Of a stretch of DNA of 61,077 nt, positions 1 through 61,077 are shown piece after piece (positions within the stretch are counted from its first letter, which is position 1; each line of letters starts with the position of its first letter). The stretch covers positions 1 to 61,077 of the forward strand of contig CAZHOB010000004.1 in NCBI GenBank assembly GCA_964534465.1. Direction: 5' to 3'. Position numbers and translations under genes: made by a program. The notes below the pieces were generated by a model. It was not told where the DNA came from. It saw only the letters and a list, made by a program, of their open reading frames with translations, and did not search any database. This DNA is from an uncultured Candidatus Saccharibacteria bacterium. Its GTDB lineage: Bacteria; Patescibacteriota; Minisyncoccia; Phycocordibacterales; UBA2100.

Positions 1-1
1 A

Positions 2-151
2 GAAGGCGTGGAAATGGTCATGCCGGGCGACACTGTCACCTTCAAGGTGAAGCTCGTCGCCCCTATCGCCATGGAAGAGCAAGTGCGCTTCGCCATCCGT
101 GAAGGCGGCAAGACCGTCGGCGCAGGTGTGGTGACGAAAATCGTTGCTTAA
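2..151 (+). CDS. tuf: Elongation factor Tu, C-terminal fragment (gene continues off the left edge)
   Basis: Open frame from the window edge reads [49 protein letters not shown], a canonical EF-Tu domain-3 C-terminus. Stop TAA at 149-151. Confidence 0.93.
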
Positions 152-182
152 ATCTCCAACGTTCGAACAAAGGTTCGAAAAG

Positions 183-214
183 CAAAAGTCCGCCGACAGG
201 CGGACTTTTGCTTT
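183..214 (+). terminator. Rho-independent terminator after tuf
   Basis: Hairpin caaaagtccgcc-gaca-ggcggacttttg followed by a T-rich tail. Confidence 0.7.
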
Positions 215-276
215 GAATTGACACATATTATTTCGGGTTGTATTGTGCGGCAGGCAAACAGCTCTTGGAGAAACCT

Positions 277-381
277 ATGGAAATCGTGCTCGTCGTACTC
301 GGCGTCTGTCTCGGCGTAGCCCTCACGGTCTATGCCGCCAAGAAGGTCATCGACTGGCTCAACAAGGGCGGATGGTTCTAA
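277..381 (+). CDS. 34-aa single-TM small protein (below the ORF-track cutoff)
   Basis: ATG at 277 lies 7 nt after GGAG. Reads MEIVLVVLGVCLGVALTVYAAKKVIDWLNKGGWF*. Its stop overlaps the next start as TAATG (379-383). Confidence 0.45.
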   Translation: MEIVLVVLGVCLGVALTVYAAKKVIDWLNKGGWF

Positions 382-695
382 TGCCCGTGCCTACGAGAGA
401 AATGATCAGTGTTGGAGTGATCGTGACCATTGGTGCGGTTCTCCTCTTCGTCGGATTCGTGGCGGCCTTCGTATGGATAGAATTTCTCAGGCCGGTTGCA
501 AAGCCGTTCGTGCAGTCCGAATGGAAACCGGCTTACTGCGCAGCGTTTCTTTCTCGGGACAACGTGCCACTTGCAGTCTGCAACGACAGCTTTCATCCGG
601 TTTACGATGTCGTACCTGCAGGGTATGAGGGGATGCTCAGCGGTTGTGTCATCACGAATGGGCGAGTCAGAGGATGTCATCCTTCCAAGATGTAA
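381..695 (+). CDS. Membrane-anchored small Cys-containing protein, function unknown
   Basis: Internal ATG at 381 of ORF 243..695 (MPVPTREMISVGVIVTIGAVLLFVGFVAAFVW...), coupled to the upstream mini-ORF. Has one N-terminal TM helix and a hairpin follows at 701-723. Confidence 0.5.
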   Translation: MPVPTREMISVGVIVTIGAVLLFVGFVAAFVWIEFLRPVAKPFVQSEWKPAYCAAFLSRDNVPLAVCNDSFHPVYDVVPAGYEGMLSGCVITNGRVRGCHPSKM

Positions 696-700
696 ATTTT

Positions 701-723
701 AGGCCCCGGATATCCCGGGGCCT
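701..723 (+). terminator. GC hairpin (aggccccgg-atatc-ccggggcct)
   Basis: Perfect 9-bp stem immediately after the stop at 695. Confidence 0.5.
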
Positions 724-750
724 CTTCTATGCGTGAGCAAATGTCTACAG

Positions 751-850
751 GCGGGCAAGACCGTCGGCGCAGGAGTAGTAACGAAAATCGTCGCGTAATT
801 TTCGGAAAAAGTTCCGAATCGCAAAAGACCCCGAAAGGGTCTTTTGCTTT
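751..850 (+). repeat. Orphan copy of the tuf 3' end plus its 3'-UTR/terminator module (copy 2)
   Basis: ggcaagaccgtcggcgcagg is identical to 108-127. The remnant encodes [14 protein letters not shown], the same peptide as the tuf tail with synonymous changes. It is followed by a small hairpin and a terminator (aaaagaccc-cgaaa-gggtctttt, 823-845), as after tuf. Confidence 0.8.
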
Positions 851-888
851 ACAGCAGCTCGACTTAAGTTTGGCGCTGTAGTACAAAT

Positions 889-1110
889 GTGTCAGACATG
901 GAGGCAGAAATGATATCGAGAAAAATAGTCGGGCATTCGTGGGGCCCACTCGATCTTCGCGTTGACACGTATGAAATGCCCTTCGACCCTTACGGGTTAC
1001 CCAAGCTCATCATGGAACCGTTATCGCCCAAAGAGGCAGCGCAATTCGATAGGGCATGCAAGCAGCTCCGTATCGGAGTCGGCAATCACTCCAAAAAAAC
1101 AGTTGTATAG
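889..1110 (+). CDS. Hypothetical protein (73 aa)
   Basis: ORF followed by a clean terminator at 1126-1150. No recognisable motif. Confidence 0.4.
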   Translation: MSDMEAEMISRKIVGHSWGPLDLRVDTYEMPFDPYGLPKLIMEPLSPKEAAQFDRACKQLRIGVGNHSKKTVV

Positions 1111-1125
1111 GGTGTTCGTGCTTTC

Positions 1126-1150
1126 AAACCCCGCCAAAAGGCGGGGTTTT
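1126..1150 (+). terminator. Rho-independent terminator
   Basis: aaaccccgcc-aaaa-ggcggggttt followed by T residues. Confidence 0.65.
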
Positions 1151-1186
1151 GCTATACTGCGCCCTTATTCTAGACAGAACGATCAT

Positions 1187-1522
1187 ATGAAAAAGTTCTT
1201 GGTGTTGTACAGGATGGACATGGATGCGATGAGGAAGATGATGGAGACGTCGAGCGCTGAGGATAGGAAGAAGGGAATGGCAGAGTGGGGCATGTGGATG
1301 AAGAAGAATGCGGCGAGCTTTGCCGATATGGGTGGCCCGACGGGCAAGAACACGGAGATAAGCCCGAGCGGCGCCGTGCAAAAGAGCAACGACATCGGCG
1401 GCTACTCGATAGTGCAGGCCGAGAGCTTGGAGGCCGCGAGCGCTATGCTCAAAGACAGCCCGCACCTCCAGATGCCCGGAGCCGTCGTCGACCTAGCCGA
1501 AATCGTCGCGATGGGCGCATAA
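1187..1522 (+). CDS. Hypothetical small cytoplasmic protein (111 aa)
   Basis: Internal ATG at 1187 of ORF 962..1522 (MKKFLVLYRMDMDAMRKMMETSSAEDRKKGMAEW...), downstream of the terminator at 1126-1150. Its last codons and 3' flank reuse the tuf-tail module. Confidence 0.6.
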   Translation: MKKFLVLYRMDMDAMRKMMETSSAEDRKKGMAEWGMWMKKNAASFADMGGPTGKNTEISPSGAVQKSNDIGGYSIVQAESLEAASAMLKDSPHLQMPGAVVDLAEIVAMGA

Positions 1523-1575
1523 TTTTCCGAAAAAGTTCCGAATCGCAAAACCCTGCCAGGTGGTGGGGTTTTGAC
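1499..1575 (+). repeat. Third copy of the tuf-tail/3'-UTR module
   Basis: gaaatcgtcgcg ... taattttccgaaaaagttccgaatcgcaaaa matches 786-828 with one mismatch after the stop. A terminator-like hairpin follows (aaaaccc...ggggtttt). Confidence 0.75.
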
Positions 1576-1665
1576 GTCCGTTCCTATTCATGTAGAATCC
1601 CCCTACTGTTATCCACCCAGCGCTTCATATTAGTTTCGAATCAACTAGTACAATAATGAAACACC

Positions 1666-1869
1666 ATGCATAGGGACGCTTTTTTTAGATTTTTTGCAAA
1701 TTTACCCATTCCTGTTAGACGAGAAGTCATTCTCGACTTGGGGGAAAAGGGTCCGATTACGTGGGAGGTCGCATATAGAGAGATAAAGGCTGATACGGAG
1801 TTGGGCAAAGAAATCCTTGCTAAACTTATTGAACTGGGCTTTATTCCTCTTGAGGAGGGCGAAAAATAA
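1666..1869 (+). CDS. Hypothetical small protein (67 aa), first gene of a low-GC cassette
   Basis: ORF in an AT-rich segment. Its stop lies 1 nt before the next start. Confidence 0.5.
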   Translation: MHRDAFFRFFANLPIPVRREVILDLGEKGPITWEVAYREIKADTELGKEILAKLIELGFIPLEEGEK

Positions 1870-1870
1870 T

Positions 1871-2089
1871 ATGAACGAAAAAGAAATTCCACAGGATGTT
1901 ATTAATTTGGTGATAGCTCGACTACAGACAATCCCGTCGAACGTCTCCGTTTCTATTGGTAACGATGGTAGTTTCACGATAAATCAACTCATTGAGCGAA
2001 TACGGAACCAAGACGAAATTGGTAAAAAAATGGTGGAAATGCAACTCGCATATATCAGGTCGTGGGGAAAACCGCCCGTAGCCGCCTAA
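1871..2089 (+). CDS. Hypothetical small protein (72 aa), second gene of the low-GC cassette
   Basis: ATG at 1871 (MNEKEIPQDVINLVIARLQ...), packed between its two neighbours. Confidence 0.5.
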   Translation: MNEKEIPQDVINLVIARLQTIPSNVSVSIGNDGSFTINQLIERIRNQDEIGKKMVEMQLAYIRSWGKPPVAA

Positions 2090-2092
2090 ATC

Positions 2093-2713
2093 ATGGGCCT
2101 GTTGATAACAAGACCAAAGCATGATGCCGCGACGCATTATCTTTTTCATTGGTCTACCGAAATCGTGGACAATGCTAATGAAAAAGGTTTGCGCACAACC
2201 GATTTACAAAAAAACAAGGCAAATAAGAGAGATTTTCAGAGCTATCTCAAGAAAAACGTTCATGACATTGTGATAATCAACGGTCATGGCGATGCGTCAT
2301 CTGCATGTGGAGAGGACAATGAAGAGTTGCTTTCTGTGGGCGATGGTGATGATCTTTTCAAGAACAAAAAAGTCTTTATACGCGCATGCGATTGCGGTGC
2401 AGTTTTGGGACCTAAATTAGTTGAAAAAGGAGCAAAGGGTTTTATTGGCTACGCACAGCCATACATTTTTTTGACAGATAAAGATTCCGTTCACGAGCCA
2501 TTGAAAGATGAGCTAGCCAGCCCTGTGCTCGACTGCTCAAATCAAGTTGCCCGATCTTTATTAAAAGGGAAATCGATACAGGAGGCGCACGAAGATAGCT
2601 TGAGAATGTATCAAGAAAAAATTGATCAGCTCTCGACCAGTAATTCCGCAAAAACCTATCTTTTGCCTTTTTTGAATTGGAACAGAGCGTTTCAGGTAGC
2701 TATAGGGTCTTAA
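2093..2713 (+). CDS. Caspase-fold (clan CD)-like protein with a His/Cys dyad
   Basis: IVIINGHGD, then the Cys of VFIRACDCG 34 residues after the His. This is the order and spacing expected of caspase/CHAT/gingipain-type His-Gly ... Ala-Cys dyads. Assignment is by motif only. Confidence 0.5.
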   Translation: MGLLITRPKHDAATHYLFHWSTEIVDNANEKGLRTTDLQKNKANKRDFQSYLKKNVHDIVIINGHGDASSACGEDNEELLSVGDGDDLFKNKKVFIRACDCGAVLGPKLVEKGAKGFIGYAQPYIFLTDKDSVHEPLKDELASPVLDCSNQVARSLLKGKSIQEAHEDSLRMYQEKIDQLSTSNSAKTYLLPFLNWNRAFQVAIGS

Positions 2714-3135
2714 CCAAGTAAATATACAGACGGCATCAGGTAACAGTCGTAGTGCTAGACTGTGCGAATGGGGCAATCTGTCTTCGGCCTAATGCTAATG
2801 GTGCTATCCTCGTTTCCATTGTTTAAGCCTCGTCTTTACTGGCGCGTGGCAAAATTTTTATCGTTCGGGTTATATATCGCTCCGTCATCCTATCTTGGCG
2901 GCGAGGATTGCGCCTGGGTAAAATTATCGGGATTTCTGGGTTTCCTGTGCGGTTTTGCGCTCCTCGTACATTTGATTGTGTTGGGGTAGAAAAGGTGTCG
3001 GAAAAAAGTGTCACGCACCGTGTTTGATGTACTTTTGAGATGAATCCTTTGCTTAGGTTGCCGCCGCCGGGGTGGTTTTTGCTTTTTGTGGGGCTGGGGA
3101 TTTTGCGGGGGACGGGGAGCTTAAGTGGATACGCC

Positions 3136-3160
3136 ACTAACGCAACTAAGTTGCGTTAGT
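3136..3160. repeat. Perfect 11-bp palindrome (actaacgcaac-taa-gttgcgttagt)
   Basis: Read directly from the sequence, about 80 nt upstream of the 3242 gene. Possible operator or hairpin. Confidence 0.5.
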
Positions 3161-3241
3161 TGGAAAAGAAAAGGCCTCGCGGTGCGAAGTTGAAAAATTC
3201 GAGGGGTGATGTAGAGTCTTCGCAGGAAAAGGAGAAGTTCG

Positions 3242-3505
3242 ATGAACAGCAAAATAGCCGGCATTATTGCAATGAGCTTTGTGGTTGCCGTAGTTGTAGG
3301 TGCTCTGGCGTTCGTATTTTGGATCGTCAATAAAGAATTCACGTGCGCCCCAGTGCCTGTAGGTGAGCGCATGTACAGGTTCACATGCCACAGCGGCGAA
3401 GACGCTGCCCAAGCGGTGCGTGCGTTTGAAAAAGCAAACAATGTGCACGTGGAATACATCATTCCGCACGGGCGGAGCAGCATTATCGTTAGCGTGAAGC
3501 CGTAA
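3242..3505 (+). CDS. Small membrane-anchored C-x(n)-C protein, family member 1 of 4
   Basis: AAGGAG lies 7 nt upstream of the ATG. N-terminal TM helix, then CAPVPVGERMYRFTC ... IIVSVKP. Same architecture as the genes at 47587, 47937 and 48701. Confidence 0.6.
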   Translation: MNSKIAGIIAMSFVVAVVVGALAFVFWIVNKEFTCAPVPVGERMYRFTCHSGEDAAQAVRAFEKANNVHVEYIIPHGRSSIIVSVKP

Positions 3506-3528
3506 CAAGAAGTTCTAAGAATATGTGA

Positions 3529-3552
3529 GCGGCCACACCGTGGCCGCTTTTC
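3529..3552 (+). terminator. Rho-independent terminator
   Basis: gcggcca-cacc(g)-tggccgc followed by TTTT. Confidence 0.6.
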
Positions 3553-3672
3553 TGTAGGTATCTGCCGGTGACTCTATTGCAAGAACACAGCGGGGTCAAT
3601 CTCACATGTAAGCTGGTTTTGACGTGCATTAAATCATGTGTATGCTGTCGGGAGCAACAGGAGGAATGTTCC

Positions 3673-4143
3673 ATGGATATCAACACGTTGAGTTCCCGCG
3701 TGCTCGGCGGAGTCATCTGGCTTCTTTTTCCGCTACTTCTCGTCAATCTCGCGCTCACGCCTTGGTCCGGGTATGGAATGCCCCTCTCGGATGTAGTGGT
3801 CACGGGCGGCATGTTCTTCGGCGCTTTTATCTTTCTCACGCTGGTCAGCAACAGCCAAGCTGAAAGTCACGAGCATAAGGAGAGTGTCGCATTGGGACCT
3901 GTCACCGTGAACGTATCCGCGAAAAGCAGCGGTCGCCTCAACTTCGCGTACATATTCTACACAGCGATCTTCGTTGTCTTAACTGTGGTTGTGGGATGGA
4001 CCGTGTATCAGAAGTATCTTCTGATCACCACGGGTCATGCGTCGATCAGGCCCGATATGTTCCTCGTCATCGACTGCTACGCGATCTTTCTCATCGGCCA
4101 GAACATTTTCGATCACATCAGAAAAAAGCGCGCACGCGCGTAG
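3673..4143 (+). CDS. Integral membrane protein, function unknown
   Basis: Internal ATG at 3673 preceded by AGGAGG (MDINTLSSRVLGGVIWLLFPLLLV...). Several hydrophobic segments. Confidence 0.5.
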   Translation: MDINTLSSRVLGGVIWLLFPLLLVNLALTPWSGYGMPLSDVVVTGGMFFGAFIFLTLVSNSQAESHEHKESVALGPVTVNVSAKSSGRLNFAYIFYTAIFVVLTVVVGWTVYQKYLLITTGHASIRPDMFLVIDCYAIFLIGQNIFDHIRKKRARA

Positions 4144-4217
4144 TGCCAAAGCCGCCTCCATGGCGGCTTTTCCTTTGGTCATTGCGGGGTGGGGAGGCGG
4201 GTGTACCATTCACCTCT

Positions 4218-4896
4218 ATGGATCCGCTCTACAAGAAGGCAATTTTGCAGGGCGTGGTGGGGATGGCTGTTTTTGTCGCTTTCATTTTCTTGCCTGCAGG
4301 CACATGGAATTATTGGCAGGGTTGGCTCTACCTCGCGGTTTTTTTCCGTCACTACTATAGGTATGACCGCCTATCTTGCCATGTACGACAGACCGCTTAT
4401 GGAGCGCCGCATGCAGGCAGGGCCGCAGCATGAGAAGGAATGGGCGCAAAAGATAATCGTCTCGCTCATTATCCTGACATTTTTTGGCGTTATTGTTCTC
4501 TCCTCGTTCGACTACCGATTTCATCTCTCTCCGGTGCCGGCGTATGTGTCTGTGATAGCGGAAGTTCTCATCGTGCTGGCGTTCCTCTTTATTTTCTGGG
4601 TAATGAAGGTCAATAGCTATGCCGCCGCCAACGTCCGCGTCGAGGCAGATCACGAGATCATCGACACAGGCCCGTACGCATACGTGCGCCATCCGATGTA
4701 CGCCGGCGCGCTCTGGCTTTTCGTCGGCATGCCGCTCGCGCTTGGCGCATGGTGGCCGCTCGGTCTCATCGTCATTGTTCTGCCAGTACTTTTCTGGCGC
4801 CTGCTTGATGAGGAAAAAATATTGCGCCGCGACCTTGCCGGCTATACCGAGTACACGCAGAAAGTGCGCTATCGCCTCATTCCGTACGTTTGGTAA
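4218..4896 (+). pseudogene. ICMT/phospholipid-methyltransferase-family membrane methyltransferase, reading frame broken at a T7 run
   Basis: The N-terminus MDPLYKKAILQGVVGMAVFVAFIFLPAGTWNYWQGWLYLAVFF is in frame 0. The remainder SVTTIGMTAYLAMYDRPLMERRMQAGPQHEKE...GPYAYVRHPMYAGALWLFVGMPLALG is in frame +1. The switch is at ttttttt, 4339-4345. This could be an assembly error rather than a true pseudogene. Confidence 0.75.
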
Positions 4897-4935
4897 ATAG
4901 AAAAAGGCCGCGCCTTGGCGCAGCCTTTGACGAAA

Positions 4936-5388
4936 TTACGCTCTACGGATCCTCACCTGATATACGCCCCATTGGGCCATCTCGGTGACTCCGACGTACA
5001 GAACGAATAAGGGCAAGAAGGTAAAGACGGTCACGCCTATGATGCCGACCAATCCTCCTGCCAGCACACCCAGTGCTATGCCAGTGCAGAGCGCAGCGGT
5101 TGCGAGAGCCCTGAAGTGGCTCCGGATGTCGGCAGACGCGGAAGTCTCAAAGAGCCGGGGATGTTTCCTATGCACTGATTCGAGTATCCATTCCAAGAAT
5201 ATCTCGACAAGGCGAAGCAGTGGGAGAGCAAGCGCGCATACTATGATGCTTACGACAAACGCCTTGCCAAAGCCGGCGCCTGTCCATGTGAGCCAGAAGC
5301 AGAGCGCGGGTGCTGAGAATAGCGTTAATGTGGAAAGCCAGTCGTGCAGTGCAGAGGCAGCACTGCTCGGTCTCCAGGTGGGTTCCAT
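4936..5388 (-). CDS. Integral membrane protein, function unknown
   Basis: AAGGAG lies 7 nt upstream of the ATG on the minus strand. Multiple hydrophobic helices. Confidence 0.5.
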   Translation of the reverse strand: MEPTWRPSSAASALHDWLSTLTLFSAPALCFWLTWTGAGFGKAFVVSIIVCALALPLLRLVEIFLEWILESVHRKHPRLFETSASADIRSHFRALATAALCTGIALGVLAGGLVGIIGVTVFTFLPLFVLYVGVTEMAQWGVYQVRIRRA

Positions 5389-5494
5389 CGATCTTCTCCT
5401 TTCTGCGAGAAGTTATATACGAAGCACGTTTTTTGTCTAGGCATGGACAAGATCGAAGAAAAGCCCCGGCCGTGTAGCCGGGGCTTTACGATTT

Positions 5495-5998
5495 CTATTT
5501 TGCTTTTTGGCGGGGGACCATGCTGACGGTGAAGCCTACGACGCCGATTTTATCGAACGTCCTTCGGGCAACACCGCTTTTCAAAATGGCTTCAAACCAG
5601 AATTCGGGAAAAGCGCCATTGAAAGCAAGTGCGACCTTGTCTTCGTTGGCTTCCCACTCGACTCTCGAGCGGCTACTTTCCATGAGGGCTACGACTTCCT
5701 CGGGCGTCATGGTTGGGCGCGCCGGCGTCGAAACCGAAACGGGTGCAAAGCGGGCTTTTTCGCTTCGGATGTGATCGAAGAGCGACTTTTCGGGTCCATT
5801 GATAGCGAGCGCCGTCCCCATGGAATTAAATGCCTCGAAAAGCTCATCGTGAAGCTCACGAATTTCCATTCGCTCTGTGAGCACCACGAGTTCCTCGAGT
5901 CGCGTGTACAGCTGGTTCCTGTCTCTTCCACACGTGCCCGCGTCGACCCTCATTTTCTGAAGTGAAGCGAGCAAAGCTTTTTCGGCCGTCAGTGACAT
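5495..5998 (-). CDS. Hypothetical protein
   Basis: Start chosen at MSLTAEK, where GGAGG lies 5 nt upstream. Terminator hairpin at 5458-5490 on the downstream side. Confidence 0.55.
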   Translation of the reverse strand: MSLTAEKALLASLQKMRVDAGTCGRDRNQLYTRLEELVVLTERMEIRELHDELFEAFNSMGTALAINGPEKSLFDHIRSEKARFAPVSVSTPARPTMTPEEVVALMESSRSRVEWEANEDKVALAFNGAFPEFWFEAILKSGVARRTFDKIGVVGFTVSMVPRQKAK

Positions 5999-6118
5999 GT
6001 CATCCTCCACCGTGGATTTTCTGGCCTCATACTATCACTTTGTAGGAATAGGAATACCTAATTGCCCCTTCATGTGCACCGGAGTAGCGTGCTGGCAGAA
6101 CAACAGTGGAGGCTCGCA

Positions 6119-6253
6119 ATGGACAAACTCCTCCGTTTTTATGTCACCATAGCGGTGTTCGCGATCTTGATCGCTGTGATCGCCACGATCGCGCGCAAGG
6201 GCTCACGCAAAAAGCCTCAGCAGCAGCCTCCGAAACAAGCGAGGCTTCTATAG
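6119..6253 (+). CDS. 44-aa single-TM protein with a basic Gln/Pro/Lys tail
   Basis: GGAGG upstream of the ATG at 6119 (MDKLLRFYVTIAVFAILIAVIATIARKGSRKKPQQQPPKQARLL). Terminator at 6259-6286. Confidence 0.4.
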   Translation: MDKLLRFYVTIAVFAILIAVIATIARKGSRKKPQQQPPKQARLL

Positions 6254-6359
6254 ATTCAAAAGGCCCCCAAAAAGGGCCTTTTTGCTGCATCTCTTACTGT
6301 TCCGTTCGTGAAAAAAGGAAAAAGGCCGCGGGTTGTGCGGCCTTGAGAGCGAATGTGCA

Positions 6360-6542
6360 TTATGGCGGGTACCATGCAGCGGAAATGCCCGTCCATGGAT
6401 CGGGAAGCCATGCTTCGTCCCTTGTGTTCTCTGGCTTCACGTGCGGACACGAGGCGCAGGGGTTGTTGGTCCCGTGCAGTCCTATTTCGTCGCCGCCCTT
6501 CGGGCAGCCAGCATCACAATTGACCATCTTCAACCTCTCCAT
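6360..6542 (-). CDS. Small Cys-containing protein (55-60 aa; start could also be 6527)
   Basis: (MERLK)MVNCDAGCPKGGDEIGLHGTNNPCASCPHVKPENTRDEAWLPDPWTGISAAWYPP. GGAGAGG precedes the second Met. Terminator at 6318-6345 on the downstream side. Confidence 0.35.
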   Translation of the reverse strand: MERLKMVNCDAGCPKGGDEIGLHGTNNPCASCPHVKPENTRDEAWLPDPWTGISAAWYPP

Positions 6543-6643
6543 GACGGTTTCGGTGCTCTTTGAGCAGAATATGTACTGGGATGCGATTGTCAATTGAGAA
6601 AAACTTTTGCTTTAGGGTGCCTAAGAGAGTACAGTGCACTTGT

Positions 6644-7180
6644 ATGGCGTCATTCATCGCCACAGTGCTTATATCGGCCGCCGCCGGCTCGCTCGTTACT
6701 TTTGTCCTGATGCGGCGGAAGGAGAGGGCGCTCCGCGAGAGAGCAGAGGAGCGTTTGGCCTTTGAGAAGCTCTACGGCAACCTCTCGTACCACCTGCTCG
6801 CGATGAAGGTGCTCAATATCAAACGGGCAGAACTGCTGCGCGGACTATCGAGCGAGCCGGCGGATACTTTTGCTAAGAAGTGGATCACCCATGCCGAGAA
6901 AATAGCCAACCTTCTCGAAGAGCAGTTCGCCTTTATCAAGAAAGAACACCTCGGTCTTGTCGAACGCTTTATGAATGCTTGGCGCGATAGAAATGCAGTG
7001 CCCAAGATCGAGCAAATGTTCGACACTGTGGGCGTGCTGCAAGTGGAGGTGCTGAAGCGCAAGAATAGACAGCAGGGCCTTAATTTCAAAGACTTTGAAC
7101 TGCGGCAATTTTTGCTCTCCGTCGTCCTTGCGTCTCTTTTTATACTCGTGTACGTAGCTTTCGCCATGATTTTTGGCTGA
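6644..7180 (+). CDS. Hypothetical protein with N- and C-terminal TM helices
   Basis: Internal ATG at 6644 (MASFIATVLISAAAGSLVTFVLMRRKE...). The central part looks like coiled coil. Confidence 0.5.
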   Translation: MASFIATVLISAAAGSLVTFVLMRRKERALRERAEERLAFEKLYGNLSYHLLAMKVLNIKRAELLRGLSSEPADTFAKKWITHAEKIANLLEEQFAFIKKEHLGLVERFMNAWRDRNAVPKIEQMFDTVGVLQVEVLKRKNRQQGLNFKDFELRQFLLSVVLASLFILVYVAFAMIFG

Positions 7181-7272
7181 AATCATCCTCTTTTGGATGC
7201 GTTCACTACTGCGTGGGTTGGTAGCGTCGACAAAGAAAAACCCGCGCGGCGTGAGCCGCGCGGGATAAGAGC

Positions 7273-8082
7273 TTAGCTTACGACACACAGAATATCCGCA
7301 TTGTGCCATTTAAGGTCCTCAACACATGCCTTTTGGTCAAGCGTGAGCCTTTGAATTGGACCCGCTCCGCCCCCGAGTTGCCAATAACGCAAAAGCTCCA
7401 GTGGCCCGTATTGCCATTGACCGCGTTCGCCCTCAATTGTGATGGGCCGGCCGTTGGCGGCTTTGCGATGGTACTTGGTCAATAAGGCGACGAAATGCTC
7501 GATCTTCGCCGGTCGAAGGCCAAGCCGGTGCAGCAGCTCAATATCTCTGCGTGCATTGGTAACGGGCCTCGAAAATCGAACCGTTTGAAGCAAGAACTTT
7601 TGGATCCGTGAAGATCTTGTCGGCGGATACTTTGCAGCCCATGCCTCGAGTAGGTTGAATTCGAGAGCTGACCAATTGGTATCGCGCCACCATTTTCTGG
7701 ATACGGCTTCACGGAGGCCATTGAGCATCGCATCGAACGTAAGATCGTGGTTGATCTCAACTTCCCAAGATTTCCTCGTAAAGAGATCTTTGAAAACAGC
7801 GCCGTGCACACCTTCGGTGTTCGCAGTGTTTGCAGCAGGATCGAGCACGTCCCGCAACATCCTCGATTCGATCGCGTTCGATAAGCATCCTGCATCGAAC
7901 ACTGCATCGGGCATAAACTCTCTCAAGATCTCGGTCGCCCGCTTCAGCTGAACGTTTCTATGTTCCGAAGCGGGATACCCGCTGCCGCAATCGCTATCCA
8001 TTGTCGTCACTCCATTTTCCGAATGCAGCGCCCGCGTACGGGATGCATACGTGCGTATGGTCGAATTGCTCGCCATAGCCAT
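7273..8082 (-). CDS. Hypothetical protein (269 aa)
   Basis: Long ORF. A bidirectional GC hairpin at 7241-7264 lies downstream. No motif recognised. Confidence 0.55.
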   Translation of the reverse strand: MAMASNSTIRTYASRTRALHSENGVTTMDSDCGSGYPASEHRNVQLKRATEILREFMPDAVFDAGCLSNAIESRMLRDVLDPAANTANTEGVHGAVFKDLFTRKSWEVEINHDLTFDAMLNGLREAVSRKWWRDTNWSALEFNLLEAWAAKYPPTRSSRIQKFLLQTVRFSRPVTNARRDIELLHRLGLRPAKIEHFVALLTKYHRKAANGRPITIEGERGQWQYGPLELLRYWQLGGGAGPIQRLTLDQKACVEDLKWHNADILCVVS

Positions 8083-8331
8083 AAAAGGCCGATAATTCAG
8101 CCTCTCGTGGCTATGGCGAAACCGCGTTCTCTATTCCTGTCGGCATCCTACCAAAGACAACCAGCCGCCGCCAATCGTTTGCCCAACATCGTCGTTCTCC
8201 TTGTTGCCCGGCACCTATCGCAGCGGGGGACAGAAAAACGCGCCAGCCAGGCCAACATTTGGCAAAAAAGGGAGGGCGGTGTACTGTCTCGGAGGAAACA
8301 GAGTGTCGTCCAATGATCTACGGAGAGAAGG

Positions 8332-8571
8332 ATGCGTGCACTTCTGATGGGAATGCTGATAGCTGCCTCGCTATCGCCCGCTTTTGCCCAGCTCGATGGC
8401 ATGCAGGAGCTGTCGCAATTCGTGCAAAAGTTCAACGAGAAGTCGCGGGCCGCGGTCGAGGAATATCATCGCACGGGCGATCATGCCAGATACAAGCGGA
8501 CCATCGAACCGCTCCTCGATGAATTGCAGCAGAAGATCGTCCCGTTGAAAAATGGAACACTCCAGTACTAA
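8332..8571 (+). CDS. Small secreted protein (79 aa)
   Basis: GGAGAGAAGG upstream of the ATG. Signal-peptide-like MRALLMGMLIAASLSPAFAQ. Confidence 0.55.
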   Translation: MRALLMGMLIAASLSPAFAQLDGMQELSQFVQKFNEKSRAAVEEYHRTGDHARYKRTIEPLLDELQQKIVPLKNGTLQY

Positions 8572-8659
8572 GTTCCTTCGATGTGGCCTGCGATGAGCGG
8601 GCCTTTTCTTTTTGTGCTCTCCATTGTAGTGTCTCCGCAGAAAAGATAGGAGAATAGCG

Positions 8660-9868
8660 ATGCGTGTACTTGCAGCTTTGTTCGCTGTGGTCTTGGCGGG
8701 CTCGGCTTTCGCCGAAAGCCCATGCAGTAATGTAGACTTTGAACTCTCGGAGCAGTGCGTAGCAAGCTACGGTGTGGCGGGACAATTGGCCACCTTCAAA
8801 GAGAGGGTGGTCGAGGCGCAGCGGCTGTACGGCACTCGTTACGAGGTGCGCGTCCATGCCTTCGGCAGCACGTCATACAGCAAATTCAACGGCACAACGG
8901 ACGATGTTTTCTCGTATGTCGCCACTGATGAGAATCTGTTGCCGGAGGCGCTCGACATCTATGTGAAATGGACGTTCCTCGCGCAGCAGCCGGAGGTGCT
9001 CTTCGAGCATGCGGCGCGGCACGAAGTGGCGCACATGATGAACGGCGACGTGCCCGGGTATCGGCCCAACGGCGCGAGCACCGAGGCGGCCGCCGAGCAC
9101 CGCGTGCTTGAGCTTGTTGGAGAAGCGCACTATCGCGAATACCTTCGCGCGTATCGCGAATATCAGCCCACGCAGGTGAAGGACATCGAAGCGTTCGTGC
9201 ATGTGGTCAGAGCCGCGACGCCAAAGGTCGAGGAGCGCATCGATGATGCCGACAGAAAGGCCGCGGAATATTTCCGTACGCTGACCGATGGCAAAGAGCA
9301 TCTCTTGATCTACGACGGAGCCGAGCTCCACGATGTTACTCGGGTCTCCGACGCTATAGGAGTGCAAGACTTCAACGTCCGCGCGTTCGACGACATGGTC
9401 GCACGGTCGACCTCGATAGTCATATTCCACAATCATCCATTGTCAGACGTCGCGAAGATGTACCCTTCGCCCATCGACTTCGGCGGTGTGCCGGCATTTC
9501 TTTTCGACGCGTTCACGGTGAACCCGAACATTCGCGTGGAATTCCGTCTGATACAGATCGGGAGCGGCGCGTCCATCGAGTACGGTCTGCGCTCGCAGCA
9601 AGTGCAGAAGTTCAAAGAGATGGCGCTCGCGATGAAAGCCGATCCATCCAAAGAAGAAAAAATCTTGGATGAACTCGGATTGCGCAGATTTGGCGTGAGG
9701 ATGGACAGTCTCTATAGTTATATCGCGTATGCAGCCGTGCCCGAGCGGGATGTCGGGCGTGTTCACGAGACGCAGATCTACGAAGGTCTCACCGTGCATC
9801 CCAAGTACTTCATCCGCTCGAATGAAAATTACTTCCTGCGGTACCGCGGAAGTATTCAAGCCCCGTAG
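8660..9868 (+). CDS. Secreted two-module protein: HExxH metalloprotease-like N-half and JAB/MPN (JAMM)-like C-half
   Basis: AGGAG SD and signal peptide MRVLAALFAVVLAGSAFA. Motifs HEVAHMMNGD and IFHNHPLSDVAKMYPSPID (H-x-H ... S-x-x-D). Terminator at 9898-9928. Confidence 0.6.
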   Translation: MRVLAALFAVVLAGSAFAESPCSNVDFELSEQCVASYGVAGQLATFKERVVEAQRLYGTRYEVRVHAFGSTSYSKFNGTTDDVFSYVATDENLLPEALDIYVKWTFLAQQPEVLFEHAARHEVAHMMNGDVPGYRPNGASTEAAAEHRVLELVGEAHYREYLRAYREYQPTQVKDIEAFVHVVRAATPKVEERIDDADRKAAEYFRTLTDGKEHLLIYDGAELHDVTRVSDAIGVQDFNVRAFDDMVARSTSIVIFHNHPLSDVAKMYPSPIDFGGVPAFLFDAFTVNPNIRVEFRLIQIGSGASIEYGLRSQQVQKFKEMALAMKADPSKEEKILDELGLRRFGVRMDSLYSYIAYAAVPERDVGRVHETQIYEGLTVHPKYFIRSNENYFLRYRGSIQAP

Positions 9869-10021
9869 GCAAGGAGTAGGATTGAACAGCTCTTTTACTC
9901 AGCGGCCACTTCGGTGGCCGCTTTTTCTTTGAAACGAAGAGTCCTACAATGTATTGCGAGGAAGTCAATACTGTGTTTGAGTGTGTGCAGAACACAGTGC
10001 GACTCACAGATGGAGGAGACG

Positions 10022-10708
10022 ATGACCGCTGAGGTGGTGCTTTCCCAGATCGAGATGGAGCGGCAGTTCGAGGAGCTTCTCGCCTTCTGCCGCAAGCAGA
10101 TAGAGCGGGACAAGATTTTTTCAGGGTACACATTCGGGGTCGGGGAAGACGGCAAGGTGTCGATCAAGCCGCTGAAGCTCCGCGAGAGCAATGGCGATGA
10201 GATCGATATCGCGCAGAACTCGCGTTCGTTGCTCGCATCCAACCGACAGCTGCGGCATTCGCTTGGCGAACATTTCAAAATGGACGCGAAGGAATGGAAC
10301 TCGTCGCACATCGGCATGATGGTGAAGCACGTCGATGAAATATTGCGCGACGAGACTTTCAAGGTGGAGCAGTATCTTCGGGGAGATGAGAGGAGCGTTT
10401 ACAACCTGCTCATGATGGGCCTCTGCTCCGATCAGTTGCTGAAGCTCAGCAAATTCATCGACTCGGCGTCTTTCAAATGGTCGTGGCGAAGCCGGAAGAT
10501 GCGCAAGCTTAACGAATGTGCCATGGAATTTTTCGCGCTCGAAATGCTTCAGCGCGAAAGACAGGCGGTACACGTCATCGTTGAGACGATACTCTCGTTC
10601 GGCGAGCTCCGAAGAAAGCGCCCCGACAGTGAAGAGGCGCAGGAGTACGCCAAACAGCTCGTCGAGAAACGCATGCTTGATGTGCTCAAGATAGCCTTTG
10701 GTGATTGA
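10022..10708 (+). CDS. Hypothetical protein
   Basis: Start chosen at the ATG 4 nt after GGAGGA (MTAEVVLSQIEMERQFEELLAF...); 10010 is an alternative start. Terminator at 10722-10752. Confidence 0.5.
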   Translation: MTAEVVLSQIEMERQFEELLAFCRKQIERDKIFSGYTFGVGEDGKVSIKPLKLRESNGDEIDIAQNSRSLLASNRQLRHSLGEHFKMDAKEWNSSHIGMMVKHVDEILRDETFKVEQYLRGDERSVYNLLMMGLCSDQLLKLSKFIDSASFKWSWRSRKMRKLNECAMEFFALEMLQRERQAVHVIVETILSFGELRRKRPDSEEAQEYAKQLVEKRMLDVLKIAFGD

Positions 10709-10813
10709 GCACAGCCTTCTTGAGCCCCGCCACATCGGGGCTCTTGTTTTTTGGAAAAAAAGAAATACCGCGTATTCACATCTTGCCTGAATTTGGAATG
10801 ATATTATTTCGGT

Positions 10814-11164
10814 ATGAAAGGGATGGAGCACGTGCCTCAAAAAAAGCTCGAGAGCACCGAAGACATCGAGGCTCTTTCCTCTGCGGCCGTCCTCTACGAT
10901 GGCGAGCTCTTCACTGGCGAGAATCACGGGCAGATACGCGAAGAGATAGTCGAGAAGTACCGTACCTTCGATTACGCGCTCGTGAAAGAGGGGTTTCGCA
11001 CGACCGACGGCAGGTTCGTAGAGCGCAAAGAGGCGACCGGCATTGCTCGCAATGCGGGGCAACTCAAGTACGAACCCTTGGATGGAAAACTGCGCAGCAA
11101 CGAAATTTCACGATACAAAGAACCCGTCTCGAGGCAGATACTTATCGACTACGGCGAACGATGA
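10814..11164 (+). CDS. Hypothetical protein (116 aa)
   Basis: ORF followed by the terminator aaaacccccggctagccgggggtt. TATTAT lies 6 nt upstream of the ATG, so it may be leaderless. Confidence 0.5.
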   Translation: MKGMEHVPQKKLESTEDIEALSSAAVLYDGELFTGENHGQIREEIVEKYRTFDYALVKEGFRTTDGRFVERKEATGIARNAGQLKYEPLDGKLRSNEISRYKEPVSRQILIDYGER

Positions 11165-11278
11165 AAACCCCCGGCTAGCCGGGGGTTCGTTTCGTTCAGA
11201 AGATCAGCAGGGTCGGGTCGGGGCACTTTCTGGCCCTGCGTGTACAATGGTCTACGCATATCTGTTGTCAACGTGATA

Positions 11279-11307
11279 TTGCATTTAAAGGAAGGATAGT
11301 GCATACT
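11279..11307 (+). promoter_or_regulatory. Candidate sigma70-type promoter for rpsJ
   Basis: TTGCAT-17 nt-CATACT. A leader hairpin ctccgac...gtcggag overlaps the GGAGG before the ATG at 11349. Confidence 0.3.
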
Positions 11308-11348
11308 CCATTCGTTCTCCGACGCGCAAGCGGTCGGAGGCGAGACCT

Positions 11349-11756
11349 ATGACAGCAGAAGCAGCAGCCAAGAAACCGCGCGCTACGCGCGCTCCCGCCA
11401 AGAAGGCGGACACTTCCGCTGCGCCCGCTCCTCGCTCCAAGAAGTCCGACACGCACCGCCTGCGCATTCGCGTGCGTGCTTACGAGCACGGCGTACTCGA
11501 CCTTTCCGTCAAGCAAATAATCGATACTGCCGCTCGCTACAACGCCGAAGTTGTCGGCCCCGTGCCGCTCCCTATCGATATCAAGAAATACACCGTCAAT
11601 CGCGCCGCCTTTATAGACAAAGACTCTCGCGAACAGTTCGAAATGCGCATCCACAAACGCATGATAGACATCCTCAACCCCGCACCCAAGGTCATCGAAG
11701 CGCTCACTAATATCGACCTTCCATCGGGTGTGAGCATTGATGTCAAAATGATGTAA
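11349..11756 (+). CDS. rpsJ: 30S ribosomal protein S10 with a ~34-aa Ala/Lys/Pro-rich N-terminal extension
   Basis: HRLRIRVRAYEHGVLDLSVKQIIDTAARYNAEVVGPVPLPIDIKKYTVNRAAFIDKDSREQFEMRIHKRMIDI...LPSGVSIDVKMM*. Confidence 0.93.
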   Translation: MTAEAAAKKPRATRAPAKKADTSAAPAPRSKKSDTHRLRIRVRAYEHGVLDLSVKQIIDTAARYNAEVVGPVPLPIDIKKYTVNRAAFIDKDSREQFEMRIHKRMIDILNPAPKVIEALTNIDLPSGVSIDVKMM

Positions 11757-11763
11757 TCCGGCG

Positions 11764-11783
11764 CCTGCCTGCCGGCAGGCAGG
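11764..11783. repeat. Perfect 20-nt palindrome CCTGCCTGCCGGCAGGCAGG (family copy 1)
   Basis: Read directly from the sequence. The same core recurs at 57376-57399 (24-nt perfect) and, imperfectly, at 40187-40222. Confidence 0.85.
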
Positions 11784-11809
11784 TCTCCATCGACGTGAAG
11801 ATGATGTAA
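11783..11809 (+). repeat. Orphan duplicate of the rpsJ 3' end
   Basis: gtctccatcgacgtgaagatgatgtaa encodes VSIDVKMM*, identical in peptide to the real rpsJ tail (11730-11756) but with synonymous differences. Confidence 0.8.
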
Positions 11810-11870
11810 GAGTTGTATTTGACAAAAGCCACATAAGAGGGTAAAACCTCTGCAGGAAAGGGAGGTTTGA

Positions 11871-12107
11871 ATGAAAACCCTCATTGGTATTCTCGTTCTT
11901 GTCGCTCTCAGTGGAGCGGCATACGCTGAGACTCGCGCAGGGTTCTGCGCTTCGCGTCAGGCCCGTTTTCAGCAGGGCTGCATGGGCAAAATAGGGGCGA
12001 GCGTCCTCTCTTGTCAGGAATCGGCGCAGATCAGGTACCGCTCCTGCCTGCAAACAGGCTGCTGGCCCTGGGAGAGCGGCCCCGTTTGTCCTCCGGGACT
12101 CAGATGA
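11871..12107 (+). CDS. Small secreted Cys-rich protein (78 aa, 7 Cys)
   Basis: GGAGG SD and signal peptide MKTLIGILVLVALSGAAYA. Terminator at 12116-12146. Confidence 0.55.
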   Translation: MKTLIGILVLVALSGAAYAETRAGFCASRQARFQQGCMGKIGASVLSCQESAQIRYRSCLQTGCWPWESGPVCPPGLR

Positions 12108-12264
12108 GCACATTCGCAGGTTGCCGAGAGGCAACCTGCTTTTTTTGAGGCGGTGGTGCCAAGCTTGAACCATTACGTGAAAGTTGACTGTTTTCTATTG
12201 TGTGTTAGACTACTTTGAGTCTTGAAGTCGCAGAGATCTGCGACGGGACAAAAGGGAGTGGAGC

Positions 12265-12468
12265 ATGAAGTTCATCTTTCCGGCACTGATCGCGCTCACG
12301 ATCTTCGCCCCGACAGCGTACGCCGGCCCAAGGGCTGATGCAGCGGTAGCCTGCCATCAATACGCTGCTCAGGACCCTGTCTACAAGGCAACCGGCCGGC
12401 GAAGCGTCGCCTACGGCCAGCGATTCATGTCGTGCATGCAGAGCAAGGGCTTCGGGCCGCCCTACTAA
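12265..12468 (+). CDS. Small secreted protein (67 aa)
   Basis: SD GGGAGTGGAG and signal peptide MKFIFPALIALTIFAPTAYA. The terminator at 12477-12508 shares the gcaggttgcc stem with the previous one. Confidence 0.55.
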   Translation: MKFIFPALIALTIFAPTAYAGPRADAAVACHQYAAQDPVYKATGRRSVAYGQRFMSCMQSKGFGPPY

Positions 12469-12511
12469 AGGCTGACAGCAGGTTGCCGCACAGCGACAAC
12501 CTGCTTTTAAT

Positions 12512-13426
12512 TTGGTATGCATTGGCTACAATGGCAGGGTGTATGCTTTTGATTATGGCTGGAACACCTCGGGCTCGACAGAGTCGTTTTTTTTGAAGTA
12601 TCGTCCGTGCACACGCACGCCCGGTTCGTGGAGGGAAGAAATAGATAAAGCCGCGCTTATGATCGCCAATAAAGCGCAAAAGCCTCTCTGGATATATTTT
12701 GCCGGCGGAATGGAAGGGGAGATACTCTGCAGTGCCTTTGAGCGTCTCGGCATACATTTCTCGGTGTTGCTGATAAAAAATCAGACGGATGCAAATCGTC
12801 GCAACGTGCTCTATGCGCAAAAGTGGTGCTATGACCATGGCATTGAGTGCAGGGTAGTGCCCGTCGACATCGTCAGCTTTTTTGAAAGCGATATCGAGCG
12901 TTATATAGGGGACTCTTTGATATCGCTCACACTGTACCGTTATTGGCAGATCAAAGTACTCGAGGTCATCGACGAGCTTGGCGGCTGTGCGGTGATGGCC
13001 GAGGGCAAGCAAATCTTCCAATTGAAACAGGCCGCTCCTGCGCACGAGGAAGATGTGGAGATCAATTTTGACGCGGGCATCGCAGCGCCGCTCGAGTGGT
13101 GCAGGCGGGCCGGCCAGTTCCATATACCGTATTTCTTTTCATCCACGCCTGAGCTCGTGCGCTCGTATCTCAACATACCCGTCATTGAAAGTGCTCTCCT
13201 GCACCCGGAGACGTTGGTCAGTAAACACAACAAGCATGCGATCATGCGCATCGCGATCCGCACATACTTTCCCGAATTGGAAACCCCTTATATGCCCAAT
13301 GCGTTCGGTCTTCGTGGAACTATGGGCGCGAAGAAACAAGCGCAGCTGCAGGAGCGATTCGCACATATTTCGCAACGCTTCAGGCTTTCAGTGCCCGCAC
13401 TCAAGCAGCAACTAAGTGGTCATTGA
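12512..13426 (+). CDS. PP-loop ATPase-like protein with a degenerate motif (paralogue of 22576..23457)
   Basis: Aligns to the paralogue (CTRTPGSWREE vs CTREPLPWREE). The PP-loop position reads FAGGMEGE instead of SSGGIDSE. Non-ATG (TTG) start as given in the ORF track, so the start is uncertain. Confidence 0.55.
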   Translation: MVCIGYNGRVYAFDYGWNTSGSTESFFLKYRPCTRTPGSWREEIDKAALMIANKAQKPLWIYFAGGMEGEILCSAFERLGIHFSVLLIKNQTDANRRNVLYAQKWCYDHGIECRVVPVDIVSFFESDIERYIGDSLISLTLYRYWQIKVLEVIDELGGCAVMAEGKQIFQLKQAAPAHEEDVEINFDAGIAAPLEWCRRAGQFHIPYFFSSTPELVRSYLNIPVIESALLHPETLVSKHNKHAIMRIAIRTYFPELETPYMPNAFGLRGTMGAKKQAQLQERFAHISQRFRLSVPALKQQLSGH

Positions 13427-14517
13427 TCTCCTGACTTTACGATAGCGATGTGTTCTTCTATCCCGCGTGCACAGACCGGCGTGAGGGTGGTGTCTTTCAG
13501 GCCAGCGCAAAATGCCCGCACGGCGGAGCTATCGCCCATCGCAGAAATGTACGTCATGCCGTAGATGCATGAATTTCGCTGGTAGGTTTCTGAAAAATGC
13601 TCACATACCGCCTCGGCGGCAGCAGGATTTGAAATGACGAGCGGTGCGTTATGAAACCCTATACCCTCAAAGCAATCCGTTTTGCCGGCGGCATCCCGCA
13701 CGCTCTCGCAGGCAGACTTTTGCTGCGCGAGCGTTTGCTCTTGCGAGGAACCTGCTTCCTCAAAGATGCGGTCTTGCAGCTTGGGCAAGAACGTAAAACA
13801 CGCGTGGAGTTCGTCACGGGGGGCCTTGTCGCACGGGTAGAGAACGTCACTGCGATCAAAAAGGCCCAGCGATGCCTCGCGATCGTACACATCGAACGCA
13901 TTTTCCATGTAGATACCACGAAAGCAGGCATTCGCTTGACTCCTGTCGTGTGCGATCTTCCGGCACAGTGCCGTAGAAGAGGCGATAGAGTTTAGTTCCT
14001 GGAACAGCACATGGCCGATGCCATGGCAGGTAACGATGTTCTGACACAGGCGGCCCCCGAGAGCGGTGATCTCGGGCATGCCCATGTGTGCGAGGTCCAC
14101 GTCAACGGTCGTCGTTCCAATCTGCTCTCGGAACGCCTCGCCGATCGCGCCGTGAGCGCACCCTTGCCCGCACACGTTGCCACAGAGTGCCATCGTATGT
14201 TCCAGATCCTTCTCACTGGAATAGAGCTGCGCACCCACCACGTGCGATATCAAATGGCACCGCAACGGGTCGACCGAGCTTTCAATGTATCCTTCGGCGT
14301 CGTGCGGGGCATAAGAAGCAAGAATGTTCTGTACCGCTTCCTGAATGCACGGCGAATCCTCGTATGTGGCGTGCGGACTATGCAAAGGGCACTGCGATAT
14401 GAGGCGCTGCACTTTTTGCGCAGGTGAGAGGGAGGGGCGAAACGCAAAAAAAACGAGCACCCCCAGCATGAGCACGCAGAGTGCCACTATCTTCCGGAGC
14501 CTCTGCGCGTGTCCCAT
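13420..14517 (-). CDS. Membrane-anchored Cys-pair/His-rich repeat protein, paralogue 1 of 3, function unknown
   Basis: N-terminal TM helix, then repeated C-x(6-12)-C-x-x-G units. Examples: RCHLISHVVG, CGQGCAHGAIGEAF, CHGIGHVLFQ, CFRGIYMENAF, CFEGIGFH, CIYGMTYI. Confidence 0.65.
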   Translation of the reverse strand: MGHAQRLRKIVALCVLMLGVLVFFAFRPSLSPAQKVQRLISQCPLHSPHATYEDSPCIQEAVQNILASYAPHDAEGYIESSVDPLRCHLISHVVGAQLYSSEKDLEHTMALCGNVCGQGCAHGAIGEAFREQIGTTTVDVDLAHMGMPEITALGGRLCQNIVTCHGIGHVLFQELNSIASSTALCRKIAHDRSQANACFRGIYMENAFDVYDREASLGLFDRSDVLYPCDKAPRDELHACFTFLPKLQDRIFEEAGSSQEQTLAQQKSACESVRDAAGKTDCFEGIGFHNAPLVISNPAAAEAVCEHFSETYQRNSCIYGMTYISAMGDSSAVRAFCAGLKDTTLTPVCARGIEEHIAIVKSGDQ

Positions 14518-14521
14518 AACC

Positions 14522-16189
14522 CTAGACGAGTTCGCGCGTCGAAAGATGCGTGAGTATACGTGCCGCGGCAGCTTCTGCCGAAGTCTCCGTCGTGTCTATA
14601 CGTATGTCGGGATCCTCGGGTGCCTCGTACGCATCATCAACGCCGGTAAAATCTTTGAGGTTGCCGCTGCGCGCCTTCTTGTAGAGACCCTTTGGATCAC
14701 GTTTTTCGCAGATGGACAGCGGTGTATCGATGAACACTTCGATATAGGTGCCGTTGGCAGCGATAAGCCGGCGATTTTTTGCGCGAGCGTGCGCGTAAGG
14801 GGCTATGGCGGCACACAGGGCAATACCTCCGTGTTTGGCTATTTCTCCGGCAACGAAACCGATGCGCTCTATATTGATATTGCGGTCTTCTTTGCTAAAA
14901 CCGAGCCCGCGCGAGAGGTTATTTCGCACGACGTCCCCGTCCAAAAGAGTAACGGAACGATGCGAGCACTCGAGCAGGGCATGGTAGAGCCTCAGAGCGA
15001 TGGTCGATTTGCCTGCGCCCGAATAGCCGGTAAAAAATACTACGGTGCCGCGCAGTTTTTCTTTTGCCATTGCGCGCCGGAGCTCTTCCACGACCTCGGG
15101 AAATGAGAACCACGCAGGTATTTCTTTTCCGGCGCGGAGCATTGCGCGGAACTGCGTCCCCGAAATACGGGAAGGCGTGCGATCCCCAAGCTCATCGAGG
15201 CACATGTACTTTTGCTCAGCCTCGACGTACACCAACTCCTCGGTGGGCAGTATCTTGATGCTGAGTGCGCGCTCGTGCTGCAGTGCCGCTGCTTGCGCAG
15301 CGTATGGTCCGTAAAATGGCGCACCATTTTTACCGGCCGCTCCCGCGTGGTCGCGTCCGACGATAAAATGTGTGGCGCCGTAATTTTTTCTGATCAGCGC
15401 ATGCCAGATGGCCTCACGGGGCCCTGCCATGCGCATCGCGATAGGGAGGAGTGCGAGCAATGCATGGTCTTTGAAATATGTCCCTGCGAGGCGTTTGTAA
15501 CTGCGCACGCGCGTTACGTAGTCGATGTCGCCTTCTTTGGTCGGTCCTGTGACCGGATGTACGAGGGCTTTTCCACCCACCTTTTTGAGAGCGCGCATGA
15601 TTATCTCGTAGTGCGCGCGATGGATGGGATTACGCGTTTGGAACGCGACAACGATATCCCACCCCCTCTTTTGAAATTCTTTTTTGAGCTCGTTCGGCCT
15701 GAACCTCAAGTCCTTGAAATCATGTGCGGGTGAATAGCGAATGAGTTCTACGGGCCCGCCAAGATACAAATTGCCGGTGTCCTCCATGAGATAGCGCACG
15801 CCGGGATGCTCAAGGCTTTCTGTGCCATACACAAGGCGCGCTTCACGCGATTTGTCCGGCTGGTAAATGCTCAAAATGGTAAAGAACGCTATCGGGTCGC
15901 CGTAGATGTCGCACAGTATGACTTTCTCATCGAGCATGGGAGCGGAAGCGCTCTGCGTGTCGAGTACGATAGGTATCGGGAAGAGCGTACCGTCGGAAAG
16001 TCGAGAGTGCAGGACGACGGAGTCGTAGTCTTTTTCATTCAGAAATCCGGACAATGGCGCAAATCCGCCGCACAGTATCTGCTCGAGATCGAGCCGTTGC
16101 CGCTCAGTCAGCGTAATGCGTCGCAGCTCCGGAAGCGGGGCGGTGCCTACGGAAAACGCGAGCGCGGAACGTTCCATACGTGGATTCAT
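14522..16189 (-). CDS. Bifunctional sulfate adenylyltransferase / adenylylsulfate kinase (PAPS synthase-type fusion)
   Basis: ATP-sulfurylase motifs QTRNPIHRAHYEI, HPVTGPTKEGDIDY and VGRDHAG. The C-terminal APS-kinase P-loop reads FFTGYSGAGKSTIA. Confidence 0.88.
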   Translation of the reverse strand: MNPRMERSALAFSVGTAPLPELRRITLTERQRLDLEQILCGGFAPLSGFLNEKDYDSVVLHSRLSDGTLFPIPIVLDTQSASAPMLDEKVILCDIYGDPIAFFTILSIYQPDKSREARLVYGTESLEHPGVRYLMEDTGNLYLGGPVELIRYSPAHDFKDLRFRPNELKKEFQKRGWDIVVAFQTRNPIHRAHYEIIMRALKKVGGKALVHPVTGPTKEGDIDYVTRVRSYKRLAGTYFKDHALLALLPIAMRMAGPREAIWHALIRKNYGATHFIVGRDHAGAAGKNGAPFYGPYAAQAAALQHERALSIKILPTEELVYVEAEQKYMCLDELGDRTPSRISGTQFRAMLRAGKEIPAWFSFPEVVEELRRAMAKEKLRGTVVFFTGYSGAGKSTIALRLYHALLECSHRSVTLLDGDVVRNNLSRGLGFSKEDRNINIERIGFVAGEIAKHGGIALCAAIAPYAHARAKNRRLIAANGTYIEVFIDTPLSICEKRDPKGLYKKARSGNLKDFTGVDDAYEAPEDPDIRIDTTETSAEAAAARILTHLSTRELV

Positions 16190-16195
16190 TCTATG

Positions 16196-17278
16196 CTACT
16201 GCGGGTTGTCTTCAAGTGCTTGGCCCATACTCGGATCCTCGCGGCGCGCGGCAGTGATGTTCGCGACATTTCGCTCGCACGCCGCCTGCAGATTGCCGAG
16301 GCCCCTGCAGGCACGTTTGGCAAATGAGAGCGGTCGAAAATAGCTGAAATGAGCGCCTGCCGTTATCTGACAATCAAATCGCGTCACGGGGTCGGTGGCA
16401 ATGGCGTCACATATTTTTACGGTCTTGTCAGGGTCATCGTTGGTCAAGAACTGAATGTTGGTCGCTATTCCGCGGACGCACCACCTATAGACTGATGCAT
16501 CGCCGGGCATTAGTTTGCACCACGCGCCCATTTTTTTTGCCATTGCGATGTCGTCGGCATTGTGGAAAACGAACATCCACCACATGGGCTGCCAATATAC
16601 GCACGCGGACCTGTCACCGATGTCTTTGATGCTCGCGCAAGGCTGGAGCGGATGTTTCGGATCACCTCGCATAGGAATGTAATCTCCCTCGCCCTGCATA
16701 AACCTCATCAAATACTCCATGAACAAGCCCCCCGAACAGCCTCTCACCTGATCCGTACTTGGTTTTAGTGATTTACATACGGCGAGCGCTTTCTGTACGT
16801 CCGCCGTGGTATATCCGATCGCATTCAGAATGCCGTGGCCGATGCCGTGCCGGCATTGGAAAGGTGTCACAGACTTGGAACACGCATCGCTCAAAAGTTG
16901 CACTGAATCTATACCGCCGCTCCGTATCGCCTGCGTCATGAACGCATGAAAACATCCGTACTCGAATCTGTCGTCGCATACGCGGACGCCGGAAATTCCC
17001 TCCACTTGGTACAATGCCTCCCCGAATATATGTGATTCAATGTGTTGTTGATTCGCGATCAGCGATCTGACGGACTTGGCGAATTCCTCGTAGGTGGCAC
17101 TACCGCCGACGTCTTTGATCCTGCTCTGCCAATGCATCAGTTTTTGCGCGTACGACATCCCTTTCAGGTCGACCACCGATCCCAGATGCGGATATATCGC
17201 GCCGGCATAGAGGCACACGGCGATCAATGCCATGGACAGCGCGATCAGTACGAGATGTTTTTTTAGGAATTCGCGCAT
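16196..17278 (-). CDS. Membrane-anchored Cys-pair/His-rich repeat protein, paralogue 2 of 3
   Basis: N-terminal TM helix. Motifs GCFHAFMTQ, CRHGIGHGILNAIG, CSGGLFMEYL, CVYWQPMWW, CVRGIATN. Stop lies 6 nt from the next start. Confidence 0.65.
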   Translation of the reverse strand: MREFLKKHLVLIALSMALIAVCLYAGAIYPHLGSVVDLKGMSYAQKLMHWQSRIKDVGGSATYEEFAKSVRSLIANQQHIESHIFGEALYQVEGISGVRVCDDRFEYGCFHAFMTQAIRSGGIDSVQLLSDACSKSVTPFQCRHGIGHGILNAIGYTTADVQKALAVCKSLKPSTDQVRGCSGGLFMEYLMRFMQGEGDYIPMRGDPKHPLQPCASIKDIGDRSACVYWQPMWWMFVFHNADDIAMAKKMGAWCKLMPGDASVYRWCVRGIATNIQFLTNDDPDKTVKICDAIATDPVTRFDCQITAGAHFSYFRPLSFAKRACRGLGNLQAACERNVANITAARREDPSMGQALEDNPQ

Positions 17279-17287
17279 GGTGTCAAT

Positions 17288-18298
17288 TTAAGCTACAGCA
17301 ACGTCGTAAAAATCCCACTCCGTATTGTATTGATCATACGCAACGATCTCACCCTCGATATTCCCAAAGACGATGCGGGAGTGCTGGTCGTCCACCATGA
17401 TCCAGAGGCCGTCGACAAATTGGCAATCTTGCACCCAATCCGACGGTATCGTAATGGAGTTTTCCACGGTGAATGTATCGCCGCGCAAACGACCGCGATA
17501 CGAAATGCCTCTGCAGCTGTCGGCAAATGTAATGCGTCCGCCCTCGCTCCAGCGCGCGCCATGGGGGCGCTGAAGGCCTTCCACGATGGGCGTCACCTTT
17601 CCCGAACCCCGGTCGATCTTCGCGAGCATGTTTTGATGGAAAAAAGTAGCCAAGAGCGCATCATCTTCCGGCAATTCGATCGCAGTATTGACCTGCACCG
17701 TGCGAAGCCATGTGTCATAGTGCATCATCCGGTGGTCCTTCTTCTTATCCAAAACTCTCTTTCGCCCGAGTGCCCCTGTGGGGAAACCGTTCTCCGTCGC
17801 GAACCACGACCAGAGCACCTTTTTGCCGTCTTTCGACATCTCAAAAATTGAATCGGTGCCGGAGGAAACGACCATAAATCCGGCGGTGCTCTCGCGAACG
17901 GAATGAAGCTCATTGAACGCTTTGTGCGTGGCGAATATTTTCTCCGCGCTTAGATCCTTTGAAAAAGCGCCGACATCGTGATGCCGTGCACCAAGTATGG
18001 TCCCGTCGCTGCGTCGAATGATCCCGTAGATGAAATTGCAGCGCATGTAGCGTGATACCGTGGCATCTTTTTCGACCCGCACGATGAGACCTGCAGAAGG
18101 ATCATGGAGATCGGGCAGAGTGCATGTGGTGACTTTGGGATACGCGCGTTTTTTGCCCTTCTCGCTTTCCCAACGTGCCTTGCGCTCGCTCAAATTCTGA
18201 TACGAGACCGAAAGATAATACGCGGGGAGAGCGATCCGCTTACCCGTGAAGTGTCGTCGCAACTTCGCCATTTCAGCTGCCTCCGGTTGATGGTTCAT
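17288..18298 (-). CDS. Hypothetical protein with a weak arylsulfotransferase (ASST)-like beta-propeller signature
   Basis: HYDTWLRTVQVNTAIELPEDDALLATFFHQNMLAKIDRGSGKV resembles the ASST-family H-x-N ... S-x-x-x-Q ... KID-x-x-(S/T)-G-K block as I recall it. An ARHHDVG segment is also present. Assigned by eye only. Confidence 0.35.
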   Translation of the reverse strand: MNHQPEAAEMAKLRRHFTGKRIALPAYYLSVSYQNLSERKARWESEKGKKRAYPKVTTCTLPDLHDPSAGLIVRVEKDATVSRYMRCNFIYGIIRRSDGTILGARHHDVGAFSKDLSAEKIFATHKAFNELHSVRESTAGFMVVSSGTDSIFEMSKDGKKVLWSWFATENGFPTGALGRKRVLDKKKDHRMMHYDTWLRTVQVNTAIELPEDDALLATFFHQNMLAKIDRGSGKVTPIVEGLQRPHGARWSEGGRITFADSCRGISYRGRLRGDTFTVENSITIPSDWVQDCQFVDGLWIMVDDQHSRIVFGNIEGEIVAYDQYNTEWDFYDVAVA

Positions 18299-19581
18299 GA
18301 CGTTGTGGACTCGTCGCTAAGGACGAGCGTTTTTCCGCGTTTTGAATATCGCTCAATGTTGCTCACCGCTTCTACGGTAAGGGCGATCTTCGGGCCAACA
18401 AGCGGCATCAGAGTTTCTACAAGCTGCGATTCTGTGCGTTCATCGAAGCGTGCGCTTGGAACGATGCGCACGAGCATCCTATCTTCCGCTTTTTTCACGA
18501 TCTGATAGCGGTGCACGATATTCATGAATGGCTGAAGTTTGACATCGAATTCAAATTGGTGGAAGCGCCGGTCGCCAAATGAGAGCATTGAAGAATATCT
18601 CCCGTCGATCCATAGCCGCTGCGCATATAATCCGCACGTGCACTTCTCCCATGAGAGGCGGCCCCGATCACCGGTATCGTACCGCACGAAAGGCATTTGA
18701 TAATTGAAGACATCGGTAATAAGAACTTTGCCGTATGTTCCGTCGGAGAGTGGCATGCCATCCGTATCAACGACCTCGACGATGAACGACTCTACATTGA
18801 TGTGAAATCCGTCATGGGCGGAGCACTCCGAACCCACATTACCGAATTCTTCAAGTCCGTACCGATCGAACACCTCACAGTGAAGTATCCTTTCCACATG
18901 GGCCCGAGCCAACGGGGTCATTTTTTCTCCCATGGAGATAGCGTATTTGAAACGGAGCGGACTTTTAAAGCGCTCGACCGATCGTGCGACTTCGGGCAAG
19001 AGGGAAGCGACGGTTTCTATGGCATGCGGCTCGAATGCGACCATTTGATCGATAGCGGTCTTCGGGTCGCGCAAAAAATCATCGAAGCGAATGTAGAGCC
19101 GATTCGGTCTCTCCCGCGGTATCACCCGCAGCTGGACCATGCGCATCCACTCGGTATCGAACCGCCACGGCGTTCGTGCCAGCAAAAAACGAAAGTGGAG
19201 CGAATCGCGATAGTATTGGGCAGTCACGTGCGATTTGCGGAACGGAGAGAAGGGCGTGCCGCTCGAGCCGGATGTTGAGTCCCATTGACCCGACAGAAGT
19301 GTGCTGTTGTCCGTAAAATCCTCGTAATATCGTCCGAGGAACATCGTTTTATTCATGATAGGGAGCTTCGGCAGATCCGCGATATGCAGGATATGCGCAG
19401 TGTCCACGCGGTGTCTCGCGAGCAATTCTTTATAAAGCGGAATGTTGGTCGCGAGGTATGGCAGAACTTTTCGCAACTGCTTTTCCTGCCACGCGCGTAT
19501 CGTGCGCACGGATCTCTGGTGCACCATGTGAAAACGCAGGAATCGAAGGGTGTAACGCATCCGATAGTACAAAGCCCACAT
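18295..19581 (-). CDS. PaaK / coenzyme F390-synthetase / CapK-like adenylate-forming ligase, paralogue 1
   Basis: AMP-binding P-loop variant WDSTSGSSGTPFSPF. A Lys lies near the C-terminus (KRGKT). Overlaps the next gene by 4 nt. Confidence 0.7.
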   Translation of the reverse strand: MWALYYRMRYTLRFLRFHMVHQRSVRTIRAWQEKQLRKVLPYLATNIPLYKELLARHRVDTAHILHIADLPKLPIMNKTMFLGRYYEDFTDNSTLLSGQWDSTSGSSGTPFSPFRKSHVTAQYYRDSLHFRFLLARTPWRFDTEWMRMVQLRVIPRERPNRLYIRFDDFLRDPKTAIDQMVAFEPHAIETVASLLPEVARSVERFKSPLRFKYAISMGEKMTPLARAHVERILHCEVFDRYGLEEFGNVGSECSAHDGFHINVESFIVEVVDTDGMPLSDGTYGKVLITDVFNYQMPFVRYDTGDRGRLSWEKCTCGLYAQRLWIDGRYSSMLSFGDRRFHQFEFDVKLQPFMNIVHRYQIVKKAEDRMLVRIVPSARFDERTESQLVETLMPLVGPKIALTVEAVSNIERYSKRGKTLVLSDESTTS

Positions 19582-19582
19582 A

Positions 19583-20926
19583 TCAGAATTTTTTTATGTA
19601 ATATATCGCCTTGCTGCTTTGCGCCGCTTCGATCTCTCCAACGATCTCCCATCGTATGAGCGCCCGTGGATGAAGCATGTACAGCAACGCGCGCTCCAGA
19701 GTGCCCTGTATTACTTCGAACGAGTGCCCCGGTACGACCTTTATCGTGAAATCGAGCTCACGTGTATGGATGATCTGATACTGCTTCACTGCTTCGAAAT
19801 ACATATCGAAGGTAGCGGACACATCGAGGAGGGAAACGTCTCGGCGATCCGGTAGATGGATGATGTGCGCTTCGCGGCCCCGTATTTTTATTGTGCGGAG
19901 CGACCGTCCACAGGGACAGTTGTCATCATCAATAATACCCAGATCGCCATTGAAATATCGAATGAACGGCATCACCCCATTGTCGAATACGGTCACGACG
20001 ACTTTTCCTTCGGTGCCGGCGGGCACCGGTGTTCCGGCGCTGTTCACGATCTCAATGAGCGCCGTTTCTTCATTTATATGTAATCGACCATTTTCGCAGG
20101 TGAACGCGAGCCAGCCTAATTCCTGCGATGTATAGCACGACGTTATGGGCGCTTTGAACGTTTCTTCGAGTAATGCTTTTGCGCTCGGCTGTAATTCTTC
20201 ACCTGTGGCAATTATGCCCCGTATCGGTAGTGCGATGCCGCGCTCTTTGGTAAGCCGGCCCAGCTCAAGGAGCGGGGAAACGAATGCATAGAGAATAAAA
20301 CCATCGGGATAGGTGAGCGCTCGTTCAACAAAAATATCATAGCGATTCTTCAGGCTGCTGTAGCTTCGAAGGAAAAAGAATTCGTGATCGATGAGCGCAA
20401 AACCCGCTCGCGGGCGCGTGCGCATCGATATCACGGGGAATCGCACCCCCCCGCCTGCGATGCGGAACATGCGCTCGCAAACCGCAAAGGTGCGCAGCAC
20501 AAACCTTCTATCCACCAAAAATCCGAACGGTCTTCCGGTCGAACCCGACGTGCGGTCTTTGTGAGCGCGATCCTTATATCGCGGGTCCGTTATCGCGGGA
20601 TAGCCGGCGTCGGTCAGTTCTTTTTTTGAAACGATGGGAAGTTTGGCGAATGCGGCGCGGCCATCGCCGTGCCTGATGCCGATTTTCTCGAAGAGCGCCT
20701 TCCAGTACGGCACATGACCGGCACTCCGCAGAAGCTTTTGCAGCCGCCTTGCCTGCAGGTCTTCTAGTGCGGTGCGCGGCCAGTACTGGCTCCTCATGAG
20801 CGCGTGAGTATCGAGGAGGAGTGGAATGAGCAACGGCAAACGCCAGTAGAGGAGGGGATGGGTCCATAAAACATCTGCTCGAAGGCCGGTTTTTCTGAGC
20901 ACTGCAAAGTACAATGTATCGAGCAT
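19583..20926 (-). CDS. PaaK / F390-synthetase-like adenylate-forming ligase, paralogue 2
   Basis: HKDRTSGSTGRPFGFLVD. Overall collinear with 18295..19581 and 23454..24782. Confidence 0.72.
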   Translation of the reverse strand: MLDTLYFAVLRKTGLRADVLWTHPLLYWRLPLLIPLLLDTHALMRSQYWPRTALEDLQARRLQKLLRSAGHVPYWKALFEKIGIRHGDGRAAFAKLPIVSKKELTDAGYPAITDPRYKDRAHKDRTSGSTGRPFGFLVDRRFVLRTFAVCERMFRIAGGGVRFPVISMRTRPRAGFALIDHEFFFLRSYSSLKNRYDIFVERALTYPDGFILYAFVSPLLELGRLTKERGIALPIRGIIATGEELQPSAKALLEETFKAPITSCYTSQELGWLAFTCENGRLHINEETALIEIVNSAGTPVPAGTEGKVVVTVFDNGVMPFIRYFNGDLGIIDDDNCPCGRSLRTIKIRGREAHIIHLPDRRDVSLLDVSATFDMYFEAVKQYQIIHTRELDFTIKVVPGHSFEVIQGTLERALLYMLHPRALIRWEIVGEIEAAQSSKAIYYIKKF

Positions 20927-20964
20927 GGCAGGATGATTCTATCACCGCCCCGAGACACGTTCAT

Positions 20965-20993
20965 TTGACTTTCACAAGTCTTCGGGTTATAAT
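20965..20993 (+). promoter_or_regulatory. Near-consensus sigma70 promoter driving the 21044-24782 operon
   Basis: TTGACT-17 nt-TATAAT, read directly from the sequence. It is ~50 nt upstream of the AGGAGG-ATG of the 21044 gene. Confidence 0.6.
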
Positions 20994-21043
20994 CGCCCGC
21001 AGCTGAAACACGGACAGGTCGTCCGAGCAATAAGGAGGCGTGC

Positions 21044-21280
21044 ATGAAGTCGTTTCTCGTTGCCCTCGCGTGCGGGGCACTTGCGCTCACGGCTCTCGAG
21101 GCGTCGGCGGCGGGCCGCCAGATGATCCCATGGAAGGACGCGCAGGGGAATCGCATTTTCATCCCGCTGCCGCGCAACTACGCGGAGTGTCGGGACAACA
21201 ATGCGAAATACACGCATTATCCTGCCGACGTCTCTCACCGCTATTGTTCCTCGCCGGATAGGTGGTGGAACAAGCGATAA
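21044..21280 (+). CDS. Small secreted protein (78 aa), candidate substrate or accessory of the cluster
   Basis: AAGGAGG SD and signal peptide MKSFLVALACGALALTALEASAA. The mature part is rich in Tyr/Arg/Asn/Asp with 2 Cys. Terminator at 21295-21325. Confidence 0.6.
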   Translation: MKSFLVALACGALALTALEASAAGRQMIPWKDAQGNRIFIPLPRNYAECRDNNAKYTHYPADVSHRYCSSPDRWWNKR

Positions 21281-21346
21281 CGTCGCGAAGAGCAAAGGTG
21301 GTACCGAAAGGTGCCACCTTTTTATTGTGGGAGTATAATCCGCACC

Positions 21347-22528
21347 ATGCGGCGAGTTGCTTTGCTGATAAGCTTCCTCCTCTTTCTGCTCGGAGCGTCG
21401 CTGTTCATCTTGCACGGACGAGACCCGTTCGCCGATATCGCGAATTGTGTTCAGAAGAAAAAAAATAGCATCATTTGTACACAGCCGTACATTCAAAAAA
21501 TGCTCGACACCATGAGCGGAGATTCGATAATGACCGAGCTCAACAAGCGTTTTGATCCGATGAGATGTCATTTCGTTGGCCACGTCGTAGGTCAGCAACT
21601 CTATCGAAAGTATCAAAGTGTTGAAAAGGCAATGAAAGAATGTTCCCGCACATGCAGCGCTGCATGTCCGCACGGAATCATTGGCGAAGCGTTCGCGGAG
21701 CAACTCGGGTTTACCAAACCCGATCAGGTGGAAGAGCTCGGACATTTGGATGCTGACGAATTAATGCAGGTCGGCAGGAGGCTCTGCAGGGGACCGCAGG
21801 CGTGTCATGGCGTCGGTCACGCACTGTTCCAAGCGTATCAGCAGTTCACTCCCGCTCTCGCGATGTGCAAAAAGGTCACTCCCCCAAGTCAGCGAGCGTA
21901 TTGTTACTCGGGCGTATTCATGGAGAATGCCGACCTGCTCACTGATCGGAACATGCGAGCGCTCCCGAGCAACGCGTTCCCTCAAGCACAAGAACTCCCT
22001 ACGTATTGCACCAAATACACGGATGTATATCAAAAACGAATGTGCTTTGTGTATTTTCCACGCATCGTGTACGCCTTGCTCAGGGCGCAAGGAAAAAGTA
22101 CGGCAGACGCCATGGGCTATGCAAAAAACATCTGCGATTCGTACGAGAAACACTCCACGGAGCGAAGCGCGTGTTTCGCGGGACTGGGCTCGAATAATTT
22201 TTATCTTGCGGCCGAAAATCCGGACACGGCGAGCTTCTCGTGCACATTTCCAAATAAAGCCGACAGTGCCGCATGCAACCTCGGACAACTATTGATAGAT
22301 GCTGCGGACAGGACATCCATAACGTTCCCGTACTGCCGATCCATAACAGAGCCTGACCTTCGCAGTACATGCTTTCAAGGACTATTCTTCACCGTGTACA
22401 CGGGAGCGGCATCGATAGATGAGGCAAAAACGAACTGCGAGGACGATCGAATATGTTTGGATGCCGCGGCGCACTATAAAGAAGACCCGTGGACTCTTAT
22501 TGAGAAGACATTTGGACAAAGCTCATAG
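21347..22528 (+). CDS. Membrane-anchored Cys-pair/His-rich repeat protein, paralogue 3 of 3
   Basis: Internal ATG at 21347 (MRRVALLISFLLFLLGASLFIL). Motifs RCHFVGHVVGQQLY, CSAACPHGIIGEAF, CHGVGHALFQ, CYSGVFMENA, CFAGLGSNNF, CFQGLFFTVY. Closest to 13420..14517. Confidence 0.65.
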   Translation: MRRVALLISFLLFLLGASLFILHGRDPFADIANCVQKKKNSIICTQPYIQKMLDTMSGDSIMTELNKRFDPMRCHFVGHVVGQQLYRKYQSVEKAMKECSRTCSAACPHGIIGEAFAEQLGFTKPDQVEELGHLDADELMQVGRRLCRGPQACHGVGHALFQAYQQFTPALAMCKKVTPPSQRAYCYSGVFMENADLLTDRNMRALPSNAFPQAQELPTYCTKYTDVYQKRMCFVYFPRIVYALLRAQGKSTADAMGYAKNICDSYEKHSTERSACFAGLGSNNFYLAAENPDTASFSCTFPNKADSAACNLGQLLIDAADRTSITFPYCRSITEPDLRSTCFQGLFFTVYTGAASIDEAKTNCEDDRICLDAAAHYKEDPWTLIEKTFGQSS

Positions 22529-22575
22529 AACCCCCCTTTTTTTCATCAGAAGGGGAGCTGCTGTAGAATGCGCCT

Positions 22576-23457
22576 ATGAGCGCATTTTCCTTCGCGGGAG
22601 AAGGTAAGAGTTTCTCGGTCCGTTTCAATGCGTGCACGCGCGAACCTCTTCCATGGCGCGAGGAAGTGTACGCCGCCGCACGCGCAATTCATCTGAAAGC
22701 CAAAAAGCCGATATGGGTATGCTCTAGCGGCGGTATCGACAGCGAGGTCGCATGCCGCGCGTTTTATGACCAAGATATCCCGTTCTCGGTCCTTACGCTC
22801 GAACACAGGGAGGGCACGAATGCCCACGATATCAGATTCGCCGTGAAGTGGTGTGAGGAGCGCGGCGTATCCCAAAAAATAGTTCCGATAGACATGGAGA
22901 GGTTCCTTACCGAAGATATCGAGAAATACGCCGAGCGATACATTGCGATCCATCCATTCCGTTATTTTCAGCTCAAGCTTCTTGAGATCGTTGAAGAAAT
23001 GGGAGGCTTTGCCGTCCTTTGCAGCGGTGAGCAGATCTATCACTCCGATATGTCAAAAAAAGTGCTTACGCGCAGCGACATGGTCATCTCCGTATCCAAT
23101 GGCACGGCGATGCCACTTGCATGGTGTACCCAGCACAAAACAGAGCACGAGCCGTATTTTCATTTTGCGACGCCCGAGCTGTGCCTTTCGTATATCCGTC
23201 AGCCCTTGATATCTTTCGCGCTCGATAATCCGGAGTACGTGTTCCGTCATCCCGTGAACACCTATGCGCTCAAGCGCATGGCGTATCTCTCGGCGTGGCC
23301 CGACATGGAGGGACGTTTCAAATATCACGGATATGAACGCCTGAAGGAGGGACTGTTCCAGCATGCGTACGATACGTTGCACAAAAAATTCGCGGACCGG
23401 TTCGTTCGCGTCGATATTCCAGTCGACGAATTCGAGCGACAACTTCTCGGCGCATGA
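22576..23457 (+). CDS. PP-loop ATP pyrophosphatase superfamily protein (adenine nucleotide alpha-hydrolase; subfamily unresolved, PAPS-reductase-like is possible)
   Basis: Intact SGGxDS motif in IWVCSSGGIDSEVACRAF. The stop overlaps the next start (ATGA at 23454-23457). Confidence 0.7.
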   Translation: MSAFSFAGEGKSFSVRFNACTREPLPWREEVYAAARAIHLKAKKPIWVCSSGGIDSEVACRAFYDQDIPFSVLTLEHREGTNAHDIRFAVKWCEERGVSQKIVPIDMERFLTEDIEKYAERYIAIHPFRYFQLKLLEIVEEMGGFAVLCSGEQIYHSDMSKKVLTRSDMVISVSNGTAMPLAWCTQHKTEHEPYFHFATPELCLSYIRQPLISFALDNPEYVFRHPVNTYALKRMAYLSAWPDMEGRFKYHGYERLKEGLFQHAYDTLHKKFADRFVRVDIPVDEFERQLLGA

Positions 23458-24782
23458 TACAAGCGATCCTGGAGAAGAAGTGGTTGCGCGCGGACCGGAT
23501 ATGGACGCATCCGCTGGCATACAAGAGTTTTCTGCGGCTCATTCCGCTTTTTACCGACACGTGGGCACTCGTAAAAAGTCAGTATTGGTCACGCGAAGCA
23601 CTCGAGCGTATGCAGGATGTGCGATTGGGCGACCTCTTCAGGGAGGCGGATCATATTCCTCACTGGCATGAATTGCTGAGCCGTACACAGGGGACTCCGC
23701 GTGAAATACTCTCGCAGCTGCAGATCACGTCGAAGAGCGACCTCAATGAACGAGCTGTAGAGGAAATCGCCTTGACCGCGCTCTTTGCGATCTGTGATAC
23801 CGATCACACCTCGGGTTCTACGGGAAAACCGTTCCATTTTTATCAGGACCGGCATGATTCATTGCGAAGCTTCGCTGTCGTGGAGCGCATATTTCGCACG
23901 ATAACAGGCGGGAAGCGATACCCAATAGTCTACGTGCGCTCCAAGGAACGTTTCGGCTTTACCCCGTACATGCACGAGTGGTTTTATGTGCATGGGTATC
24001 CGCAGATACCATCAAGGATGGAGGACTTCGCGAAGTTGGCCGAGAAATATCCGGATGGATTCATATTGTACGGATATACGACGTGGGTCGTGGAGATCGT
24101 GCGGCAGATGGGGCTTCGAAAAATAGACATGCCGTTGCAGGCGGTGGTCGTGGCCGGAGAGCACCTCGCCGAGGGTGATAAAGAATTCATTGAGCAGGTA
24201 ACAGGCGCTCCGCTTTTCACGCTCTTTGCCTCGCGCGAAGCGGGATACATCGGATTCGAGTGCGAGCATCATGCGATGCATATCAGCGAAGAGTGGTGCC
24301 TCATGGAGGTCGTAGATACAGAGGGCAACGCGCTGCCCTTAGGAGCAGAAGGACGTATCGTCGTTACGACGTTCGATAACCTTGTCATGCCCTTCATACG
24401 ATATGACCTTGGTGATATCGGGAAGATCTCGCCACTACCGTGCACGTGCGGTAGAACACTGCGGACGTTCACCTACAAGGGCCGCATATCTGAGCGCATC
24501 GAACTTGGGGGCGGCAAAGTCGTCAGCCTTTTGGATATCGCATATTCACTCGGTCGGTACCGCGATGCGATCCGCCAGTACCAGATCGTTCAAAAGAGCA
24601 CGAGCGAATTTATTTTCAAAGTGATCCCCGGACCGCTGTTCGAAAAAAACAGAACGAACCTCGAAGAATTCATGCGCTCGCTGCTGGACCAAAGAGTGCA
24701 TATACTCTGGGAGGTGGTCGAACACATACCGGCGGGGAAGAGCGGTAAGGCTGTCTATTTCGTACGCGACCTCAAGCAGTAG
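23454..24782 (+). CDS. PaaK / F390-synthetase-like adenylate-forming ligase, paralogue 3
   Basis: DTDHTSGSTGKPFHFYQD. C-terminal PAGKSGKAVYFVRD. Confidence 0.72.
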   Translation: MIQAILEKKWLRADRIWTHPLAYKSFLRLIPLFTDTWALVKSQYWSREALERMQDVRLGDLFREADHIPHWHELLSRTQGTPREILSQLQITSKSDLNERAVEEIALTALFAICDTDHTSGSTGKPFHFYQDRHDSLRSFAVVERIFRTITGGKRYPIVYVRSKERFGFTPYMHEWFYVHGYPQIPSRMEDFAKLAEKYPDGFILYGYTTWVVEIVRQMGLRKIDMPLQAVVVAGEHLAEGDKEFIEQVTGAPLFTLFASREAGYIGFECEHHAMHISEEWCLMEVVDTEGNALPLGAEGRIVVTTFDNLVMPFIRYDLGDIGKISPLPCTCGRTLRTFTYKGRISERIELGGGKVVSLLDIAYSLGRYRDAIRQYQIVQKSTSEFIFKVIPGPLFEKNRTNLEEFMRSLLDQRVHILWEVVEHIPAGKSGKAVYFVRDLKQ

Positions 24783-26422
24783 ATCTCACCCGCGTTCGTC
24801 GGCACGAAGAGAAGGTCGCTCTTCACGGCGATGGCGTTCACGATGCGTTCGGTGGTTTGAAAAAAACGCTTGAGTTTGCCGGAGCGCGGATCTATTTCAT
24901 GCAGTTTGCCGTCATTGGACCCAAGCCATAGAGAATTATTCCAGAAGACCGGCGATGCAAAGACGCGACCGCCTGTCTCATACGTCCACAGGTCCTTCCA
25001 GTTCGTGCAATCAATGGCGTACAAACATTTGTCGAGGGAGGCGATGAAGAGCGTGTCATTATGCACCAGCGGTATTGAGTATATGCCGCTACCCGTTTCG
25101 CGGGCATGGAGCGGCATGCCGCCCTGTGCGCCGAGAGCATATAAGCGTCCATCCATAGAAGCGAAAACGACGGCGCGACGTTTCGCATCGTAGGCGGCGC
25201 GGGTCTTAATATCGCCGCGCGAAGCGAATTTCCATTGCAATTCACCGCTCTTCGCATCGTAGGCATAGAGCACGCCGTCGTTACTTCCGATCACGACGAG
25301 TCCCTCTTCCTTTATATAGAGAGGGGAGCCATGAGTGAGGGAGGGATGCGAGGCATGCCACGTGAGGTGTCCCGATCTAAGGTCGAGCGCGGCGATGCCA
25401 CCGTGCTTGCGCCATAGTCCATACTCGAGTCCTATATAGATGAGCCCAAGATCCGGCGCGATGTCGGGTGAAGAGCCGACCCAGTCGGCGTCCGCATAAC
25501 TCCAGATCTTCTTTCCTGTTTTCGCCTCGAGCGCGTACACCGTGCCATCGTATGCGCCAAAATATACAAGCTCTCCATGGAGCGCGGGCGAGGAGAGAAT
25601 ACTTTTTCCGGTCGGATGTTTCCCGATCCTGAATTCCCATGCGACTTCGCCGCTCGTAAGAGAGAGCGCGCGGAACGCTCCATCGTCGCAGCCAAAGTAT
25701 ATGCGTTCCTCATCGAGCACCGGCGCAGATTTTTGTACCACCAGATCGTAGAGAGGTGCGGGTGCGCTGTATTTCCACAGCACTTCGAAATCATCCTTGG
25801 GAATTTCCGGTGTATGGGAGCGCTGGAGCGGTAATCCAAAATCGGAAATGGAAAAAAGATGCGTGAGGCGCACGTTTTTTTCCGTTAGAAATGCATACGC
25901 TTCATTCTCGCGGAACGTGAGGATCACAAAAGCGTCGGTAACTTTTTTTCCCGCGGCGTGCAGGATGTCGACCTGCTTGTTGATGCTCTGTCCCGAATTC
26001 ATCAAGTCGTCGACAAAGATGACGGGCTCATCGGTGAGCGTGCCCTCGATCTGTTTCATGAGCCCTGTGCGTTTGCGCGATTTTCGCAGGTAAAAACCAT
26101 TCACCGGAGTGCCACGCTCCTGACCTTTCATCACAATGGCGGCGAGCAGAGCGATGCCGGCCGTCTCCACGCTTCCCACTTGGAATGGATAGTGCTGGTG
26201 GTAGTGCTGCCAAAAGAGCTCAGCGTACCTATTGAGCCACGCGGACTGAAGCATGAGTGCCCTAAAATCAAATATCCACGGGTCGCGGGCGCCTGTCGAT
26301 CCGCCCGCGACGATGTCGACGCCTGCCCGCGCCCTGACCAATACGACGCTTGCAATGGCGCTGCGGAATTCCTGTAAAGGAGCGCTACCGATGGCTCTCG
26401 CCACGTTGGCTTTTGTATTCAT
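24755..26422 (-). CDS. Fusion protein: type-I phosphoribosyltransferase domain plus PQQ-like beta-propeller repeats
   Basis: PRPP-binding loop EPVIFVDDLMNSGQS. At least five propeller blades follow: GAYDGTVYALEAKTGKKIWSY, SNDGVLYAYDAKSGELQWKF, SMDGRLYALG, SLDKCLYAIDCTNWKDLWTY, SNDGKLHEIDPRSGKL. Confidence 0.7.
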   Translation of the reverse strand: MNTKANVARAIGSAPLQEFRSAIASVVLVRARAGVDIVAGGSTGARDPWIFDFRALMLQSAWLNRYAELFWQHYHQHYPFQVGSVETAGIALLAAIVMKGQERGTPVNGFYLRKSRKRTGLMKQIEGTLTDEPVIFVDDLMNSGQSINKQVDILHAAGKKVTDAFVILTFRENEAYAFLTEKNVRLTHLFSISDFGLPLQRSHTPEIPKDDFEVLWKYSAPAPLYDLVVQKSAPVLDEERIYFGCDDGAFRALSLTSGEVAWEFRIGKHPTGKSILSSPALHGELVYFGAYDGTVYALEAKTGKKIWSYADADWVGSSPDIAPDLGLIYIGLEYGLWRKHGGIAALDLRSGHLTWHASHPSLTHGSPLYIKEEGLVVIGSNDGVLYAYDAKSGELQWKFASRGDIKTRAAYDAKRRAVVFASMDGRLYALGAQGGMPLHARETGSGIYSIPLVHNDTLFIASLDKCLYAIDCTNWKDLWTYETGGRVFASPVFWNNSLWLGSNDGKLHEIDPRSGKLKRFFQTTERIVNAIAVKSDLLFVPTNAGEIYCLRSRTK

Positions 26423-26585
26423 ACCAGAGCTTCACGAGCATGGTTGCTGCCGTGACGCACCACACAATAAACCAAAAATAGCTGAAGGCATAGATGTGAT
26501 GGTCGATATATTGTTGCACAGGCGAAAGTTGCGTCGGTTTGTTGCCCGCCAGTTCTTTCAGTACGATCAATTTTTGGTCTTCCAT
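26385..26585 (-). CDS. 66-aa single-TM protein, coupled to the upstream membrane protein
   Basis: The ATG lies 1 nt after the TGA of 26587..27978. Reads MEDQKLIVLKELAGNKPTQLSPVQQYIDHHIYAFSYFWFIVWCVTAATMLVKLWYEYKSQRGESHR. It overlaps the 5' end of 24755..26422 by 38 nt. Confidence 0.45.
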   Translation of the reverse strand: MEDQKLIVLKELAGNKPTQLSPVQQYIDHHIYAFSYFWFIVWCVTAATMLVKLWYEYKSQRGESHR

Positions 26586-26586
26586 A

Positions 26587-27978
26587 TCAATAATGATAGA
26601 CATTTTGCGCGGGATAGCCGATGATCGGTGCATTCGGGGGAAGTCGTATCCACTCGTTATGTCTGAACGGCTGATAATCGACGTTGCAGATATCAGGCAC
26701 GTCGACGATCCGATAGAAAGGACCCCCGTTGATCGAATGATCAAACGTCATTGAAATGGTCGGCATCGCGCTGGAGCACGTCTCATGTAGCTGAGCCCAC
26801 CATTCGTACGGGTCGCACCGGTTCCACGCGGTACCCGATTCATAACGGAGCACCTGCTGCGACGTGCCCTTGCCGAGCGTCGTTGTTTTTTGCAGGACGA
26901 GACAATAGAAACTATTGCATTTTGTGCCGGCCAGTTTTTCAAAATCGCCGCTCGCGCTCCTCTCAAAAAGGTACTGCTTGGTAACGGTTGCGATGCATTG
27001 GTGATTGGCCTCGAACATGAACATGCCGAAGCGGTTGCCTTCGAGCGTGAGATATCTGTCGGTCGGTATGATGAATCCGAGCAACTGAAAGAGGAGGATA
27101 AGGGCGATAATGCACCACCCCGCGATGGACTTTTTATCAAATGGCGGCCGCTGGTAGCGATACATCGGCCCGAACAAAATGGCGATCGGCGGAAGCGCTA
27201 TCGACGGATAATCATAGAAGACGAAAATGCCGGAGTAGAGATGGAAATAGAGAGCGAATACAAGAGACATCCGCTGCAAAAGCCAATTACGCGAGAGCAG
27301 GAACCACGCTTCGACTATTTGTACGAAAATAACGATGTTGGTCGAAATGGGAATGAACCAGTCGGGAAAAAGAGGTATGCCGGTCTTCATGGAAGAGAAA
27401 TACGTCCCCTCTATCCATGCGGGAGAAAGCTTGACCGTGACAGACACGAAATAGAGAAGGACAAAAACGAGCTTGAGGAAGTACTCCTTGTGCGGGATAA
27501 AAAGGAGCGTCGCCGTGAGGAAGATGTGATAGTAATCATACGGTCCCGCAATAATATAACTGAGGACAAAAATGACGAAGATCTTCCACACAAGGAGCAA
27601 TGCGAGCAGCATGTGCGCATAGGCCCATTGTTTTTTCCACATGAAATATACGATCAGCATCATGAGACCAAAGAGCAGCATGTAGAACTCCGATTGCGTG
27701 AAGCCGTCGGGAAGCACATGGAAAAAATAGAGATCGCCGCAATTCTTGAAATATGGCCAGCACACCGCCGCGCCGCGCCGCGCCGTTTCCACGGTAATAA
27801 GTGTTTTTCCTATCCATACGGAGAAGGTCACGTAGAAGTAAAAGAGCATTGCCCCGAACATCCACTGCAAAATGACCTGCGACTCGATCTCCTCAATGCT
27901 GAAAAGTTTTCTGTATGCTTCCGTGAACGAACGCCAGTAGTTTTTTATTTTCGTACCGACTTCGGACATCATTTGCAT
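26587..27978 (-). CDS. Polytopic membrane protein (~8-10 TM) with a Cys-containing C-terminal soluble domain (HTTM/SdpB-like?)
   Basis: Hydrophobic repeats run through residues ~30-300, and the C-terminal ~150 aa carry 6 Cys. Overlaps the SagB gene by 10 nt. The family assignment is a guess. Confidence 0.6.
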   Translation of the reverse strand: MQMMSEVGTKIKNYWRSFTEAYRKLFSIEEIESQVILQWMFGAMLFYFYVTFSVWIGKTLITVETARRGAAVCWPYFKNCGDLYFFHVLPDGFTQSEFYMLLFGLMMLIVYFMWKKQWAYAHMLLALLLVWKIFVIFVLSYIIAGPYDYYHIFLTATLLFIPHKEYFLKLVFVLLYFVSVTVKLSPAWIEGTYFSSMKTGIPLFPDWFIPISTNIVIFVQIVEAWFLLSRNWLLQRMSLVFALYFHLYSGIFVFYDYPSIALPPIAILFGPMYRYQRPPFDKKSIAGWCIIALILLFQLLGFIIPTDRYLTLEGNRFGMFMFEANHQCIATVTKQYLFERSASGDFEKLAGTKCNSFYCLVLQKTTTLGKGTSQQVLRYESGTAWNRCDPYEWWAQLHETCSSAMPTISMTFDHSINGGPFYRIVDVPDICNVDYQPFRHNEWIRLPPNAPIIGYPAQNVYHY

Positions 27979-28679
27979 ACCGTTATTGTATGAACAGTCT
28001 GTTCCTGTTCCTCGTTTAAATCAAGGAGTTGCGCAACGAGAGCATCATTGAAGCCCGCGTACGGCCGCACCTTGAGCGAGAGTACGCACCCCACGAGCAA
28101 AATATTCTCGCTCATGTGACCCGCCTCGAGGAGGGCATGCAGGTACGCAAGATCGCCGTATTTGGCCGACGAGCGTTGCCATACGCTCGTGAACACAATA
28201 ATGGATGACAGCGGAAGTTCTTCGGGGTGTTTTGCGATGTCTTTCATGGTGATATCGCGCGGAAGGTCCCAGAGCCGCTCGAGCGCATGCTTACTGGGGT
28301 TGTAGTGGTAGGCCGCCGGCGTCTGACCCTCGATCGCGGTCGATATCAGGTAAGTTTCCACAGGATAGAGAGCTCCACCCGAGGGGTAGTTCCTCCGATG
28401 AGAGTCGGGATGTTTTCGAAGCGAGAGACCGAGAAGTGTACCGAGTTCTTGGAGAAGCAGGGGTGTGTCAGGATTTCCTTCGAGCGCCGAATGCCTTTGC
28501 ACGAGAGCGTCTTGCAATCTGGTCGCGAGTTGCTCGGGCTCTGGAAGAGAGATCTGTCCCATGCGCTTGTATGCTTTGTGTGTTCCCCGTGGCACCTCTT
28601 CAGGTCGATGCGTCGCCCCGCGACGCGTCAGTCGCGCTCTGCGAAGTTCCGCATGTATATGTGAGAGAAAAGGATTCAT
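27969..28679 (-). CDS. SagB-type (nitroreductase-fold, FMN) dehydrogenase
   Basis: Hallmark RNYPSGGALYPVETYL. C-terminal LLEAGHMSENILL ... RPYAGFND. The start overlaps the YcaO stop (ATGA at 28676-28679). Confidence 0.82.
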   Translation of the reverse strand: MNPFLSHIHAELRRARLTRRGATHRPEEVPRGTHKAYKRMGQISLPEPEQLATRLQDALVQRHSALEGNPDTPLLLQELGTLLGLSLRKHPDSHRRNYPSGGALYPVETYLISTAIEGQTPAAYHYNPSKHALERLWDLPRDITMKDIAKHPEELPLSSIIVFTSVWQRSSAKYGDLAYLHALLEAGHMSENILLVGCVLSLKVRPYAGFNDALVAQLLDLNEEQEQTVHTITVCK

Positions 28680-30190
28680 GAGAAAGGATGAGGGGTCGCG
28701 ACGTGCGGTTCCTTGAGGGGCTGATAGCCGAATGCAAGCGGTACTTCTTTGAGCCGTGTGCCGCCAAAGAGACGCAACTGCTCAATTAGATAGGGGGGGT
28801 GGAGCTGCGGTATCACGACCATTTCTATGTGCCACGGCGTTACGTTCTTTTTAGAACCCGAGAGGGATACGGAGATGCAATCGTACGATCTATCCGAGCA
28901 CCATTTCAGGACGCGCTCCAACTGTTGTTCTATGGTATCTCCATCCCACGGTTTCTCTGATACCCCTATTTCTTTTCCCTCCAGTAGTGAGCGCAATTTT
29001 TCGGCATTTTCAGGTTTGCCCCAATAGTATAGTCTGTCGCGATGCCCGATCTCTTCTACGGGCGTGTCATTCCATGAATTTCCCGCATCTTCCCACACAC
29101 GATACCCGCGGCGGGCTCGAAGAGCCTCCGTCAGAGCCTTTTGGACGGCATAGTTAATTGAACGATGTGCTTTGAGACCGATGGTAAAGAGTGGCGCATG
29201 CCCGCTCGTATCTTCAAGGATGACGGCAACTGCATGGGTCGGCGCGTCGGTAATGAGCTGGATCACATGAGGACGAAGTCGATATTGTGTGCACAGTGCT
29301 ACCGCGCGCGCGAGAGCGTCGTCTTCTGTACAGAGGGGGACAAGGGAAATTCGCGGCAGCTTCAATTGATTGAGCCACCAGACCATGTAGGCCTCACGCT
29401 CGATCACTTCGAGGGCGCCGGCAAGGCGCGCACCGGAAAGCGTCGGCCATGTAGCGAGACCGATGGTGGTTTGCTGACGTATCTGCGGCTCGTCGTATCC
29501 GTACTTTTGGTTGAGGCGGACACCGATAGCGGTTTGCGCGGGAATATACACGTCGACGTCGCTCGTGAGTGATCTCCCCTGTATCCATAGATATCGGGCG
29601 TCCTCGCGGAGCGTGCGCTTCGGATTCTGCGCGCGCTGTTCTTCGGAAAAACCGACGAAGTCGCGCGGCGAGATGTATGGACCGTATTTTGCTATTTCAT
29701 TTTCAGTAACACGCTGCGGTCGCATAAAATAATCCTCTTGCGAAAACCATAAGAACCGCTCAACTCCTTCGGCAAGCGTGGCCAAGAGCGCGTCCTCATC
29801 AGAGTGCCATGTGGTGCCGCCTACCTGGTGTTTGGAGGGAACGTTGCACAGCGCATACCAAGATCTGGTCGGCGGCTCATCCTCCATCGATGCCGACCGG
29901 CCATATTGCGTGAGCACGCCCGCTTCCTTGAGGCGTTCGGCAAGCGCGAGAGGGTCCGCAAGGTCGGGCCGCTCAAAAGGCACCGCTCGTGTGTCCCTAT
30001 AAAAATGACCATTTGTTTTCTGCTCGAGCATACCGATGAGCGCACGGAGTGCTCTGTTCTTGATGTCGTCACCCTGCAAAGCATCGTACAAAGGATAGCC
30101 ATCCACGATCATGGTCGCATGATAGCAGCGCAGTTCCGACAGGGTAGTTGTCAAAACTGTCGGGGAAGGTTGTAAAAGTTTTCCCAGCAT
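28676..30190 (-). CDS. YcaO-domain ATP-dependent (cyclo)dehydratase
   Basis: LATLAEGVERFLW, TTIGLATWPTLSGARLAGALEVIEREAYMVWW, IGHRDRLYYW, and the typical Pro-rich C-terminal tail ...HVATPHPFS. Confidence 0.85.
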   Translation of the reverse strand: MLGKLLQPSPTVLTTTLSELRCYHATMIVDGYPLYDALQGDDIKNRALRALIGMLEQKTNGHFYRDTRAVPFERPDLADPLALAERLKEAGVLTQYGRSASMEDEPPTRSWYALCNVPSKHQVGGTTWHSDEDALLATLAEGVERFLWFSQEDYFMRPQRVTENEIAKYGPYISPRDFVGFSEEQRAQNPKRTLREDARYLWIQGRSLTSDVDVYIPAQTAIGVRLNQKYGYDEPQIRQQTTIGLATWPTLSGARLAGALEVIEREAYMVWWLNQLKLPRISLVPLCTEDDALARAVALCTQYRLRPHVIQLITDAPTHAVAVILEDTSGHAPLFTIGLKAHRSINYAVQKALTEALRARRGYRVWEDAGNSWNDTPVEEIGHRDRLYYWGKPENAEKLRSLLEGKEIGVSEKPWDGDTIEQQLERVLKWCSDRSYDCISVSLSGSKKNVTPWHIEMVVIPQLHPPYLIEQLRLFGGTRLKEVPLAFGYQPLKEPHVATPHPFS

Positions 30191-30232
30191 TATCCCCAGA
30201 GCGATTGATCAAAAGGACTTCAATGGACTACT

Positions 30233-30562
30233 ATGTACTCTATGCAGAATAAAAAGAGGGGTTCCGGTATTTGGTCACGGATCGGCGGCACGCTTCTTAT
30301 TGCGCTCGGATTTTTTCTCGTGCTGTTCTCTACTTCGACCCGCACGTTCAAGAATTTCGGCGCACACGATGACGGTAATATCGCGCACGCGGACGCGCCG
30401 GCGGGAAGCGCTGCCGGCTCTACGAGCAGTGGAGGTGATAGCGTGAGCAGCGGTGATTCCGGCGGGGGTCAAGGCAGCTCCGACAGCGGCTCTGACAGCG
30501 GGGGATGTGGAGACAGCGGCGGCGACAGCGGCGGCGGTGATAGTGGAAGCGGCGGCAAATAA
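30233..30562 (+). CDS. Membrane-anchored Gly/Ser/Asp-rich small protein, candidate YcaO substrate
   Basis: Lies 42 nt divergent from ycaO. N-terminal TM helix (IGGTLLIALGFFLVLF). The C-terminus reads GSAAGSTSSGGDSVSSGDSGGGQGSSDSGSDSGGCGDSGGDSGGGDSGSGGK. Confidence 0.55.
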   Translation: MYSMQNKKRGSGIWSRIGGTLLIALGFFLVLFSTSTRTFKNFGAHDDGNIAHADAPAGSAAGSTSSGGDSVSSGDSGGGQGSSDSGSDSGGCGDSGGDSGGGDSGSGGK

Positions 30563-30564
30563 AC

Positions 30565-31671
30565 ATGCACAGAACAACGATCATATATGGTGCTCTCCTC
30601 GTCATTGCCGCAGCTCTGGCACTCGGTGCGTACCTCATGCACTCGTCGCACGCGAAAAATCTGGCTCCTTACATACCGCGAGAATTGATCAATGCCAAAC
30701 AAAAAGGCGATGTCGACGTTGCCCTCAACGCTTATAAGGCGATCACGAATGATCCGACAAAAAGCGCGGAGACTAAGGCGATGGCGGTCCTCAATATCGT
30801 AGGGGTCAAGCACCTCAAAACAGGCGACATCAGTGACACCATCAACGACATTCGTGCGCTGAAAAAAATTGCAGTTGATCCAGACGTATTTGGGCAAACC
30901 CGTGCATCCGCGATAGCGCTTCTCGCGCTCGCTCACAACAACTCCGGTCGCGACCCGAGGGTCTTCGCAGAGATATACACGGGTGCCCCGTGGGAAAATT
31001 ACCTCGTGCCGAATCGGCCCGATCCATCCGCACTTAAATTAAGTGTCTGGGCATATAGCGTGAGCCCGATATCAATGGCGGCGATATATGCTGCGCAGCT
31101 GGCATCTTTGCAGGCTATCAATAGCTCCTCAACAAGCGCCGATAGAACAAAATACGGCGATATGGCGGTCGAATACCTGCAAAAGGCTGACGACGCAGCT
31201 TTGCAGGAAGGAAGGAATGACCCCTCTTACACGACATCCGATCGATATTTGACCTACCGCGTGTGGCGAGCTATCACTATCGGCCGTCTCGCCCTCTTGC
31301 AACGCGGCACGTACCCCTCTGTCTTCGACAAGGAGTACTCTGAATTTTTCAGCTTTGTTAAGGCGCTTCCGCAAAACGGGCATTCGCAAGACGAAAATCT
31401 CTATGCACGTTTGCAGTACGCAAGTATTTTGCGTCGACTCAGCTCTTTTGGGAAAGAAAAGCTCGCACTGGATGATTTTGCAAAGGAGATAGAGGCGACT
31501 GACAACAAGAATCTCGGATTTTTTTCCTACATTTACAACATATCGAAATTCCCCAAGAGCTTTTTCTGGGTGCCGATAGCACAAATGCGAAAGCTCTCGC
31601 CCGCCTTTAATAAGGCGACCAATCCATATATCAATCTACAGCCATCGACCACCATCCCTGTCCAACAATAG
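30565..31671 (+). CDS. Membrane-anchored hypothetical protein (368 aa)
   Basis: The ATG lies 2 nt after the previous stop. N-terminal TM helix IIYGALLVIAAALALGAYL. The rest looks helical. Confidence 0.6.
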   Translation: MHRTTIIYGALLVIAAALALGAYLMHSSHAKNLAPYIPRELINAKQKGDVDVALNAYKAITNDPTKSAETKAMAVLNIVGVKHLKTGDISDTINDIRALKKIAVDPDVFGQTRASAIALLALAHNNSGRDPRVFAEIYTGAPWENYLVPNRPDPSALKLSVWAYSVSPISMAAIYAAQLASLQAINSSSTSADRTKYGDMAVEYLQKADDAALQEGRNDPSYTTSDRYLTYRVWRAITIGRLALLQRGTYPSVFDKEYSEFFSFVKALPQNGHSQDENLYARLQYASILRRLSSFGKEKLALDDFAKEIEATDNKNLGFFSYIYNISKFPKSFFWVPIAQMRKLSPAFNKATNPYINLQPSTTIPVQQ

Positions 31672-31694
31672 TCGCAAGGTTCTATACTGTGATC

Positions 31695-32474
31695 ATGAAT
31701 GCTGCGCGATGGGCTATCATAAGTGCTCTTGTTCTCGCCGCGCTCCTGTTCTTGTCCCGCGAACAGCTCCGCGAGGACTATGAAATGGCATCGCTTGCGC
31801 TCGCAAAGAGTCCGCAGCGCGCATTTGATCTCGGGGAAGAACATTTCAATGACGATCATCCGGAGCTCTACAATATCGACCTCGCAGAATATTTTTTTTG
31901 GAAGGCGCAAGCGCTCGGGTCGGACGATCCGTATCTCTATCACGAGATCGCACGTATTTCCTTCTTGCGCGGCAAGTACGAACGTGCGCTTACACAGATA
32001 GATCTTCAGATATTGAAGCACGGGGACAGCACTCCCAATTCGTATTATGTACGCGCCCTCATCGAAGGATTCAAAGGGGATTATGCGGCAGCAGCAAAAG
32101 ATTACGGACACTTTCTGAAGTTCGATCCGCACGATTGGGCCGCGATCAACGACTACGCATGGGTGCTCTTGAAGGCCAATAAACCGCGCGAAGCCGCGAA
32201 GATCACAGGCGATGCTCTCGTAGAATTTCCGGACAATGCGTGGCTTCTGAATTCCAATGCCATCGCGCTGTATGAGATAGGGGAGCTTGCGAAGGCAAAG
32301 CTCATCGTGCAGCGGGCATTTGAGGCAACGCAAAAATTGACCTCGTATGACTGGACACATGCGTATCCGGGCAACGACCCGCGCATAGCGCAAGAGGGCC
32401 TCGCCGCCTTCAAGGACGCCGCTGCGAAGAACATGCGCACCATCACGGAGGCCACAAGTACTCCGCAGCATTAA
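31695..32474 (+). CDS. Membrane-anchored TPR-repeat protein
   Basis: TM helix, then TPR-like A/Y/L periodicity (YFFWKAQALGSDDPYLYHEIARISFLRGKYERA, DYGHFLKFDPHDWAAINDYAWVLLKANKPREA). TATACT lies 6 nt upstream of the ATG; a GTG at 31689 is an alternative start. Confidence 0.65.
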   Translation: MNAARWAIISALVLAALLFLSREQLREDYEMASLALAKSPQRAFDLGEEHFNDDHPELYNIDLAEYFFWKAQALGSDDPYLYHEIARISFLRGKYERALTQIDLQILKHGDSTPNSYYVRALIEGFKGDYAAAAKDYGHFLKFDPHDWAAINDYAWVLLKANKPREAAKITGDALVEFPDNAWLLNSNAIALYEIGELAKAKLIVQRAFEATQKLTSYDWTHAYPGNDPRIAQEGLAAFKDAAAKNMRTITEATSTPQH

Positions 32475-32534
32475 GACATATTCACAGTGTGCGTCCGCTC
32501 GAGTGTTATTGCACGATACAATGAAATGCACTGT

Positions 32535-35500
32535 ATGGGTCTGCGCAAAAGAAGCCGCGGAATTTTTGGCGCTGTTTCGTGGAAAATACGCGCGCTCCTC
32601 TTTCTTGCTCTCATTGCCATTGGCTTATCGCTTCATGACACGAGGGCGGGATTCCATTCTTCTGAGCTAAGGTTCACTGACGCGTCGCACGGCGGTCTCG
32701 CTATCGTACCCGCATCGTGTCCCTCGCTTCCGCACTGGGCGGGAGATTGCACTTCCTCGGCAACAGCCGCGGAGGGAACGAACACCTCCGGCTTGGCCTA
32801 TGCAAGCGCGCCCGGCGCTGTCGGTGCGCCGCCCGCCCCGACCTACACGATCACCGGTGTCGGTGGCGTCATCGGCGCAGGCGGTACGTGTCAGGTCGGG
32901 AGTTCCAATACCATCGCAGCCATTTCCGCCTCCTCCGCGTCCACGCAGGGACTACTCGGCAATTACTTTTCCGGGTCCGGTTTTACGCCGTGGTATTCGG
33001 TGTACGTCGACCCACAAGTCAACTTCAATCCCTCGTGGCCGCTTGCAACGAGAGCGAATGTCACCGGGAATGCCTACTCGGCGATATGGAGTGGTTACGT
33101 CAAGGTCGACTATACGGGTACCTACACGTTCTATGTGACCAACTCCAGTGGCGCGCGGTTGGACGTGAACGACGTAAGGATAATCGACGACCTCTCGCCT
33201 GGTCATGCAGCGGTCGAAGATTCCGGGCGCATCGATCTCGTCGCGGGGAAGTGGTACAAGATAGTTCTGCTCTATAACAACAGCGCTATCAATAGTTCGG
33301 GCGCGATAACACTCAGCTATAGTGGCGGCGTCGTTCGCACCGTCTACCTCACCTCCGGTACGAGCTGGACCGTGCCGAGTGATTGGAGTAATGCCCACAG
33401 CTCCATCGAAGTGATAGGCGGTGGTGGTGGTGGTGCATACGGTCTCTATCGTGCGAGCGGCGGAGCGGGTGGTTATTCCGCGTCGTACGCAGACCAGTAC
33501 GCGATCTCTGGTTCTGGAGTGCCTCCACTCTCACCGGGTCAGGTCATTAATTATTCCGTCGGCTCCGCAGGTGCCGGCGGCACCTCCACCAATGTCTTGG
33601 GAGGCGACGGCGGCGATACATGGTTTGATTCCACTAGCATTCTTTTGGCCAAAGGAGGAACGGCCCCAACCAATGCCTATGGTCTAGGTGTCCAATGGAA
33701 TGGCGGCACAGGAGGTCAGGTATATCCCTATGGGGGAGTGGGGCAAGTTCAGTACGCCGGTGGCAGTGGAGGCACGTATTGTTGCGGGACTCCCACCTCG
33801 GGCTTCGGTGGCGGTGGAGCTGGCGGCCCCGGGGGCAACGGTAAAAGCGCACCCGCAGACTTCAGTGGCGGACATGCCGAGAACATTGCCGTTTCCGGTG
33901 GTGCCGGTGGCGCAGCGGGTACGAGCGCCGCCCCAAATGGTGGAGCTGGCGGCAATGGCATTGATTGGGGCTCGACACACGGTTCTGGCGGAGGCGGTGG
34001 CAGCGGGTATGGAGACGGCTCCACGTTGGGTGGTAACGGAGGCAACGCCGGTAGTTATGGCGGTGCCGGCGGTGGCGGCGGGTATGGAGGAAGCAGTCAC
34101 ATTGGCTTGGGCGGTGCCGGTGCACAGGGTCTCATCGTTATTACGTACCCTATTCCAGGACAGTCGATGGCCAAGCAGCTCATTCCTGCCGATCACTTGA
34201 GCCTCACGGGCGGGGAGCCGGTGTATTATATCGTCGATTGGGGCGACGGTTCGCCCATACAAGCAATCCCGACACCGGGCGCTGCGGTCGCAGGAGATGT
34301 TTTCTCGCAAACGACTTTCAAACAGACAACAAACCTTTTGTCAGGATGGCAGGGGCGTACCTACGATGATTCCTCTTGGACAAGGTCTTTTGGCCAGGAA
34401 GGGGACTGCGGCGTTACATTTGGATGTACCAACGGATTTGCGGGCACCAACGTTTTCTGGATATGGTCGTCCAATACCTTGCTAACCCCAGATACCACCA
34501 ATAATCCTTATTTCCGAAAGGGCTTCATCCCTGCCTCCTCGAGCGGCACGCTCACGATACGTTCAGCCGGAAACTACACAGCGTACGTCAACGGCACATT
34601 GGTCGGGTCTGCGACGGGCCCTGCCGGTCCGAATTCTAATGCATATCCTGTTACTCTTTTGCCGGGTACGGTCAACGTGCTGGCCGTGAACGCTACCCAC
34701 GCGGGGACCGGAGTAGACGGCTGGATAGGCAAACTCTCTACGATGTTCAATTCACCGGTCTTTGTAATGCCTGATACGACCGCGACTTCGACCCACACCT
34801 ATGCGACTGCCGGTTCCAAAATAGTGCGCGTGGCCACGGTTGGCCGATCTTCGCTCCAATCCGCATGGCAGTCGTTCTCAATGACGTGCAGCGCACCTGC
34901 GACGCCGCAGCCCAATCCTCCGTCATCCATAACTATCGGTGGCGCAAGCTCGTGTACTTCGGGCACCTCCACCACCATTAGTTTGAGCGCGAGTACTGAA
35001 ACGGGACTGGGCGGACTCTTCTACAGCGGCACGGCGTTCAATACATATAAGAGCCGCTCGCTCGATGCCACGATCAATTTCCCCGATGCCACAAATATCG
35101 GCACGGTGCGCACCGGCGCCTCGACCGGCTGGTCGGCCAAGTGGTTTGGATATGTGAAAGCAGACGTAACCGGTGTGTACACGTTCTACGTATCCTCCGA
35201 CGACGGCGCACGGCTCTACGTCAACGGCAACACGGTAGTAAATAGCTGGATAGACCAAGCGTACACCGAGCACTCGGGTACCATTTCACTCACGGCAGGC
35301 AATTGGTACCCGATAGAGCTCGACTACTACCAAAATATCAGCACATCGGGCATCGCGCTCAGCTACAGCGCCTCGGGCGTCACGAAGCAAATAATTCCGG
35401 CGACCAATTTGCGCGCCTCGGGCGTATCGTACGCGGTCAACTGGGGCGATGGCACCGCGGTGCAGACCGTGCCAGCTTCCGGCTTCACTAATCCGATGAT

Positions 35501-36911
35501 CGCGTACAACGTCTCGCACACGTACGCCGCAGCTGGCACATCCACCATCTCCGTGACGGCCACCAATCAGACCAACCAGACATCCACGGCGACCACGAAG
35601 CAGATGGTGTGCTCGACAGCCACGTGCGCCAACGGTCTCAATATCAATACGTATCCGAGTTGCACATGTCCTGCAGCGCAAACGCAAAGCGGCAGCACCT
35701 GCGGCTGCGCCAACGGCCTCAATGCCACCACGTATCCGACATGCGCTTGTCCCGCCGGCCAGACCCAAAGCGGCAGCTCGTGCATCACTCCCGTCACGGT
35801 GCAGCCGAATGCGCCCACGGTGACTCTCGGTGGCGGCGCTTCGTGCACACAGGGCTCACCGGTCAGTGTCGACATGCGCGCCTCGAGCGATGCGGGATTG
35901 GCGGGTGATTTCTACACCGGCACCGCGTACAACACATTTAAGGGCCGCGCACTCGATGCCATCATCAACTTCACGGACGCGACCGCCATCGGTACCAACC
36001 GCACCGGCGCTTCGACCGTGTGGTCTGCGAAATGGTACGGCTATGTGCGCGCTGATTTCAATGAGACGTACACATTCCAAACGGTGAGCGACGACGGCGT
36101 ACGCTTGACCGTCAACGGCGTCCAGATCATCAACAATTGGACGGATCACGCCGCGACCACGAATTCAGGCACCATCGCGCTTACCGCCGGCAACTGGTAT
36201 CCGGTGCAGCTCGAGTTCTACCAAAACACCGCCACCTCGGAGATCACGCTCAGCAACGGCTCGCCGAGTCTCCCGATGCAGATAATTCCTTCGGGCAATT
36301 TGAAGGCTTCGGGCGTGTATTACTCCATCAATTGGGGCGATGGCACGGTGCAGACATATCCGACTTCCGGATTCATTTTCCCGAGCGCTACGACGACGGT
36401 CGCACACACGTATGCTTCTGCCGGCAACCAGACCGTCTCGGTGACGGCGACAAATCAGAGCGCGCAGACGGGAGCCGCCACAGCCAAGGTGCTCACGTGC
36501 GCCGCCTCCTGTACGCCCGCATATTACTGCTCGGGAAGCCAGCTCATGCATACCGACGCCAGCTGCGGGAATACATTGGTCCAGAACTGCACATATGGCT
36601 GCGGAAATGGCGCGTGCAATCCGGCTCCTACTCCCTCCATCGTCTCCTTCAACGTGACGCCGTACCTCGTAACGCAGGGTAATACCGCGACCGTGCAGTG
36701 GTCGACCACCAACACGACTTCATGCACCGTCTCATCGCCCAACGGTGATTCGTGGTCAGGTACTTCGGGCTCCGCGACCACGCGCGCCATCACTGGCCAG
36801 ACCTCGTACACCATCACCTGCAACGGCCTCGACGGCTCCGTCATCACACAAACCATTCAGGTGAATGTCGTGCCGACCTTCTGCGAAGTGGGCGTGCAGA
36901 ACTGTCCGTAA
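32535..36911 (+). CDS. Giant secreted/surface protein with 3 PA14-like modules, a Gly-rich block, a galactose-binding-like beta-sandwich, Cys-rich mini-repeats and a C-terminal Ig-like domain
   Basis: Signal anchor MGLRKRSRGIFGAVSWKIRALLFLALIAIGLSL. PA14-type blocks read GLLGNYFSG...YTGTYTFYVTNSSGARLDVND, GLGGLFYSG...VTGVYTFYVSSDDGARLYVNGN and GLAGDFYTG...ETYTFQTVSDDGVRLTVNG. GGxGG tracts span ~33415-34130. Confidence 0.8.
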   Translation: MGLRKRSRGIFGAVSWKIRALLFLALIAIGLSLHDTRAGFHSSELRFTDASHGGLAIVPASCPSLPHWAGDCTSSATAAEGTNTSGLAYASAPGAVGAPPAPTYTITGVGGVIGAGGTCQVGSSNTIAAISASSASTQGLLGNYFSGSGFTPWYSVYVDPQVNFNPSWPLATRANVTGNAYSAIWSGYVKVDYTGTYTFYVTNSSGARLDVNDVRIIDDLSPGHAAVEDSGRIDLVAGKWYKIVLLYNNSAINSSGAITLSYSGGVVRTVYLTSGTSWTVPSDWSNAHSSIEVIGGGGGGAYGLYRASGGAGGYSASYADQYAISGSGVPPLSPGQVINYSVGSAGAGGTSTNVLGGDGGDTWFDSTSILLAKGGTAPTNAYGLGVQWNGGTGGQVYPYGGVGQVQYAGGSGGTYCCGTPTSGFGGGGAGGPGGNGKSAPADFSGGHAENIAVSGGAGGAAGTSAAPNGGAGGNGIDWGSTHGSGGGGGSGYGDGSTLGGNGGNAGSYGGAGGGGGYGGSSHIGLGGAGAQGLIVITYPIPGQSMAKQLIPADHLSLTGGEPVYYIVDWGDGSPIQAIPTPGAAVAGDVFSQTTFKQTTNLLSGWQGRTYDDSSWTRSFGQEGDCGVTFGCTNGFAGTNVFWIWSSNTLLTPDTTNNPYFRKGFIPASSSGTLTIRSAGNYTAYVNGTLVGSATGPAGPNSNAYPVTLLPGTVNVLAVNATHAGTGVDGWIGKLSTMFNSPVFVMPDTTATSTHTYATAGSKIVRVATVGRSSLQSAWQSFSMTCSAPATPQPNPPSSITIGGASSCTSGTSTTISLSASTETGLGGLFYSGTAFNTYKSRSLDATINFPDATNIGTVRTGASTGWSAKWFGYVKADVTGVYTFYVSSDDGARLYVNGNTVVNSWIDQAYTEHSGTISLTAGNWYPIELDYYQNISTSGIALSYSASGVTKQIIPATNLRASGVSYAVNWGDGTAVQTVPASGFTNPMIAYNVSHTYAAAGTSTISVTATNQTNQTSTATTKQMVCSTATCANGLNINTYPSCTCPAAQTQSGSTCGCANGLNATTYPTCACPAGQTQSGSSCITPVTVQPNAPTVTLGGGASCTQGSPVSVDMRASSDAGLAGDFYTGTAYNTFKGRALDAIINFTDATAIGTNRTGASTVWSAKWYGYVRADFNETYTFQTVSDDGVRLTVNGVQIINNWTDHAATTNSGTIALTAGNWYPVQLEFYQNTATSEITLSNGSPSLPMQIIPSGNLKASGVYYSINWGDGTVQTYPTSGFIFPSATTTVAHTYASAGNQTVSVTATNQSAQTGAATAKVLTCAASCTPAYYCSGSQLMHTDASCGNTLVQNCTYGCGNGACNPAPTPSIVSFNVTPYLVTQGNTATVQWSTTNTTSCTVSSPNGDSWSGTSGSATTRAITGQTSYTITCNGLDGSVITQTIQVNVVPTFCEVGVQNCP

Positions 36912-36925
36912 CACTCCGCTCGGAG

Positions 36926-37041
36926 GGCGGCAGGAAGCGGGCAGTGCCTCCCTCGGGCTTCGCGATTTTGCTGCTGCAAAATCGCCTATCCTCGGCCAGC
37001 CTGCGGGGGCCCTCGGTATGCACTGCCCGCTTCCTGCCGCC
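36926..37041. repeat. 22-bp perfect inverted repeat enclosing a 72-nt insert with its own 10-bp hairpin
   Basis: ggcggcaggaagcgggcagtgc (36926-36947) and its exact reverse complement (37020-37041). Inner hairpin gcgattttgc-tgct-gcaaaatcgc at 36962-36985. Confidence 0.8.
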
Positions 37042-37131
37042 CCCGCTCGCTTCCGCCAATAGGTTTTCAAACAGAGAAGTAATCAACACGCTCGTGACCG
37101 CTCCGCATCGCGGAGCTGGTATCATAGTGAT

Positions 37132-37587
37132 ATGTTCAGAGTTGCTCGCGTTCGCATATCCGTACTTGCTGCAGCGTTCGTACTCGTCTTCGCACTTCTT
37201 CCGCTCCTCGCACACGCGCAGACCTCGGACACGTCCGACCTGAAAGCCACCATCCGCGCGCAACTCCTCCTCGACCCGCGCTCCGCGCAGATGCCTCCTG
37301 CGGAATTCGATGCAATGGTCAGTGCGCTGACCGAGCAGGCGCAAAAAGCGGGGATGACCGCCAAAGACATCAAGTGGCGGCCACAGCTTCCGCCCGCGAA
37401 TACGCGGGGCGATACGTTCTTGTTCAAGTGTGATCCCAATTCATTTATGTGCAGCGTGAGCAAAGCCTTTGGTCTCGATGGCGGCGATCTCACCATACCG
37501 ATCGGTCTCGGCATCAGCTCCGCACTTTTGGTCCTTATTCTCGGCACGATGATGGCCGTGCGCCATAAGAAGTCGGCAGGGAAGTAA
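37132..37587 (+). CDS. Secreted protein with a C-terminal TM anchor, function unknown
   Basis: Signal peptide MFRVARVRISVLAAAFVLVFALLPLLAHA. C-terminal helix IGLGISSALLVLILGTMMAV followed by RHKK. TATCAT lies 6 nt upstream of the ATG. Confidence 0.6.
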   Translation: MFRVARVRISVLAAAFVLVFALLPLLAHAQTSDTSDLKATIRAQLLLDPRSAQMPPAEFDAMVSALTEQAQKAGMTAKDIKWRPQLPPANTRGDTFLFKCDPNSFMCSVSKAFGLDGGDLTIPIGLGISSALLVLILGTMMAVRHKKSAGK

Positions 37588-37590
37588 GAG

Positions 37591-37618
37591 TTGCATTTTT
37601 TGCGAGCGTGGGTATACT
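37591..37618 (+). promoter_or_regulatory. Candidate promoter re-initiating the rplC-rplB block
   Basis: TTGCAT-16 nt-TATACT, 154 nt upstream of rplC. Confidence 0.45.
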
Positions 37619-37661
37619 GCTCCCACGTTCTATGTCCCAATATCGATTCAGTCGATATGGT

Positions 37662-37710
37662 GACTTCGCTCGGACGATGTGAGAGCAAGCTCTCACTCGC
37701 TCCTCGCTAG
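37662..37710 (+). repeat. ~50-nt repeat, copy 1 (core gtgagagcNagctctcac ... gctcctcgctag)
   Basis: About 80% identical by eye to 42706-42755. Contains an 8-bp hairpin, gtgagagc/gctctcac. Confidence 0.7.
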
Positions 37711-37743
37711 GCACCATAGGGACCACTAGCGAAGGCAGTAGAT

Positions 37744-37765
37744 GCCCGCTAGCGCGGGCGTTTTT
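37744..37765 (+). terminator. Terminator-like hairpin inside the rplC leader (possible attenuator)
   Basis: gcccgc-tagc-gcgggc followed by TTTTT, ending 6 nt before the rplC ATG. Confidence 0.45.
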
Positions 37766-37771
37766 ATTTCC

Positions 37772-38380
37772 ATGAAATTCATGTTGGGTACAAAAGGGCG
37801 AATGACACAAGTCTTTGACGACAAAGGCACGTGTTTTCCTGCGACCGTCATCACCGCAGGCCCGCTCACTATTTCGCAAGTCAAATCGCAGGAGAAAGAC
37901 GGCTACGCTTCTGCGCAGGTGGCCTTTGGTACGCGCAAAGAAAAGAACGTGGCAGCGCCGCAGCGCGGTCACTTGAAAGACCTCGGCTCCTTCCGCTATA
38001 TGCGTGAATTCAAGCCCGAGGGGGAGGTGAAGCGCGGCGACACAATAGATGTGTCTGTTTTTGTGCCGGGCGATGTCGTGGCCGTGAGCGCAATTTCAAA
38101 AGGCAAAGGATTTCAGGGCGTCGTGAAGCGCCACGGTTTCTCCGGCGGTCCGCGCTCCCACGGTCAGAAGAATAAAGAGCGCGCACCGGGTAGTATCGGC
38201 GGCGGCGGTCGTGCAGGCGCCCGTGTCATCAAAGGTATGCGCATGGCTGGTCGCATGGGCGGCGATCGCATCACGGTCAAAAATCTAAAAGTCTTGCAAG
38301 TCGATGCGGCATCCAATACCATCCTTATCTCCGGCGCGGTTCCGGGACGCCCCGGCACTTTGGTTGAAATTCGCGGCTAA
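37772..38380 (+). CDS. rplC: 50S ribosomal protein L3
   Basis: MKFMLGTKGRMTQVFDDKGTCFPATVI...FQGVVKRHGFSGGPRSHGQKNKERAPGSIG. Confidence 0.93.
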   Translation: MKFMLGTKGRMTQVFDDKGTCFPATVITAGPLTISQVKSQEKDGYASAQVAFGTRKEKNVAAPQRGHLKDLGSFRYMREFKPEGEVKRGDTIDVSVFVPGDVVAVSAISKGKGFQGVVKRHGFSGGPRSHGQKNKERAPGSIGGGGRAGARVIKGMRMAGRMGGDRITVKNLKVLQVDAASNTILISGAVPGRPGTLVEIRG

Positions 38381-38384
38381 TATT

Positions 38385-39050
38385 ATGGAAGCAACTATCT
38401 ACAATTCAGAAGGGAAGAAAAAGGGTTCGGTCACATTGCCGGAGAATGTTTTCGGCGTGGTATGGAATGATTCGCTCATGCATCAGGTCGTTACCTCTAT
38501 GGAGGCAAATGCTCGCACGCCTGTCGCGCATGTAAAGGCGCGCGGCGAGGTGCGTGGTGGCGGCAAAAAGCCGTGGCAGCAAAAGGGCACGGGCCGCGCG
38601 CGCCATGGTTCCATCCGCTCTCCCATCTGGAAAGGCGGCGGCGTCACGCACGGTCCTCTCAAAGAAAAGAATTACGCCCGCGCTATTCCAAAAAAGATGC
38701 GTGCCAAGGCGCTCTTTATGGCACTCTCCCGCAAGCTGAAGGACGGAGAAGTGCTCTTCGTAGATTCTTTTGGCTTCGAGAAACCGCAGACGGCCGCCGC
38801 CAAAAAGGCTCTCGTGCATCTCGCCAAGGCTTCCGGCATGGAGCGTCTTGCGACCAAAAGGAAAAATGCCGCACTCGTTGCATTTTCCGATCCCTCGCAA
38901 GCCGCACAAAAGAGCTTCCGCAATATGGGCAACGTCACGACAGTCTCGGTGCGTAATCTCAATCCCGTCGCCGTCCTCAAAAACACCTACCTCGTCATCG
39001 AAAATCCCGAAGCAGCTGTGGCGATAATGTCGCAGCGCGTAGGCAAATAA
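38385..39050 (+). CDS. rplD: 50S ribosomal protein L4
   Basis: MEATIYNSEGKKKGSVTLPENVFG...RGGGKKPWQQKGTGRARHGSIRSPIWKGGGVTHGP. Confidence 0.93.
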   Translation: MEATIYNSEGKKKGSVTLPENVFGVVWNDSLMHQVVTSMEANARTPVAHVKARGEVRGGGKKPWQQKGTGRARHGSIRSPIWKGGGVTHGPLKEKNYARAIPKKMRAKALFMALSRKLKDGEVLFVDSFGFEKPQTAAAKKALVHLAKASGMERLATKRKNAALVAFSDPSQAAQKSFRNMGNVTTVSVRNLNPVAVLKNTYLVIENPEAAVAIMSQRVGK

Positions 39051-39051
39051 T

Positions 39052-39336
39052 ATGTCCAACCTCGCTCACATCTTGAAACACGCGCGTATCACCGAGAAGG
39101 CGACCATGCACTCGGAGCAGGGAGTCTACACCTTTGATATTGCCGATAGCGCCACCAAGCGCGATGTCATTCAGGCCGTGCAAAAGCTCTACAAGGTGAC
39201 TCCGCGCCTCGTGCGTGTGGTGACCATACCGACCAAAGTACGCCGCAGCGCGCGCACCGGCAAAGTGGGCGTGAAGAGCGGCGGCAAAAAGGCCTACGTC
39301 TTTCTTAAAAAGGGCGAAACGATAACCATCGCATAG
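39052..39336 (+). CDS. rplW: 50S ribosomal protein L23
   Basis: ILKHARITEKATMHSEQGVYTFDIADSATKRDVIQAVQKLYKVTP. Position between L4 and L2. Confidence 0.9.
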   Translation: MSNLAHILKHARITEKATMHSEQGVYTFDIADSATKRDVIQAVQKLYKVTPRLVRVVTIPTKVRRSARTGKVGVKSGGKKAYVFLKKGETITIA

Positions 39337-39337
39337 T

Positions 39338-40180
39338 ATGAAATTCTACAAACCGACAAGTAAATCGCAGCGCCAGCACTCTTCGATCGAATATCGCAAG
39401 TTGCTCTCGGGACACTCGCCGCACAAGCCGCTGATGAAGGGCGCGCGCTCTACCGGCGGACGCAACGCGCACGGTCGAATCACGATGCGACATCACGGTG
39501 GCGGTCACAAGAAAATCCATCGCTGGATAGATTTCATTTTCGACAAAAAGAACATCCCCGCGCGCATCACGACCATCGAATACGATCCGTTCCGCTCCGG
39601 CTTTATCGGCCTCGCTATCTACGCAGACGGCGAAAAGCGCTACGTGGTGCTGCCACAAAAGGTGAAAGTGGGGGATACATTTATCGTGTCCGAGACCGCG
39701 CCGATCACGACCGCCAACCGTTTGCCGCTCAAGAATATTCCCGTGGGCACATTCGTGTACAACGTCGAGGTCAAGCCGAGCGAGGGCGCCAAAATGGTGC
39801 GCGCTGCCGGCAATTATGCTGAAGTCGTCGCGCAGGACGCGGGCTACACGCACCTCAAGATGCCGTCGACCGAAGTGCGCAAGATCCTCGATACCTGCTG
39901 GGCATCAGTGGGGGAGGTGTCCAACGAAGAGTATCGTCTCATCAATCTCGGCAAAGCCGGCCGCTCGCGCTGGATGGGTGTGCGCCCCACAGTGCGCGGC
40001 TCCGCGATGAATCCTGTCGATCACCCGCACGGTGGAGGGGAAGGTCGCCAAGGCCGAGGCCTTCGCCGCGCGAAGACCCTCTGGGGCAAGCCTTCAGGCA
40101 AAGGCCAAAAGACCCGCCGCCCGAAGAAATACTCAAATGTTTTCATCGTTTCTAGACGAAAAGTCGGAAAACGCAAATAG
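39338..40180 (+). CDS. rplB: 50S ribosomal protein L2
   Basis: GRNAHGRITMRHHGGGHKK ... SAMNPVDHPHGGGEGR. Confidence 0.95.
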   Translation: MKFYKPTSKSQRQHSSIEYRKLLSGHSPHKPLMKGARSTGGRNAHGRITMRHHGGGHKKIHRWIDFIFDKKNIPARITTIEYDPFRSGFIGLAIYADGEKRYVVLPQKVKVGDTFIVSETAPITTANRLPLKNIPVGTFVYNVEVKPSEGAKMVRAAGNYAEVVAQDAGYTHLKMPSTEVRKILDTCWASVGEVSNEEYRLINLGKAGRSRWMGVRPTVRGSAMNPVDHPHGGGEGRQGRGLRRAKTLWGKPSGKGQKTRRPKKYSNVFIVSRRKVGKRK

Positions 40181-40186
40181 AAAAAA

Positions 40187-40222
40187 GCCCGCCTGCCTGC
40201 CGGTGGGCAGGCGAAGGCGGGC
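40187..40222. terminator. Bidirectional GC hairpin after rplB (imperfect member of the CCTGCCTGCCGG palindrome family)
   Basis: gcccgcctgcctgccggtgggcaggcgaaggcgggc, between convergent genes. Confidence 0.55.
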
Positions 40223-40228
40223 CTTCGA

Positions 40229-40714
40229 TCATGAGGAGGTGAACATACTCCAGTCTTCGCCGACGATCAATCGCTCCGTATCCATATCTGCGAACCTGTA
40301 GTCGAGCTCCGATTTAAGCAGCTTTTTAATGGTGTCGCGCAAGGCCTGGAGTCGGCCCGCTTGGCGATAGAGAGCTTTTAACTCTCGATATTCTTTCTCT
40401 TTGCCCGCCCGAAAGATCACTTCAATCCAACGACTGGGACTTTCCTCTTCCAAACTGGGCAACGACTTTACGAGCTCTTCTTGGCGTTTTTCCAACGATT
40501 TCAAGGAAAGCGAAGTCGCAAGCATTGCCGAATATGCAGAGCGCAGATCTTCGGGAAGTAGCCCTTGAAAGACTGAGCCCTTCTTGATCCTCGCCGGGGG
40601 CAGATCCGACCACAGCTTCGCTGGTGTGGATGCCTTTACAAGGTCATCCATGGTCTGAAAAATGTTCCCTGAAAGGTCGATCACTGGACCATTACATAGT
40701 TCCACGCTATCCAT
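40229..40714 (-). CDS. Hypothetical protein (161 aa)
   Basis: Start chosen at MDSVELCNGPVIDL, where AGAGGAG lies 7 nt upstream. Coiled-coil-like C-half. Confidence 0.5.
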   Translation of the reverse strand: MDSVELCNGPVIDLSGNIFQTMDDLVKASTPAKLWSDLPPARIKKGSVFQGLLPEDLRSAYSAMLATSLSLKSLEKRQEELVKSLPSLEEESPSRWIEVIFRAGKEKEYRELKALYRQAGRLQALRDTIKKLLKSELDYRFADMDTERLIVGEDWSMFTSS

Positions 40715-40873
40715 TGGACCACTCCTCTTTGTGACGCTGTCTCGGTTTATACCATTTAGCAGTCCACGCGCAAATGTGATCCGTGAGCTGTGCACAACAT
40801 GTGGACAAGTGCCGCCTCGCAAAGGTGCCATACTTTTTCATAGAACATCGAGTTCAATACTTAGGAGAGTGAA

Positions 40874-42691
40874 ATGTTCGTACTTCCCGCCAAGATCTGG
40901 CGCAGGGCCGGCGAGACATTCGCCGCGCTGAAAGAGGTATTCAAACTTATCGCTTCGATAGACCGAAAGCTCATGTGGTATCAGTGGGGAGCCGCTTTCG
41001 GGAGCGCGCTCGTCACCATGGGCTCGTTCCTCGCAGCGGGGTATCTCATGTCGTACATGAGCGGCCTCGTCATCACGCCGCTCATACTCGTGTTGTTCAT
41101 CGTATACAACATGATGCCGGTCGTTCACGCGCTGAGCTTGGGAAATTATCGCGAATACCGTCAGCATATATTCAATCGCAGCATTTGGGTCACGATCGAT
41201 CAGTGGCGTTTGAAGAAACATCTGAGCCTCGACATTGCGAAGCTCGTATCGCCCGAATTCCTGAAAGCTAAAGTGATGGTCGACCGGCGCGGGCACTCCG
41301 CTCCTGTCACGATGTGGCAACAGGCGATATTACTCGCACGCTCCGCAGTCCAGCTCATCGTCGGAAGTATCGCGCTTTTCATGACGGTGCCCGCGCTTAT
41401 GGCGCTTGTCGTCGCACCGGTCCTCGTCGCCATCGTCATGCGGTGGCGCTCACAGGCTTTCGCCCGTGACGTGGAGGAAAAGGAACTCGTCACGCGGTGG
41501 CAGCAGGGCCACACGCTTTGGGAACTCACGAATCATCAGTACGGCTTCCAAATGCGTCTCATGGGCCTGCGAAAATTGCTCGAAGAGCGCTATCATAGCT
41601 TCACGGAAGAATTGCTTGCCAACAACAAGCGCGTCGCGATGTACAACGTGAAGGGCAATACGATCGTATATGCGCTGAATTTCGTGTGTCTCGGCATCTT
41701 CTGGGCGTTCTTCTCGAAGGGCATGCTCGCCAATGTGTACACGTTCACACAGATAGGAGCCATCGTCGGCGGGTATCATCTCGTGTACAACGCGATGCGT
41801 GATTTCGGCTTTGCTATTGCACAGCTCGATCATACGGCTGTGGATTTCGGCTACCTGCAGACATTCCTTGGGATGAAACCCATTCTCAAAGAGGAAAAGG
41901 CCAAGGCGATAGAGTTGGAGCATACGCCCAAGATAGAGATCAAAGACGTCTTTTTCCGCTACCCGAAACTCGAAGACGATGACCATGAGCGGCCGCTGGT
42001 TTTGAAAGGCGCATCCCTCACCATCGAGGCGGGGGATAAGATAGCCTTCGTCGGACTCAATGGCTCCGGCAAAACGACTCTCTGTCAGCTCTTGGCCAAT
42101 GTGTATCATCCGACCGACGGCCATATCCTGATCGACGGGAAACCGCTTTCGCTCATCAAACAAGATTCGTGGCACGAACACGTCTTCTATCTCCAGCAAA
42201 ACCCGCGCATCCCCGAACTCCTCTTGGAGCAGGCGATGACGGGCGACCAGCCGGGAGAAGTGGATGTGCCGCGTTTGCAGAAGGCTCTCAAGTACGCCTT
42301 TGCCGACAATCTCGTGGACGGTCTCGAAGAAAAATTGAAGACGTGGCTCGGACGGCAGTGGCCCGGCGGAAGAGATTTTTCCACCGGTCAGTACCAGCGC
42401 CTCTGCATCACGCTCGTCTTCTACCGACTGCTCCATCCGAAAACGCGGATAGCGATATTCGACGAGCCGATGGCGAATTGCGATTATGAGACGCGCGACA
42501 GGTTTTATCCGGCAGTGACGGGTTCGCCCGATTTTGCCGACAAGACCATCATCACGATCTCTCACGACAAAGAGTACCTGCGCCTCTTCCCACGCATTGT
42601 GGACTTCGAGGACGGCAAGGTGCGCCGCGACATGAAAGATCAGGCGACACGGCAAGGTTCGGAGCCGATACCATTTCGGCCCAAATCATAA
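40874..42691 (+). CDS. ABC exporter, fused permease and ATPase (MsbA/bacteriocin-exporter architecture without a peptidase domain)
   Basis: AGGAG SD. N-terminal ~330 aa carry TM helices. Walker A GLNGSGKTT, signature FSTGQYQRL, Walker B IAIFDEP. Confidence 0.85.
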   Translation: MFVLPAKIWRRAGETFAALKEVFKLIASIDRKLMWYQWGAAFGSALVTMGSFLAAGYLMSYMSGLVITPLILVLFIVYNMMPVVHALSLGNYREYRQHIFNRSIWVTIDQWRLKKHLSLDIAKLVSPEFLKAKVMVDRRGHSAPVTMWQQAILLARSAVQLIVGSIALFMTVPALMALVVAPVLVAIVMRWRSQAFARDVEEKELVTRWQQGHTLWELTNHQYGFQMRLMGLRKLLEERYHSFTEELLANNKRVAMYNVKGNTIVYALNFVCLGIFWAFFSKGMLANVYTFTQIGAIVGGYHLVYNAMRDFGFAIAQLDHTAVDFGYLQTFLGMKPILKEEKAKAIELEHTPKIEIKDVFFRYPKLEDDDHERPLVLKGASLTIEAGDKIAFVGLNGSGKTTLCQLLANVYHPTDGHILIDGKPLSLIKQDSWHEHVFYLQQNPRIPELLLEQAMTGDQPGEVDVPRLQKALKYAFADNLVDGLEEKLKTWLGRQWPGGRDFSTGQYQRLCITLVFYRLLHPKTRIAIFDEPMANCDYETRDRFYPAVTGSPDFADKTIITISHDKEYLRLFPRIVDFEDGKVRRDMKDQATRQGSEPIPFRPKS

Positions 42692-42705
42692 GCAAAGCTT
42701 TTTGC

Positions 42706-42755
42706 GACGTCACTCGGAGAAAGTGAGAGCCAGCTCTCACTTTGCTCCTCGCTAG
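42706..42755 (+). repeat. ~50-nt repeat, copy 2
   Basis: gacgtcactcggagaaagtgagagccagctctcactttgctcctcgctag, compare 37662-37710. Followed by an AT-rich stretch and the terminator at 42778-42806. Confidence 0.7.
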
Positions 42756-42777
42756 TCGCAATAAAAATAATAAAAAA

Positions 42778-42806
42778 TAGCGGCGGAACACTTCGTGTTC
42801 CGCCGC
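42778..42806. terminator. Bidirectional terminator
   Basis: agcggcggaacac-ttc-gtgttccgccgct, between convergent genes. Confidence 0.65.
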
Positions 42807-42826
42807 TTCTCTTTGAACGAGCATTG

Positions 42827-43054
42827 TCAGATAGCCTTACCTCTCAAAACCGCAGCTGCAAAATTCTCTGCAGAACCGGCTGCTTCCAGTCTTCGTATCG
42901 CCGGAGCGATAAGCCCGTCGGCGAATTTTTTCTCGTCGCCCACGGTGCCCTCGACCAGATGCTGATACGCGTGACGCAGATCCGCCAAAATTTGCTCGTA
43001 GTTTGAGCCACTCAGCATGACTGGCTCGTGGGAGCCGATGCGTACTTGTGCCAT
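42827..43054 (-). CDS. Small protein (75 aa), paralogue B of a tandem pair
   Basis: AAGGAG SD. MAQVRIGSHEPVMLSGSNYEQILADLRHAYQHLVEG...LIAPAIRRLEAAGSAENF. Confidence 0.5.
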   Translation of the reverse strand: MAQVRIGSHEPVMLSGSNYEQILADLRHAYQHLVEGTVGDEKKFADGLIAPAIRRLEAAGSAENFAAAVLRGKAI

Positions 43055-43064
43055 GTCTTTCTCC

Positions 43065-43340
43065 TTATGCCCCGCCCGATTCCATGCGCTTCTGCAGGGG
43101 AGTGAGCGTACTCTCGTCCCGCGGGTGGTCTTGCTTGTGCCGGAAGTATGCCTCGTTGGCTTCGGCCGCCTCGAGTTCCCGAATTGCCGGCGTGATATGA
43201 AGTGCAGCAAGCTCATTCGTGTCGTGAACGGTATTTGCCACCATCCGCTGCTCCAGGGTTCTCAAGTGCTCCAATACGCGAGCGAAGCCCGCACCCTTCA
43301 TCGTAATCGATGGGCTATAACCGTCTCCCATTCTTGCCAT
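43065..43340 (-). CDS. Small protein (91 aa), paralogue A of a tandem pair
   Basis: GAGGAGGA SD. MARMGDGYSPSITMKGAGFARVLEHLRTLEQRMVAN...HITPAIRELEAAEANEAYF. Shares the (I/T)PAIR(R/E)LEAA block with 42827..43054. Confidence 0.5.
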   Translation of the reverse strand: MARMGDGYSPSITMKGAGFARVLEHLRTLEQRMVANTVHDTNELAALHITPAIRELEAAEANEAYFRHKQDHPRDESTLTPLQKRMESGGA

Positions 43341-43385
43341 GGGTTCCTCCTCTGACTGGGCCATGTATATCAGAGGCGCGCTTCT

Positions 43386-43414
43386 TTGACAATCGGCCCT
43401 CTTTCCTATACATT
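43386..43414 (+). promoter_or_regulatory. Candidate promoter re-initiating the rpsS-rplE block
   Basis: TTGACA-17 nt-TACATT. Followed by the hairpin aacgcc-gcga-ggcgtt and TTTT before the rpsS ATG. Confidence 0.5.
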
Positions 43415-43452
43415 GTGCGAACGCCGCGAGGCGTTTTTAATTGATACTTGGT

Positions 43453-43803
43453 ATGTCACGCTCAGTAAAGAAGGGTCCCTATGTGGACGCAAAGCTGATG
43501 AAAAAAGTCGGCGCTCGCAAATCGGGCGCGGGTGCTATCAAGACGTGGGCGCGTGCCTCGCAGATCGCTCCAGAGTTCGTCGGCTACACATTTGCAGTCC
43601 ACACAGGCAACAAATTCGATGACGTGTTCGTTACCGAAGACATGGTCGGGCACCGACTCGGCGAATTCGCTCCTACCACCAGGTTCATCCGTCACGGAGG
43701 CAAGATGCAGAAGGAGGCCGAGATGGCCGCGAAGGCGCAAGAGATCGCCGCTGCACAAGCCGCCAAGGGCACTGCAGCCGATACCAAAGCTGCCAAAAAA
43801 TAA
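43453..43803 (+). CDS. rpsS: 30S ribosomal protein S19 with an Ala/Lys-rich C-terminal extension
   Basis: [19 protein letters not shown]...[37 protein letters not shown], then [33 protein letters not shown]. Confidence 0.93.
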
Positions 43804-43806
43804 TCT

Positions 43807-44178
43807 ATGAAGGCCACGCTCACCAATTATCACCAATCACCGCGCAAGGTCCGCCTTGTCGCAGATCTTATCCGTGGCAAGAGCGTGCCGGCTGCCAAGG
43901 CCGCTTTGATGTTCCTCAACAAGAAATCATCTCCGGCCATCGAGAAGCTGCTTGATTCGGCTGTCGCCAATGCCCGTCAGGTCGGTGCCAAGCCCGAAGA
44001 CCTTTTCGTAAAGAAAGTTACCGTCGACAAGGGCCTCGTGATGCGCCGCTCACGCCCTTTTGCGCGCGGCCGCGCCGGCGCAGTGCGCAAGACCATGAGC
44101 ATTGTATTTCTTGAACTCGGCCAGTCAGTCGTGAAGCCTGCTAAAAAGTCGCGCGCCAAGAAAGTAGCAACCAAATAG
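43807..44178 (+). CDS. rplV: 50S ribosomal protein L22
   Basis: MKATLTNYHQSPRKVRLVADLIRGKSVPAAKAALMFLNKK...RSRPFARGRAGAVRKTMS. Confidence 0.93.
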   Translation: MKATLTNYHQSPRKVRLVADLIRGKSVPAAKAALMFLNKKSSPAIEKLLDSAVANARQVGAKPEDLFVKKVTVDKGLVMRRSRPFARGRAGAVRKTMSIVFLELGQSVVKPAKKSRAKKVATK

Positions 44179-44181
44179 AAT

Positions 44182-44859
44182 ATGACACACACAGTACATC
44201 CATACGCACATCGATTGGGAATTATCCGCGACTGGAAATCGCGCTGGTTTGCGAAGACGCCAGCCAAATACCGTGAGAACGTCATGGTCGATTCTGCTAT
44301 CCGCCGTTTCCTCAAGAAGCGCTTGCGCGGTCATTACGTCACTTCGGTGGAGATCGAGCGCAATGAAAAGGCTATCCGTATTCTCATCAAGACATCCCGT
44401 CCGGGTCTCGTCATCGGCCGCGGCGGAGAGGGAAGCACGAAGCTCACCAAAGATATCGAACGCATCATCATGAAAGTGCCGAAGGCCGAGCGCAAAGCAG
44501 TGAGGCTCGATATCGAAGAGGTGCGCTCTCCGGAAGCACAATCGGCCGTCGTCGCATACATGATCGCCGAAGGACTGGAGAAGCGTCAGACCTTCCGCCG
44601 CGTGTTGAAGCAAACAGTGGAGAAGGTGATGGCCAACCGCGATGTGCAGGGCGTGCGCATCGCCATCGCCGGACGCCTCGGTGGCGCCGAAATGTCCCGT
44701 ACTGAAGAGATCAAGCGCGGCCGCGTGCCGCTCCAGACACTTCGCGCGGACATCGATTTTGCGCGCGAGATGGCATACCTCCCGTACGGCGTTATCGGCA
44801 TCAAGGTCTGGATCTACCGCGGTGAAATTTTCGCCGACGACAAAAAGCGCAATAAGTAA
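44182..44859 (+). CDS. rpsC: 30S ribosomal protein S3
   Basis: MTHTVHPYAHRLGIIRDWKSRWFA...RPGLVIGRGGEG...GRLGGAEMSRTE. Confidence 0.95.
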   Translation: MTHTVHPYAHRLGIIRDWKSRWFAKTPAKYRENVMVDSAIRRFLKKRLRGHYVTSVEIERNEKAIRILIKTSRPGLVIGRGGEGSTKLTKDIERIIMKVPKAERKAVRLDIEEVRSPEAQSAVVAYMIAEGLEKRQTFRRVLKQTVEKVMANRDVQGVRIAIAGRLGGAEMSRTEEIKRGRVPLQTLRADIDFAREMAYLPYGVIGIKVWIYRGEIFADDKKRNK

Positions 44860-44862
44860 TCT

Positions 44863-45285
44863 ATGTTGGCACCCAAAAAAGCAAAATTCCGAAAATGGCA
44901 GCGCGGTCGCAAAAATCACGGCCTCATGGCGCGTCCTGACACGCGCGGTCTCACCGTGGCTTTTGGGTCATTCGGTCTCAAGGCCATGACACCCGCTCGC
45001 ATTCGTTCCAATCAGATAGAGGCTGCCCGCCGCGCGCTTCATCGCGCCGGTGGCAAGAGCGCCAAGGTGTGGGTGCGCATTTTCCCCGATCGTCCGTGGA
45101 CACAAAAAGCAGCCGAAGTAGGCATGGGTAGCGGTAAGGGCGATGTGCAAGGTTACGAAGTGGAAGTGCGCCCCGGCCGCATCATCTTCGAGATCGACGG
45201 CGCGCCGGAGGATATGGCACGCGAGGCGCTCCGTAAGGCCGGCACCAAGCTCCCGCTCAAGGCGAAAGTCGTCGCACGTCAATAG
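44863..45285 (+). CDS. rplP: 50S ribosomal protein L16
   Basis: MLAPKKAKFRKWQRGR...IEAARRALHRAGGKSAKVWVRIFPDRPWTQKAAEVGMGSGKG. Confidence 0.95.
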   Translation: MLAPKKAKFRKWQRGRKNHGLMARPDTRGLTVAFGSFGLKAMTPARIRSNQIEAARRALHRAGGKSAKVWVRIFPDRPWTQKAAEVGMGSGKGDVQGYEVEVRPGRIIFEIDGAPEDMAREALRKAGTKLPLKAKVVARQ

Positions 45286-45312
45286 TTCGACATGGCGCAC
45301 TATAAATAATCT

Positions 45313-45531
45313 ATGGATTTCAAGACCTACACAGTAGAAGACCTCAACAAATTCGTCTCCGACAAGCGCGAGGCGCTCCGCGAATTTCGCTTCGGCGGCG
45401 CAGGCAGTCGCAGCCGCAACGTCCGCGAGGGTCGCACACTCCGCAAAGACATCGCACGCGCTCTGACTGAAATTCGAGCACGAGACCTCTCTGCCGCAGC
45501 AGACGTTGCCTCAAAGGCCAAGAAGGCGTAA
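45313..45531 (+). CDS. rpmC: 50S ribosomal protein L29
   Basis: Position between L16 and S17. LNKFVSDKREALREFRFGGAGSRSRNVREGRTLRKDIARALT. Confidence 0.85.
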   Translation: MDFKTYTVEDLNKFVSDKREALREFRFGGAGSRSRNVREGRTLRKDIARALTEIRARDLSAAADVASKAKKA

Positions 45532-45545
45532 TATCACTTTTTCGT

Positions 45546-45791
45546 ATGATTGAAACTTCAAGCACACAGGGTAAATTCTTCGAGGGCGTCGTCGTCAAGA
45601 CGGCGATGAAAGACACATGTACCGTCTCGGTGGAGCGCTACGTGAAGCACCCGAAATACCAGAAGTTCCTACGCCGCTCGAAGAAGTTCCTCGTCCACGA
45701 TCCGGGCAACAAGCTCACTGTCGGGCAGAAGGTCACCATCAAGGAGGTGCGCCCTATTTCCAAGCTCAAGCGCTTCATCGTCGCTGAATAA
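45546..45791 (+). CDS. rpsQ: 30S ribosomal protein S17
   Basis: GVVVKTAMKDTCTVSVERYVKHPKYQKFLRRSKKFLVHDPGNKLTVGQKVTIKEVRPISKLKRF. Confidence 0.93.
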   Translation: MIETSSTQGKFFEGVVVKTAMKDTCTVSVERYVKHPKYQKFLRRSKKFLVHDPGNKLTVGQKVTIKEVRPISKLKRFIVAE

Positions 45792-45796
45792 TTTGT

Positions 45797-46177
45797 ATGT
45801 TGCAAGATCGCTCACTCGTCAAAATAGCGGACAATTCAGGCGGCATCATCGGTCGTGTCTTCAAGATATTGGGCGGCTCCAAGGCGCGTTATGCCGGCAT
45901 CGGAGAAGAGGTGGTCATTTCTATCCAGACAGCCCAGCCGCGCAAGACTGTGAAGAAGAAGGAAGTGCATCGCGCCGTCGTCGTCCGCCAGACCAAACCT
46001 TTCCGCCGCAAGGACGGCTCGTACGTGCGTTTCGATGAAAATGCAGTCGTGCTCGTCGTTGGCTCCGGCAAAGAACCCAAAGAACCCAAGGCCAATCGCG
46101 TATTCGGTCCCATCCCGCGTGAAGTCGTCGAAGCGGGCTACCAAAAGATCGGTTCGCTCGCGCCCGAGATCGTCTAA
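45797..46177 (+). CDS. rplN: 50S ribosomal protein L14
   Basis: MLQDRSLVKIADNSGG...AVVVRQTKPFRRKDGSYVRFDENAVVLV. Confidence 0.95.
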   Translation: MLQDRSLVKIADNSGGIIGRVFKILGGSKARYAGIGEEVVISIQTAQPRKTVKKKEVHRAVVVRQTKPFRRKDGSYVRFDENAVVLVVGSGKEPKEPKANRVFGPIPREVVEAGYQKIGSLAPEIV

Positions 46178-46180
46178 TCT

Positions 46181-46492
46181 ATGAAACTTCGCAAAGGAGA
46201 CAAAGTAATAGTTATCGCGGGCAAGGCTCGTGGCCAGACGAGCACTATCGTGCGCGTGCTGCGGAAGTCCGACATGGTCTTGCTCGACGGCGTTAATCTG
46301 GTTAAGCGTCACCGCCGCCCGAGCGCACAGAATCGCAAAGGTCAGATCATAGATAAACCGATGCCTATCCACGCGTCCAATGTCATGCTCGTGGATCCGA
46401 AGACTGGCAAGCCGACCCGCATCAAGATAGTGCGCGATGAGAAGGGTGGCCGCACACGCGTCGCGGTCAAAAGCGGCAATGAGCTGAAATAG
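46181..46492 (+). CDS. rplX: 50S ribosomal protein L24
   Basis: MKLRKGDKVIVIAGKARGQTSTIVRVL...KPMPIHASNVMLVDPKTGKPTRI. Confidence 0.93.
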   Translation: MKLRKGDKVIVIAGKARGQTSTIVRVLRKSDMVLLDGVNLVKRHRRPSAQNRKGQIIDKPMPIHASNVMLVDPKTGKPTRIKIVRDEKGGRTRVAVKSGNELK

Positions 46493-46526
46493 TTTGAAAA
46501 TTGCAAATTAAAAATTGAAAATTCGT

Positions 46527-47081
46527 ATGACCACAGCAACCCTCACCACCCACAAGAAAACCTTCGACTCTCTGAAGTCCGACTTTGGATATAAGAACGT
46601 GATGCAGGCTCCGCGCGTGCAGAAGATCGTCGTTTCCACAGGCGTCGGCAAGGTGAATAAGGACAAGAAGCGCATGGAGCTCGTGGTAGATCGCCTCGCC
46701 GCTATCACCGGCCAAGCGCCCGCTCCCCGTGGCAGCAAAAAGTCCATCGCCAATTTCAAGAGCCGCGTCGGCGACATCGTCGGCTACCAGGTCACGCTCC
46801 GGGGGAGTCGCATGCAGGCATTTTTGGATAAACTTGTGCACGTCGTCTTTCCGCGCGTCAAAGATTTCCGCGGCATCAAGCCGAGCTCCATCGATGAAAT
46901 GGGGAATATCTCCCTCGGATTCAAGGAGCACACCGTTTTCCCCGAGACCTCTGATGAGGATGCCAAGGACATCTTCGGCCTCGCCATCACCATCACGACC
47001 ACCGCCAAGAACAAAAAAGAGGCCGAAGCGTTCCTTCGCCACATCGGCTTGCCGCTGCGCGAAGCTGAAGCCAAGAAATAA
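46527..47081 (+). CDS. rplE: 50S ribosomal protein L5
   Basis: GYKNVMQAPRVQKIVVSTGVG...FDKLVHVVFPRVKDFRGI...GNISLGFKEHTVFPE. The ATG at 46527 is preferred over the TTG at 46515. Confidence 0.93.
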   Translation: MTTATLTTHKKTFDSLKSDFGYKNVMQAPRVQKIVVSTGVGKVNKDKKRMELVVDRLAAITGQAPAPRGSKKSIANFKSRVGDIVGYQVTLRGSRMQAFLDKLVHVVFPRVKDFRGIKPSSIDEMGNISLGFKEHTVFPETSDEDAKDIFGLAITITTTAKNKKEAEAFLRHIGLPLREAEAKK

Positions 47082-47089
47082 GCTCAAAG

Positions 47090-47118
47090 AAAACGACCAC
47101 CGCGAGGTGGTCGTTTTT
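47090..47118. terminator. Bidirectional terminator after rplE
   Basis: aaaacgaccacc-gcga-ggtggtcgttttt. Confidence 0.7.
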
Positions 47119-47128
47119 GTTGAAAGCG

Positions 47129-47485
47129 CTACTTGGTCTTACGACGAGGGAAAGGCGGCTCTTTGGTCAGGAGCCATGCCAGTCCGGTGCCAAGACACAC
47201 TATAAAGCCGACGATGCCGACAAGGAGCATAACGACAACTAAGTTTACGATCGCGTTGTACTCATTCCATGGTTGGAATAGGTCGTTGATGCGGTAATTA
47301 TGGAAGAGTCCGTACCAGTCCATGTCTGCGCCGACCGTCACGAAGGGGAACAAGAACCACGCGGCGCTGGTCGCGAGTGCGATTACCCAGCAGGTTTTCT
47401 TGAACCGCAGTAAAGCGGCAACGATGATGCCAAGGAGGCCGAAAAGTGCAATGCTGGCAACTAGGGTTTGCCCAATAACTTCCAT
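47129..47485 (-). CDS. Integral membrane protein (118 aa, ~4 TM)
   Basis: Hydrophobic ORF, convergent with rplE and sharing its terminator. Confidence 0.55.
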   Translation of the reverse strand: MEVIGQTLVASIALFGLLGIIVAALLRFKKTCWVIALATSAAWFLFPFVTVGADMDWYGLFHNYRINDLFQPWNEYNAIVNLVVVMLLVGIVGFIVCLGTGLAWLLTKEPPFPRRKTK

Positions 47486-47586
47486 CCGTTTTCTCCAATG
47501 TTTCTAGCTGACCAAATTATATGCCTCTTTTGCAATGCTGCGGTAGTTGTGTACTATCATCGCAGCACAACAGACAGGAGTGTGTA

Positions 47587-47853
47587 ATGAAACCCGCGGT
47601 CTTCGTAGTTCTCGGACTTCTTTGCTTCTCGTTACTCGTCATCGGCGGCTTGGTGATTGGCGCAAGAGGCATGGCTTCGACGCCTTGCCAGATCAAGGAC
47701 TTTGGCGCCGGCGTGTACAAGTTTGCTTGCACCGGCGACAAATTCGATGCGGCGCTCGCGAAGTGGCGTGGACTTGACGAGAATGTATTCGCAGTTATCG
47801 AGCACGTTGTGCTCGACCAGCGAGGCGGCTGGCTCGTCATCGTTCGATACTGA
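47587..47853 (+). CDS. Small membrane-anchored C-x(n)-C protein, family member 2 of 4
   Basis: AGGAG SD, with promoter-like TTGCAA-16 nt-TACTAT upstream. TM helix, then PCQIKDFGAGVYKFACTGDKFDAALA...GGWLVIVRY. Terminator at 47862-47896. Confidence 0.65.
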   Translation: MKPAVFVVLGLLCFSLLVIGGLVIGARGMASTPCQIKDFGAGVYKFACTGDKFDAALAKWRGLDENVFAVIEHVVLDQRGGWLVIVRY

Positions 47854-47936
47854 AATAAAAAGTCCCGCGTATCGTCGCGGGCTTTCTTTTTGCCGAGCCT
47901 TATGTATTATCGGGGCAGCGCAACGGAGAAGTAGCC

Positions 47937-48200
47937 ATGTCCATGAAAGTCCTCTACGCTGCCGTGTTCGGAATCGTCGCCTTTTTTGGCCTGGTCATAT
48001 TTTTGGCCTACAAATACGACCAAGCGAAAGCACAAAGACCGTGTGTGGTCTCGGAGCTTGGCGGTGGCGTCGTCACGTTCAAGTGTCACCCCAAACAACT
48101 CCCGGCTGCTCTTGGCGAATATGCCGAGAAGCACAAAGTGCAGGTCTCCGACTACAGATACAACGATTTTGTGGGTGGCTGGGTAGCCATCGTGCATTGA
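47937..48200 (+). CDS. Small membrane-anchored C-x(n)-C protein, family member 3 of 4
   Basis: GGAGA SD. TM helix, then PCVVSELGGGVVTFKCHPKQLPAALG...GGWVAIVH. Terminator at 48213-48240. Confidence 0.65.
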   Translation: MSMKVLYAAVFGIVAFFGLVIFLAYKYDQAKAQRPCVVSELGGGVVTFKCHPKQLPAALGEYAEKHKVQVSDYRYNDFVGGWVAIVH

Positions 48201-48408
48201 GTTCCTCAAATCAAAAGCCCCGTGAATCTCTCGGGGCTTCGTTTTATGTCGGTCTCAAGTTCGAGCGCGCCTACGATAGGCGATCACCTTGCGTTCTTCA
48301 GCTTTTGACAATCGTCGCGATATATTCAACCATGCCCGCTCGACCGGTCGAAAAGAAAGAACGACCGCTGCGAGATTATACTGCAATTAGTAGACACTGG
48401 AGGTCATC

Positions 48409-48639
48409 ATGCACGGTTCGCTCTATACCATCATGTCGGAAGTGAGGCCAAGCCTCGCGGATGCCGCGCGCATTCTCAATGTTCCGGAAAGCGCACTCGA
48501 CACGGTGTTCGGCATCATCCTGCTCGACCCGGAGAAACATTTGTATTGCGTGCTCATTTCCGGCGATGTCGTTGCCCCCGAGCCTCTCCACATGAGCGTA
48601 CAAGGACCCTTTGGCAACGAACGTATCGTCGAGGTCTAA
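48409..48639 (+). CDS. Hypothetical small protein (76 aa)
   Basis: GGAGG lies 6 nt upstream of the ATG. No TM helix and no recognisable motif. Confidence 0.5.
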   Translation: MHGSLYTIMSEVRPSLADAARILNVPESALDTVFGIILLDPEKHLYCVLISGDVVAPEPLHMSVQGPFGNERIVEV

Positions 48640-48700
48640 TTGACCACGCATACCTTCTCATGTATGAATCCATCAGGCATCGCAACGACAGGAGCTACAG

Positions 48701-48937
48701 ATGAACTATTGGGTGCTTTTGGGAATGGTCGCATTGACCGTGTTCGCTGCGTTTAATATCAAGGCGGATAGGGCGGCAGCCGATCGCCCGTGCGTCGTCA
48801 AGGATTTTGGCGAAGGCGTGTACAAGTTCTACTGCGACGGCGACAAGTTCGCCACAGCGCTCGGCGCGTTCAAAATGAAGGTCGACAAGGTCGTACCTGA
48901 CCACGTCGAAGGCGGCTACATCATCATCGTTCGCTGA
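48701..48937 (+). CDS. Small membrane-anchored C-x(n)-C protein, family member 4 of 4
   Basis: AGGAG SD. TM helix, then PCVVKDFGEGVYKFYCDGDKFATALG...GGYIIIVR. The terminator at 48941-48968 is almost identical to the one at 48213-48240. Confidence 0.65.
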   Translation: MNYWVLLGMVALTVFAAFNIKADRAAADRPCVVKDFGEGVYKFYCDGDKFATALGAFKMKVDKVVPDHVEGGYIIIVR

Positions 48938-48988
48938 ACAAAAAGCCCCGTGAATCTCACGGGGCTTCGTTTATGCCATGCTGTTGGT

Positions 48989-49129
48989 TCATTCTCTGGA
49001 AAACAGAGGCTTTCGCCCGCCGCGCCGCAAGAAATAGTTGATCACTTTCACACCGGTGACTAGCAGGATTGCCGCTCCAGTCCAGAGCAGTACGAACAAC
49101 AAAAAAAGTGCCAGCAAGCTAAAGATCAT
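48989..49129 (-). CDS. 46-aa single-TM protein
   Basis: GGAGG lies 8 nt upstream of the ATG on the minus strand. MIFSLLALFLLFVLLWTGAAILLVTGVKVINYFLRRGGRKPLFSRE. Confidence 0.4.
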   Translation of the reverse strand: MIFSLLALFLLFVLLWTGAAILLVTGVKVINYFLRRGGRKPLFSRE

Positions 49130-49236
49130 CTGTAATTCCTCCGTTGAGCTGTTGCTACTATAGCAAAAATTGCCCAAGCTTGCGCAAGCGAGGACCCTGT
49201 TGTAGGGTTTTGCCAGTTAGCAGAAGGATCAGGAAA

Positions 49237-49731
49237 ATGGCAGACGTGCAAGACGGTGCTCCATTTGACGCAGTTTTCGAACACGTCAAGAGCAGCGGCA
49301 AATGGTCGCGCGTTTTCACCCACAAGAAAGAACAGCACAAGGGGTGGGACACCGAGTCGCGATGTATAGCTGAAGAATGGACAATGCTCTGCGATGGATA
49401 CGTTGTCGAAGTTTCGATGACTGGCTTTACGAGATCTCTGAACGGTGAAACCACAATTGCCAGTCGAGGCAGAGCGTGGATTGAACGCCACATCTACGCG
49501 TACAAATGGCCCGGACAGAAAGAGCCCGGCTGGCTTGAGCTTCCGGACAAGGCGGATATAGAAAAAGCAAAGCTGCAAAAGCTTTGCCACGCGTCACAGG
49601 CGTTTTGGATAGACCTGCCCATTGCAGAAGACACCAATCTCTCGGAGAAAGTCGCTAACGCTCATTCGTGGAAGCTGTGGGCCGGCGACATACACACCGT
49701 TCTTCAGCTCTTGAAAATGGTCGCTGTATAA
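49237..49731 (+). CDS. Hypothetical cytoplasmic protein (164 aa)
   Basis: Internal ATG at 49237 (MADVQDGAPFDAVFEHVKSSGKWSRVF...). No motif recognised. Confidence 0.5.
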   Translation: MADVQDGAPFDAVFEHVKSSGKWSRVFTHKKEQHKGWDTESRCIAEEWTMLCDGYVVEVSMTGFTRSLNGETTIASRGRAWIERHIYAYKWPGQKEPGWLELPDKADIEKAKLQKLCHASQAFWIDLPIAEDTNLSEKVANAHSWKLWAGDIHTVLQLLKMVAV

Positions 49732-49808
49732 GCTAAATGAATAACGCGATACAACGACTAGGCTCCGCATCCCGGGGCTTTTTCTTTGGGCCGCGGGACT
49801 TCTCAGGG

Positions 49809-49837
49809 TTGACTTGCAATAAAGTTTCGAATATAGT
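49809..49837 (+). promoter_or_regulatory. Candidate promoter re-initiating the rpsN-secY block
   Basis: TTGACT-17 nt-TATAGT, 168 nt upstream of the rpsN ATG. Confidence 0.55.
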
Positions 49838-50005
49838 GGCCAAGCCTCGCAGGAGGTCCTCTTACCCGAAGTGGGCTCAGTCTCACAATGAGGGATTGGA
49901 CCTCTCGAACTGGTGATCTTTAACCTCTTGCGCAAGCGGGGGTGCCGGACCCGGAATCTATTGCAAGGCAGGATGTAAGCGCACCTACGCGCTGTAAAAA
50001 ATTAC

Positions 50006-50191
50006 ATGGCAAAAAAGAGCATGATAGTGAAAGCGAATCGGAAGCCGAAGTTTAGTTCGCGCACGGTGCGACGCTGCTTCAAGTGCGGTCGTCCGCGCGG
50101 TTTTATGCGTGATTTCAATCTCTGCCGCATTTGTTTCCGCGAGGAAGCTCTCGAAGGCAACATCCCCGGCATCAAGAAGTCTTCTTGGTAA
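50006..50191 (+). CDS. rpsN: 30S ribosomal protein S14, type Z (zinc-ribbon form)
   Basis: 61 aa. [61 protein letters not shown], with CxxC...CxxC. Confidence 0.95.
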
Positions 50192-50200
50192 TAATAATTT

Positions 50201-50596
50201 ATGACCAACGACCCCATCGCAGATCTCATAGTTCGTCTCACCAACGCCGGTGCCATCCGCAAGCCGTCGGTGTCGGTGCCATTTTCTAATTTGAAGCTCG
50301 CGGTCGCGGAGAAGCTGAAGACCGCCGGATATGTTTCGTCTGTGGAGAAGAAAGGGAAGAAGGTCAAGAAGACCCTCGATGTGGTTCTCAAATACGATGC
50401 GCAAGGCGACCACGTCATCCATGGTGTCAGGCGCATTTCAAAGCCGGGCCGTCGTCTCTACAAGCGCGCCGGCGCGATCAATCCTGTCCGCTACGGCCAC
50501 GGGGCTCTCATTCTCACGACCCCGAAAGGAATTAAGACCGACTCCGAAGCTCGCAAGGAGAAGATCGGCGGCGAAGCGCTGTTTGAAATTTGGTAA
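50201..50596 (+). CDS. rpsH: 30S ribosomal protein S8
   Basis: MTNDPIADLIVRLTNAGAIRK...GHGALILTTPKGIKTDSEARKEKIGGEALFEIW. Confidence 0.95.
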   Translation: MTNDPIADLIVRLTNAGAIRKPSVSVPFSNLKLAVAEKLKTAGYVSSVEKKGKKVKKTLDVVLKYDAQGDHVIHGVRRISKPGRRLYKRAGAINPVRYGHGALILTTPKGIKTDSEARKEKIGGEALFEIW

Positions 50597-50603
50597 TAAA
50601 TAT

Positions 50604-51149
50604 ATGAGTCGAACTGGAAAGCTTCCTATAAAAATTCCCGCAGGCACTGAAGTGTCGGCTACCCCGGGTGAGATCACCGTCAAAGGCAAGGGCGGCACGC
50701 TCAAGAAATCGCTGCACCCGAATATCAAGGTGGCGGTGGCAAATGGTGAAGTGCTCGTCACGCCCAAAGACGACTCGCGCATCTCGCGCGCGCTCTGGGG
50801 TACCTACGCGGCGCACGTGCGCAACATGGTCTCTGGCGTCAACACGCCGTTCCAAAAGAAATTGCAGATCGAAGGCATCGGCTTCCGCGCTGAAATGGCC
50901 GGCAAGCAGATCAAGCTCGCTATTGGCTTTTCACATCCGGTGCTCGTCAGTATTCCTGCAGGCATCACCGCAGCTATCGACAAGAACATCATCACTGTGA
51001 GCGGCGCCGACAAAGAGCAGGTGGGTGAATTCGCAGCGTCTATCCGCGCACTCAAAAAGCCGGAGCCGTACAAGGGCAAGGGTATTCGCTACGAAGGCGA
51101 GGTCGTGCGGCACAAAGCCGGCAAGAAGGCAGCCACCGCCGCAGCATAA
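50604..51149 (+). CDS. rplF: 50S ribosomal protein L6
   Basis: MSRTGKLPIKIPAGTEV...PEPYKGKGIRYEGEVVRHKAGKK. Confidence 0.95.
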   Translation: MSRTGKLPIKIPAGTEVSATPGEITVKGKGGTLKKSLHPNIKVAVANGEVLVTPKDDSRISRALWGTYAAHVRNMVSGVNTPFQKKLQIEGIGFRAEMAGKQIKLAIGFSHPVLVSIPAGITAAIDKNIITVSGADKEQVGEFAASIRALKKPEPYKGKGIRYEGEVVRHKAGKKAATAAA

Positions 51150-51155
51150 TAATTA

Positions 51156-51276
51156 TGACTAACAAAATTAGCACATTTCATCGTTGCGGAGCCTCTGCGT
51201 ACTTCTCGCCGTACGTTCAGTACGGCTCGAAGGCCGCATTCTCCGCGCCTCGAACTGCGCATAATTTTGTTCGTCA
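51156..51276. repeat. ~121-nt imperfect palindrome with 15-nt terminal inverted repeats, inserted between rplF and rplR
   Basis: tgactaacaaaatta (51156-70) against taattttgttcgtca (51262-76), 14/15 complementary. Central hairpin gccgtac-gttca-gtacggc (51208-26). Inner arms pair partly (gcggag/ctccgc). Confidence 0.7.
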
Positions 51277-51289
51277 CTCCATCTAATTT

Positions 51290-51637
51290 ATGTCTACCAC
51301 TTCACGACAAGAGAAACGGGATATGCGACACAAGCGCGTGCGCGCCAAGGTCATGGGCACTATAGAGCGCCCGCGCCTCTCCGTGTACAAGTCCAACACG
51401 CGTCTCGTGGCACAGATAATCAACGACGACGAAGGCAAGACCATTGCCGCGGTATCTTCGGCCGACGAGAAGGGCAAGACGCCGCGCGAGCGGGCTGAAG
51501 CTGCAGCTGCTACACTCGCCAAGAAGGCGGGGGAGAAGAAGATAAAGGCCGTCGTCTTCGATCGAGGAGGATTCCAGTACGTGGGCACTATCAAGGCATT
51601 TGCCGATGCGGCACGCGCGGCAGGATTGCAATTTTAA
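51290..51637 (+). CDS. rplR: 50S ribosomal protein L18
   Basis: RHKRVRAKVMGTIERPRLSVYKSNTRLVAQIINDDEGKTIAAVSS...VVFDRGGFQYVGTIKAFADAARAAGLQF. Confidence 0.95.
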   Translation: MSTTSRQEKRDMRHKRVRAKVMGTIERPRLSVYKSNTRLVAQIINDDEGKTIAAVSSADEKGKTPRERAEAAAATLAKKAGEKKIKAVVFDRGGFQYVGTIKAFADAARAAGLQF

Positions 51638-51647
51638 TCTCTATATT

Positions 51648-52283
51648 ATGGCTGACGAACAAAACATCACAGATAAGGTAGCGCAGAGCGCACCGGTTCA
51701 GGGAGCGGATGCTGCTGCGCCGCGCCCGCCTGCGCAGGCAGGTCCTCACGAGCGTCGCCCTTTTGGCGGGGATCGCCGTGGCCGCGGACGCGGAGGTGAT
51801 CGTGGCGGTCGTGGTGGCCGTGGTCCCCGTGGTGGCGATGAGCGCCGTTCCGAATTCGCACAAAAGATGATAGGTATCCGCCGTGTCGCGCGCGTGATGG
51901 CTGGTGGCCGCCGCTTCAATTTCTCTGCAGCACTCGTCATTGGCGACAAGAAGGGTCGCGTGGGTGTGGGATTGGGCAAAGCAGCCGACACCCAGCTTGC
52001 CATCGAGAAGGCCACACGTTCCGCCAAGAAGCACATGATCACCCTCACGCTCACCAAAAATCGCTCTATCTCGCGCAATGTGGAGTCCAAATACTGCGCA
52101 TCTGTCGTGGAGATACGCCCTTCGCCGGGCCGCGGATTGGTCGCTGGTTCTTCGGTGCGTACCGTATTGGAACTCGCCGGCGTGTCCGATGTGACCGCCA
52201 AGCTCCTCTCGCGCAGCAAGAATCCGGTCAACAACGCCCGCGCCGCCATCGAAGCGCTCAAGCAAATTTCGATCCAAAAATAA
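51648..52283 (+). CDS. rpsE: 30S ribosomal protein S5 with an Arg/Gly-rich N-terminal extension
   Basis: RRPFGGDRRGRGRGGDRGGRGGRGPRGGDERR, then MIGIRRVARVMAGGRRFNFSAALVIGDKKGRVGVGLGKA... Confidence 0.93.
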   Translation: MADEQNITDKVAQSAPVQGADAAAPRPPAQAGPHERRPFGGDRRGRGRGGDRGGRGGRGPRGGDERRSEFAQKMIGIRRVARVMAGGRRFNFSAALVIGDKKGRVGVGLGKAADTQLAIEKATRSAKKHMITLTLTKNRSISRNVESKYCASVVEIRPSPGRGLVAGSSVRTVLELAGVSDVTAKLLSRSKNPVNNARAAIEALKQISIQK

Positions 52284-52284
52284 T

Positions 52285-52731
52285 ATGGCCGATCTCAATC
52301 TACTCAAACGATCAGGGAAGCGACCGTACCGCCGTGTAGGACGCGGTCAGTCGAGCACCCGCGGCAAACAATCGGGCCGTGGCGGCAAAGGGCAAACAGC
52401 GCGTGCCGGTCACAAGATACGCCCCGCGCTCCGCGACATCATCAAGAAGATCCCAAAGCGCCGCGGATTCGGCAAGAATCGCGGTCGCACGCACGTGCCG
52501 CGCCCCGATCCGCTCACCATCACGCTCGACAGGCTCAATGGCGTATATGAGAACGGCGCAGAAGTTACGTACTCTTCGCTCATCGCCAAGGACATACTCC
52601 ATCCGCGCGTAACGCGCAGGGTCAAGGTAGTCGGGGGAGGTGAGCTCAAGAAAAAGCTTTCATTCAAGGGTGTTCCGGTGTCTTCGTCTGCCCGTGTGGC
52701 CATCGAGAAAGCGGGCGGCACAATCACATAA
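52285..52731 (+). CDS. rplO: 50S ribosomal protein L15
   Basis: MADLNLLKRSGKRPYRRVGRGQSSTRGKQSGRGGKGQTARAG. Starts 1 nt after the rpsE stop, so there is no L30 gene in between. Confidence 0.93.
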   Translation: MADLNLLKRSGKRPYRRVGRGQSSTRGKQSGRGGKGQTARAGHKIRPALRDIIKKIPKRRGFGKNRGRTHVPRPDPLTITLDRLNGVYENGAEVTYSSLIAKDILHPRVTRRVKVVGGGELKKKLSFKGVPVSSSARVAIEKAGGTIT

Positions 52732-52734
52732 CGT

Positions 52735-54009
52735 ATGTGGGACGCATTCGTACGCAAAATAAAGCTCCTCGTCGAAGATGAGACGCTTCGCACGCGCATA
52801 CTTTTCGTCCTCGCGGCGCTCGTCGTGTTCCGTTTGCTCGCGGCCATTCCCGTGCCGGGCATCAACGCTGCGCAGCTTGAGCAATTTTTGTCCAACAACC
52901 AGTTCCTCGGCCTTCTCAATGTGTTCTCCGGCGGTGGATTTTCCAATCTCTCCATCGTGATGCTCGGCGTCGGCCCGTACATCACCGCCTCCATCGTCAT
53001 GCAGCTCATGACCATCCTCATTCCGAGCCTCAAGGAAATGTATCAGGAGGAGGGCGATGCCGGTCGCATGCGCTTCATGCAGTACTCGCGTTACCTCACG
53101 GTGCCGCTCGCTTTCATACAGGGCTTCGGATTCCTTCTCTTGCTCCGTCAAAATGGCATCTTGCCGCCGCTCGATATTTTCCACACGGTGACCAATGTAT
53201 TGGTGGTCGCGGCAGGTTCGCTTCTCCTCATGTGGATCGGTGAGCTCATCACGGAATTCGGCGTCGGCAACGGCGTATCGCTCCTCATCTTCGCCGGTAT
53301 CGTTTCGCGCATCCCGAGCGATATCGGTCAGGTCATCTTTGCCTTTGATGTGACCCAGCTCCCCGCATATCTCGGATTTTTGGCCGCCGCGCTCACCATC
53401 ATGGCCGGCGTCGTGTTCATTACCGAAGCAGAGCGCCCGATCCCCGTGACCTACGCGCGCCGCGTGCGCGGCATGAAGGTGATGGGCGGCGTCTCCACGT
53501 ACTTGCCGTTGCGCGTCAATCAAGCCGGCGTTATCCCGATCATCTTCGCGCTCTCAATCTTGCTCTTTCCGCAGATGATAGCGACCTTCCTCTCGCACAG
53601 CGCTATCGCAGGCGTCTCTACGGTGGCCGACGTGGTCGTGCGTGCACTTGCCAATCAATGGGTCTACGGCATCATGTACTTCTTCCTCGTCTTCCTCTTT
53701 ACCTATTTCTACACCGCCATCACCTTTGAGCCGCACCAAGTGGCCAAGAATCTCCAGAAGAACGGCGCCTTCATCCCCGGTGTACGCCCCGGTGAGACCA
53801 CGGCCATTTACCTCGGCAACATCATCACGCGCATCACGCTCGTGGGCGCGCTCTTCCTCGGCGCACTCGCTGTGCTCCCGCTCATCCTGCGCGGTATCAC
53901 TGGCATTACCGCGATCACGATCGGCGGCACCGCGCTGCTCATCGTCGTTTCCGTAGTTCTCGACCTCGTCAAGAAGATCGACGCCCAAACCTCCATTCGC
54001 GAGTACTAG
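52735..54009 (+). CDS. secY: Preprotein translocase subunit SecY
   Basis: IPVPGINAAQLEQF...GGGFSNLSIVMLGVGPYITASIVMQLM...GNGVSLLIFAGIV...INQAGVIPIIFA. Confidence 0.95.
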   Translation: MWDAFVRKIKLLVEDETLRTRILFVLAALVVFRLLAAIPVPGINAAQLEQFLSNNQFLGLLNVFSGGGFSNLSIVMLGVGPYITASIVMQLMTILIPSLKEMYQEEGDAGRMRFMQYSRYLTVPLAFIQGFGFLLLLRQNGILPPLDIFHTVTNVLVVAAGSLLLMWIGELITEFGVGNGVSLLIFAGIVSRIPSDIGQVIFAFDVTQLPAYLGFLAAALTIMAGVVFITEAERPIPVTYARRVRGMKVMGGVSTYLPLRVNQAGVIPIIFALSILLFPQMIATFLSHSAIAGVSTVADVVVRALANQWVYGIMYFFLVFLFTYFYTAITFEPHQVAKNLQKNGAFIPGVRPGETTAIYLGNIITRITLVGALFLGALAVLPLILRGITGITAITIGGTALLIVVSVVLDLVKKIDAQTSIREY

Positions 54010-54086
54010 AAAAATCGCCGTTGACGGGCCCTTTTTTTCACGTATAAAGGTGTGGGTCAACACCGCATGTTCAGAAGGAGAATGTC

Positions 54087-54281
54087 GTGGGATCAACGAT
54101 TGGATCACGTACGGCCAAACCGCCGCTTGGAATTCCACCGCACGACATCTGGTATAAGCTTGTGGTTCAGGAGCGTATTAGCCAAATACTTGCCGCAATG
54201 AGTAGATATAGCGATGCAGGAGAGTCGATACCGGCGGCATGGGTCGACGAACTTTCCTCCCACCTTGAGCACAAGTCGTAA
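54087..54281 (+). CDS. Hypothetical small protein (64 aa, GTG start)
   Basis: AAGGAG lies 6 nt upstream of the GTG. Terminator hairpin at 54293-54320. Confidence 0.4.
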   Translation: MGSTIGSRTAKPPLGIPPHDIWYKLVVQERISQILAAMSRYSDAGESIPAAWVDELSSHLEHKS

Positions 54282-54454
54282 GTCGTCTCGTTAGCCCCGG
54301 AATGTACTGTCCGGGGCTTTTACTTTGCTGATCTTGATTTTTAACACTGTTACATTTGTTTTCTAATCTGAAAATCCGCGCGATTTTTTCTCAATCTGTG
54401 GTAATCTATTGCCCCAAGTATCAAGGGCGGCGTTTTGTTAGGTACAATGCTGCC

Positions 54455-55306
54455 ATGGCGACCGACTTTGCAGAGCTTGAGCGGCAGCTGGGGCAGATAG
54501 AGGACGTGAACGGCAGCACGTGGTATTACATTTGGCACTATCACAGGGTCGCGTACATTTCGGCGGTCATTGCGAGTCTGGTGGGGAGCGCCGCGCTCGT
54601 AGCTTTGGCATATCGCATATTCGGCACAAATCCGGTGATATTTAGTTTGGTTTTCACTCCCGCAGCGCTCATCGCAGTGTTGCACGAGTACTATCGAAGC
54701 CAGGTACAGCACGTATTCATACGAGAGCTCGCGATCGCACTCGGATTTACGTATGCAGCAGAGGGGGATATGTCCACCGTAGTGGGGGTATTTTTTAGGA
54801 TGGGGCACGATCAGTCCATTACAGACGTGATGACCGGCCGATACCAAGAGAAGCTCGTACAGATGTACTCCTACCAAATGACGATCGGGTATGGAAAGAA
54901 TTCTCACACCTACCAGTTCACCATTTTTGAACTCGACCACGGCAGCGCGCTCCCGCACGTGCTCATGAACAAAGACCAATTTCCCGAAGCGCTCGGGGAG
55001 TGGAGTACCGGATTGGAAGCCGTGCGCCTCGAAGGTGATTTCAACGACATATTTTCGCTCTATGTAGAGAAAGGCAAACAGATGGAAGTGCGGGAAATAT
55101 TCCAGCCCGATGTGATGCAGGACATTATGGGCGCGGAACCGTTTTCCATGGAGATCTCCGGTACCAAAGTCTATCTCATTCGAAAGGGCGCGTTCTCGAG
55201 CAAAGGCGCGTTCATTACGCTCCTGCGCGCCGCTGCACGGATGTATGAGGAAATAGCTGCCGGACTTGTGGCTGTGGACACAGATCCCGCGACAACTGTT
55301 CCATAA
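54455..55306 (+). CDS. Membrane protein with 2 N-terminal TM helices and a soluble domain, function unknown
   Basis: Internal ATG at 54455 (MATDFAELERQLGQIEDV...), with TACAAT 6 nt upstream. TM segments ISAVIASLVGSAALVALAY and VIFSLVFTPAALIAVL. Confidence 0.5.
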   Translation: MATDFAELERQLGQIEDVNGSTWYYIWHYHRVAYISAVIASLVGSAALVALAYRIFGTNPVIFSLVFTPAALIAVLHEYYRSQVQHVFIRELAIALGFTYAAEGDMSTVVGVFFRMGHDQSITDVMTGRYQEKLVQMYSYQMTIGYGKNSHTYQFTIFELDHGSALPHVLMNKDQFPEALGEWSTGLEAVRLEGDFNDIFSLYVEKGKQMEVREIFQPDVMQDIMGAEPFSMEISGTKVYLIRKGAFSSKGAFITLLRAAARMYEEIAAGLVAVDTDPATTVP

Positions 55307-55375
55307 GAGAATTTTTTGTTTTCTAATGCGCTTTTTTGCGCGATTTTTTTACCTTCGCGTGCTACTCTCAATGCA

Positions 55376-55954
55376 ATGAAACAGATCGTCGTCATCGCAG
55401 GGCCATCGGGTACAGGAAAGAACGCCATCATCGACGAACTCATCCGGCGATATCCCAAATGCACCCGCCTCGTGACCGCCACGACCCGCGCCCCTCGTCC
55501 CGGTGAGCAAGAAGACGTTGATTACTACTTTTTTTCCGAAGAAAAATTCTTCGGCGAGCTCAAAGCGGGCAACATCCTCGAACATCGCGAGATAAAATCG
55601 CTCGGCACGCACTATGGCGTATATAAGCCGGACCTTGAAGCGAGGCTCACGCGCGGGGAAGTGGTGCTCGCGCACCTCGACATCATCGGCGTGAAGTATC
55701 TGCACGAGCACTACGACGCCACATCGATATTTATCATGCCCGAAAATGAGGGTATGCTTCGCTCACGCATCAAGCGCTCTCGTCCGGAGATGACAGAAAA
55801 GGAGCTCGACGACCGCATGCTCATCGCCAAACACGAAATGGCGGACGACGCGCCGCAGTGCGACTACCGTGTCGTCAACGCTGAGGGCAAACTCATGCAA
55901 ACAGTGGACGACATCGTTGAAATTCTCAAGAAAGAAGGCTACACTCTGCAGTGA
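55376..55954 (+). CDS. gmk: Guanylate kinase
   Basis: MKQIVVIAGPSGTGKNAIIDELI...TTRAPRPGEQEDVDYYF...LEHREIKSLGTHYGV. Confidence 0.85.
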   Translation: MKQIVVIAGPSGTGKNAIIDELIRRYPKCTRLVTATTRAPRPGEQEDVDYYFFSEEKFFGELKAGNILEHREIKSLGTHYGVYKPDLEARLTRGEVVLAHLDIIGVKYLHEHYDATSIFIMPENEGMLRSRIKRSRPEMTEKELDDRMLIAKHEMADDAPQCDYRVVNAEGKLMQTVDDIVEILKKEGYTLQ

Positions 55955-55956
55955 AC

Positions 55957-56550
55957 ATGACACCTGTCACCGTAGCGTTCTTTGGGATATCAGGCTCCGG
56001 AAAGGGGACGCAGGCGGCGCTCATTGAGAAATATTTGAAAGAGAAAGACCCTTCGCGCGGTATCGTGCGTCCCGAAATGGGCAATTTGCTGCGCAGTTTT
56101 ATGAACACCGGCACGCCGCTTGCGATGAAGATCGGCGACATTCTGCATGCCGGCGGGCTCGCGCCCTCTTTCATGCCCATCCACCTGCTCACCGTCGCGC
56201 TCAATGCGCAGTTCGACGGCACACAGCACGCGATATTGGACGGTGTGGCGCGCAGGCCCGACCAATCGCGCGCTCTCGACGACTTTATGAAAATTTTCGG
56301 CCGCACGGAACTCCACGCCATAGAACTCAAGCTTTCCAAAGAGACCGCCAAGGCGCGGCTCGTGGCACGTGGTCGTTTCGACGACGCCAAAGAAGAGGCG
56401 ATAGCCAACCGCTTCTCGTGGTATCAGGAACACGTAGTCCCGTCCGTGGAAGAGCTCCGCAAACTCGGCTGGAAGGTCCACGATATCGACAGCGAGCCCG
56501 ATGTCGACACGATTCACAAAAGTATCCTCTCTGTGTTAGGTTTAGCGTAA
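55957..56550 (+). CDS. adk: Adenylate kinase (short form, no zinc lid seen)
   Basis: FFGISGSGKGTQAALI...ILDGVARRPDQSRAL...ARGRFDD. A GTG at 55951 is an alternative start. Confidence 0.85.
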   Translation: MTPVTVAFFGISGSGKGTQAALIEKYLKEKDPSRGIVRPEMGNLLRSFMNTGTPLAMKIGDILHAGGLAPSFMPIHLLTVALNAQFDGTQHAILDGVARRPDQSRALDDFMKIFGRTELHAIELKLSKETAKARLVARGRFDDAKEEAIANRFSWYQEHVVPSVEELRKLGWKVHDIDSEPDVDTIHKSILSVLGLA

Positions 56551-57314
56551 TGATCGCGAGATCCAAGGAAGAAATCGCAGCCCTGCGCGAGGGCGGCAGG
56601 CGTTTGGCGGCTCATGTGCGCGCCCTTTCGGCTATGGTGCGGCCCGGCATTACCGGCAAAGAGCTCGAGGATGCAGCTCGCAAGATGGTGGAAAAAGACG
56701 GCGATACACCGGCGTTCCTCGGCTACCGCGACAGTAAAGACAAGATAGGCTATCCATCGGCACTCTGCCTTTCTATCAACGACGCCATCGTCCACGCGCC
56801 TGCCGGCGGAAATCCGACGATACAGGAAGGTGACATCGTGTGTCTCGATTTCGGTATCAAGCACAAAGGTTTTTTTACCGACCACGCCGTCACCGTGATA
56901 GCCGGGAAGCCACAGAGCGAGAAAGACGAAGTGCTGCTCAAGGGCACCAAAGAAGCGCTCGCGGCGGGGATAGCGAAGGCGCGCGTGGGCAACACGACAG
57001 GCGATATCGGCTACGCGGTGGAATTGGTCGCGGAAAAATACAATTTCGGATTTCCGCGCAATCTTTCGGGCCACGGGGTGGGCAACGCCGTGCACGAAGA
57101 GCCGCACGTGCCCAATTTTGGCGCAGAAGGCAAGGGGGAAGTGCTCGTGGAGGGTTTGGTCATCGCCATTGAGCCGATGATGACGCTCGGCAGCGGCGAT
57201 CTTTATATAGACAAAGATGGCTATTCGTACCGCACCAAGGACGGCTCGCGCACCGCGCATTTCGAGCACACTGTTTTGATAACAAAGAAAGGACCCGAAA
57301 TTTTGACCAAGTAA
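56550..57314 (+). CDS. map: Methionine aminopeptidase, type I
   Basis: The start overlaps the adk stop (TAATG). FLGYRDSKDKIGYPSALCLSINDAIVHAPAG...DFG...GHGVGNAVHEEPHVPNF...IEPM...HFEHTVLIT. Confidence 0.93.
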   Translation: MIARSKEEIAALREGGRRLAAHVRALSAMVRPGITGKELEDAARKMVEKDGDTPAFLGYRDSKDKIGYPSALCLSINDAIVHAPAGGNPTIQEGDIVCLDFGIKHKGFFTDHAVTVIAGKPQSEKDEVLLKGTKEALAAGIAKARVGNTTGDIGYAVELVAEKYNFGFPRNLSGHGVGNAVHEEPHVPNFGAEGKGEVLVEGLVIAIEPMMTLGSGDLYIDKDGYSYRTKDGSRTAHFEHTVLITKKGPEILTK

Positions 57315-57375
57315 TTTGTTTGCACCCGCCGCCTGGTGGGCGCGGGGCACTGCACTCGCCTTCGCTCGTTTGAAA

Positions 57376-57399
57376 GCCCTGCCTGCCGGCAGGCAGGGC
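57376..57399. repeat. Perfect 24-nt palindrome GCCCTGCCTGCCGGCAGGCAGGGC (family copy 3), probably the terminator after map
   Basis: Read directly from the sequence. Same core as 11764-11783. Confidence 0.85.
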
Positions 57400-57450
57400 T
57401 GCCGTCCAACAGTTTCAAACAAACGACAGATTCCGATGTACACTATTTGA

Positions 57451-58743
57451 ATGCCGGTCGACGTTTTGATCATAGGTGAGGGTGCGCGTGAGCATGCTCT
57501 CGCGTGGAAACTGCGCGCATCGCCGCGCCTCGGCAAGCTGTATTGCGCGCCGGGCAATGGTGGCACCGAAAAGCTCGCCAAAAACGTCCCCATCAATCAG
57601 AAAGACATCACGGAGCTCGCGAAATTCGCCATCAACAACAACATCGGTCTCACTATCGTCGGCCCCGATGAGCCGCTCGCTGCGGGAATAGTCGACCTAT
57701 TCAAGTCGCACAACCTGCGCATCTTCGGCCCGACCAAGGCCGGTTCAAAAATCGAGTCGTCCAAATCATTCGGCAAGCAGATCATGCGCGAGGCCAATAT
57801 TCCGACGGCCGCGAGCGATACCTGCTCCGAGTTCAATCAGGCGCTCAATTCCGTGCGCCGTCGGCATTTTCCGGTCGTCATCAAGGCTTCGGGATTGGCC
57901 CGCGGCAAAGGCGTTTTTATCTGCAATGACATCGTCGATGCCGAAGTCGTGCTTAGGTCGCTCCTCGTCGAGAAGACGCTCGGCGATGCCGGCAGCGAAG
58001 TCGTCATCGAAGATCATCTCGACGGCGCCGAGCTTTCGTTGCACGCATTTTCCGACGGCTCATCGCTCATCATTTTGCCGCCTGCGCAGGATCACAAGAA
58101 GATAGGCGAAGGGGATACCGGCAAAAATACCGGCGGCATGGGCGTCATCGCTCCGGTGCCGTGGCTGACCCACGAGCAAAAGAGCTTCACCGAACATCGT
58201 ATCATCAAGCCAGCGCTCGAGGCGCTGACAAGCAACGGCATCTATTATCAGGGCATTTTGTACCCCGGCGTGAAAGTCACGGTCGACGGCATCAAGGCGC
58301 TCGAATTCAACGCGCGATTCGGCGATCCCGAGTGCCAGGCATACATGCGCTTGATGGCCAGCGACATTTTGCCCATCCTCGAAGCGTGCGTGGACGGCTC
58401 TATAGCCGACATGGCGATAGATTGGCGGTATGGTTTTGCCGCTGTCATTACGCTCGCTTCCGCCGGATATCCCGACACCTTCAAGACGGGCTTCCAGATA
58501 GAAGGCATCAAAGACGCCATCCGCGTGCCCGAGGTGGTCGTATTCCACGCGGGCACCATCGAAGACAAAGACGGTCTGCGTACTGCCGGCGGCCGCGTAC
58601 TCTCCGTCTCGGCTGTCGGCCCCACGCTCAAAGAAGCCATCGACCGCGCCTACGAAGCCGTCGGCAAGATCTCTTTCGAAGGCATGTACTATCGCAAAGA
58701 CATCGGAGCGCAATCTCTTAAGTACGATCGACTGCGGACGTAG
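57451..58743 (+). CDS. purD: Phosphoribosylamine-glycine ligase
   Basis: MPVDVLIIGEGAREHALAWKL...CAPGNGGT...VVIKASGLARGKGV...GDTGKNTGGMG...RFGDPECQ. Confidence 0.92.
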   Translation: MPVDVLIIGEGAREHALAWKLRASPRLGKLYCAPGNGGTEKLAKNVPINQKDITELAKFAINNNIGLTIVGPDEPLAAGIVDLFKSHNLRIFGPTKAGSKIESSKSFGKQIMREANIPTAASDTCSEFNQALNSVRRRHFPVVIKASGLARGKGVFICNDIVDAEVVLRSLLVEKTLGDAGSEVVIEDHLDGAELSLHAFSDGSSLIILPPAQDHKKIGEGDTGKNTGGMGVIAPVPWLTHEQKSFTEHRIIKPALEALTSNGIYYQGILYPGVKVTVDGIKALEFNARFGDPECQAYMRLMASDILPILEACVDGSIADMAIDWRYGFAAVITLASAGYPDTFKTGFQIEGIKDAIRVPEVVVFHAGTIEDKDGLRTAGGRVLSVSAVGPTLKEAIDRAYEAVGKISFEGMYYRKDIGAQSLKYDRLRT

Positions 58744-58836
58744 AATAGTATCTTGTATTTCGTATATCGTATCTCGTATTGAATTCGAATCGCATTTCTA
58801 CCATATACCATATACTACATACGATATACTTAACCC

Positions 58837-61077
58837 ATGCCTCCTTCGATGTACAAGGAGCGGATACGGCAATCGCCGGAAGCTGCACCCGCAAAGTTCA
58901 GAACGCCGCAGGAAGAATTGGCGTATTTGCGCGAGCGGGTGAGGGAAAAGGAGAAGGAATTGGAAGCGGCGCCGAGCCGTTTTGAAAAAGACCGCATCGC
59001 GAAGCGTGAGATAAAAGAGTACGGCGATCTGCCGGCGGCGCGCATTTTGCACGAAGCCATCATCCTTCCCGAGCGCGACATCATTCATCAGATATTGAAA
59101 CTCGAACCTGAGGCGCATGATGTGCAGATCGATAAGCTCCTTGAGCTCGTGGCCGAGCGGGGGATTCGCAACGCGCTCTCGGTGGTGGAGCGAATGGGCA
59201 ATCCGCATCTTGAGGACGACCTCCACCGCGCGCTCGTGCGTTACGTGGCCGAAGGTTTGCCCGATCATGGCATGGCGCCGCCAGAGCAGATGCGCAAAGC
59301 GCTCGGGCTCGTGCTTTTTGAGATACATCCGCAGGCGTATGGTGAAGGCGATAGACAGGAAATGGCGCAGCACAAATTGGAGCAATTACTCTCGTCTTCC
59401 GAGCAGCTCTATGCCGGCCTCGTATCATTCGTGGAACATAGCGAAGGATTTTCGCTCGAGATAGCCGTGCCGCAGGGCACCGAAGAGGCGACGCTCTACC
59501 TCTCCGTGCCGCACCAGCGCAAGGTATTGGCCGAGCGGCTGATCAATTCCGTCTTTCCCAACGCGCGCATCGTGGAAAATCGCGGCGACTACAACATTTT
59601 CAATTACGAAGGGCACCATGTGGCGGCGTACGCGGCACTCGCCGACCATCCCGCGCTCCCGCTCAAGACGCCGGACATGTTCGAGCACGACCCGATGAAT
59701 ATTTTGCTCGCGGCTTTTGCGAAGATCGCGAAGCACGGCGAAGGTGCCGCGCTGCAGATCACTGTTTCCACGGAAGGAGATAGGTACAATCATCACTACA
59801 AAAAGATGCTTCGCCAGCTCGAAAAAGGGCAATCGCTGCGCAAAGCTCTCACGATACCGGAAACGGAGCTCGGCGAGGCGGTCAAAGAATTGGCCAAATC
59901 GATATTTGCTCCCGACCAGCACAAGAAAGAGCTGGAGCAGCAGTATCGCCGCACCACCGATCAGGTAGCCACCGAAGAGCTTAATCGCAAAGTAAAGACG
60001 CGCATTGTGCCCACGTCGATCAGGCTGGTCGCATCCGCATCCACCCACGAGCGCGCGATGGACCTTTTGCAAAATCTCGAAGCACCCTTTGCCCAGTACG
60101 ACAATTCCAAGGGCAATCGCTTCGTATTCAAGCCAGTGGGTAGCTGGGGGATGGCCGCATTTCTCCGCGAATTTACGTACCGCACTTTCAATTCTTATAT
60201 CGCGATGCCGCTCTCACTCGGCGAGATCACTTCCATTTTCCATTTCACTGCCGAGCGCGTGACCACCTCGCGCGAGCTCAAGCGTTCTTTTGTAAAGCAG
60301 GCGCCCGCGCCGGTCGAAACTCCGGCAGATGGCGCTACCATAGGCATCAATCGTTATGGTGCCGACGAAACGCCGGTTCGCTTCGGCACAGCAGATCGTT
60401 TGCGCCACTGCTATGTCATCGGTCAGACAGGTACCGGAAAAACGGGCTTGATAAAGAACATGATCTTGCAAGACATCAGGAATGGGGAAGGGGTGGCTTT
60501 CATCGACCCGCACGGCAACGACATCGAGGATGTGCTCGCCGCCATTCCGCCGGACCGTTTGCAAGATGTCATTTACTTCGATCCCGCGCATACGGAGCGC
60601 CCGATGGGACTCAACATGCTCGAATACGACCGCTCGCGGCCGGAAATGAAAACATTCGTTGTCGACGAAGTGTACGGTATTTTCCGCAAGCTCTACGCCG
60701 ATGTGCCGGAGGCATTCGGACCGATGTTCGAGCAGTACTATCGCAACGCCGTGCAGCTGGTGGTCGAAGATCCCGATAGCGGCAGCACATTCGTGGAGAT
60801 ACCGCGCATCTTTGCCGACCCCGCCTTCCGCGCGCTCAAGCTCTCGCGCTGCAAAAATCCCATCATCGTGCAATTCTGGCGCAAGATCGCCGAGCAAGCG
60901 CAGGGTGATCCCTCGCTGGAGAACGTCGCACCCTACATCACGAGCAAATTCGACGTCTTTCTCACCAATGACATTATGCGCCCCGTGGTTGCACAGGAGA
61001 AATCAGCCTTCAATTTCCGCGACATCATGGACAACAAGAAAATTTTCCTCGCCAATCTCTCCAAAGGTCGTCTTGGC
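58837..61077 (+). CDS. Large P-loop ATPase, VirD4/TraD/TraG (type IV coupling protein)-like; 3' end beyond the window
   Basis: Uninterrupted frame from the ATG at 58837 to the window end (747 codons; absent from the ORF track because it has no stop). Walker A CYVIGQTGTGKTGL, then AFIDPHGNDIEDV. TATACT lies 6 nt upstream of the ATG. Confidence 0.6.
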   Translation, partial: MPPSMYKERIRQSPEAAPAKFRTPQEELAYLRERVREKEKELEAAPSRFEKDRIAKREIKEYGDLPAARILHEAIILPERDIIHQILKLEPEAHDVQIDKLLELVAERGIRNALSVVERMGNPHLEDDLHRALVRYVAEGLPDHGMAPPEQMRKALGLVLFEIHPQAYGEGDRQEMAQHKLEQLLSSSEQLYAGLVSFVEHSEGFSLEIAVPQGTEEATLYLSVPHQRKVLAERLINSVFPNARIVENRGDYNIFNYEGHHVAAYAALADHPALPLKTPDMFEHDPMNILLAAFAKIAKHGEGAALQITVSTEGDRYNHHYKKMLRQLEKGQSLRKALTIPETELGEAVKELAKSIFAPDQHKKELEQQYRRTTDQVATEELNRKVKTRIVPTSIRLVASASTHERAMDLLQNLEAPFAQYDNSKGNRFVFKPVGSWGMAAFLREFTYRTFNSYIAMPLSLGEITSIFHFTAERVTTSRELKRSFVKQAPAPVETPADGATIGINRYGADETPVRFGTADRLRHCYVIGQTGTGKTGLIKNMILQDIRNGEGVAFIDPHGNDIEDVLAAIPPDRLQDVIYFDPAHTERPMGLNMLEYDRSRPEMKTFVVDEVYGIFRKLYADVPEAFGPMFEQYYRNAVQLVVEDPDSGSTFVEIPRIFADPAFRALKLSRCKNPIIVQFWRKIAEQAQGDPSLENVAPYITSKFDVFLTNDIMRPVVAQEKSAFNFRDIMDNKKIFLANLSKGRLG

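Follow-up and report, generated by a model that had tools for sequence, protein, structure and literature searches.

The window, the whole 61,077-nucleotide stretch of DNA analysed here, encodes three Cys- and His-rich repeat proteins, which we call copies A, B and C. The features on which our analysis draws are as follows.

13420..14517, minus strand: copy A, 365 aa, type-I member (open reading frame, BLASTP, family HMM E=1.9e-100)
13903..14259, minus strand: His-cluster region of copy A, residues 87-205
14434..14490, minus strand: copy A, signal anchor (TM helix) predicted at about residues 10-28, with basic R6, R8 and K9 before it
14522..16189, minus strand: bifunctional ATP sulfurylase/APS kinase for PAPS synthesis (Pfam PUA_2, ATP-sulfurylase and APS_kinase; NCBIfam NF004040, 1.6e-210)
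16196..17278, minus strand: copy B, 360 aa, type-II member (open reading frame, BLASTP, family HMM E=1.1e-55)
16715..17047, minus strand: His-cluster region of copy B, residues 78-188
17192..17254, minus strand: copy B, signal anchor predicted at about residues 9-29, with R2, K6 and K7 before it
17288..20926, minus strand: a 336-aa protein of no assigned family and two PaaK/CapK-like adenylate-forming ligases
21347..22528, plus strand: copy C, 393 aa (open reading frame, gene-caller product P0001, AlphaFold2 model)
21356..21412, plus strand: copy C, signal anchor predicted at about residues 4-22, with R2 and R3 before it (modelled helix, residues 2-23)
21566..21925, plus strand: His-cluster region of copy C, residues 74-193 (invariant columns; model of residues 60-205)
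22576..24782, plus strand: PP-loop-like protein (motif SGGIDS) and a third PaaK-like ligase, downstream of copy C
24755..30190, minus strand: conserved cluster core of a phosphoribosyltransferase/PQQ-propeller (PRT-PQQ) fusion, a 66-aa small TM protein, a 463-aa membrane protein, a SagB-like nitroreductase and YcaO (Pfam and synteny)
30233..30562, plus strand: TM-anchored protein of 109 aa whose tail is rich in Gly, Ser, Asp and Cys, with equivalents conserved in loci L016 and L004

All three reading frames lie at the coordinates and on the strands given in the initial annotation, and gene-caller product P0001 is identical to the 393-aa protein starting at 21347. The single architecture proposed there is indeed common to the three genes: we find a signal anchor at the N-terminus followed by 7–10 Cys-pair helix-loop-helix units. 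A family HMM scan of the window returned copies A, B and C only. They are mutually diverged (20–30% identity), with BLASTP values of 4e-48 for A and C (30% identity over 305 aa), 6e-10 for B and C and 3e-7 for A and B; by these comparisons they are true paralogues belonging to a large family. The PAPS synthase gene lies between copies B and A with spacers of 4–6 nt, and these three genes form a single tightly packed minus-strand operon with those at 17288..20926. On the plus strand, the order of copy C, the PP-loop-like gene and the PaaK-like gene recurs in L002, L019 and L020; the PP-loop-like protein itself matches a PP-loop tRNA thiolase only weakly (E=0.14).

The family profile, with 5308 matches at E<=1e-3 (representatives of 50%-identity clusters) and 3295 at E<=1e-10, describes what is, judged from sequence, a large and widespread protein family without a database name. 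Copies A, B and C had not been placed in any named family, and our searches bear this out: Pfam and NCBIfam gave no match for the three copies, Pfam none in any of 65 relatives, and the PDB sequence search none for the family. AlphaFold2 modelled copy C as an all-alpha protein of 23 helices (pLDDT 86, pTM 0.81), and a separate model of its residues 60-205 is also all-alpha (pLDDT 91.3, pTM 0.83); Foldseek found no neighbour for either confident model among PDB chains at E<=1e-3. UniRef names a few actinobacterial members 'Metalloprotease', an automatic label only.

Cys makes up 4.2–5.2% of copies A, B and C, versus 0–2.7% of 16 other cluster proteins measured, the enzymes among which have 0.7–1.2%. 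Outside the TM helix the Cys residues are even in number (18 in A, 14 in B and 20, or 10 pairs, in C). The initial annotation counted about eight units; the repeats are real, and copies A and C have 9–10 of them, copy B 7. Likewise, the exact Cys-spacing pattern C-x(5-12)-C-x-x-G occurs in five units of A, three of B and five of C, the remaining units being variants, while the His-containing motifs CHGIGHVLFQ, CRHGIGHGILN, CHGVGHALFQ, CAHGAIGEAF and CPHGIIGEAF are all present. Profile-profile comparison supports units 3 and 5–9 as true internal repeats: the top pair is U5–U9 (P=2e-6), several further pairs reach P values of 1e-4 to 3e-3, all in register across the full unit, and the two CH..GH units, U2 and U4, resemble each other (P=3e-3). 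The Cys/His pattern is far beyond chance: its Cys columns and five His columns vary little or not at all among 165 family members with only about 25% identity. In these members, numbered here after copy C, conservation reaches 98% or more for seven Cys pairs. The pair C74–C103 is complete in 156 members and wholly absent from nine, with no mixed case (phi=1.0); C99–C107 is complete in 163 and absent from two, again with none mixed, and phi is 0.94 for C34–C44 and 0.98 for C364–C370. This covariation, together with the even Cys counts, suggests disulfide pairing. Type-I copy A has the pair C87–C116, equivalent to C74–C103, whereas type-II copy B lacks both Cys residues.

The N-terminal TM helix noted initially is supported in each copy by 2–9 mostly basic residues followed by a hydrophobic segment of about 19 residues, whose best 19-residue Kyte-Doolittle window, starting at residues 4–10, scores 2.4–2.8. 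Relatives in Gammaproteobacteria, Acidobacteriota and Actinomycetota begin with a cleavable signal peptide, with a lipobox sequence (LVNGC) or with an anchor and, after it, a Pro/Ala linker; in P0137 and P0233 a signal peptide and a cupredoxin domain precede the repeat domain. Since homologues from outside the Candidate Phyla Radiation (CPR) have a lipobox or signal peptides of the cleavable kind, we predict that the repeat domain is extracytoplasmic, and its Cys pairs are best read as disulfides.

Invariant columns also mark the His-cluster region, which in copy C comprises the four motifs (C)HxxxHxxG, CxxxCxxxCxHG, CHGxGH and CxxGxFME. H75, H79, G82, H109, H154, G157, H158 and M192 are 100% conserved in the 165 members, and E193 is conserved in 88%; Gln takes its place in two domains of giant proteins and in the homologue from Kitasatospora. 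The seven site residues (five His, Met and Glu) are kept at 88–100% in members from five phyla with an overall identity of about 25%. The corresponding residues are H88, H92, H122, H165, H169, M204 and E205 in copy A, and H79, H83, H111, H144, H148, M187 and E188 in copy B; with the site intact in each, all three copies are probably active. Giant relatives with 4–8 tandem domain copies keep all seven site residues in nearly every domain. One domain each of P0031 and P0063 has jointly lost H79, H109, H154 and M192 while keeping all Cys pairs, which indicates that the fold does not depend on these residues. From the motif register, the C74–C103 and C99–C107 staples and the joint loss, we infer that the seven residues cluster in space, where the His5-Met-Glu set most likely forms a metal or redox-cofactor site.

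The genomic partners of relatives, few and varying by lineage, point in the same direction. Two members are Cupredoxin_1 fusions (P0137 and P0233). In Kitasatospora, the pKP058 homologue, whose site is intact (family E=7e-38), lies directly upstream of Caa3_CtaG (7e-74), and CopC and a CopY-family regulator with an M56 peptidase occur within about 7 kb. NnrS follows the family gene directly in L007, a Rieske protein lies downstream of it in Streptomyces, and proteobacterial homologues carry His-rich inserts. Metal genes are absent around the chromosomal copy of Kitasatospora herbaricolor, the surroundings of the family gene in Gemmatirosa and in most proteobacterial loci give no clue, and some relatives neighbour cell-envelope glycan genes (GT2, PMT_2, polysaccharide deacetylase). 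P0228, considered as a Rieske fusion, appears to be a frameshift chimera.

Of the roles suggested initially, metal or redox chemistry is thus favoured by the invariant His5-Met-Glu set, its joint loss, and the cupredoxin, CtaG/CopC, NnrS and Rieske partners. We propose, with fair rather than high confidence, that these proteins represent a new family of metalloproteins that lie outside the cytoplasm, are stapled by disulfides and possibly handle copper, which is weakly favoured as the metal. Sec would most likely insert each protein with its short basic N-terminus inside, one TM helix and the remainder outside, where 7–10 helix-loop-helix units would form a compact all-alpha domain. Each unit would have one Cys at the end of its first helix and one at the start of its second, so that an intra-unit disulfide staples the hairpin, and the extra disulfide C74–C103 would tie unit 2 to unit 3. 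In units 1–4, H75, H79, H109, H154, H158, M192 and E193 would sit at the N-terminal turns of the second helices and most likely converge on a single metal or redox-cofactor site as the functional centre. The need of a small-genome CPR bacterium for an elaborate copper or redox protein is not obvious, which counts against the metalloprotein reading.

The closest architectural parallels are the secreted or periplasmic Sel1-like proteins HcpB and HcpC of Helicobacter (PDB 1KLX, 1OUV), which share helix-turn-helix units of about 35–45 aa, an intra-repeat disulfide between a Cys ending helix A and a Cys starting helix B, and a small residue (Gly) after the second Cys. However, Sel1 (PF08238) is unmatched in the three copies and 65 relatives, Foldseek gave no PDB match at E<=1e-3, and Cys spacing is fixed in HcpB/HcpC but varies over 5–12 residues in our family, which alone has the extra inter-unit disulfide and the invariant His5-Met-Glu cluster. 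COA7, an SLR protein of five repeats with an HcpB/HcpC-like structure, is a complex IV assembly factor of the mitochondrial intermembrane space that binds heme, with His and Met as axial ligands, and can reduce the disulfides in copper chaperones (PMC8892353). Like the family, it combines disulfide-tethered alpha/alpha repeats in an oxidising compartment with a cofactor that it binds, and the family would bind, through His and Met, and with a tie to copper-centre biogenesis, in the family via CtaG, CopC and NnrS neighbours and cupredoxin fusions. The family shows no sequence or fold similarity to these proteins, and differs further in its 7–10 repeats, its membrane anchor and a set of invariant ligands that is far larger. 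A further parallel concerns the two cupredoxin fusions only. EfeO has a Cup-M75 architecture, in which the helical M75 domain binds metal; P0137 and P0233, in the order signal peptide, Cupredoxin_1 and all-alpha domain, resemble it. Peptidase_M75 is unmatched in the family, the HxxE motif is absent from it, and the M75 domain is not built of disulfide-stapled repeats.

In Parcubacteria, the interval between rpsJ and rplC holds a conserved YcaO/nitroreductase azole-peptide cluster that includes the family genes. They accompany the PRT-PQQ fusion, nitroreductase and YcaO in the window, the P0005 contig, L004, L016, L018, L019 and L022, that is, in every CPR locus examined with a flank long enough to show the YcaO gene; L018, L019 and L022 have matches to unk368 and TPR261 as well, and the gene calls of L016 include similar genes. 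The family occurs without YcaO in L005, L014 and all non-CPR loci, and a shared insertion site between rpsJ and rplC could by itself account for the co-location. Copies A, B and C are conserved alongside this cluster and its sulfation and adenylation accessory genes, with which they are probably co-transcribed in this Parcubacteria genome. We speculate that they act outside the cell, on or with an exported product or the cell envelope, and that the cytoplasmic enzymes are not their partners.

Other readings of the same features deserve attention. The domain may be a non-catalytic module of the TPR/Sel1 type for surface binding, adhesion or structure, with the His cluster serving structurally as a Zn site or buried polar core. 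The giant surface proteins with 4–8 tandem copies, one of which (P0031) also has a GH3 domain and LRV/HEAT repeats, the paralogue expansion (up to six per locus, in L005), the glycan-gene neighbours and the Cys-rich extracellular proteins known from CPR genomes, with a proposed attachment role (PMC4736985), would suit it. Structural or binding repeats, however, rarely keep seven polar residues at 88–100% over five phyla, and the joint loss of four of them leaves the Cys pairs in place, so we regard this reading as unlikely, if still a real chance. Quite unlikely, by analogy, is a COA7-like redox protein whose invariant His and Met ligate one or more b-type hemes. The similar architecture and ligation (PMC8892353), the invariant Met adjacent to invariant His residues, and the cupredoxin, Rieske, NnrS and CtaG partners speak for it; the lack of a Sel1 match, and of a PDB Foldseek hit although COA7, HcpB and HcpC structures are solved, speak against it, and two HxxxH pairs on single helices suit a metal ion better than axial heme ligation. 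Slightly less probable again is an extracytoplasmic metallohydrolase, either an azole-peptide-maturing protease or an envelope-polymer enzyme, with the HxxxH pairs and Glu as a Zn site. Its HxxxH spacing equals that of the HExxH zinc motif, Glu193 is conserved (at times Gln), the UniRef name would agree, and a published CPR cluster includes a peptidase gene (PMC7298704). Yet no peptidase family in Pfam or the PDB matches these proteins, the first His has no Glu after it, and position 193 is non-Glu in about 12%, including otherwise site-intact members, a poor fit with a general base. The window cluster genes scanned likewise gave no peptidase match in Pfam or NCBIfam.

The initial annotation also considered the proteins as scaffolds or substrate carriers, or as modified substrates themselves. 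They would then be membrane-tethered and face the cytoplasm, either serving the adjacent ATP-using enzymes or being modified by YcaO, the ligases or the PP-loop enzymes, with Cys pairs that bind Zn/Fe-S or become azolines. The tight operon with PAPS synthase, PaaK-like ligases and PP-loop-like protein and the conserved YcaO synteny invite this idea, which we nevertheless hold to be highly improbable. A carrier role is at odds with the signal anchors, the relatives' signal peptides and lipobox, the even and covarying Cys residues and the cupredoxin fusion behind a signal peptide, all of which would separate the domain from cytoplasmic enzymes. As substrates, proteins of 360–393 aa with confident compact folds are unlike RiPP precursors, and the family is abundant without YcaO, PaaK or PP-loop genes nearby, being common even in phyla that have no YcaO. 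Moreover, the cluster has its own Gly/Ser/Asp/Cys-rich candidate beside YcaO, the product of 30233..30562, likely an azole-peptide precursor and the real YcaO substrate, which argues against copies A, B and C in that role.

This arrangement agrees with the linear azole/azoline-containing peptide (LAP) clusters with short precursors that have been described from 51 genomes of Parcubacteria and other CPR bacteria (PMC7298704). Copies A, B and C belong to no known class of RiPP enzyme, and the passages of that report on YcaO and the Candidate Phyla Radiation do not mention the genes whose presence around YcaO is conserved here: Cys/His repeat proteins, the PRT-PQQ fusion, PaaK-like ligases, PP-loop proteins and PAPS synthase. 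In the published clusters, as in the window, YcaO and a nitroreductase accompany a short Ser/Cys/Gly-rich precursor.

The initial annotation had reported three paralogous genes for membrane-anchored Cys/His repeat proteins, and all three open reading frames were found exactly at its coordinates:

13420..14517, minus strand, copy A, 365 aa
16196..17278, minus strand, copy B, 360 aa
21347..22528, plus strand, copy C, 393 aa (the same as protein record P0001 in the protein collection)

Their paralogy was borne out by pairwise BLASTP, which aligned A with C at 4e-48 (30% identity over 305 residues), B with C at 6e-10 and A with B at 3e-7, and a family HMM search of the whole window revealed no fourth copy. 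Each copy starts with the membrane anchor noted earlier, a few basic residues followed by a hydrophobic helix of ~19 residues, and every motif string quoted at that time is present in the three sequences. Cys accounts for 4.2-5.2% of A, B and C, compared with 0.7-1.2% of the flanking enzymes, and the ectodomains, with the TM helix left out, contain even numbers of Cys (18 in A, 14 in B and 20 in C). The description of about eight units per protein is a fair summary, with ten units in copy C and seven in B. Comparison of the unit profiles by hhalign supported true internal repeats for units 3 and 5-9, the best unit pair reaching P=2e-6 and several more lying between 1e-4 and 3e-3, all in register; a likeness between the two 'CH..GH' units was also detected.

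The earlier statement that these proteins fall into no named family held up in Pfam, NCBIfam, PDB sequence and fold searches. No Pfam or NCBIfam model matched A, B or C, no Pfam model matched 65 relatives beyond noise level, and a literature search found no description of the family or of exactly such a gene cluster. Family members are annotated as 'hypothetical protein' throughout, and the names of cluster members likewise give no functional clue. A full HMMER profile search over 1.84 billion representatives of 50%-identity clusters returned 5308 members at E<=1e-3, 3295 at E<=1e-10 and 257 at E<=1e-30. A word-indexed homology search recovered only 9-12 relatives and missed copy A of the window itself, and a second one added only P0040 (copy B of the window), P0155 and P0156. 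Genome scans, metagenome scans queried with an 11-sequence alignment, and a plasmid collection placed the family in the Candidate Phyla Radiation (CPR; Parcubacteria, Saccharibacteria and Nomurabacteria), in Gammaproteobacteria (Chromatiaceae) and in Acidobacteriota. Further hosts are Gemmatimonadota, including the cultured Gemmatirosa kalamazoonensis, and the Streptomycetaceae Kitasatospora, Streptacidiphilus and Streptomyces. The profile search also yielded giant relatives with 4-8 tandem copies of the domain, namely P0031 (3580 aa), P0063, P0068, P0079 and P0111. P0031 further holds a GH3 glycosidase domain and LRV/HEAT repeats.

The AlphaFold2 model of copy C, built from an 11-sequence alignment, is all-alpha with 23 helices (pLDDT 86, pTM 0.81), and its Cys lie where one helix ends and the following one begins. 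Modelling of residues 60-205 on their own, from 60 sequences, gave pLDDT 91.3 and pTM 0.83. A confident match to a characterised family was sought by profile search and by AlphaFold2 with Foldseek, and none was found. The full model had no Foldseek match at E<=1e-3 in the PDB or in BFVD, its best PDB matches being generic solenoids (E>=0.1, TM 0.11-0.26, rmsd ~20 Å); the His-cluster domain (residues 60-205) reached an E of 1.2 at best against the PDB, and a profile search of PDB sequences gave chance matches only (E>0.3). Assignment to the TPR/HEAT/ARM solenoids was rejected, given a single noise-level TPR_7 match (E=0.079) in one of 65 members and insignificant Foldseek solenoid matches (E 0.1-0.6). 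LanC-like proteins, which form an alpha/alpha toroid, have GxxG repeats and a Cys/Cys/His zinc site, and the CHG/GxxG likeness is the sole resemblance; there was no LANC_like Pfam match and no NisC or LanCL1 fold match in the PDB. The class-I synthetase 'HIGH' motif was dropped for its wrong fold, c-type heme attachment for want of CxxCH, and the 'Myxococcus cysteine-rich repeat' for want of an NCBIfam match. By sequence and fold the family stands alone, and in kind it would belong with the disulfide-bridged alpha/alpha-repeat proteins already known.

Conserved Cys and His columns were looked for in the homologues and found when 165 single-domain members were aligned to the family HMM (positions as in copy C). 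H75, H79, G82, H109, H154, G157, H158 and M192 are 100% conserved and E193 is 88% conserved, with Gln in its place in the Kitasatospora homologue and in two domains of the giant proteins. Units 1-4 contain all non-Cys invariants, each in the N-terminal turn of a second helix, in the motifs (C)HxxxHxxG, CxxxCxxxCxHG, CHGxGH and CxxGxFME. The seven site residues are kept as a full set in all three window copies:

Copy A: H88, H92, H122, H165, H169, M204, E205
Copy B: H79, H83, H111, H144, H148, M187, E188
Copy C: H75, H79, H109, H154, H158, M192, E193

The Cys of seven pairs are conserved at 98-100%. C74 and C103 are both present in 156 members, both absent in nine and never found alone (phi=1.00), and copy B represents the subtype without them; C99-C107 are both present in 163, both absent in two and mixed in none, and C34-C44 and C364-C370 covary with phi of 0.94 and 0.98, respectively. 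Presence or absence together with a partner is the signature of a disulfide pair, and these covariations suggest nine or ten hairpin staples and one inter-unit link. In the giants, all seven site residues are kept in nearly every domain. In one domain each of P0031 and P0063, H79, H109, H154 and M192 are changed together to R, R, Y and Y, and every Cys pair is still kept. The fold therefore does not depend on these residues, and their loss as a set is what would be expected of a single functional site.

The basic N-terminus and single hydrophobic helix of A, B and C fit a signal anchor for Sec export. Proteobacterial relatives have cleavable classical signal peptides, one acidobacterial relative has a lipobox, and in the Kitasatospora homologues a Pro/Ala linker comes after an anchor; in the two cupredoxin fusions, P0137 and P0233, the order is signal peptide, cupredoxin domain and repeat domain. 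Some relatives have His-rich stretches directly after the signal peptide or as inserts. Because of these signal features and the even, covarying Cys, the repeat domain is predicted to lie outside the cytoplasmic membrane, where disulfides would be sensible.

Extracytoplasmic metal or redox proteins recur as partners of the domain across different lineages. The domain fused to the repeats in P0137 and P0233 is an EfeO-type Cupredoxin_1. KPHV_86690, on plasmid pKP058 of Kitasatospora purpeofusca, matches the family at E=7e-38 with its site intact and its gene immediately precedes that of a Caa3_CtaG copper-insertion factor (Pfam 7e-74), with a CopY-family regulator and M56 peptidase, CcsB and CopC within ~7 kb. 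NnrS is the next gene after the homologue in one gammaproteobacterial locus, and a Rieske protein follows it in one Streptomyces chromosome; the seeming Rieske fusion P0228 resembles a chimera produced by a frameshift. The copper link does not hold everywhere, since the chromosomal copy of Kitasatospora herbaricolor has no metal genes nearby. Most other non-CPR loci have nothing metal-related near the family gene, and the neighbourhoods in Gemmatirosa and at loci L006, L008, L033, L037 and L038 are heterogeneous and give no functional clue. In a Chromatiaceae-like subgroup, the homologue has a conserved partner, a polytopic membrane protein of ~215 aa, which carries the motifs 'LMLDDFFMFHE' and 'LEDGAKLxGIVTW', has no Pfam family match and is confined to this subgroup:

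L007, 5543..6229
L008, 10961..11605
L009, 988..1650
L034, 10954..11640

In the window, a tightly packed minus-strand operon comprises two PaaK-like genes, a gene for an unknown 336-aa protein, copy B, a PAPS synthase gene and copy A, such that the bifunctional ATP sulfurylase/APS kinase is flanked by A and B. Copy C heads a plus-strand operon and is followed by a PP-loop-like protein with the SGGIDS motif and by a third PaaK-like ligase. The next block encodes a phosphoribosyltransferase/PQQ-propeller (PRT-PQQ) fusion, a 66-aa TM protein, a 463-aa membrane protein, a nitroreductase and YcaO. The block recurs in seven CPR loci with enough flank to show it, namely the window, the contig of P0005, L004, L016, L018, L019 and L022, where the repeat-protein genes accompany those for the PRT-PQQ fusion, the nitroreductase and YcaO. 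L018, L019 and L022 additionally gave matches to a 368-aa anchored protein and a TPR protein, and similar genes were called in L016; the presence of ligases, PP-loop proteins and PAPS genes varies. Further genes have these coordinates:

12512..13426, plus strand, PP-loop-like paralogue with a degenerate AGGMEG at the SGGIDS position
17288..18298, the unknown 336-aa protein
22576..23457, plus strand, PP-loop-like protein keeping SGGIDS
~26385..26585, minus strand, conserved 66-68-aa single-TM protein (MEDQKLIVLKELAGNKPTQLSPVQQYIDHHI…)
L016, 6648..6854, equivalent of the 66-68-aa single-TM protein

The two PP-loop-like paralogues, ~300 aa each, have no family match and each adjoins a repeat-protein gene; the product of 22576..23457 weakly matches a PP-loop tRNA thiolase in the PDB (E=0.14), and that of 12512..13426 may be an inactive partner, judging by its degenerate motif. 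The 66-68-aa TM gene sits between the genes of the 463-aa membrane protein and the PRT-PQQ fusion, and the P0005 contig has a gene that matches it in size and position. A PAPS-type sulfotransferase accompanies the PAPS synthase in L016 (12148..12930), and a sulfatase accompanies the repeat proteins on the P0005 contig (373..1782). The presence of these enzymes in related clusters points to sulfation of the cluster product or of the envelope. In the window itself, where no sulfotransferase could be recognised, the 336-aa protein is a candidate.

Published CPR genomes, 51 Parcubacteria genomes among them, are known to carry clusters of YcaO and nitroreductase for linear azole/azoline peptides (PMC7298704). 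Beside YcaO and divergent from it, the window has a 109-aa ORF with clear equivalents at two other Parcubacteria loci:

30233..30562, plus strand, 109-aa ORF, candidate precursor
L016, 2654..2965, minus strand, equivalent beside YcaO
L004, 1170..1496, minus strand, equivalent beside YcaO

The 109-aa ORF has an N-terminal TM helix, a conserved stretch ('AHADAP', or A(H/R)AD(A/V)P) and a tail rich in Gly, Ser, Asp and Cys (…SGGDSVSSGDSGGGQGSSDSGSDSGGCGDSGGDSGGGDSGSGGK), and is likely to encode a membrane-anchored precursor of a linear azole/azoline peptide.

Of the roles first proposed for the repeat proteins, metal or redox chemistry is the one that held, given the invariant site, the joint loss of its residues and the metal or redox partners. 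On balance, we consider it probable that A, B and C represent a new family of Sec-exported, membrane-anchored, disulfide-stapled helical-repeat proteins, in which the first four repeats supply a His5-Met-Glu site for a metal or redox chemistry. These seven residues are predicted to cluster in space, and two helices that each bear an i,i+4 pair of His, a third helix with one His, and a Met-Glu pair would together be typical of metal ligation. Copper is a tentative choice of metal, hinted at by Met and His in an oxidising compartment. The putative ligand count, five His, a Met and a Glu as read from sequence, is similar to that of type-3 copper and hemerythrin centres, which use six His, or five His and two carboxylates, in a four-helix bundle; neither class gave a Pfam or a PDB sequence or fold match. 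A non-catalytic surface or binding module is rather unlikely in view of residues that are invariant and are lost as a set. A heme-binding redox protein of the COA7 type is improbable. The disulfide-bridged Sel1-like repeat proteins HcpB, HcpC and COA7 (PMC8892353) do have a similar architecture, since the all-alpha model, the hhalign repeats and the Cys covariation point to helix-turn-helix units with a predicted intra-repeat disulfide. Membership nevertheless fails by both sequence and fold, as PF08238 gave no match at E<=0.1 for A, B, C or 65 relatives, and Foldseek against the PDB (E<=1e-3) gave none to solved HcpB, HcpC, COA7 or SEL1L. A Zn hydrolase or leader peptidase could make use of the paired His, and is quite improbable because the motifs H[FYL]x[GS]H and HGxGH lack Glu at the HExxH/HxxE position, and no peptidase family was matched in Pfam, NCBIfam or PDB searches.

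A cytoplasmic scaffold or substrate is the most improbable reading. The initial annotation had suggested that the repeat proteins might themselves be the modified substrates. A RiPP precursor is a short peptide with a leader and a Cys/Ser/Thr-rich core, encoded next to the modifying enzyme and dependent on it, and these are folded repeat domains of 360-393 aa; the family often occurs where YcaO is absent, as at L005, L014 and every non-CPR locus, and the separate conserved precursor candidate beside YcaO argues that the repeat proteins are not its substrates. The proposed scaffold or carrier role was suggested by adjacency to ATP-using enzymes, and fares no better, because these enzymes are cytoplasmic and a repeat domain outside the membrane could not scaffold them. 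The target of A, B and C may instead be the exported product or the envelope.

A bolder reading, which we regard as unlikely, would see in the family extracytoplasmic metalloproteins of a new class and an unseen fold, with a disulfide-stapled scaffold of helical repeats around a copper or binuclear His5-Met-Glu centre, serving as an integral, outward-facing part of the Parcubacteria YcaO system. They might, for example, load metal onto an exported, thiazole/oxazole-rich and possibly sulfated peptide, oxidise that peptide or receive it. If this were true, the cluster would be a metallophore-like or surface-chemistry system, not an antibiotic cluster. The family comprises at least 5,300 cluster representatives at 50% identity, yet it is unnamed, lacks any Pfam or NCBIfam model and has no structural relative, despite a high-confidence model and a strikingly invariant putative metal site. 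Defining the site would add an extracytoplasmic metal or redox protein of a new type, and in CPR, where surface chemistry is thought to underlie the epibiotic lifestyle, it would explain a conserved multi-copy part of the only widespread RiPP-like cluster known there. Homologues in culturable Kitasatospora, Streptomyces and Gemmatirosa open the family to ordinary genetics and biochemistry; it is large, strongly constrained, unnamed and tractable through its Streptomycetaceae members, and its chemistry is what we infer.

The genes for S10 and L3 are normally adjacent in bacterial ribosomal-protein operons. In the window, ~26 kb between them holds the entire cluster of repeat-protein, PAPS, ligase and YcaO genes, with L2, L6 and SecY downstream of the insert:

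11349..11756, plus strand, rpsJ (S10)
11871..12107, plus strand, small ORF of 78 aa with a clear signal peptide and several Cys
12265..12468, plus strand, small ORF of 67 aa with a clear signal peptide and several Cys
37742..38380, rplC (L3)

The block adjoins an S10 gene in the window, L004, L016, L018, L019 and L022. Because the family is also found without YcaO, its linkage to YcaO may in part reflect a shared insertion site. The two small ORFs are located between rpsJ and the cluster, and the insert also contains a gene for a 1474-aa PA14/PKD protein. The window S10 shares 95% identity with its counterpart in 'Parcubacteria group bacterium Gr01-1014_8', which assigns the window to a Parcubacteria genome. 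This S10 has an N-terminal Ala/Lys/Pro-rich extension of ~35 residues (MTAEAAAKKPRATRAPAKKADTSAAPAPRSKKSDTH…), and its alignment to the L004 relative begins only past this extension.

What the first reader, a model, noticed from the sequence alone, without database searches (positions are those of the whole stretch)
27969..30190. YcaO + SagB dehydrogenase pair without a recognisable E1-like/Ocin-ThiF or TfuA partner
The YcaO (504 aa) shows the ERxxW and EVIEREAxxxWW blocks and the Pro-rich C-terminal tail PHPFS. It is translationally coupled to a SagB-type dehydrogenase (YPSGGALYPVETY).

Azol(in)e-forming systems normally also need an E1-like/RRE partner, either fused or adjacent. Thioamide-forming systems normally carry TfuA. 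Neither is evident in this window.

The next genes are instead a polytopic membrane protein and a PRTase-propeller fusion, while ATP-grasp-unrelated ligases and PP-loop proteins lie nearby. Substrate recognition could be provided by a novel partner.
Basis: partly seen in the sequence, partly recalled or inferred. Interest (0 to 1): 0.75.

Follow-up and report, generated by a model that had tools for sequence, protein, structure and literature searches.

The report
Partner-less azole-peptide synthetase of Paceibacteria
This is a two-enzyme (YcaO plus SagB) module for putting azole rings into a small, apparently exported, Gly/Ser/Cys/Asp-rich peptide encoded next door; it is conserved across many Parcubacteria and has no leader-binding E1/RRE partner nearby, so it offers a test case for how such enzymes find their substrate without one.

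Summary
A YcaO gene (28676-30190, minus strand; the true start is probably 30112) overlaps a SagB-type dehydrogenase gene (27969-28679) by ATGA.

No E1-like, Ocin-ThiF, TfuA or PqqD/RRE domain was detected in:
- the YcaO N-terminus, by HMM and by AF2/Foldseek;
- any other window ORF I scanned between rpsJ and rplC, by HMM;
- the recurrent gene families of 31 related genome loci, by HMM.

A divergent 109-aa ORF (30233-30562) has a basic N-terminus, a TM-like helix, an 'AHADAP' motif and a Gly/Ser/Asp(Cys)-rich tail. The same small gene faces the YcaO gene in 29 of 33 related genome loci.

The PRTase-propeller fusion and the polytopic membrane protein are frequent neighbours, but both also occur without YcaO.

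The small protein is always followed by a membrane-anchored TPR-like solenoid (p368). That pair also exists without YcaO/SagB.

Most likely this is a stand-alone D+B azole synthetase acting on a Sec-signal-like precursor. It sits in a conserved island between rpsJ and rplC of Paceibacteria.

YcaO-nitroreductase 'LAP' clusters in CPR genomes were already reported by an antiSMASH survey (Sharrar 2020). I therefore call it a new variant of a known kind.

The parts
28676..30190 (-). YcaO cyclodehydratase (D protein). The probable true start is ATG at 30112, giving 478 aa.
   Evidence: Pfam PF02624 E 2e-41; TIGR03604 161 bits. The AF2 model has pLDDT 93. Foldseek top hits are LynD, MusD and TruD, with 469 of 478 columns aligned. 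The ExxER, ExxER and C-terminal P-H-P residues are invariant in 42 homologues.
27969..28679 (-). SagB-type FMN dehydrogenase (B protein), translationally coupled to YcaO by an ATGA overlap.
   Evidence: TIGR03605 107 bits, above cutoff 78. The family profile hits McbC at E 6e-24. The invariant K173-Y174 aligns to the catalytic K201-Y202 of McbC (PMC6395948).
30233..30562 (+). Candidate precursor peptide (109 aa). It has a basic n-region, a TM-like helix (LLIALGFFLVLF), a spacer, IAHADAP, and a 55-aa Gly/Ser/Asp core with 1 Cys, 17 Ser and a single Lys at the C-terminus.
   Evidence: Translation. The same architecture faces the YcaO gene in 29 of 33 genome loci, and a further 17 of 45 YcaO-containing metagenome loci carry the small gene nearby. 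The motif search gave one hit in the 61-kb window.
30565..31671 (+). p368: membrane-anchored all-alpha TPR-like solenoid. It starts 2 nt after the precursor stop.
   Evidence: No Pfam or NCBIfam hit. The AF2 model has pLDDT 92.6 and shows a TM helix plus 18 helices. Only weak TPR-type Foldseek hits. The family has 140 representative clusters. It always lies directly downstream of the small protein.
31689..32474 (+). TPR protein with an N-terminal membrane anchor, predicted N-in with the TPR domain outside.
   Evidence: Pfam TPR_19 and related families. Present in 22 of 32 loci. Flanking-charge count.
32487..36911 (+). 1474-aa membrane-anchored surface protein (3 x PA14, PKD, Gly-rich). Its N- and C-terminal Cys modules are shared with the smaller homologue in L001.
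   Evidence: Pfam. The family is present in 18 of 32 loci. Shared end motifs seen.
26587..27978 (-). 463-aa polytopic membrane protein of unknown family. Its start overlaps the SagB stop. It is an accessory neighbour, not specific to YcaO.
   Evidence: No Pfam hit even at E<=1. 587+ homologues, none carrying a Pfam domain or a name other than 'hypothetical protein' among the 120 listed. Present in 13 of 32 loci.
24755..26422 (-). Orotate-PRTase-like domain (~44-195) fused to an 8-bladed PQQ/BamB-like beta-propeller. A frequent but non-obligate neighbour.
   Evidence: TIGR00336 E 6.5e-16; PF13570 E 7e-53. PDB hits are OPRT and propellers, with no E1 among the 60 best shown of 340. Present in 25 of 32 loci. 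In the reverse test, 33 of 47 loci carry YcaO.

Best explanation
**What it is.** The YcaO/SagB pair is the modification core of a linear azole-containing-peptide (TOMM/LAP-type) system. The system is specific to Paceibacteria (Parcubacteria, CPR) and works without an E1-like/RRE partner.

**Proposed mechanism**
1. The substrate is the divergently encoded 109-aa protein (30233-30562).
2. In the cytoplasm the YcaO uses ATP to cyclodehydrate Cys/Ser residues of its Gly/Ser/Asp(Cys)-rich C-terminal tail to azolines.
3. The SagB FMN dehydrogenase (Lys-Tyr pair) oxidises the azolines to azoles.
4. The substrate's N-terminal basic-plus-hydrophobic segment acts as a Sec-type signal or anchor. The acidic modified tail is placed outside the cell and may be released at the conserved A-H-A|D site.
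5. Outside, the co-transcribed membrane-anchored TPR-like proteins and large surface proteins act with it.

**How the substrate is recognised.** Recognition is by the YcaO (or the YcaO-SagB complex) itself, as in stand-alone YcaOs. The PRTase-propeller and the membrane protein are neighbours in the same genomic island rather than required partners.

**Shown here:** enzyme identities, catalytic motifs, the fold of the YcaO N-terminus, absence of E1/RRE/TfuA in cis, and conservation and architecture of the small protein and its operon.

**Inferred:** that the small protein is the substrate, azole chemistry, partner independence, and export and cleavage.
For: **Enzymes**
- YcaO and SagB HMM hits.
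- Closest solved relatives are the azoline-forming cyanobactin heterocyclases MusD, TruD and LynD (E 3e-12 to 1e-10). They score above the thioamide-forming archaeal YcaOs and above McbD.
- Foldseek aligns 469 of 478 columns to LynD, E 1.7e-21.
- C-terminal P474-H475-P476 are invariant, as expected for azoline-forming YcaOs whose C-terminus enters the active site (PMC6395948).
- SagB K173-Y174 aligns to catalytic K201-Y202 of McbC.

**No partner**
- No ThiF, TfuA or PqqD hit in any scanned ORF of the island.
- The YcaO N-terminal 100 aa gives no PqqD/RRE hit at E<=10 in Pfam or PDB.
- No such family recurs among accessory genes of 31 loci.

**Substrate**
- The small ORF faces YcaO in 29 of 33 genome loci. 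The leader alignment is conserved (GFF helix, [VI]AHAD[AV]P). Cores are 25-97 aa, with 0-22 Cys and almost no Lys/Arg.
- YcaO-linked tails carry more Cys+Ser+Thr than tails of YcaO-less loci: 0.34 versus 0.16, Mann-Whitney p~0.002.

**Export**
- K/R is enriched on the N-flank of the helix, 96 versus 48; 25 members against 1.
- DsbA-like and rhodanese genes sit in the same operon in 7-10 loci.
- Bufferins are a precedent for Sec-signal RiPP precursors (PMC11626156).

**Precedent for partner-less YcaOs:** bottromycin (PMC7136475, PMC4603692).
Against: - No biochemical data exist, and the product is unknown.
- The window's own core has only one Cys, so the proposal relies on Ser-to-oxazole chemistry.
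- The small protein plus p368 also occur where no YcaO/SagB lies within 8 kb (L097, L115, L079, L100, L107). The small protein therefore has a function that does not need azoles. It is assigned as substrate by adjacency and composition only.
- The A-H-A|D site lies 10-23 residues after the hydrophobic helix. That is further than a usual signal-peptidase c-region.
- A peptide co-translationally targeted to Sec might escape a cytoplasmic enzyme.
- An E1-like partner encoded elsewhere in the genome cannot be excluded. Only the 61-kb contig and +/-10 kb flanks were visible.
- TIGR03604 scores below its trusted cutoff.
Confidence: 0.55

Rival explanations
1. A novel partner replaces the E1/RRE protein. 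The cytoplasmic PRTase-beta-propeller fusion encoded after SagB binds the precursor, or activates the YcaO, in place of the C protein.
For: It lies directly downstream of YcaO-SagB in most loci, 25 of 32. It is cytoplasmic by sequence (no signal peptide). Beta-propellers are common protein- and peptide-binding modules. It is well conserved, with a mean column identity of 55%.
Against: In the reverse search, 14 of 47 loci with enough upstream sequence have the fusion and no YcaO/SagB, often next to PaaK-like ligases instead. Seven of 32 YcaO loci lack it within 10 kb. Its PRPP-binding loop is intact (VDDLMNSG; OPRT hit), which suggests an enzymatic role of its own.
Confidence: 0.13
2. A canonical E1-like/Ocin-ThiF partner with an RRE exists but is encoded elsewhere in the genome.
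For: Only one 61-kb contig and +/-10 kb flanks of related loci could be inspected. Azoline-forming YcaOs with a Pro-rich C-terminus normally depend on such a partner (PMC7136475).
Against: In known TOMM clusters the C/F gene is fused or adjacent. Here it is absent next to the YcaO in every one of 31 genome loci and ~33 metagenome loci from many Paceibacteria lineages. A trans-encoded partner in all of them would be unprecedented.
Confidence: 0.1
3. The membrane-anchored TPR-like solenoid p368, co-transcribed with the precursor, is the peptide-binding scaffold that presents the substrate to YcaO/SagB at the membrane. LapB is a precedent for an N-terminal membrane helix followed by a TPR domain; that the LapB TPR domain is cytoplasmic is from my own knowledge.
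For: It follows the precursor gene in all 30 cases examined. The AF2 model is a TPR-like superhelix resembling peptide-binding TPRs (KLC1, PEX5, NprR, LapB). Its topology is ambiguous by K/R counts, 56 versus 59.
Against: It stays with the small protein in loci that have no YcaO/SagB, so it serves the small protein rather than the YcaO. Net flank charge favours N-in with the solenoid outside. The neighbouring TPR and surface proteins are predicted to be extracytoplasmic.
Confidence: 0.08
4. YcaO/SagB do not modify the small protein. Either they act on another target, such as a ribosomal protein given the position between rpsJ and rplC, or the YcaO performs a non-azoline reaction.
For: E. coli YcaO has been linked to ribosomal protein modification (PMC7550191). 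The small protein also exists without YcaO. The window core has one Cys.
Against: A SagB dehydrogenase with an intact Lys-Tyr pair is always coupled to the YcaO (29 of 32 loci; the others are truncated), which points to azoline-to-azole chemistry. No TfuA is present. The rpsJ-rplC gap also holds many unrelated envelope genes. Tail Cys/Ser/Thr content tracks YcaO presence.
Confidence: 0.1

Closest known systems
Microcin B17 synthetase McbBCD and other LAP/TOMM systems (streptolysin S, phazolicin, klebsazolicin)
   Same: A YcaO cyclodehydratase plus a SagB/McbC FMN dehydrogenase with the Lys-Tyr pair. The adjacent precursor has a core rich in Gly, Ser and Cys.
   Different: There is no McbB-type E1-like/RRE subunit. 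The leader contains a TM-like helix with a Sec-signal-like charge pattern. The conserved core has no dedicated ABC exporter or immunity gene. The locus sits at a fixed position inside the ribosomal-protein gene array. McbD is only a marginal sequence match (E 0.05).
Cyanobactin heterocyclases LynD / TruD / PatD / MusD
   Same: They are the best sequence and fold match for the whole 478-aa protein. This includes the ~95 N-terminal residues that lie outside the SagD HMM.
   Different: Those enzymes carry ~310 extra N-terminal residues (an RRE domain plus an E1-like domain) that bind the leader. Both are missing here. No PatA/PatG protease domain appeared in any HMM scan of the island ORFs.
Stand-alone YcaOs of bottromycin biosynthesis (BotC, BotCD)
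   Same: They act without any E1/ThiF/TfuA partner (PMC7136475, PMC4603692).
   Different: My recollection, not checked here, is that bottromycin clusters have no SagB dehydrogenase and use a follower peptide. Sequence relatedness to BotC/BotCD was not tested.
CPR 'LAP' clusters reported by Sharrar et al. 2020 (PMC7298704)
   Same: An antiSMASH survey found 110 YcaO clusters in 93 CPR genomes, 51 of them Parcubacteria. In 89 clusters a nitroreductase gene lies next to the YcaO. This locus is almost certainly of that kind.
   Different: As far as I read it, that paper did not address the missing C protein, the precursor family with its hydrophobic leader, the p368/TPR operon, or the rpsJ-rplC location.
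Bufferins (MNIO-modified periplasmic RiPPs, PMC11626156)
   Same: The precursor carries a Sec signal, Cys is converted to a heterocycle in the cytoplasm, and the product is exported by the general pathway. Recognition does not need the signal peptide.
   Different: The enzyme family is different (MNIO plus a DUF2063-family partner protein), as are the heterocycle (5-thiooxazole) and the folded core.

Membership tests
TOMM/LAP azole synthetase (BCD type) | YcaO domain with ATP/Mg-binding acidic motifs | tested here: met
   PF02624 E 2e-41. E115, E118, R119, E235 and E238 are invariant in 42 homologues. The fold matches LynD.
TOMM/LAP azole synthetase (BCD type) | Pro-rich C-terminal tail of the D protein | tested here: met
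   The C-terminus is ...TPHPFS. P474, H475 and P476 are invariant or nearly invariant.
TOMM/LAP azole synthetase (BCD type) | Score above the curated cutoff of the SagD-family model TIGR03604 | tested here: not met
   161 bits against a cutoff of 219.25.
TOMM/LAP azole synthetase (BCD type) | SagB/McbC FMN dehydrogenase with a catalytic Lys-Tyr pair | tested here: met
   TIGR03605 107 bits, above 78.4. K173-Y174 aligns to McbC K201-Y202.
TOMM/LAP azole synthetase (BCD type) | E1-like (C) or Ocin-ThiF-like (F) partner with an RRE, fused or adjacent | tested here: not met
   No hit in any scanned ORF of the island or in recurrent families of 31 loci. The N-terminus is not an RRE.
TOMM/LAP azole synthetase (BCD type) | Adjacent precursor with a Cys/Ser/Thr-rich core | tested here: met
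   The 109-aa ORF at 30233-30562. The family faces YcaO in 29 of 33 genome loci. Its role as substrate is inferred, not shown.
TfuA-dependent thioamide-forming YcaO | Adjacent TfuA gene | tested here: not met
   No TfuA hit in the window or in recurrent neighbour families. TIGR03266 scores only 39.9 bits against a cutoff of 365.
Cyanobactin heterocyclase (PatD/LynD) | N-terminal RRE plus E1-like domains fused to the YcaO domain | tested here: not met
   The protein is 478 aa. Query residue 92 aligns to LynD residue 401, and 469 columns align to the C-terminal YcaO domain.
Stand-alone YcaO (bottromycin type) | No partner protein is required for activity | not testable with these tools
   Absence in cis is shown. 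Independence needs biochemistry. Relatedness to BotC/BotCD was not tested.
Sec-exported RiPP precursor (bufferin-like logic) | N-terminal signal peptide with a positive n-region, a hydrophobic h-region and an AXA cleavage site | tested here: inconclusive
   The n-region is positive and the h-region has Kyte-Doolittle hydropathy (19-residue average) of ~2.0-2.8. AHA|D is conserved but lies 10-23 residues after the helix. No SignalP was available.

The most novel reading that the evidence does not exclude
Paceibacteria carry a vertically inherited, housekeeping-like azole-peptide system inside their ribosomal-protein gene array. A minimal two-enzyme synthetase (YcaO+SagB) has no RRE and no E1-like scaffold. 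It recognises a precursor whose leader doubles as a Sec signal or membrane anchor. The acidic, azole-decorated tail is displayed or released at the cell surface. There it works with dedicated TPR-like proteins and PA14/PKD surface proteins, for example in cation binding or host attachment of these episymbionts, rather than as an antibiotic.
Probability: 0.3. Interest if true: 0.75.

Novelty: new variant of a known kind. Interest (0 to 1): 0.55.

Why it matters
Azoline-forming YcaOs are thought to need an E1-like or ThiF-like partner carrying an RRE to bind the leader. [quoted passage not shown]

This locus belongs to a large, conserved family: at least 155 clusters at 90% identity. It has a clear D+B pair, an easily recognised precursor family, and no partner in cis. 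RRE-independent substrate recognition could therefore be tested directly with three genes.

Three features suggest a physiological envelope function in the little-understood CPR bacteria, not only a bacteriocin:
- the Sec-signal-like leader;
- the fixed position between rpsJ and rplC;
- the link to membrane-anchored TPR proteins and surface proteins.

Tried and rejected
**Leads that were tested and rejected**
- RRE in the YcaO N-terminus: rejected. The AF2 model aligns end to end with the LynD YcaO domain. The profile of the first 100 aa gives no PqqD or PDB hit at E<=10.
- RRE in SagB: rejected. Alignment to McbC and BmdC starts at residues ~50-70, and the remaining N-terminus is too short.
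- A discrete small RRE gene: rejected for the core cluster, where there is no free coding space. The small ORFs in the two larger gaps (11.8-12.5 kb and 20.9-21.3 kb) look like secreted Cys-containing peptides with signal peptides.
- PRTase-propeller as an obligate partner: weakened by the reverse search.
- p368 as an E1 substitute: its fold is TPR-like, not E1 or RRE, and it stays with the small protein without YcaO.

**Searches that gave nothing or were limited**
- The search for homologous proteins on p368 returned only itself.
The exhaustive representative search solved this.
- The Pfam scan of 84 non-family neighbour ORFs shows only the top 25 families. It excludes recurrent ThiF/TfuA/PqqD genes but not singletons.
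- Rfam and the promoter/terminator scans found nothing useful.
- The Chemical Reviews YcaO review (PMC5406272) is not held.

Full report
**Observation**

YcaO is 28676..30190(-), 504 aa. The SagB-like gene is 27969..28679(-), 236 aa. The YcaO stop and the SagB start share ATGA. The SagB stop overlaps the start of a 463-aa membrane protein by 10 nt.

Pfam YcaO matches residues 130-463 (E 2e-41). NCBIfam places the protein nearest the TOMM SagD family, TIGR03604, at 161 bits, which is below the curated cutoff of 219. That is far above the thioamide-type methan_mark_1 model at 40 bits. The SagB model TIGR03605 is passed, 107 bits against 78.

One correction. About 120 homologues are ~480 aa long and start at the equivalent of Met27 (MIVDG...). 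The gene therefore probably starts at 30112, and the stretch before the SagD-model match is ~100 aa.

**Is there a hidden E1-like/RRE or TfuA partner?**

No ThiF/E1, Ocin-ThiF, TfuA or PqqD family matched any of the window ORFs I scanned between rpsJ (S10, 11349-11756) and the rplC-type L3 ORF (37742-38380, assigned by synteny with L003). These are the large ORFs; the E-value limit was 0.01, and up to 1.

The YcaO was modelled from 42 homologues (pLDDT 93).
- Foldseek against the PDB gives LynD, MusD and TruD as top hits. E is 1.7e-21 and 469 of 478 columns align. Archaeal YcaOs, E. coli YcaO and McbD follow. No RRE or E1 entry appears at significant E; everything after the YcaO entries has E>0.01.
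- The sequence profile aligns query 92-331 to LynD 401-640. Residue 1 therefore corresponds to about LynD 310, which is the start of the LynD YcaO domain (domain boundary from my own knowledge).
- A profile of the first 100 residues finds nothing in the PDB. None of 18 members hits PqqD in Pfam, even at E<=10.

The N-terminus is therefore part of a LynD-type YcaO domain and is not an RRE.

The SagB N-terminus is too short for an RRE, and the region aligns to McbC and BmdC from residues ~50-70. The core cluster is tightly packed, with gaps of 164 bp or less, so there is no room for a discrete RRE gene.

**The family and its neighbourhood**

The YcaO has at least 155 relatives (clusters at 90% identity) at 40-58% identity. 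All hits that carry a source name are called Parcubacteria, Paceibacterota, Kaiserbacteria, Pacebacteria or Minisyncoccota. I fetched 33 genome loci and clustered their ORFs together with the window's.

| Family | Loci out of 32 |
|---|---|
| YcaO | 32 |
| SagB | 29 (the rest are truncated contigs) |
| p368 (~370 aa, unknown) | 27; 30 when counted by position |
| PRTase-propeller | 25 |
| TPR | 22 |
| Large surface protein | 18 |
| 463-aa membrane protein | 13 |
| PaaK-like ligases / PP-loop-like | 5-6 |

Other recurrent accessory families are a membrane-anchored rhodanese, a DsbA-like thioredoxin, a small membrane protein and a PP-loop-like protein. None is E1-like. Among 84 further non-family ORFs within 6 kb of the YcaO, no ThiF, TfuA or PqqD family recurs. 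Singletons cannot be excluded, because only 25 families are listed.

The module lies between rpsJ and rplC wherever the flanks reach them. In the window this island is 26 kb.

A 109-aa ORF (30233-30562) is transcribed divergently from the YcaO. Its sequence is MYSMQNKKRGSGIWSRIGGTLLIALGFFLVLFSTSTRTFKNFGAHDDGNIAHADAPAGSAAGSTSSGGDSVSSGDSGGGQGSSDSGSDSGGCGDSGGDSGGGDSGSGGK.

The same kind of gene faces the YcaO in 29 of 33 genome loci. Of the 45 YcaO-containing metagenome loci, 17 also carry the small gene nearby.

The leaders align well.
- There is a short basic n-region.
- A hydrophobic helix follows, with a conserved GF(F/L) motif and Kyte-Doolittle hydropathy (19-residue average) of ~2.0-2.8.
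- Then come 10-23 residues and [VI]-A-H-A-D-[AV]-P.

The tails are 25-97 aa and rich in Gly, Ser, Cys and Asp. They carry 0-22 Cys and almost no Lys/Arg. That composition recalls the microcin B17 core. The motif search gave one hit in the whole 61-kb window, and hits only at this position in the loci, apart from a second paralogous module. Chance is therefore not an issue.

Flanking charges predict N-in with the tail outside: K/R 96 versus 48, and 25 members against 1. A-H-A|D fits the AXA rule of signal peptidase I but is unusually far from the helix.

Bufferins are a precedent for RiPP precursors that carry Sec signals and are modified before export. There the signal peptide is dispensable for modification (PMC11626156).

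**The genes next to the pair**

*p368 (30565-31671).* It starts 2 nt after the precursor stop and follows the small gene in every case examined. The family is small, with 140 representative clusters in 1.8 billion proteins. The AF2 model (pLDDT 92.6) is one TM helix plus an all-alpha TPR-like solenoid. It has only weak matches, to peptide-binding TPR proteins. It is neither E1 nor RRE.

*PRTase-propeller.* It has an orotate-PRTase-like domain with an intact PRPP loop, and a PQQ/BamB-like propeller. I searched metagenome contigs with it as a reverse test. Of 47 loci with at least 3.5 kb upstream, 33 have the YcaO and 14 do not. The latter often have PaaK-like ligases instead.

*463-aa membrane protein.* Its family has 587+ hits. 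None of the 120 listed carries a Pfam domain or a name other than 'hypothetical protein'. It is much more widespread than the YcaO.

These two are best seen as residents of the same island rather than YcaO partners.

**Loci without YcaO**

Several loci (L097, L115, L079, L100, L107) keep the small protein, p368 and, in L115, the TPR, surface protein and L3. They have no YcaO/SagB within 8 kb. Their tails are Asp/Gly-rich with only 1-2 Cys. In L115 the tail is essentially poly-Asp.

The Cys+Ser+Thr fraction is 0.34 in 49 YcaO-linked tails and 0.16 in 6 YcaO-less tails (Mann-Whitney p~0.002). The sequences are not independent, so this is indicative only.

This cuts two ways. It supports the link between YcaO and heterocyclisable residues. 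It also shows that the small protein/p368 operon is older than, and functional without, the azole module.

**Mechanism proposed**

YcaO and SagB form a minimal D+B azole synthetase. The SagB Lys-Tyr pair aligns to McbC K201-Y202 (PMC6395948). The invariant PHP at the YcaO C-terminus is consistent with this role.

The synthetase would convert Cys/Ser of the tail to thiazoles and oxazoles in the cytoplasm without an RRE. The hydrophobic leader then takes the acidic product across or into the membrane. There the co-transcribed TPR-like proteins, sometimes DsbA and rhodanese, and the PA14/PKD surface proteins act with it.

| Step | Basis |
|---|---|
| Enzyme identity | shown |
| Absence of a partner in cis | shown |
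| Substrate identity | inferred |
| Azole chemistry | inferred |
| Partner independence | inferred |
| Export and cleavage | inferred |

My confidence in this overall picture is about 0.55. Confidence that no E1/RRE/TfuA is encoded in cis is about 0.9.

**Comparison with what is known**

Partner classes for YcaOs are E1-like, ThiF-like and TfuA, with 'stand-alone' YcaOs in bottromycin (PMC7136475). [quoted passage not shown]

Sharrar et al. (PMC7298704) had already reported 110 antiSMASH 'LAP' clusters in 93 CPR genomes, 51 of them Parcubacteria. In 89 of the clusters a nitroreductase lies next to the YcaO. The pair as such is therefore not new.

What appears new:
- the explicit absence of a C/F partner across the family;
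- the precursor family with a Sec-signal-like leader;
- the p368/TPR/surface-protein operon;
- the fixed rpsJ-rplC location.

I classify it as a new variant of a known kind, with interest 0.55.

Noticed in passing
window 11349-38380: The S10 gene (11349-11756) and the L3-type ORF (37742-38380) are co-oriented but separated by a 26-kb island of envelope and modification genes. Related Paceibacteria loci have the same insertion site, with islands of roughly 14 kb or more and variable content (L003, L001).
   Followed up: partly
window 14522-16189 (-): A bifunctional ATP sulfurylase/APS kinase (PAPS synthesis; NF004040 700 bits) lies inside the island. In L001 the orthologue is followed by a sulfotransferase, which suggests sulfation of some product of the island.
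   Followed up: no
window 18295-19581 (-), 19583-20926 (-), 23454-24782 (+); 22576-23457 (+), 12512-13426 (+): There are three paralogous PaaK/F390-synthetase-like adenylate-forming ligases and two paralogous proteins without HMM hits; 22576-23457 carries an SGGIDS (PP-loop type) motif. In metagenome loci the ligases accompany the PRTase-propeller even where YcaO is absent, so they may form a separate module.
   Followed up: partly
window 13420-14517 (-), 16196-17278 (-), 21311-22528 (+): Three paralogous Cys-rich proteins of 360-405 aa (repeated CxHGxGH-like motifs; at least the latter two start with a hydrophobic N-terminal segment) have no family assignment. The family is present in 10 of 32 related loci.
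   Followed up: no
window 32487-36911 (+): The 1474-aa surface protein has three PA14 domains, PKD domains and a long Gly-rich region. Its N-terminal 'IVPASCPSxPHxAGxC' and C-terminal Cys-rich modules are conserved in the much shorter homologue (504 aa) in L001. The middle of the protein is therefore swappable.
   Followed up: no
window 40229-42691: A 200-aa ORF (-) and a 605-aa ABC-transporter fusion (+, PF00005) lie after the L2-type ORF (39338-40180), ahead of what look by length and synteny like the rpsS-rplV-rpsC genes. In L003 that gap holds only a 128-aa ORF. The ribosomal gene identities downstream were not verified by HMM.
   Followed up: no
window 11871-12107 (+), 12265-12468 (+), 21044-21280 (+): Three small ORFs (67-78 aa) have classical signal peptides (…AYA|) and a few Cys. 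They sit in the only sizeable intergenic gaps of the island and may be secreted peptides.
   Followed up: no
L001/L005 1265-13568: One genome carries two complete modules in tandem (precursor, p368, TPR / YcaO, SagB). The precursors have diverged, and the two YcaOs are 58% and 53% identical to the window's.
   Followed up: partly
L115 4896-9707; L097; L079; L100; L107: These loci keep the small protein, p368, TPR, surface protein and PRTase-propeller but have no YcaO/SagB within 8 kb. Their tails are Asp/Gly-rich (poly-Asp in L115) with 1-2 Cys.
   Followed up: partly
L084 7107-13707 (and the near-identical L085-L095): This is a variant architecture. An 840-aa ORF carries ~290 extra N-terminal residues, which look formyltransferase-like by eye (not checked by HMM), ahead of the PRTase-propeller. 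Rhodanese, DsbA-like and small membrane genes follow. SagB then precedes a 514-aa YcaO on the opposite strand. No precursor or p368 was detected in range.
   Followed up: no
window 26587-27978 (-): The polytopic membrane protein has a C-terminal Cys-containing soluble part. It belongs to a large family (587+ hits, up to 69% identity) with no Pfam domain or functional name among the 120 hits listed; all source-named hits are Parcubacteria-group MAGs. It is better conserved than the YcaO itself.
   Followed up: partly
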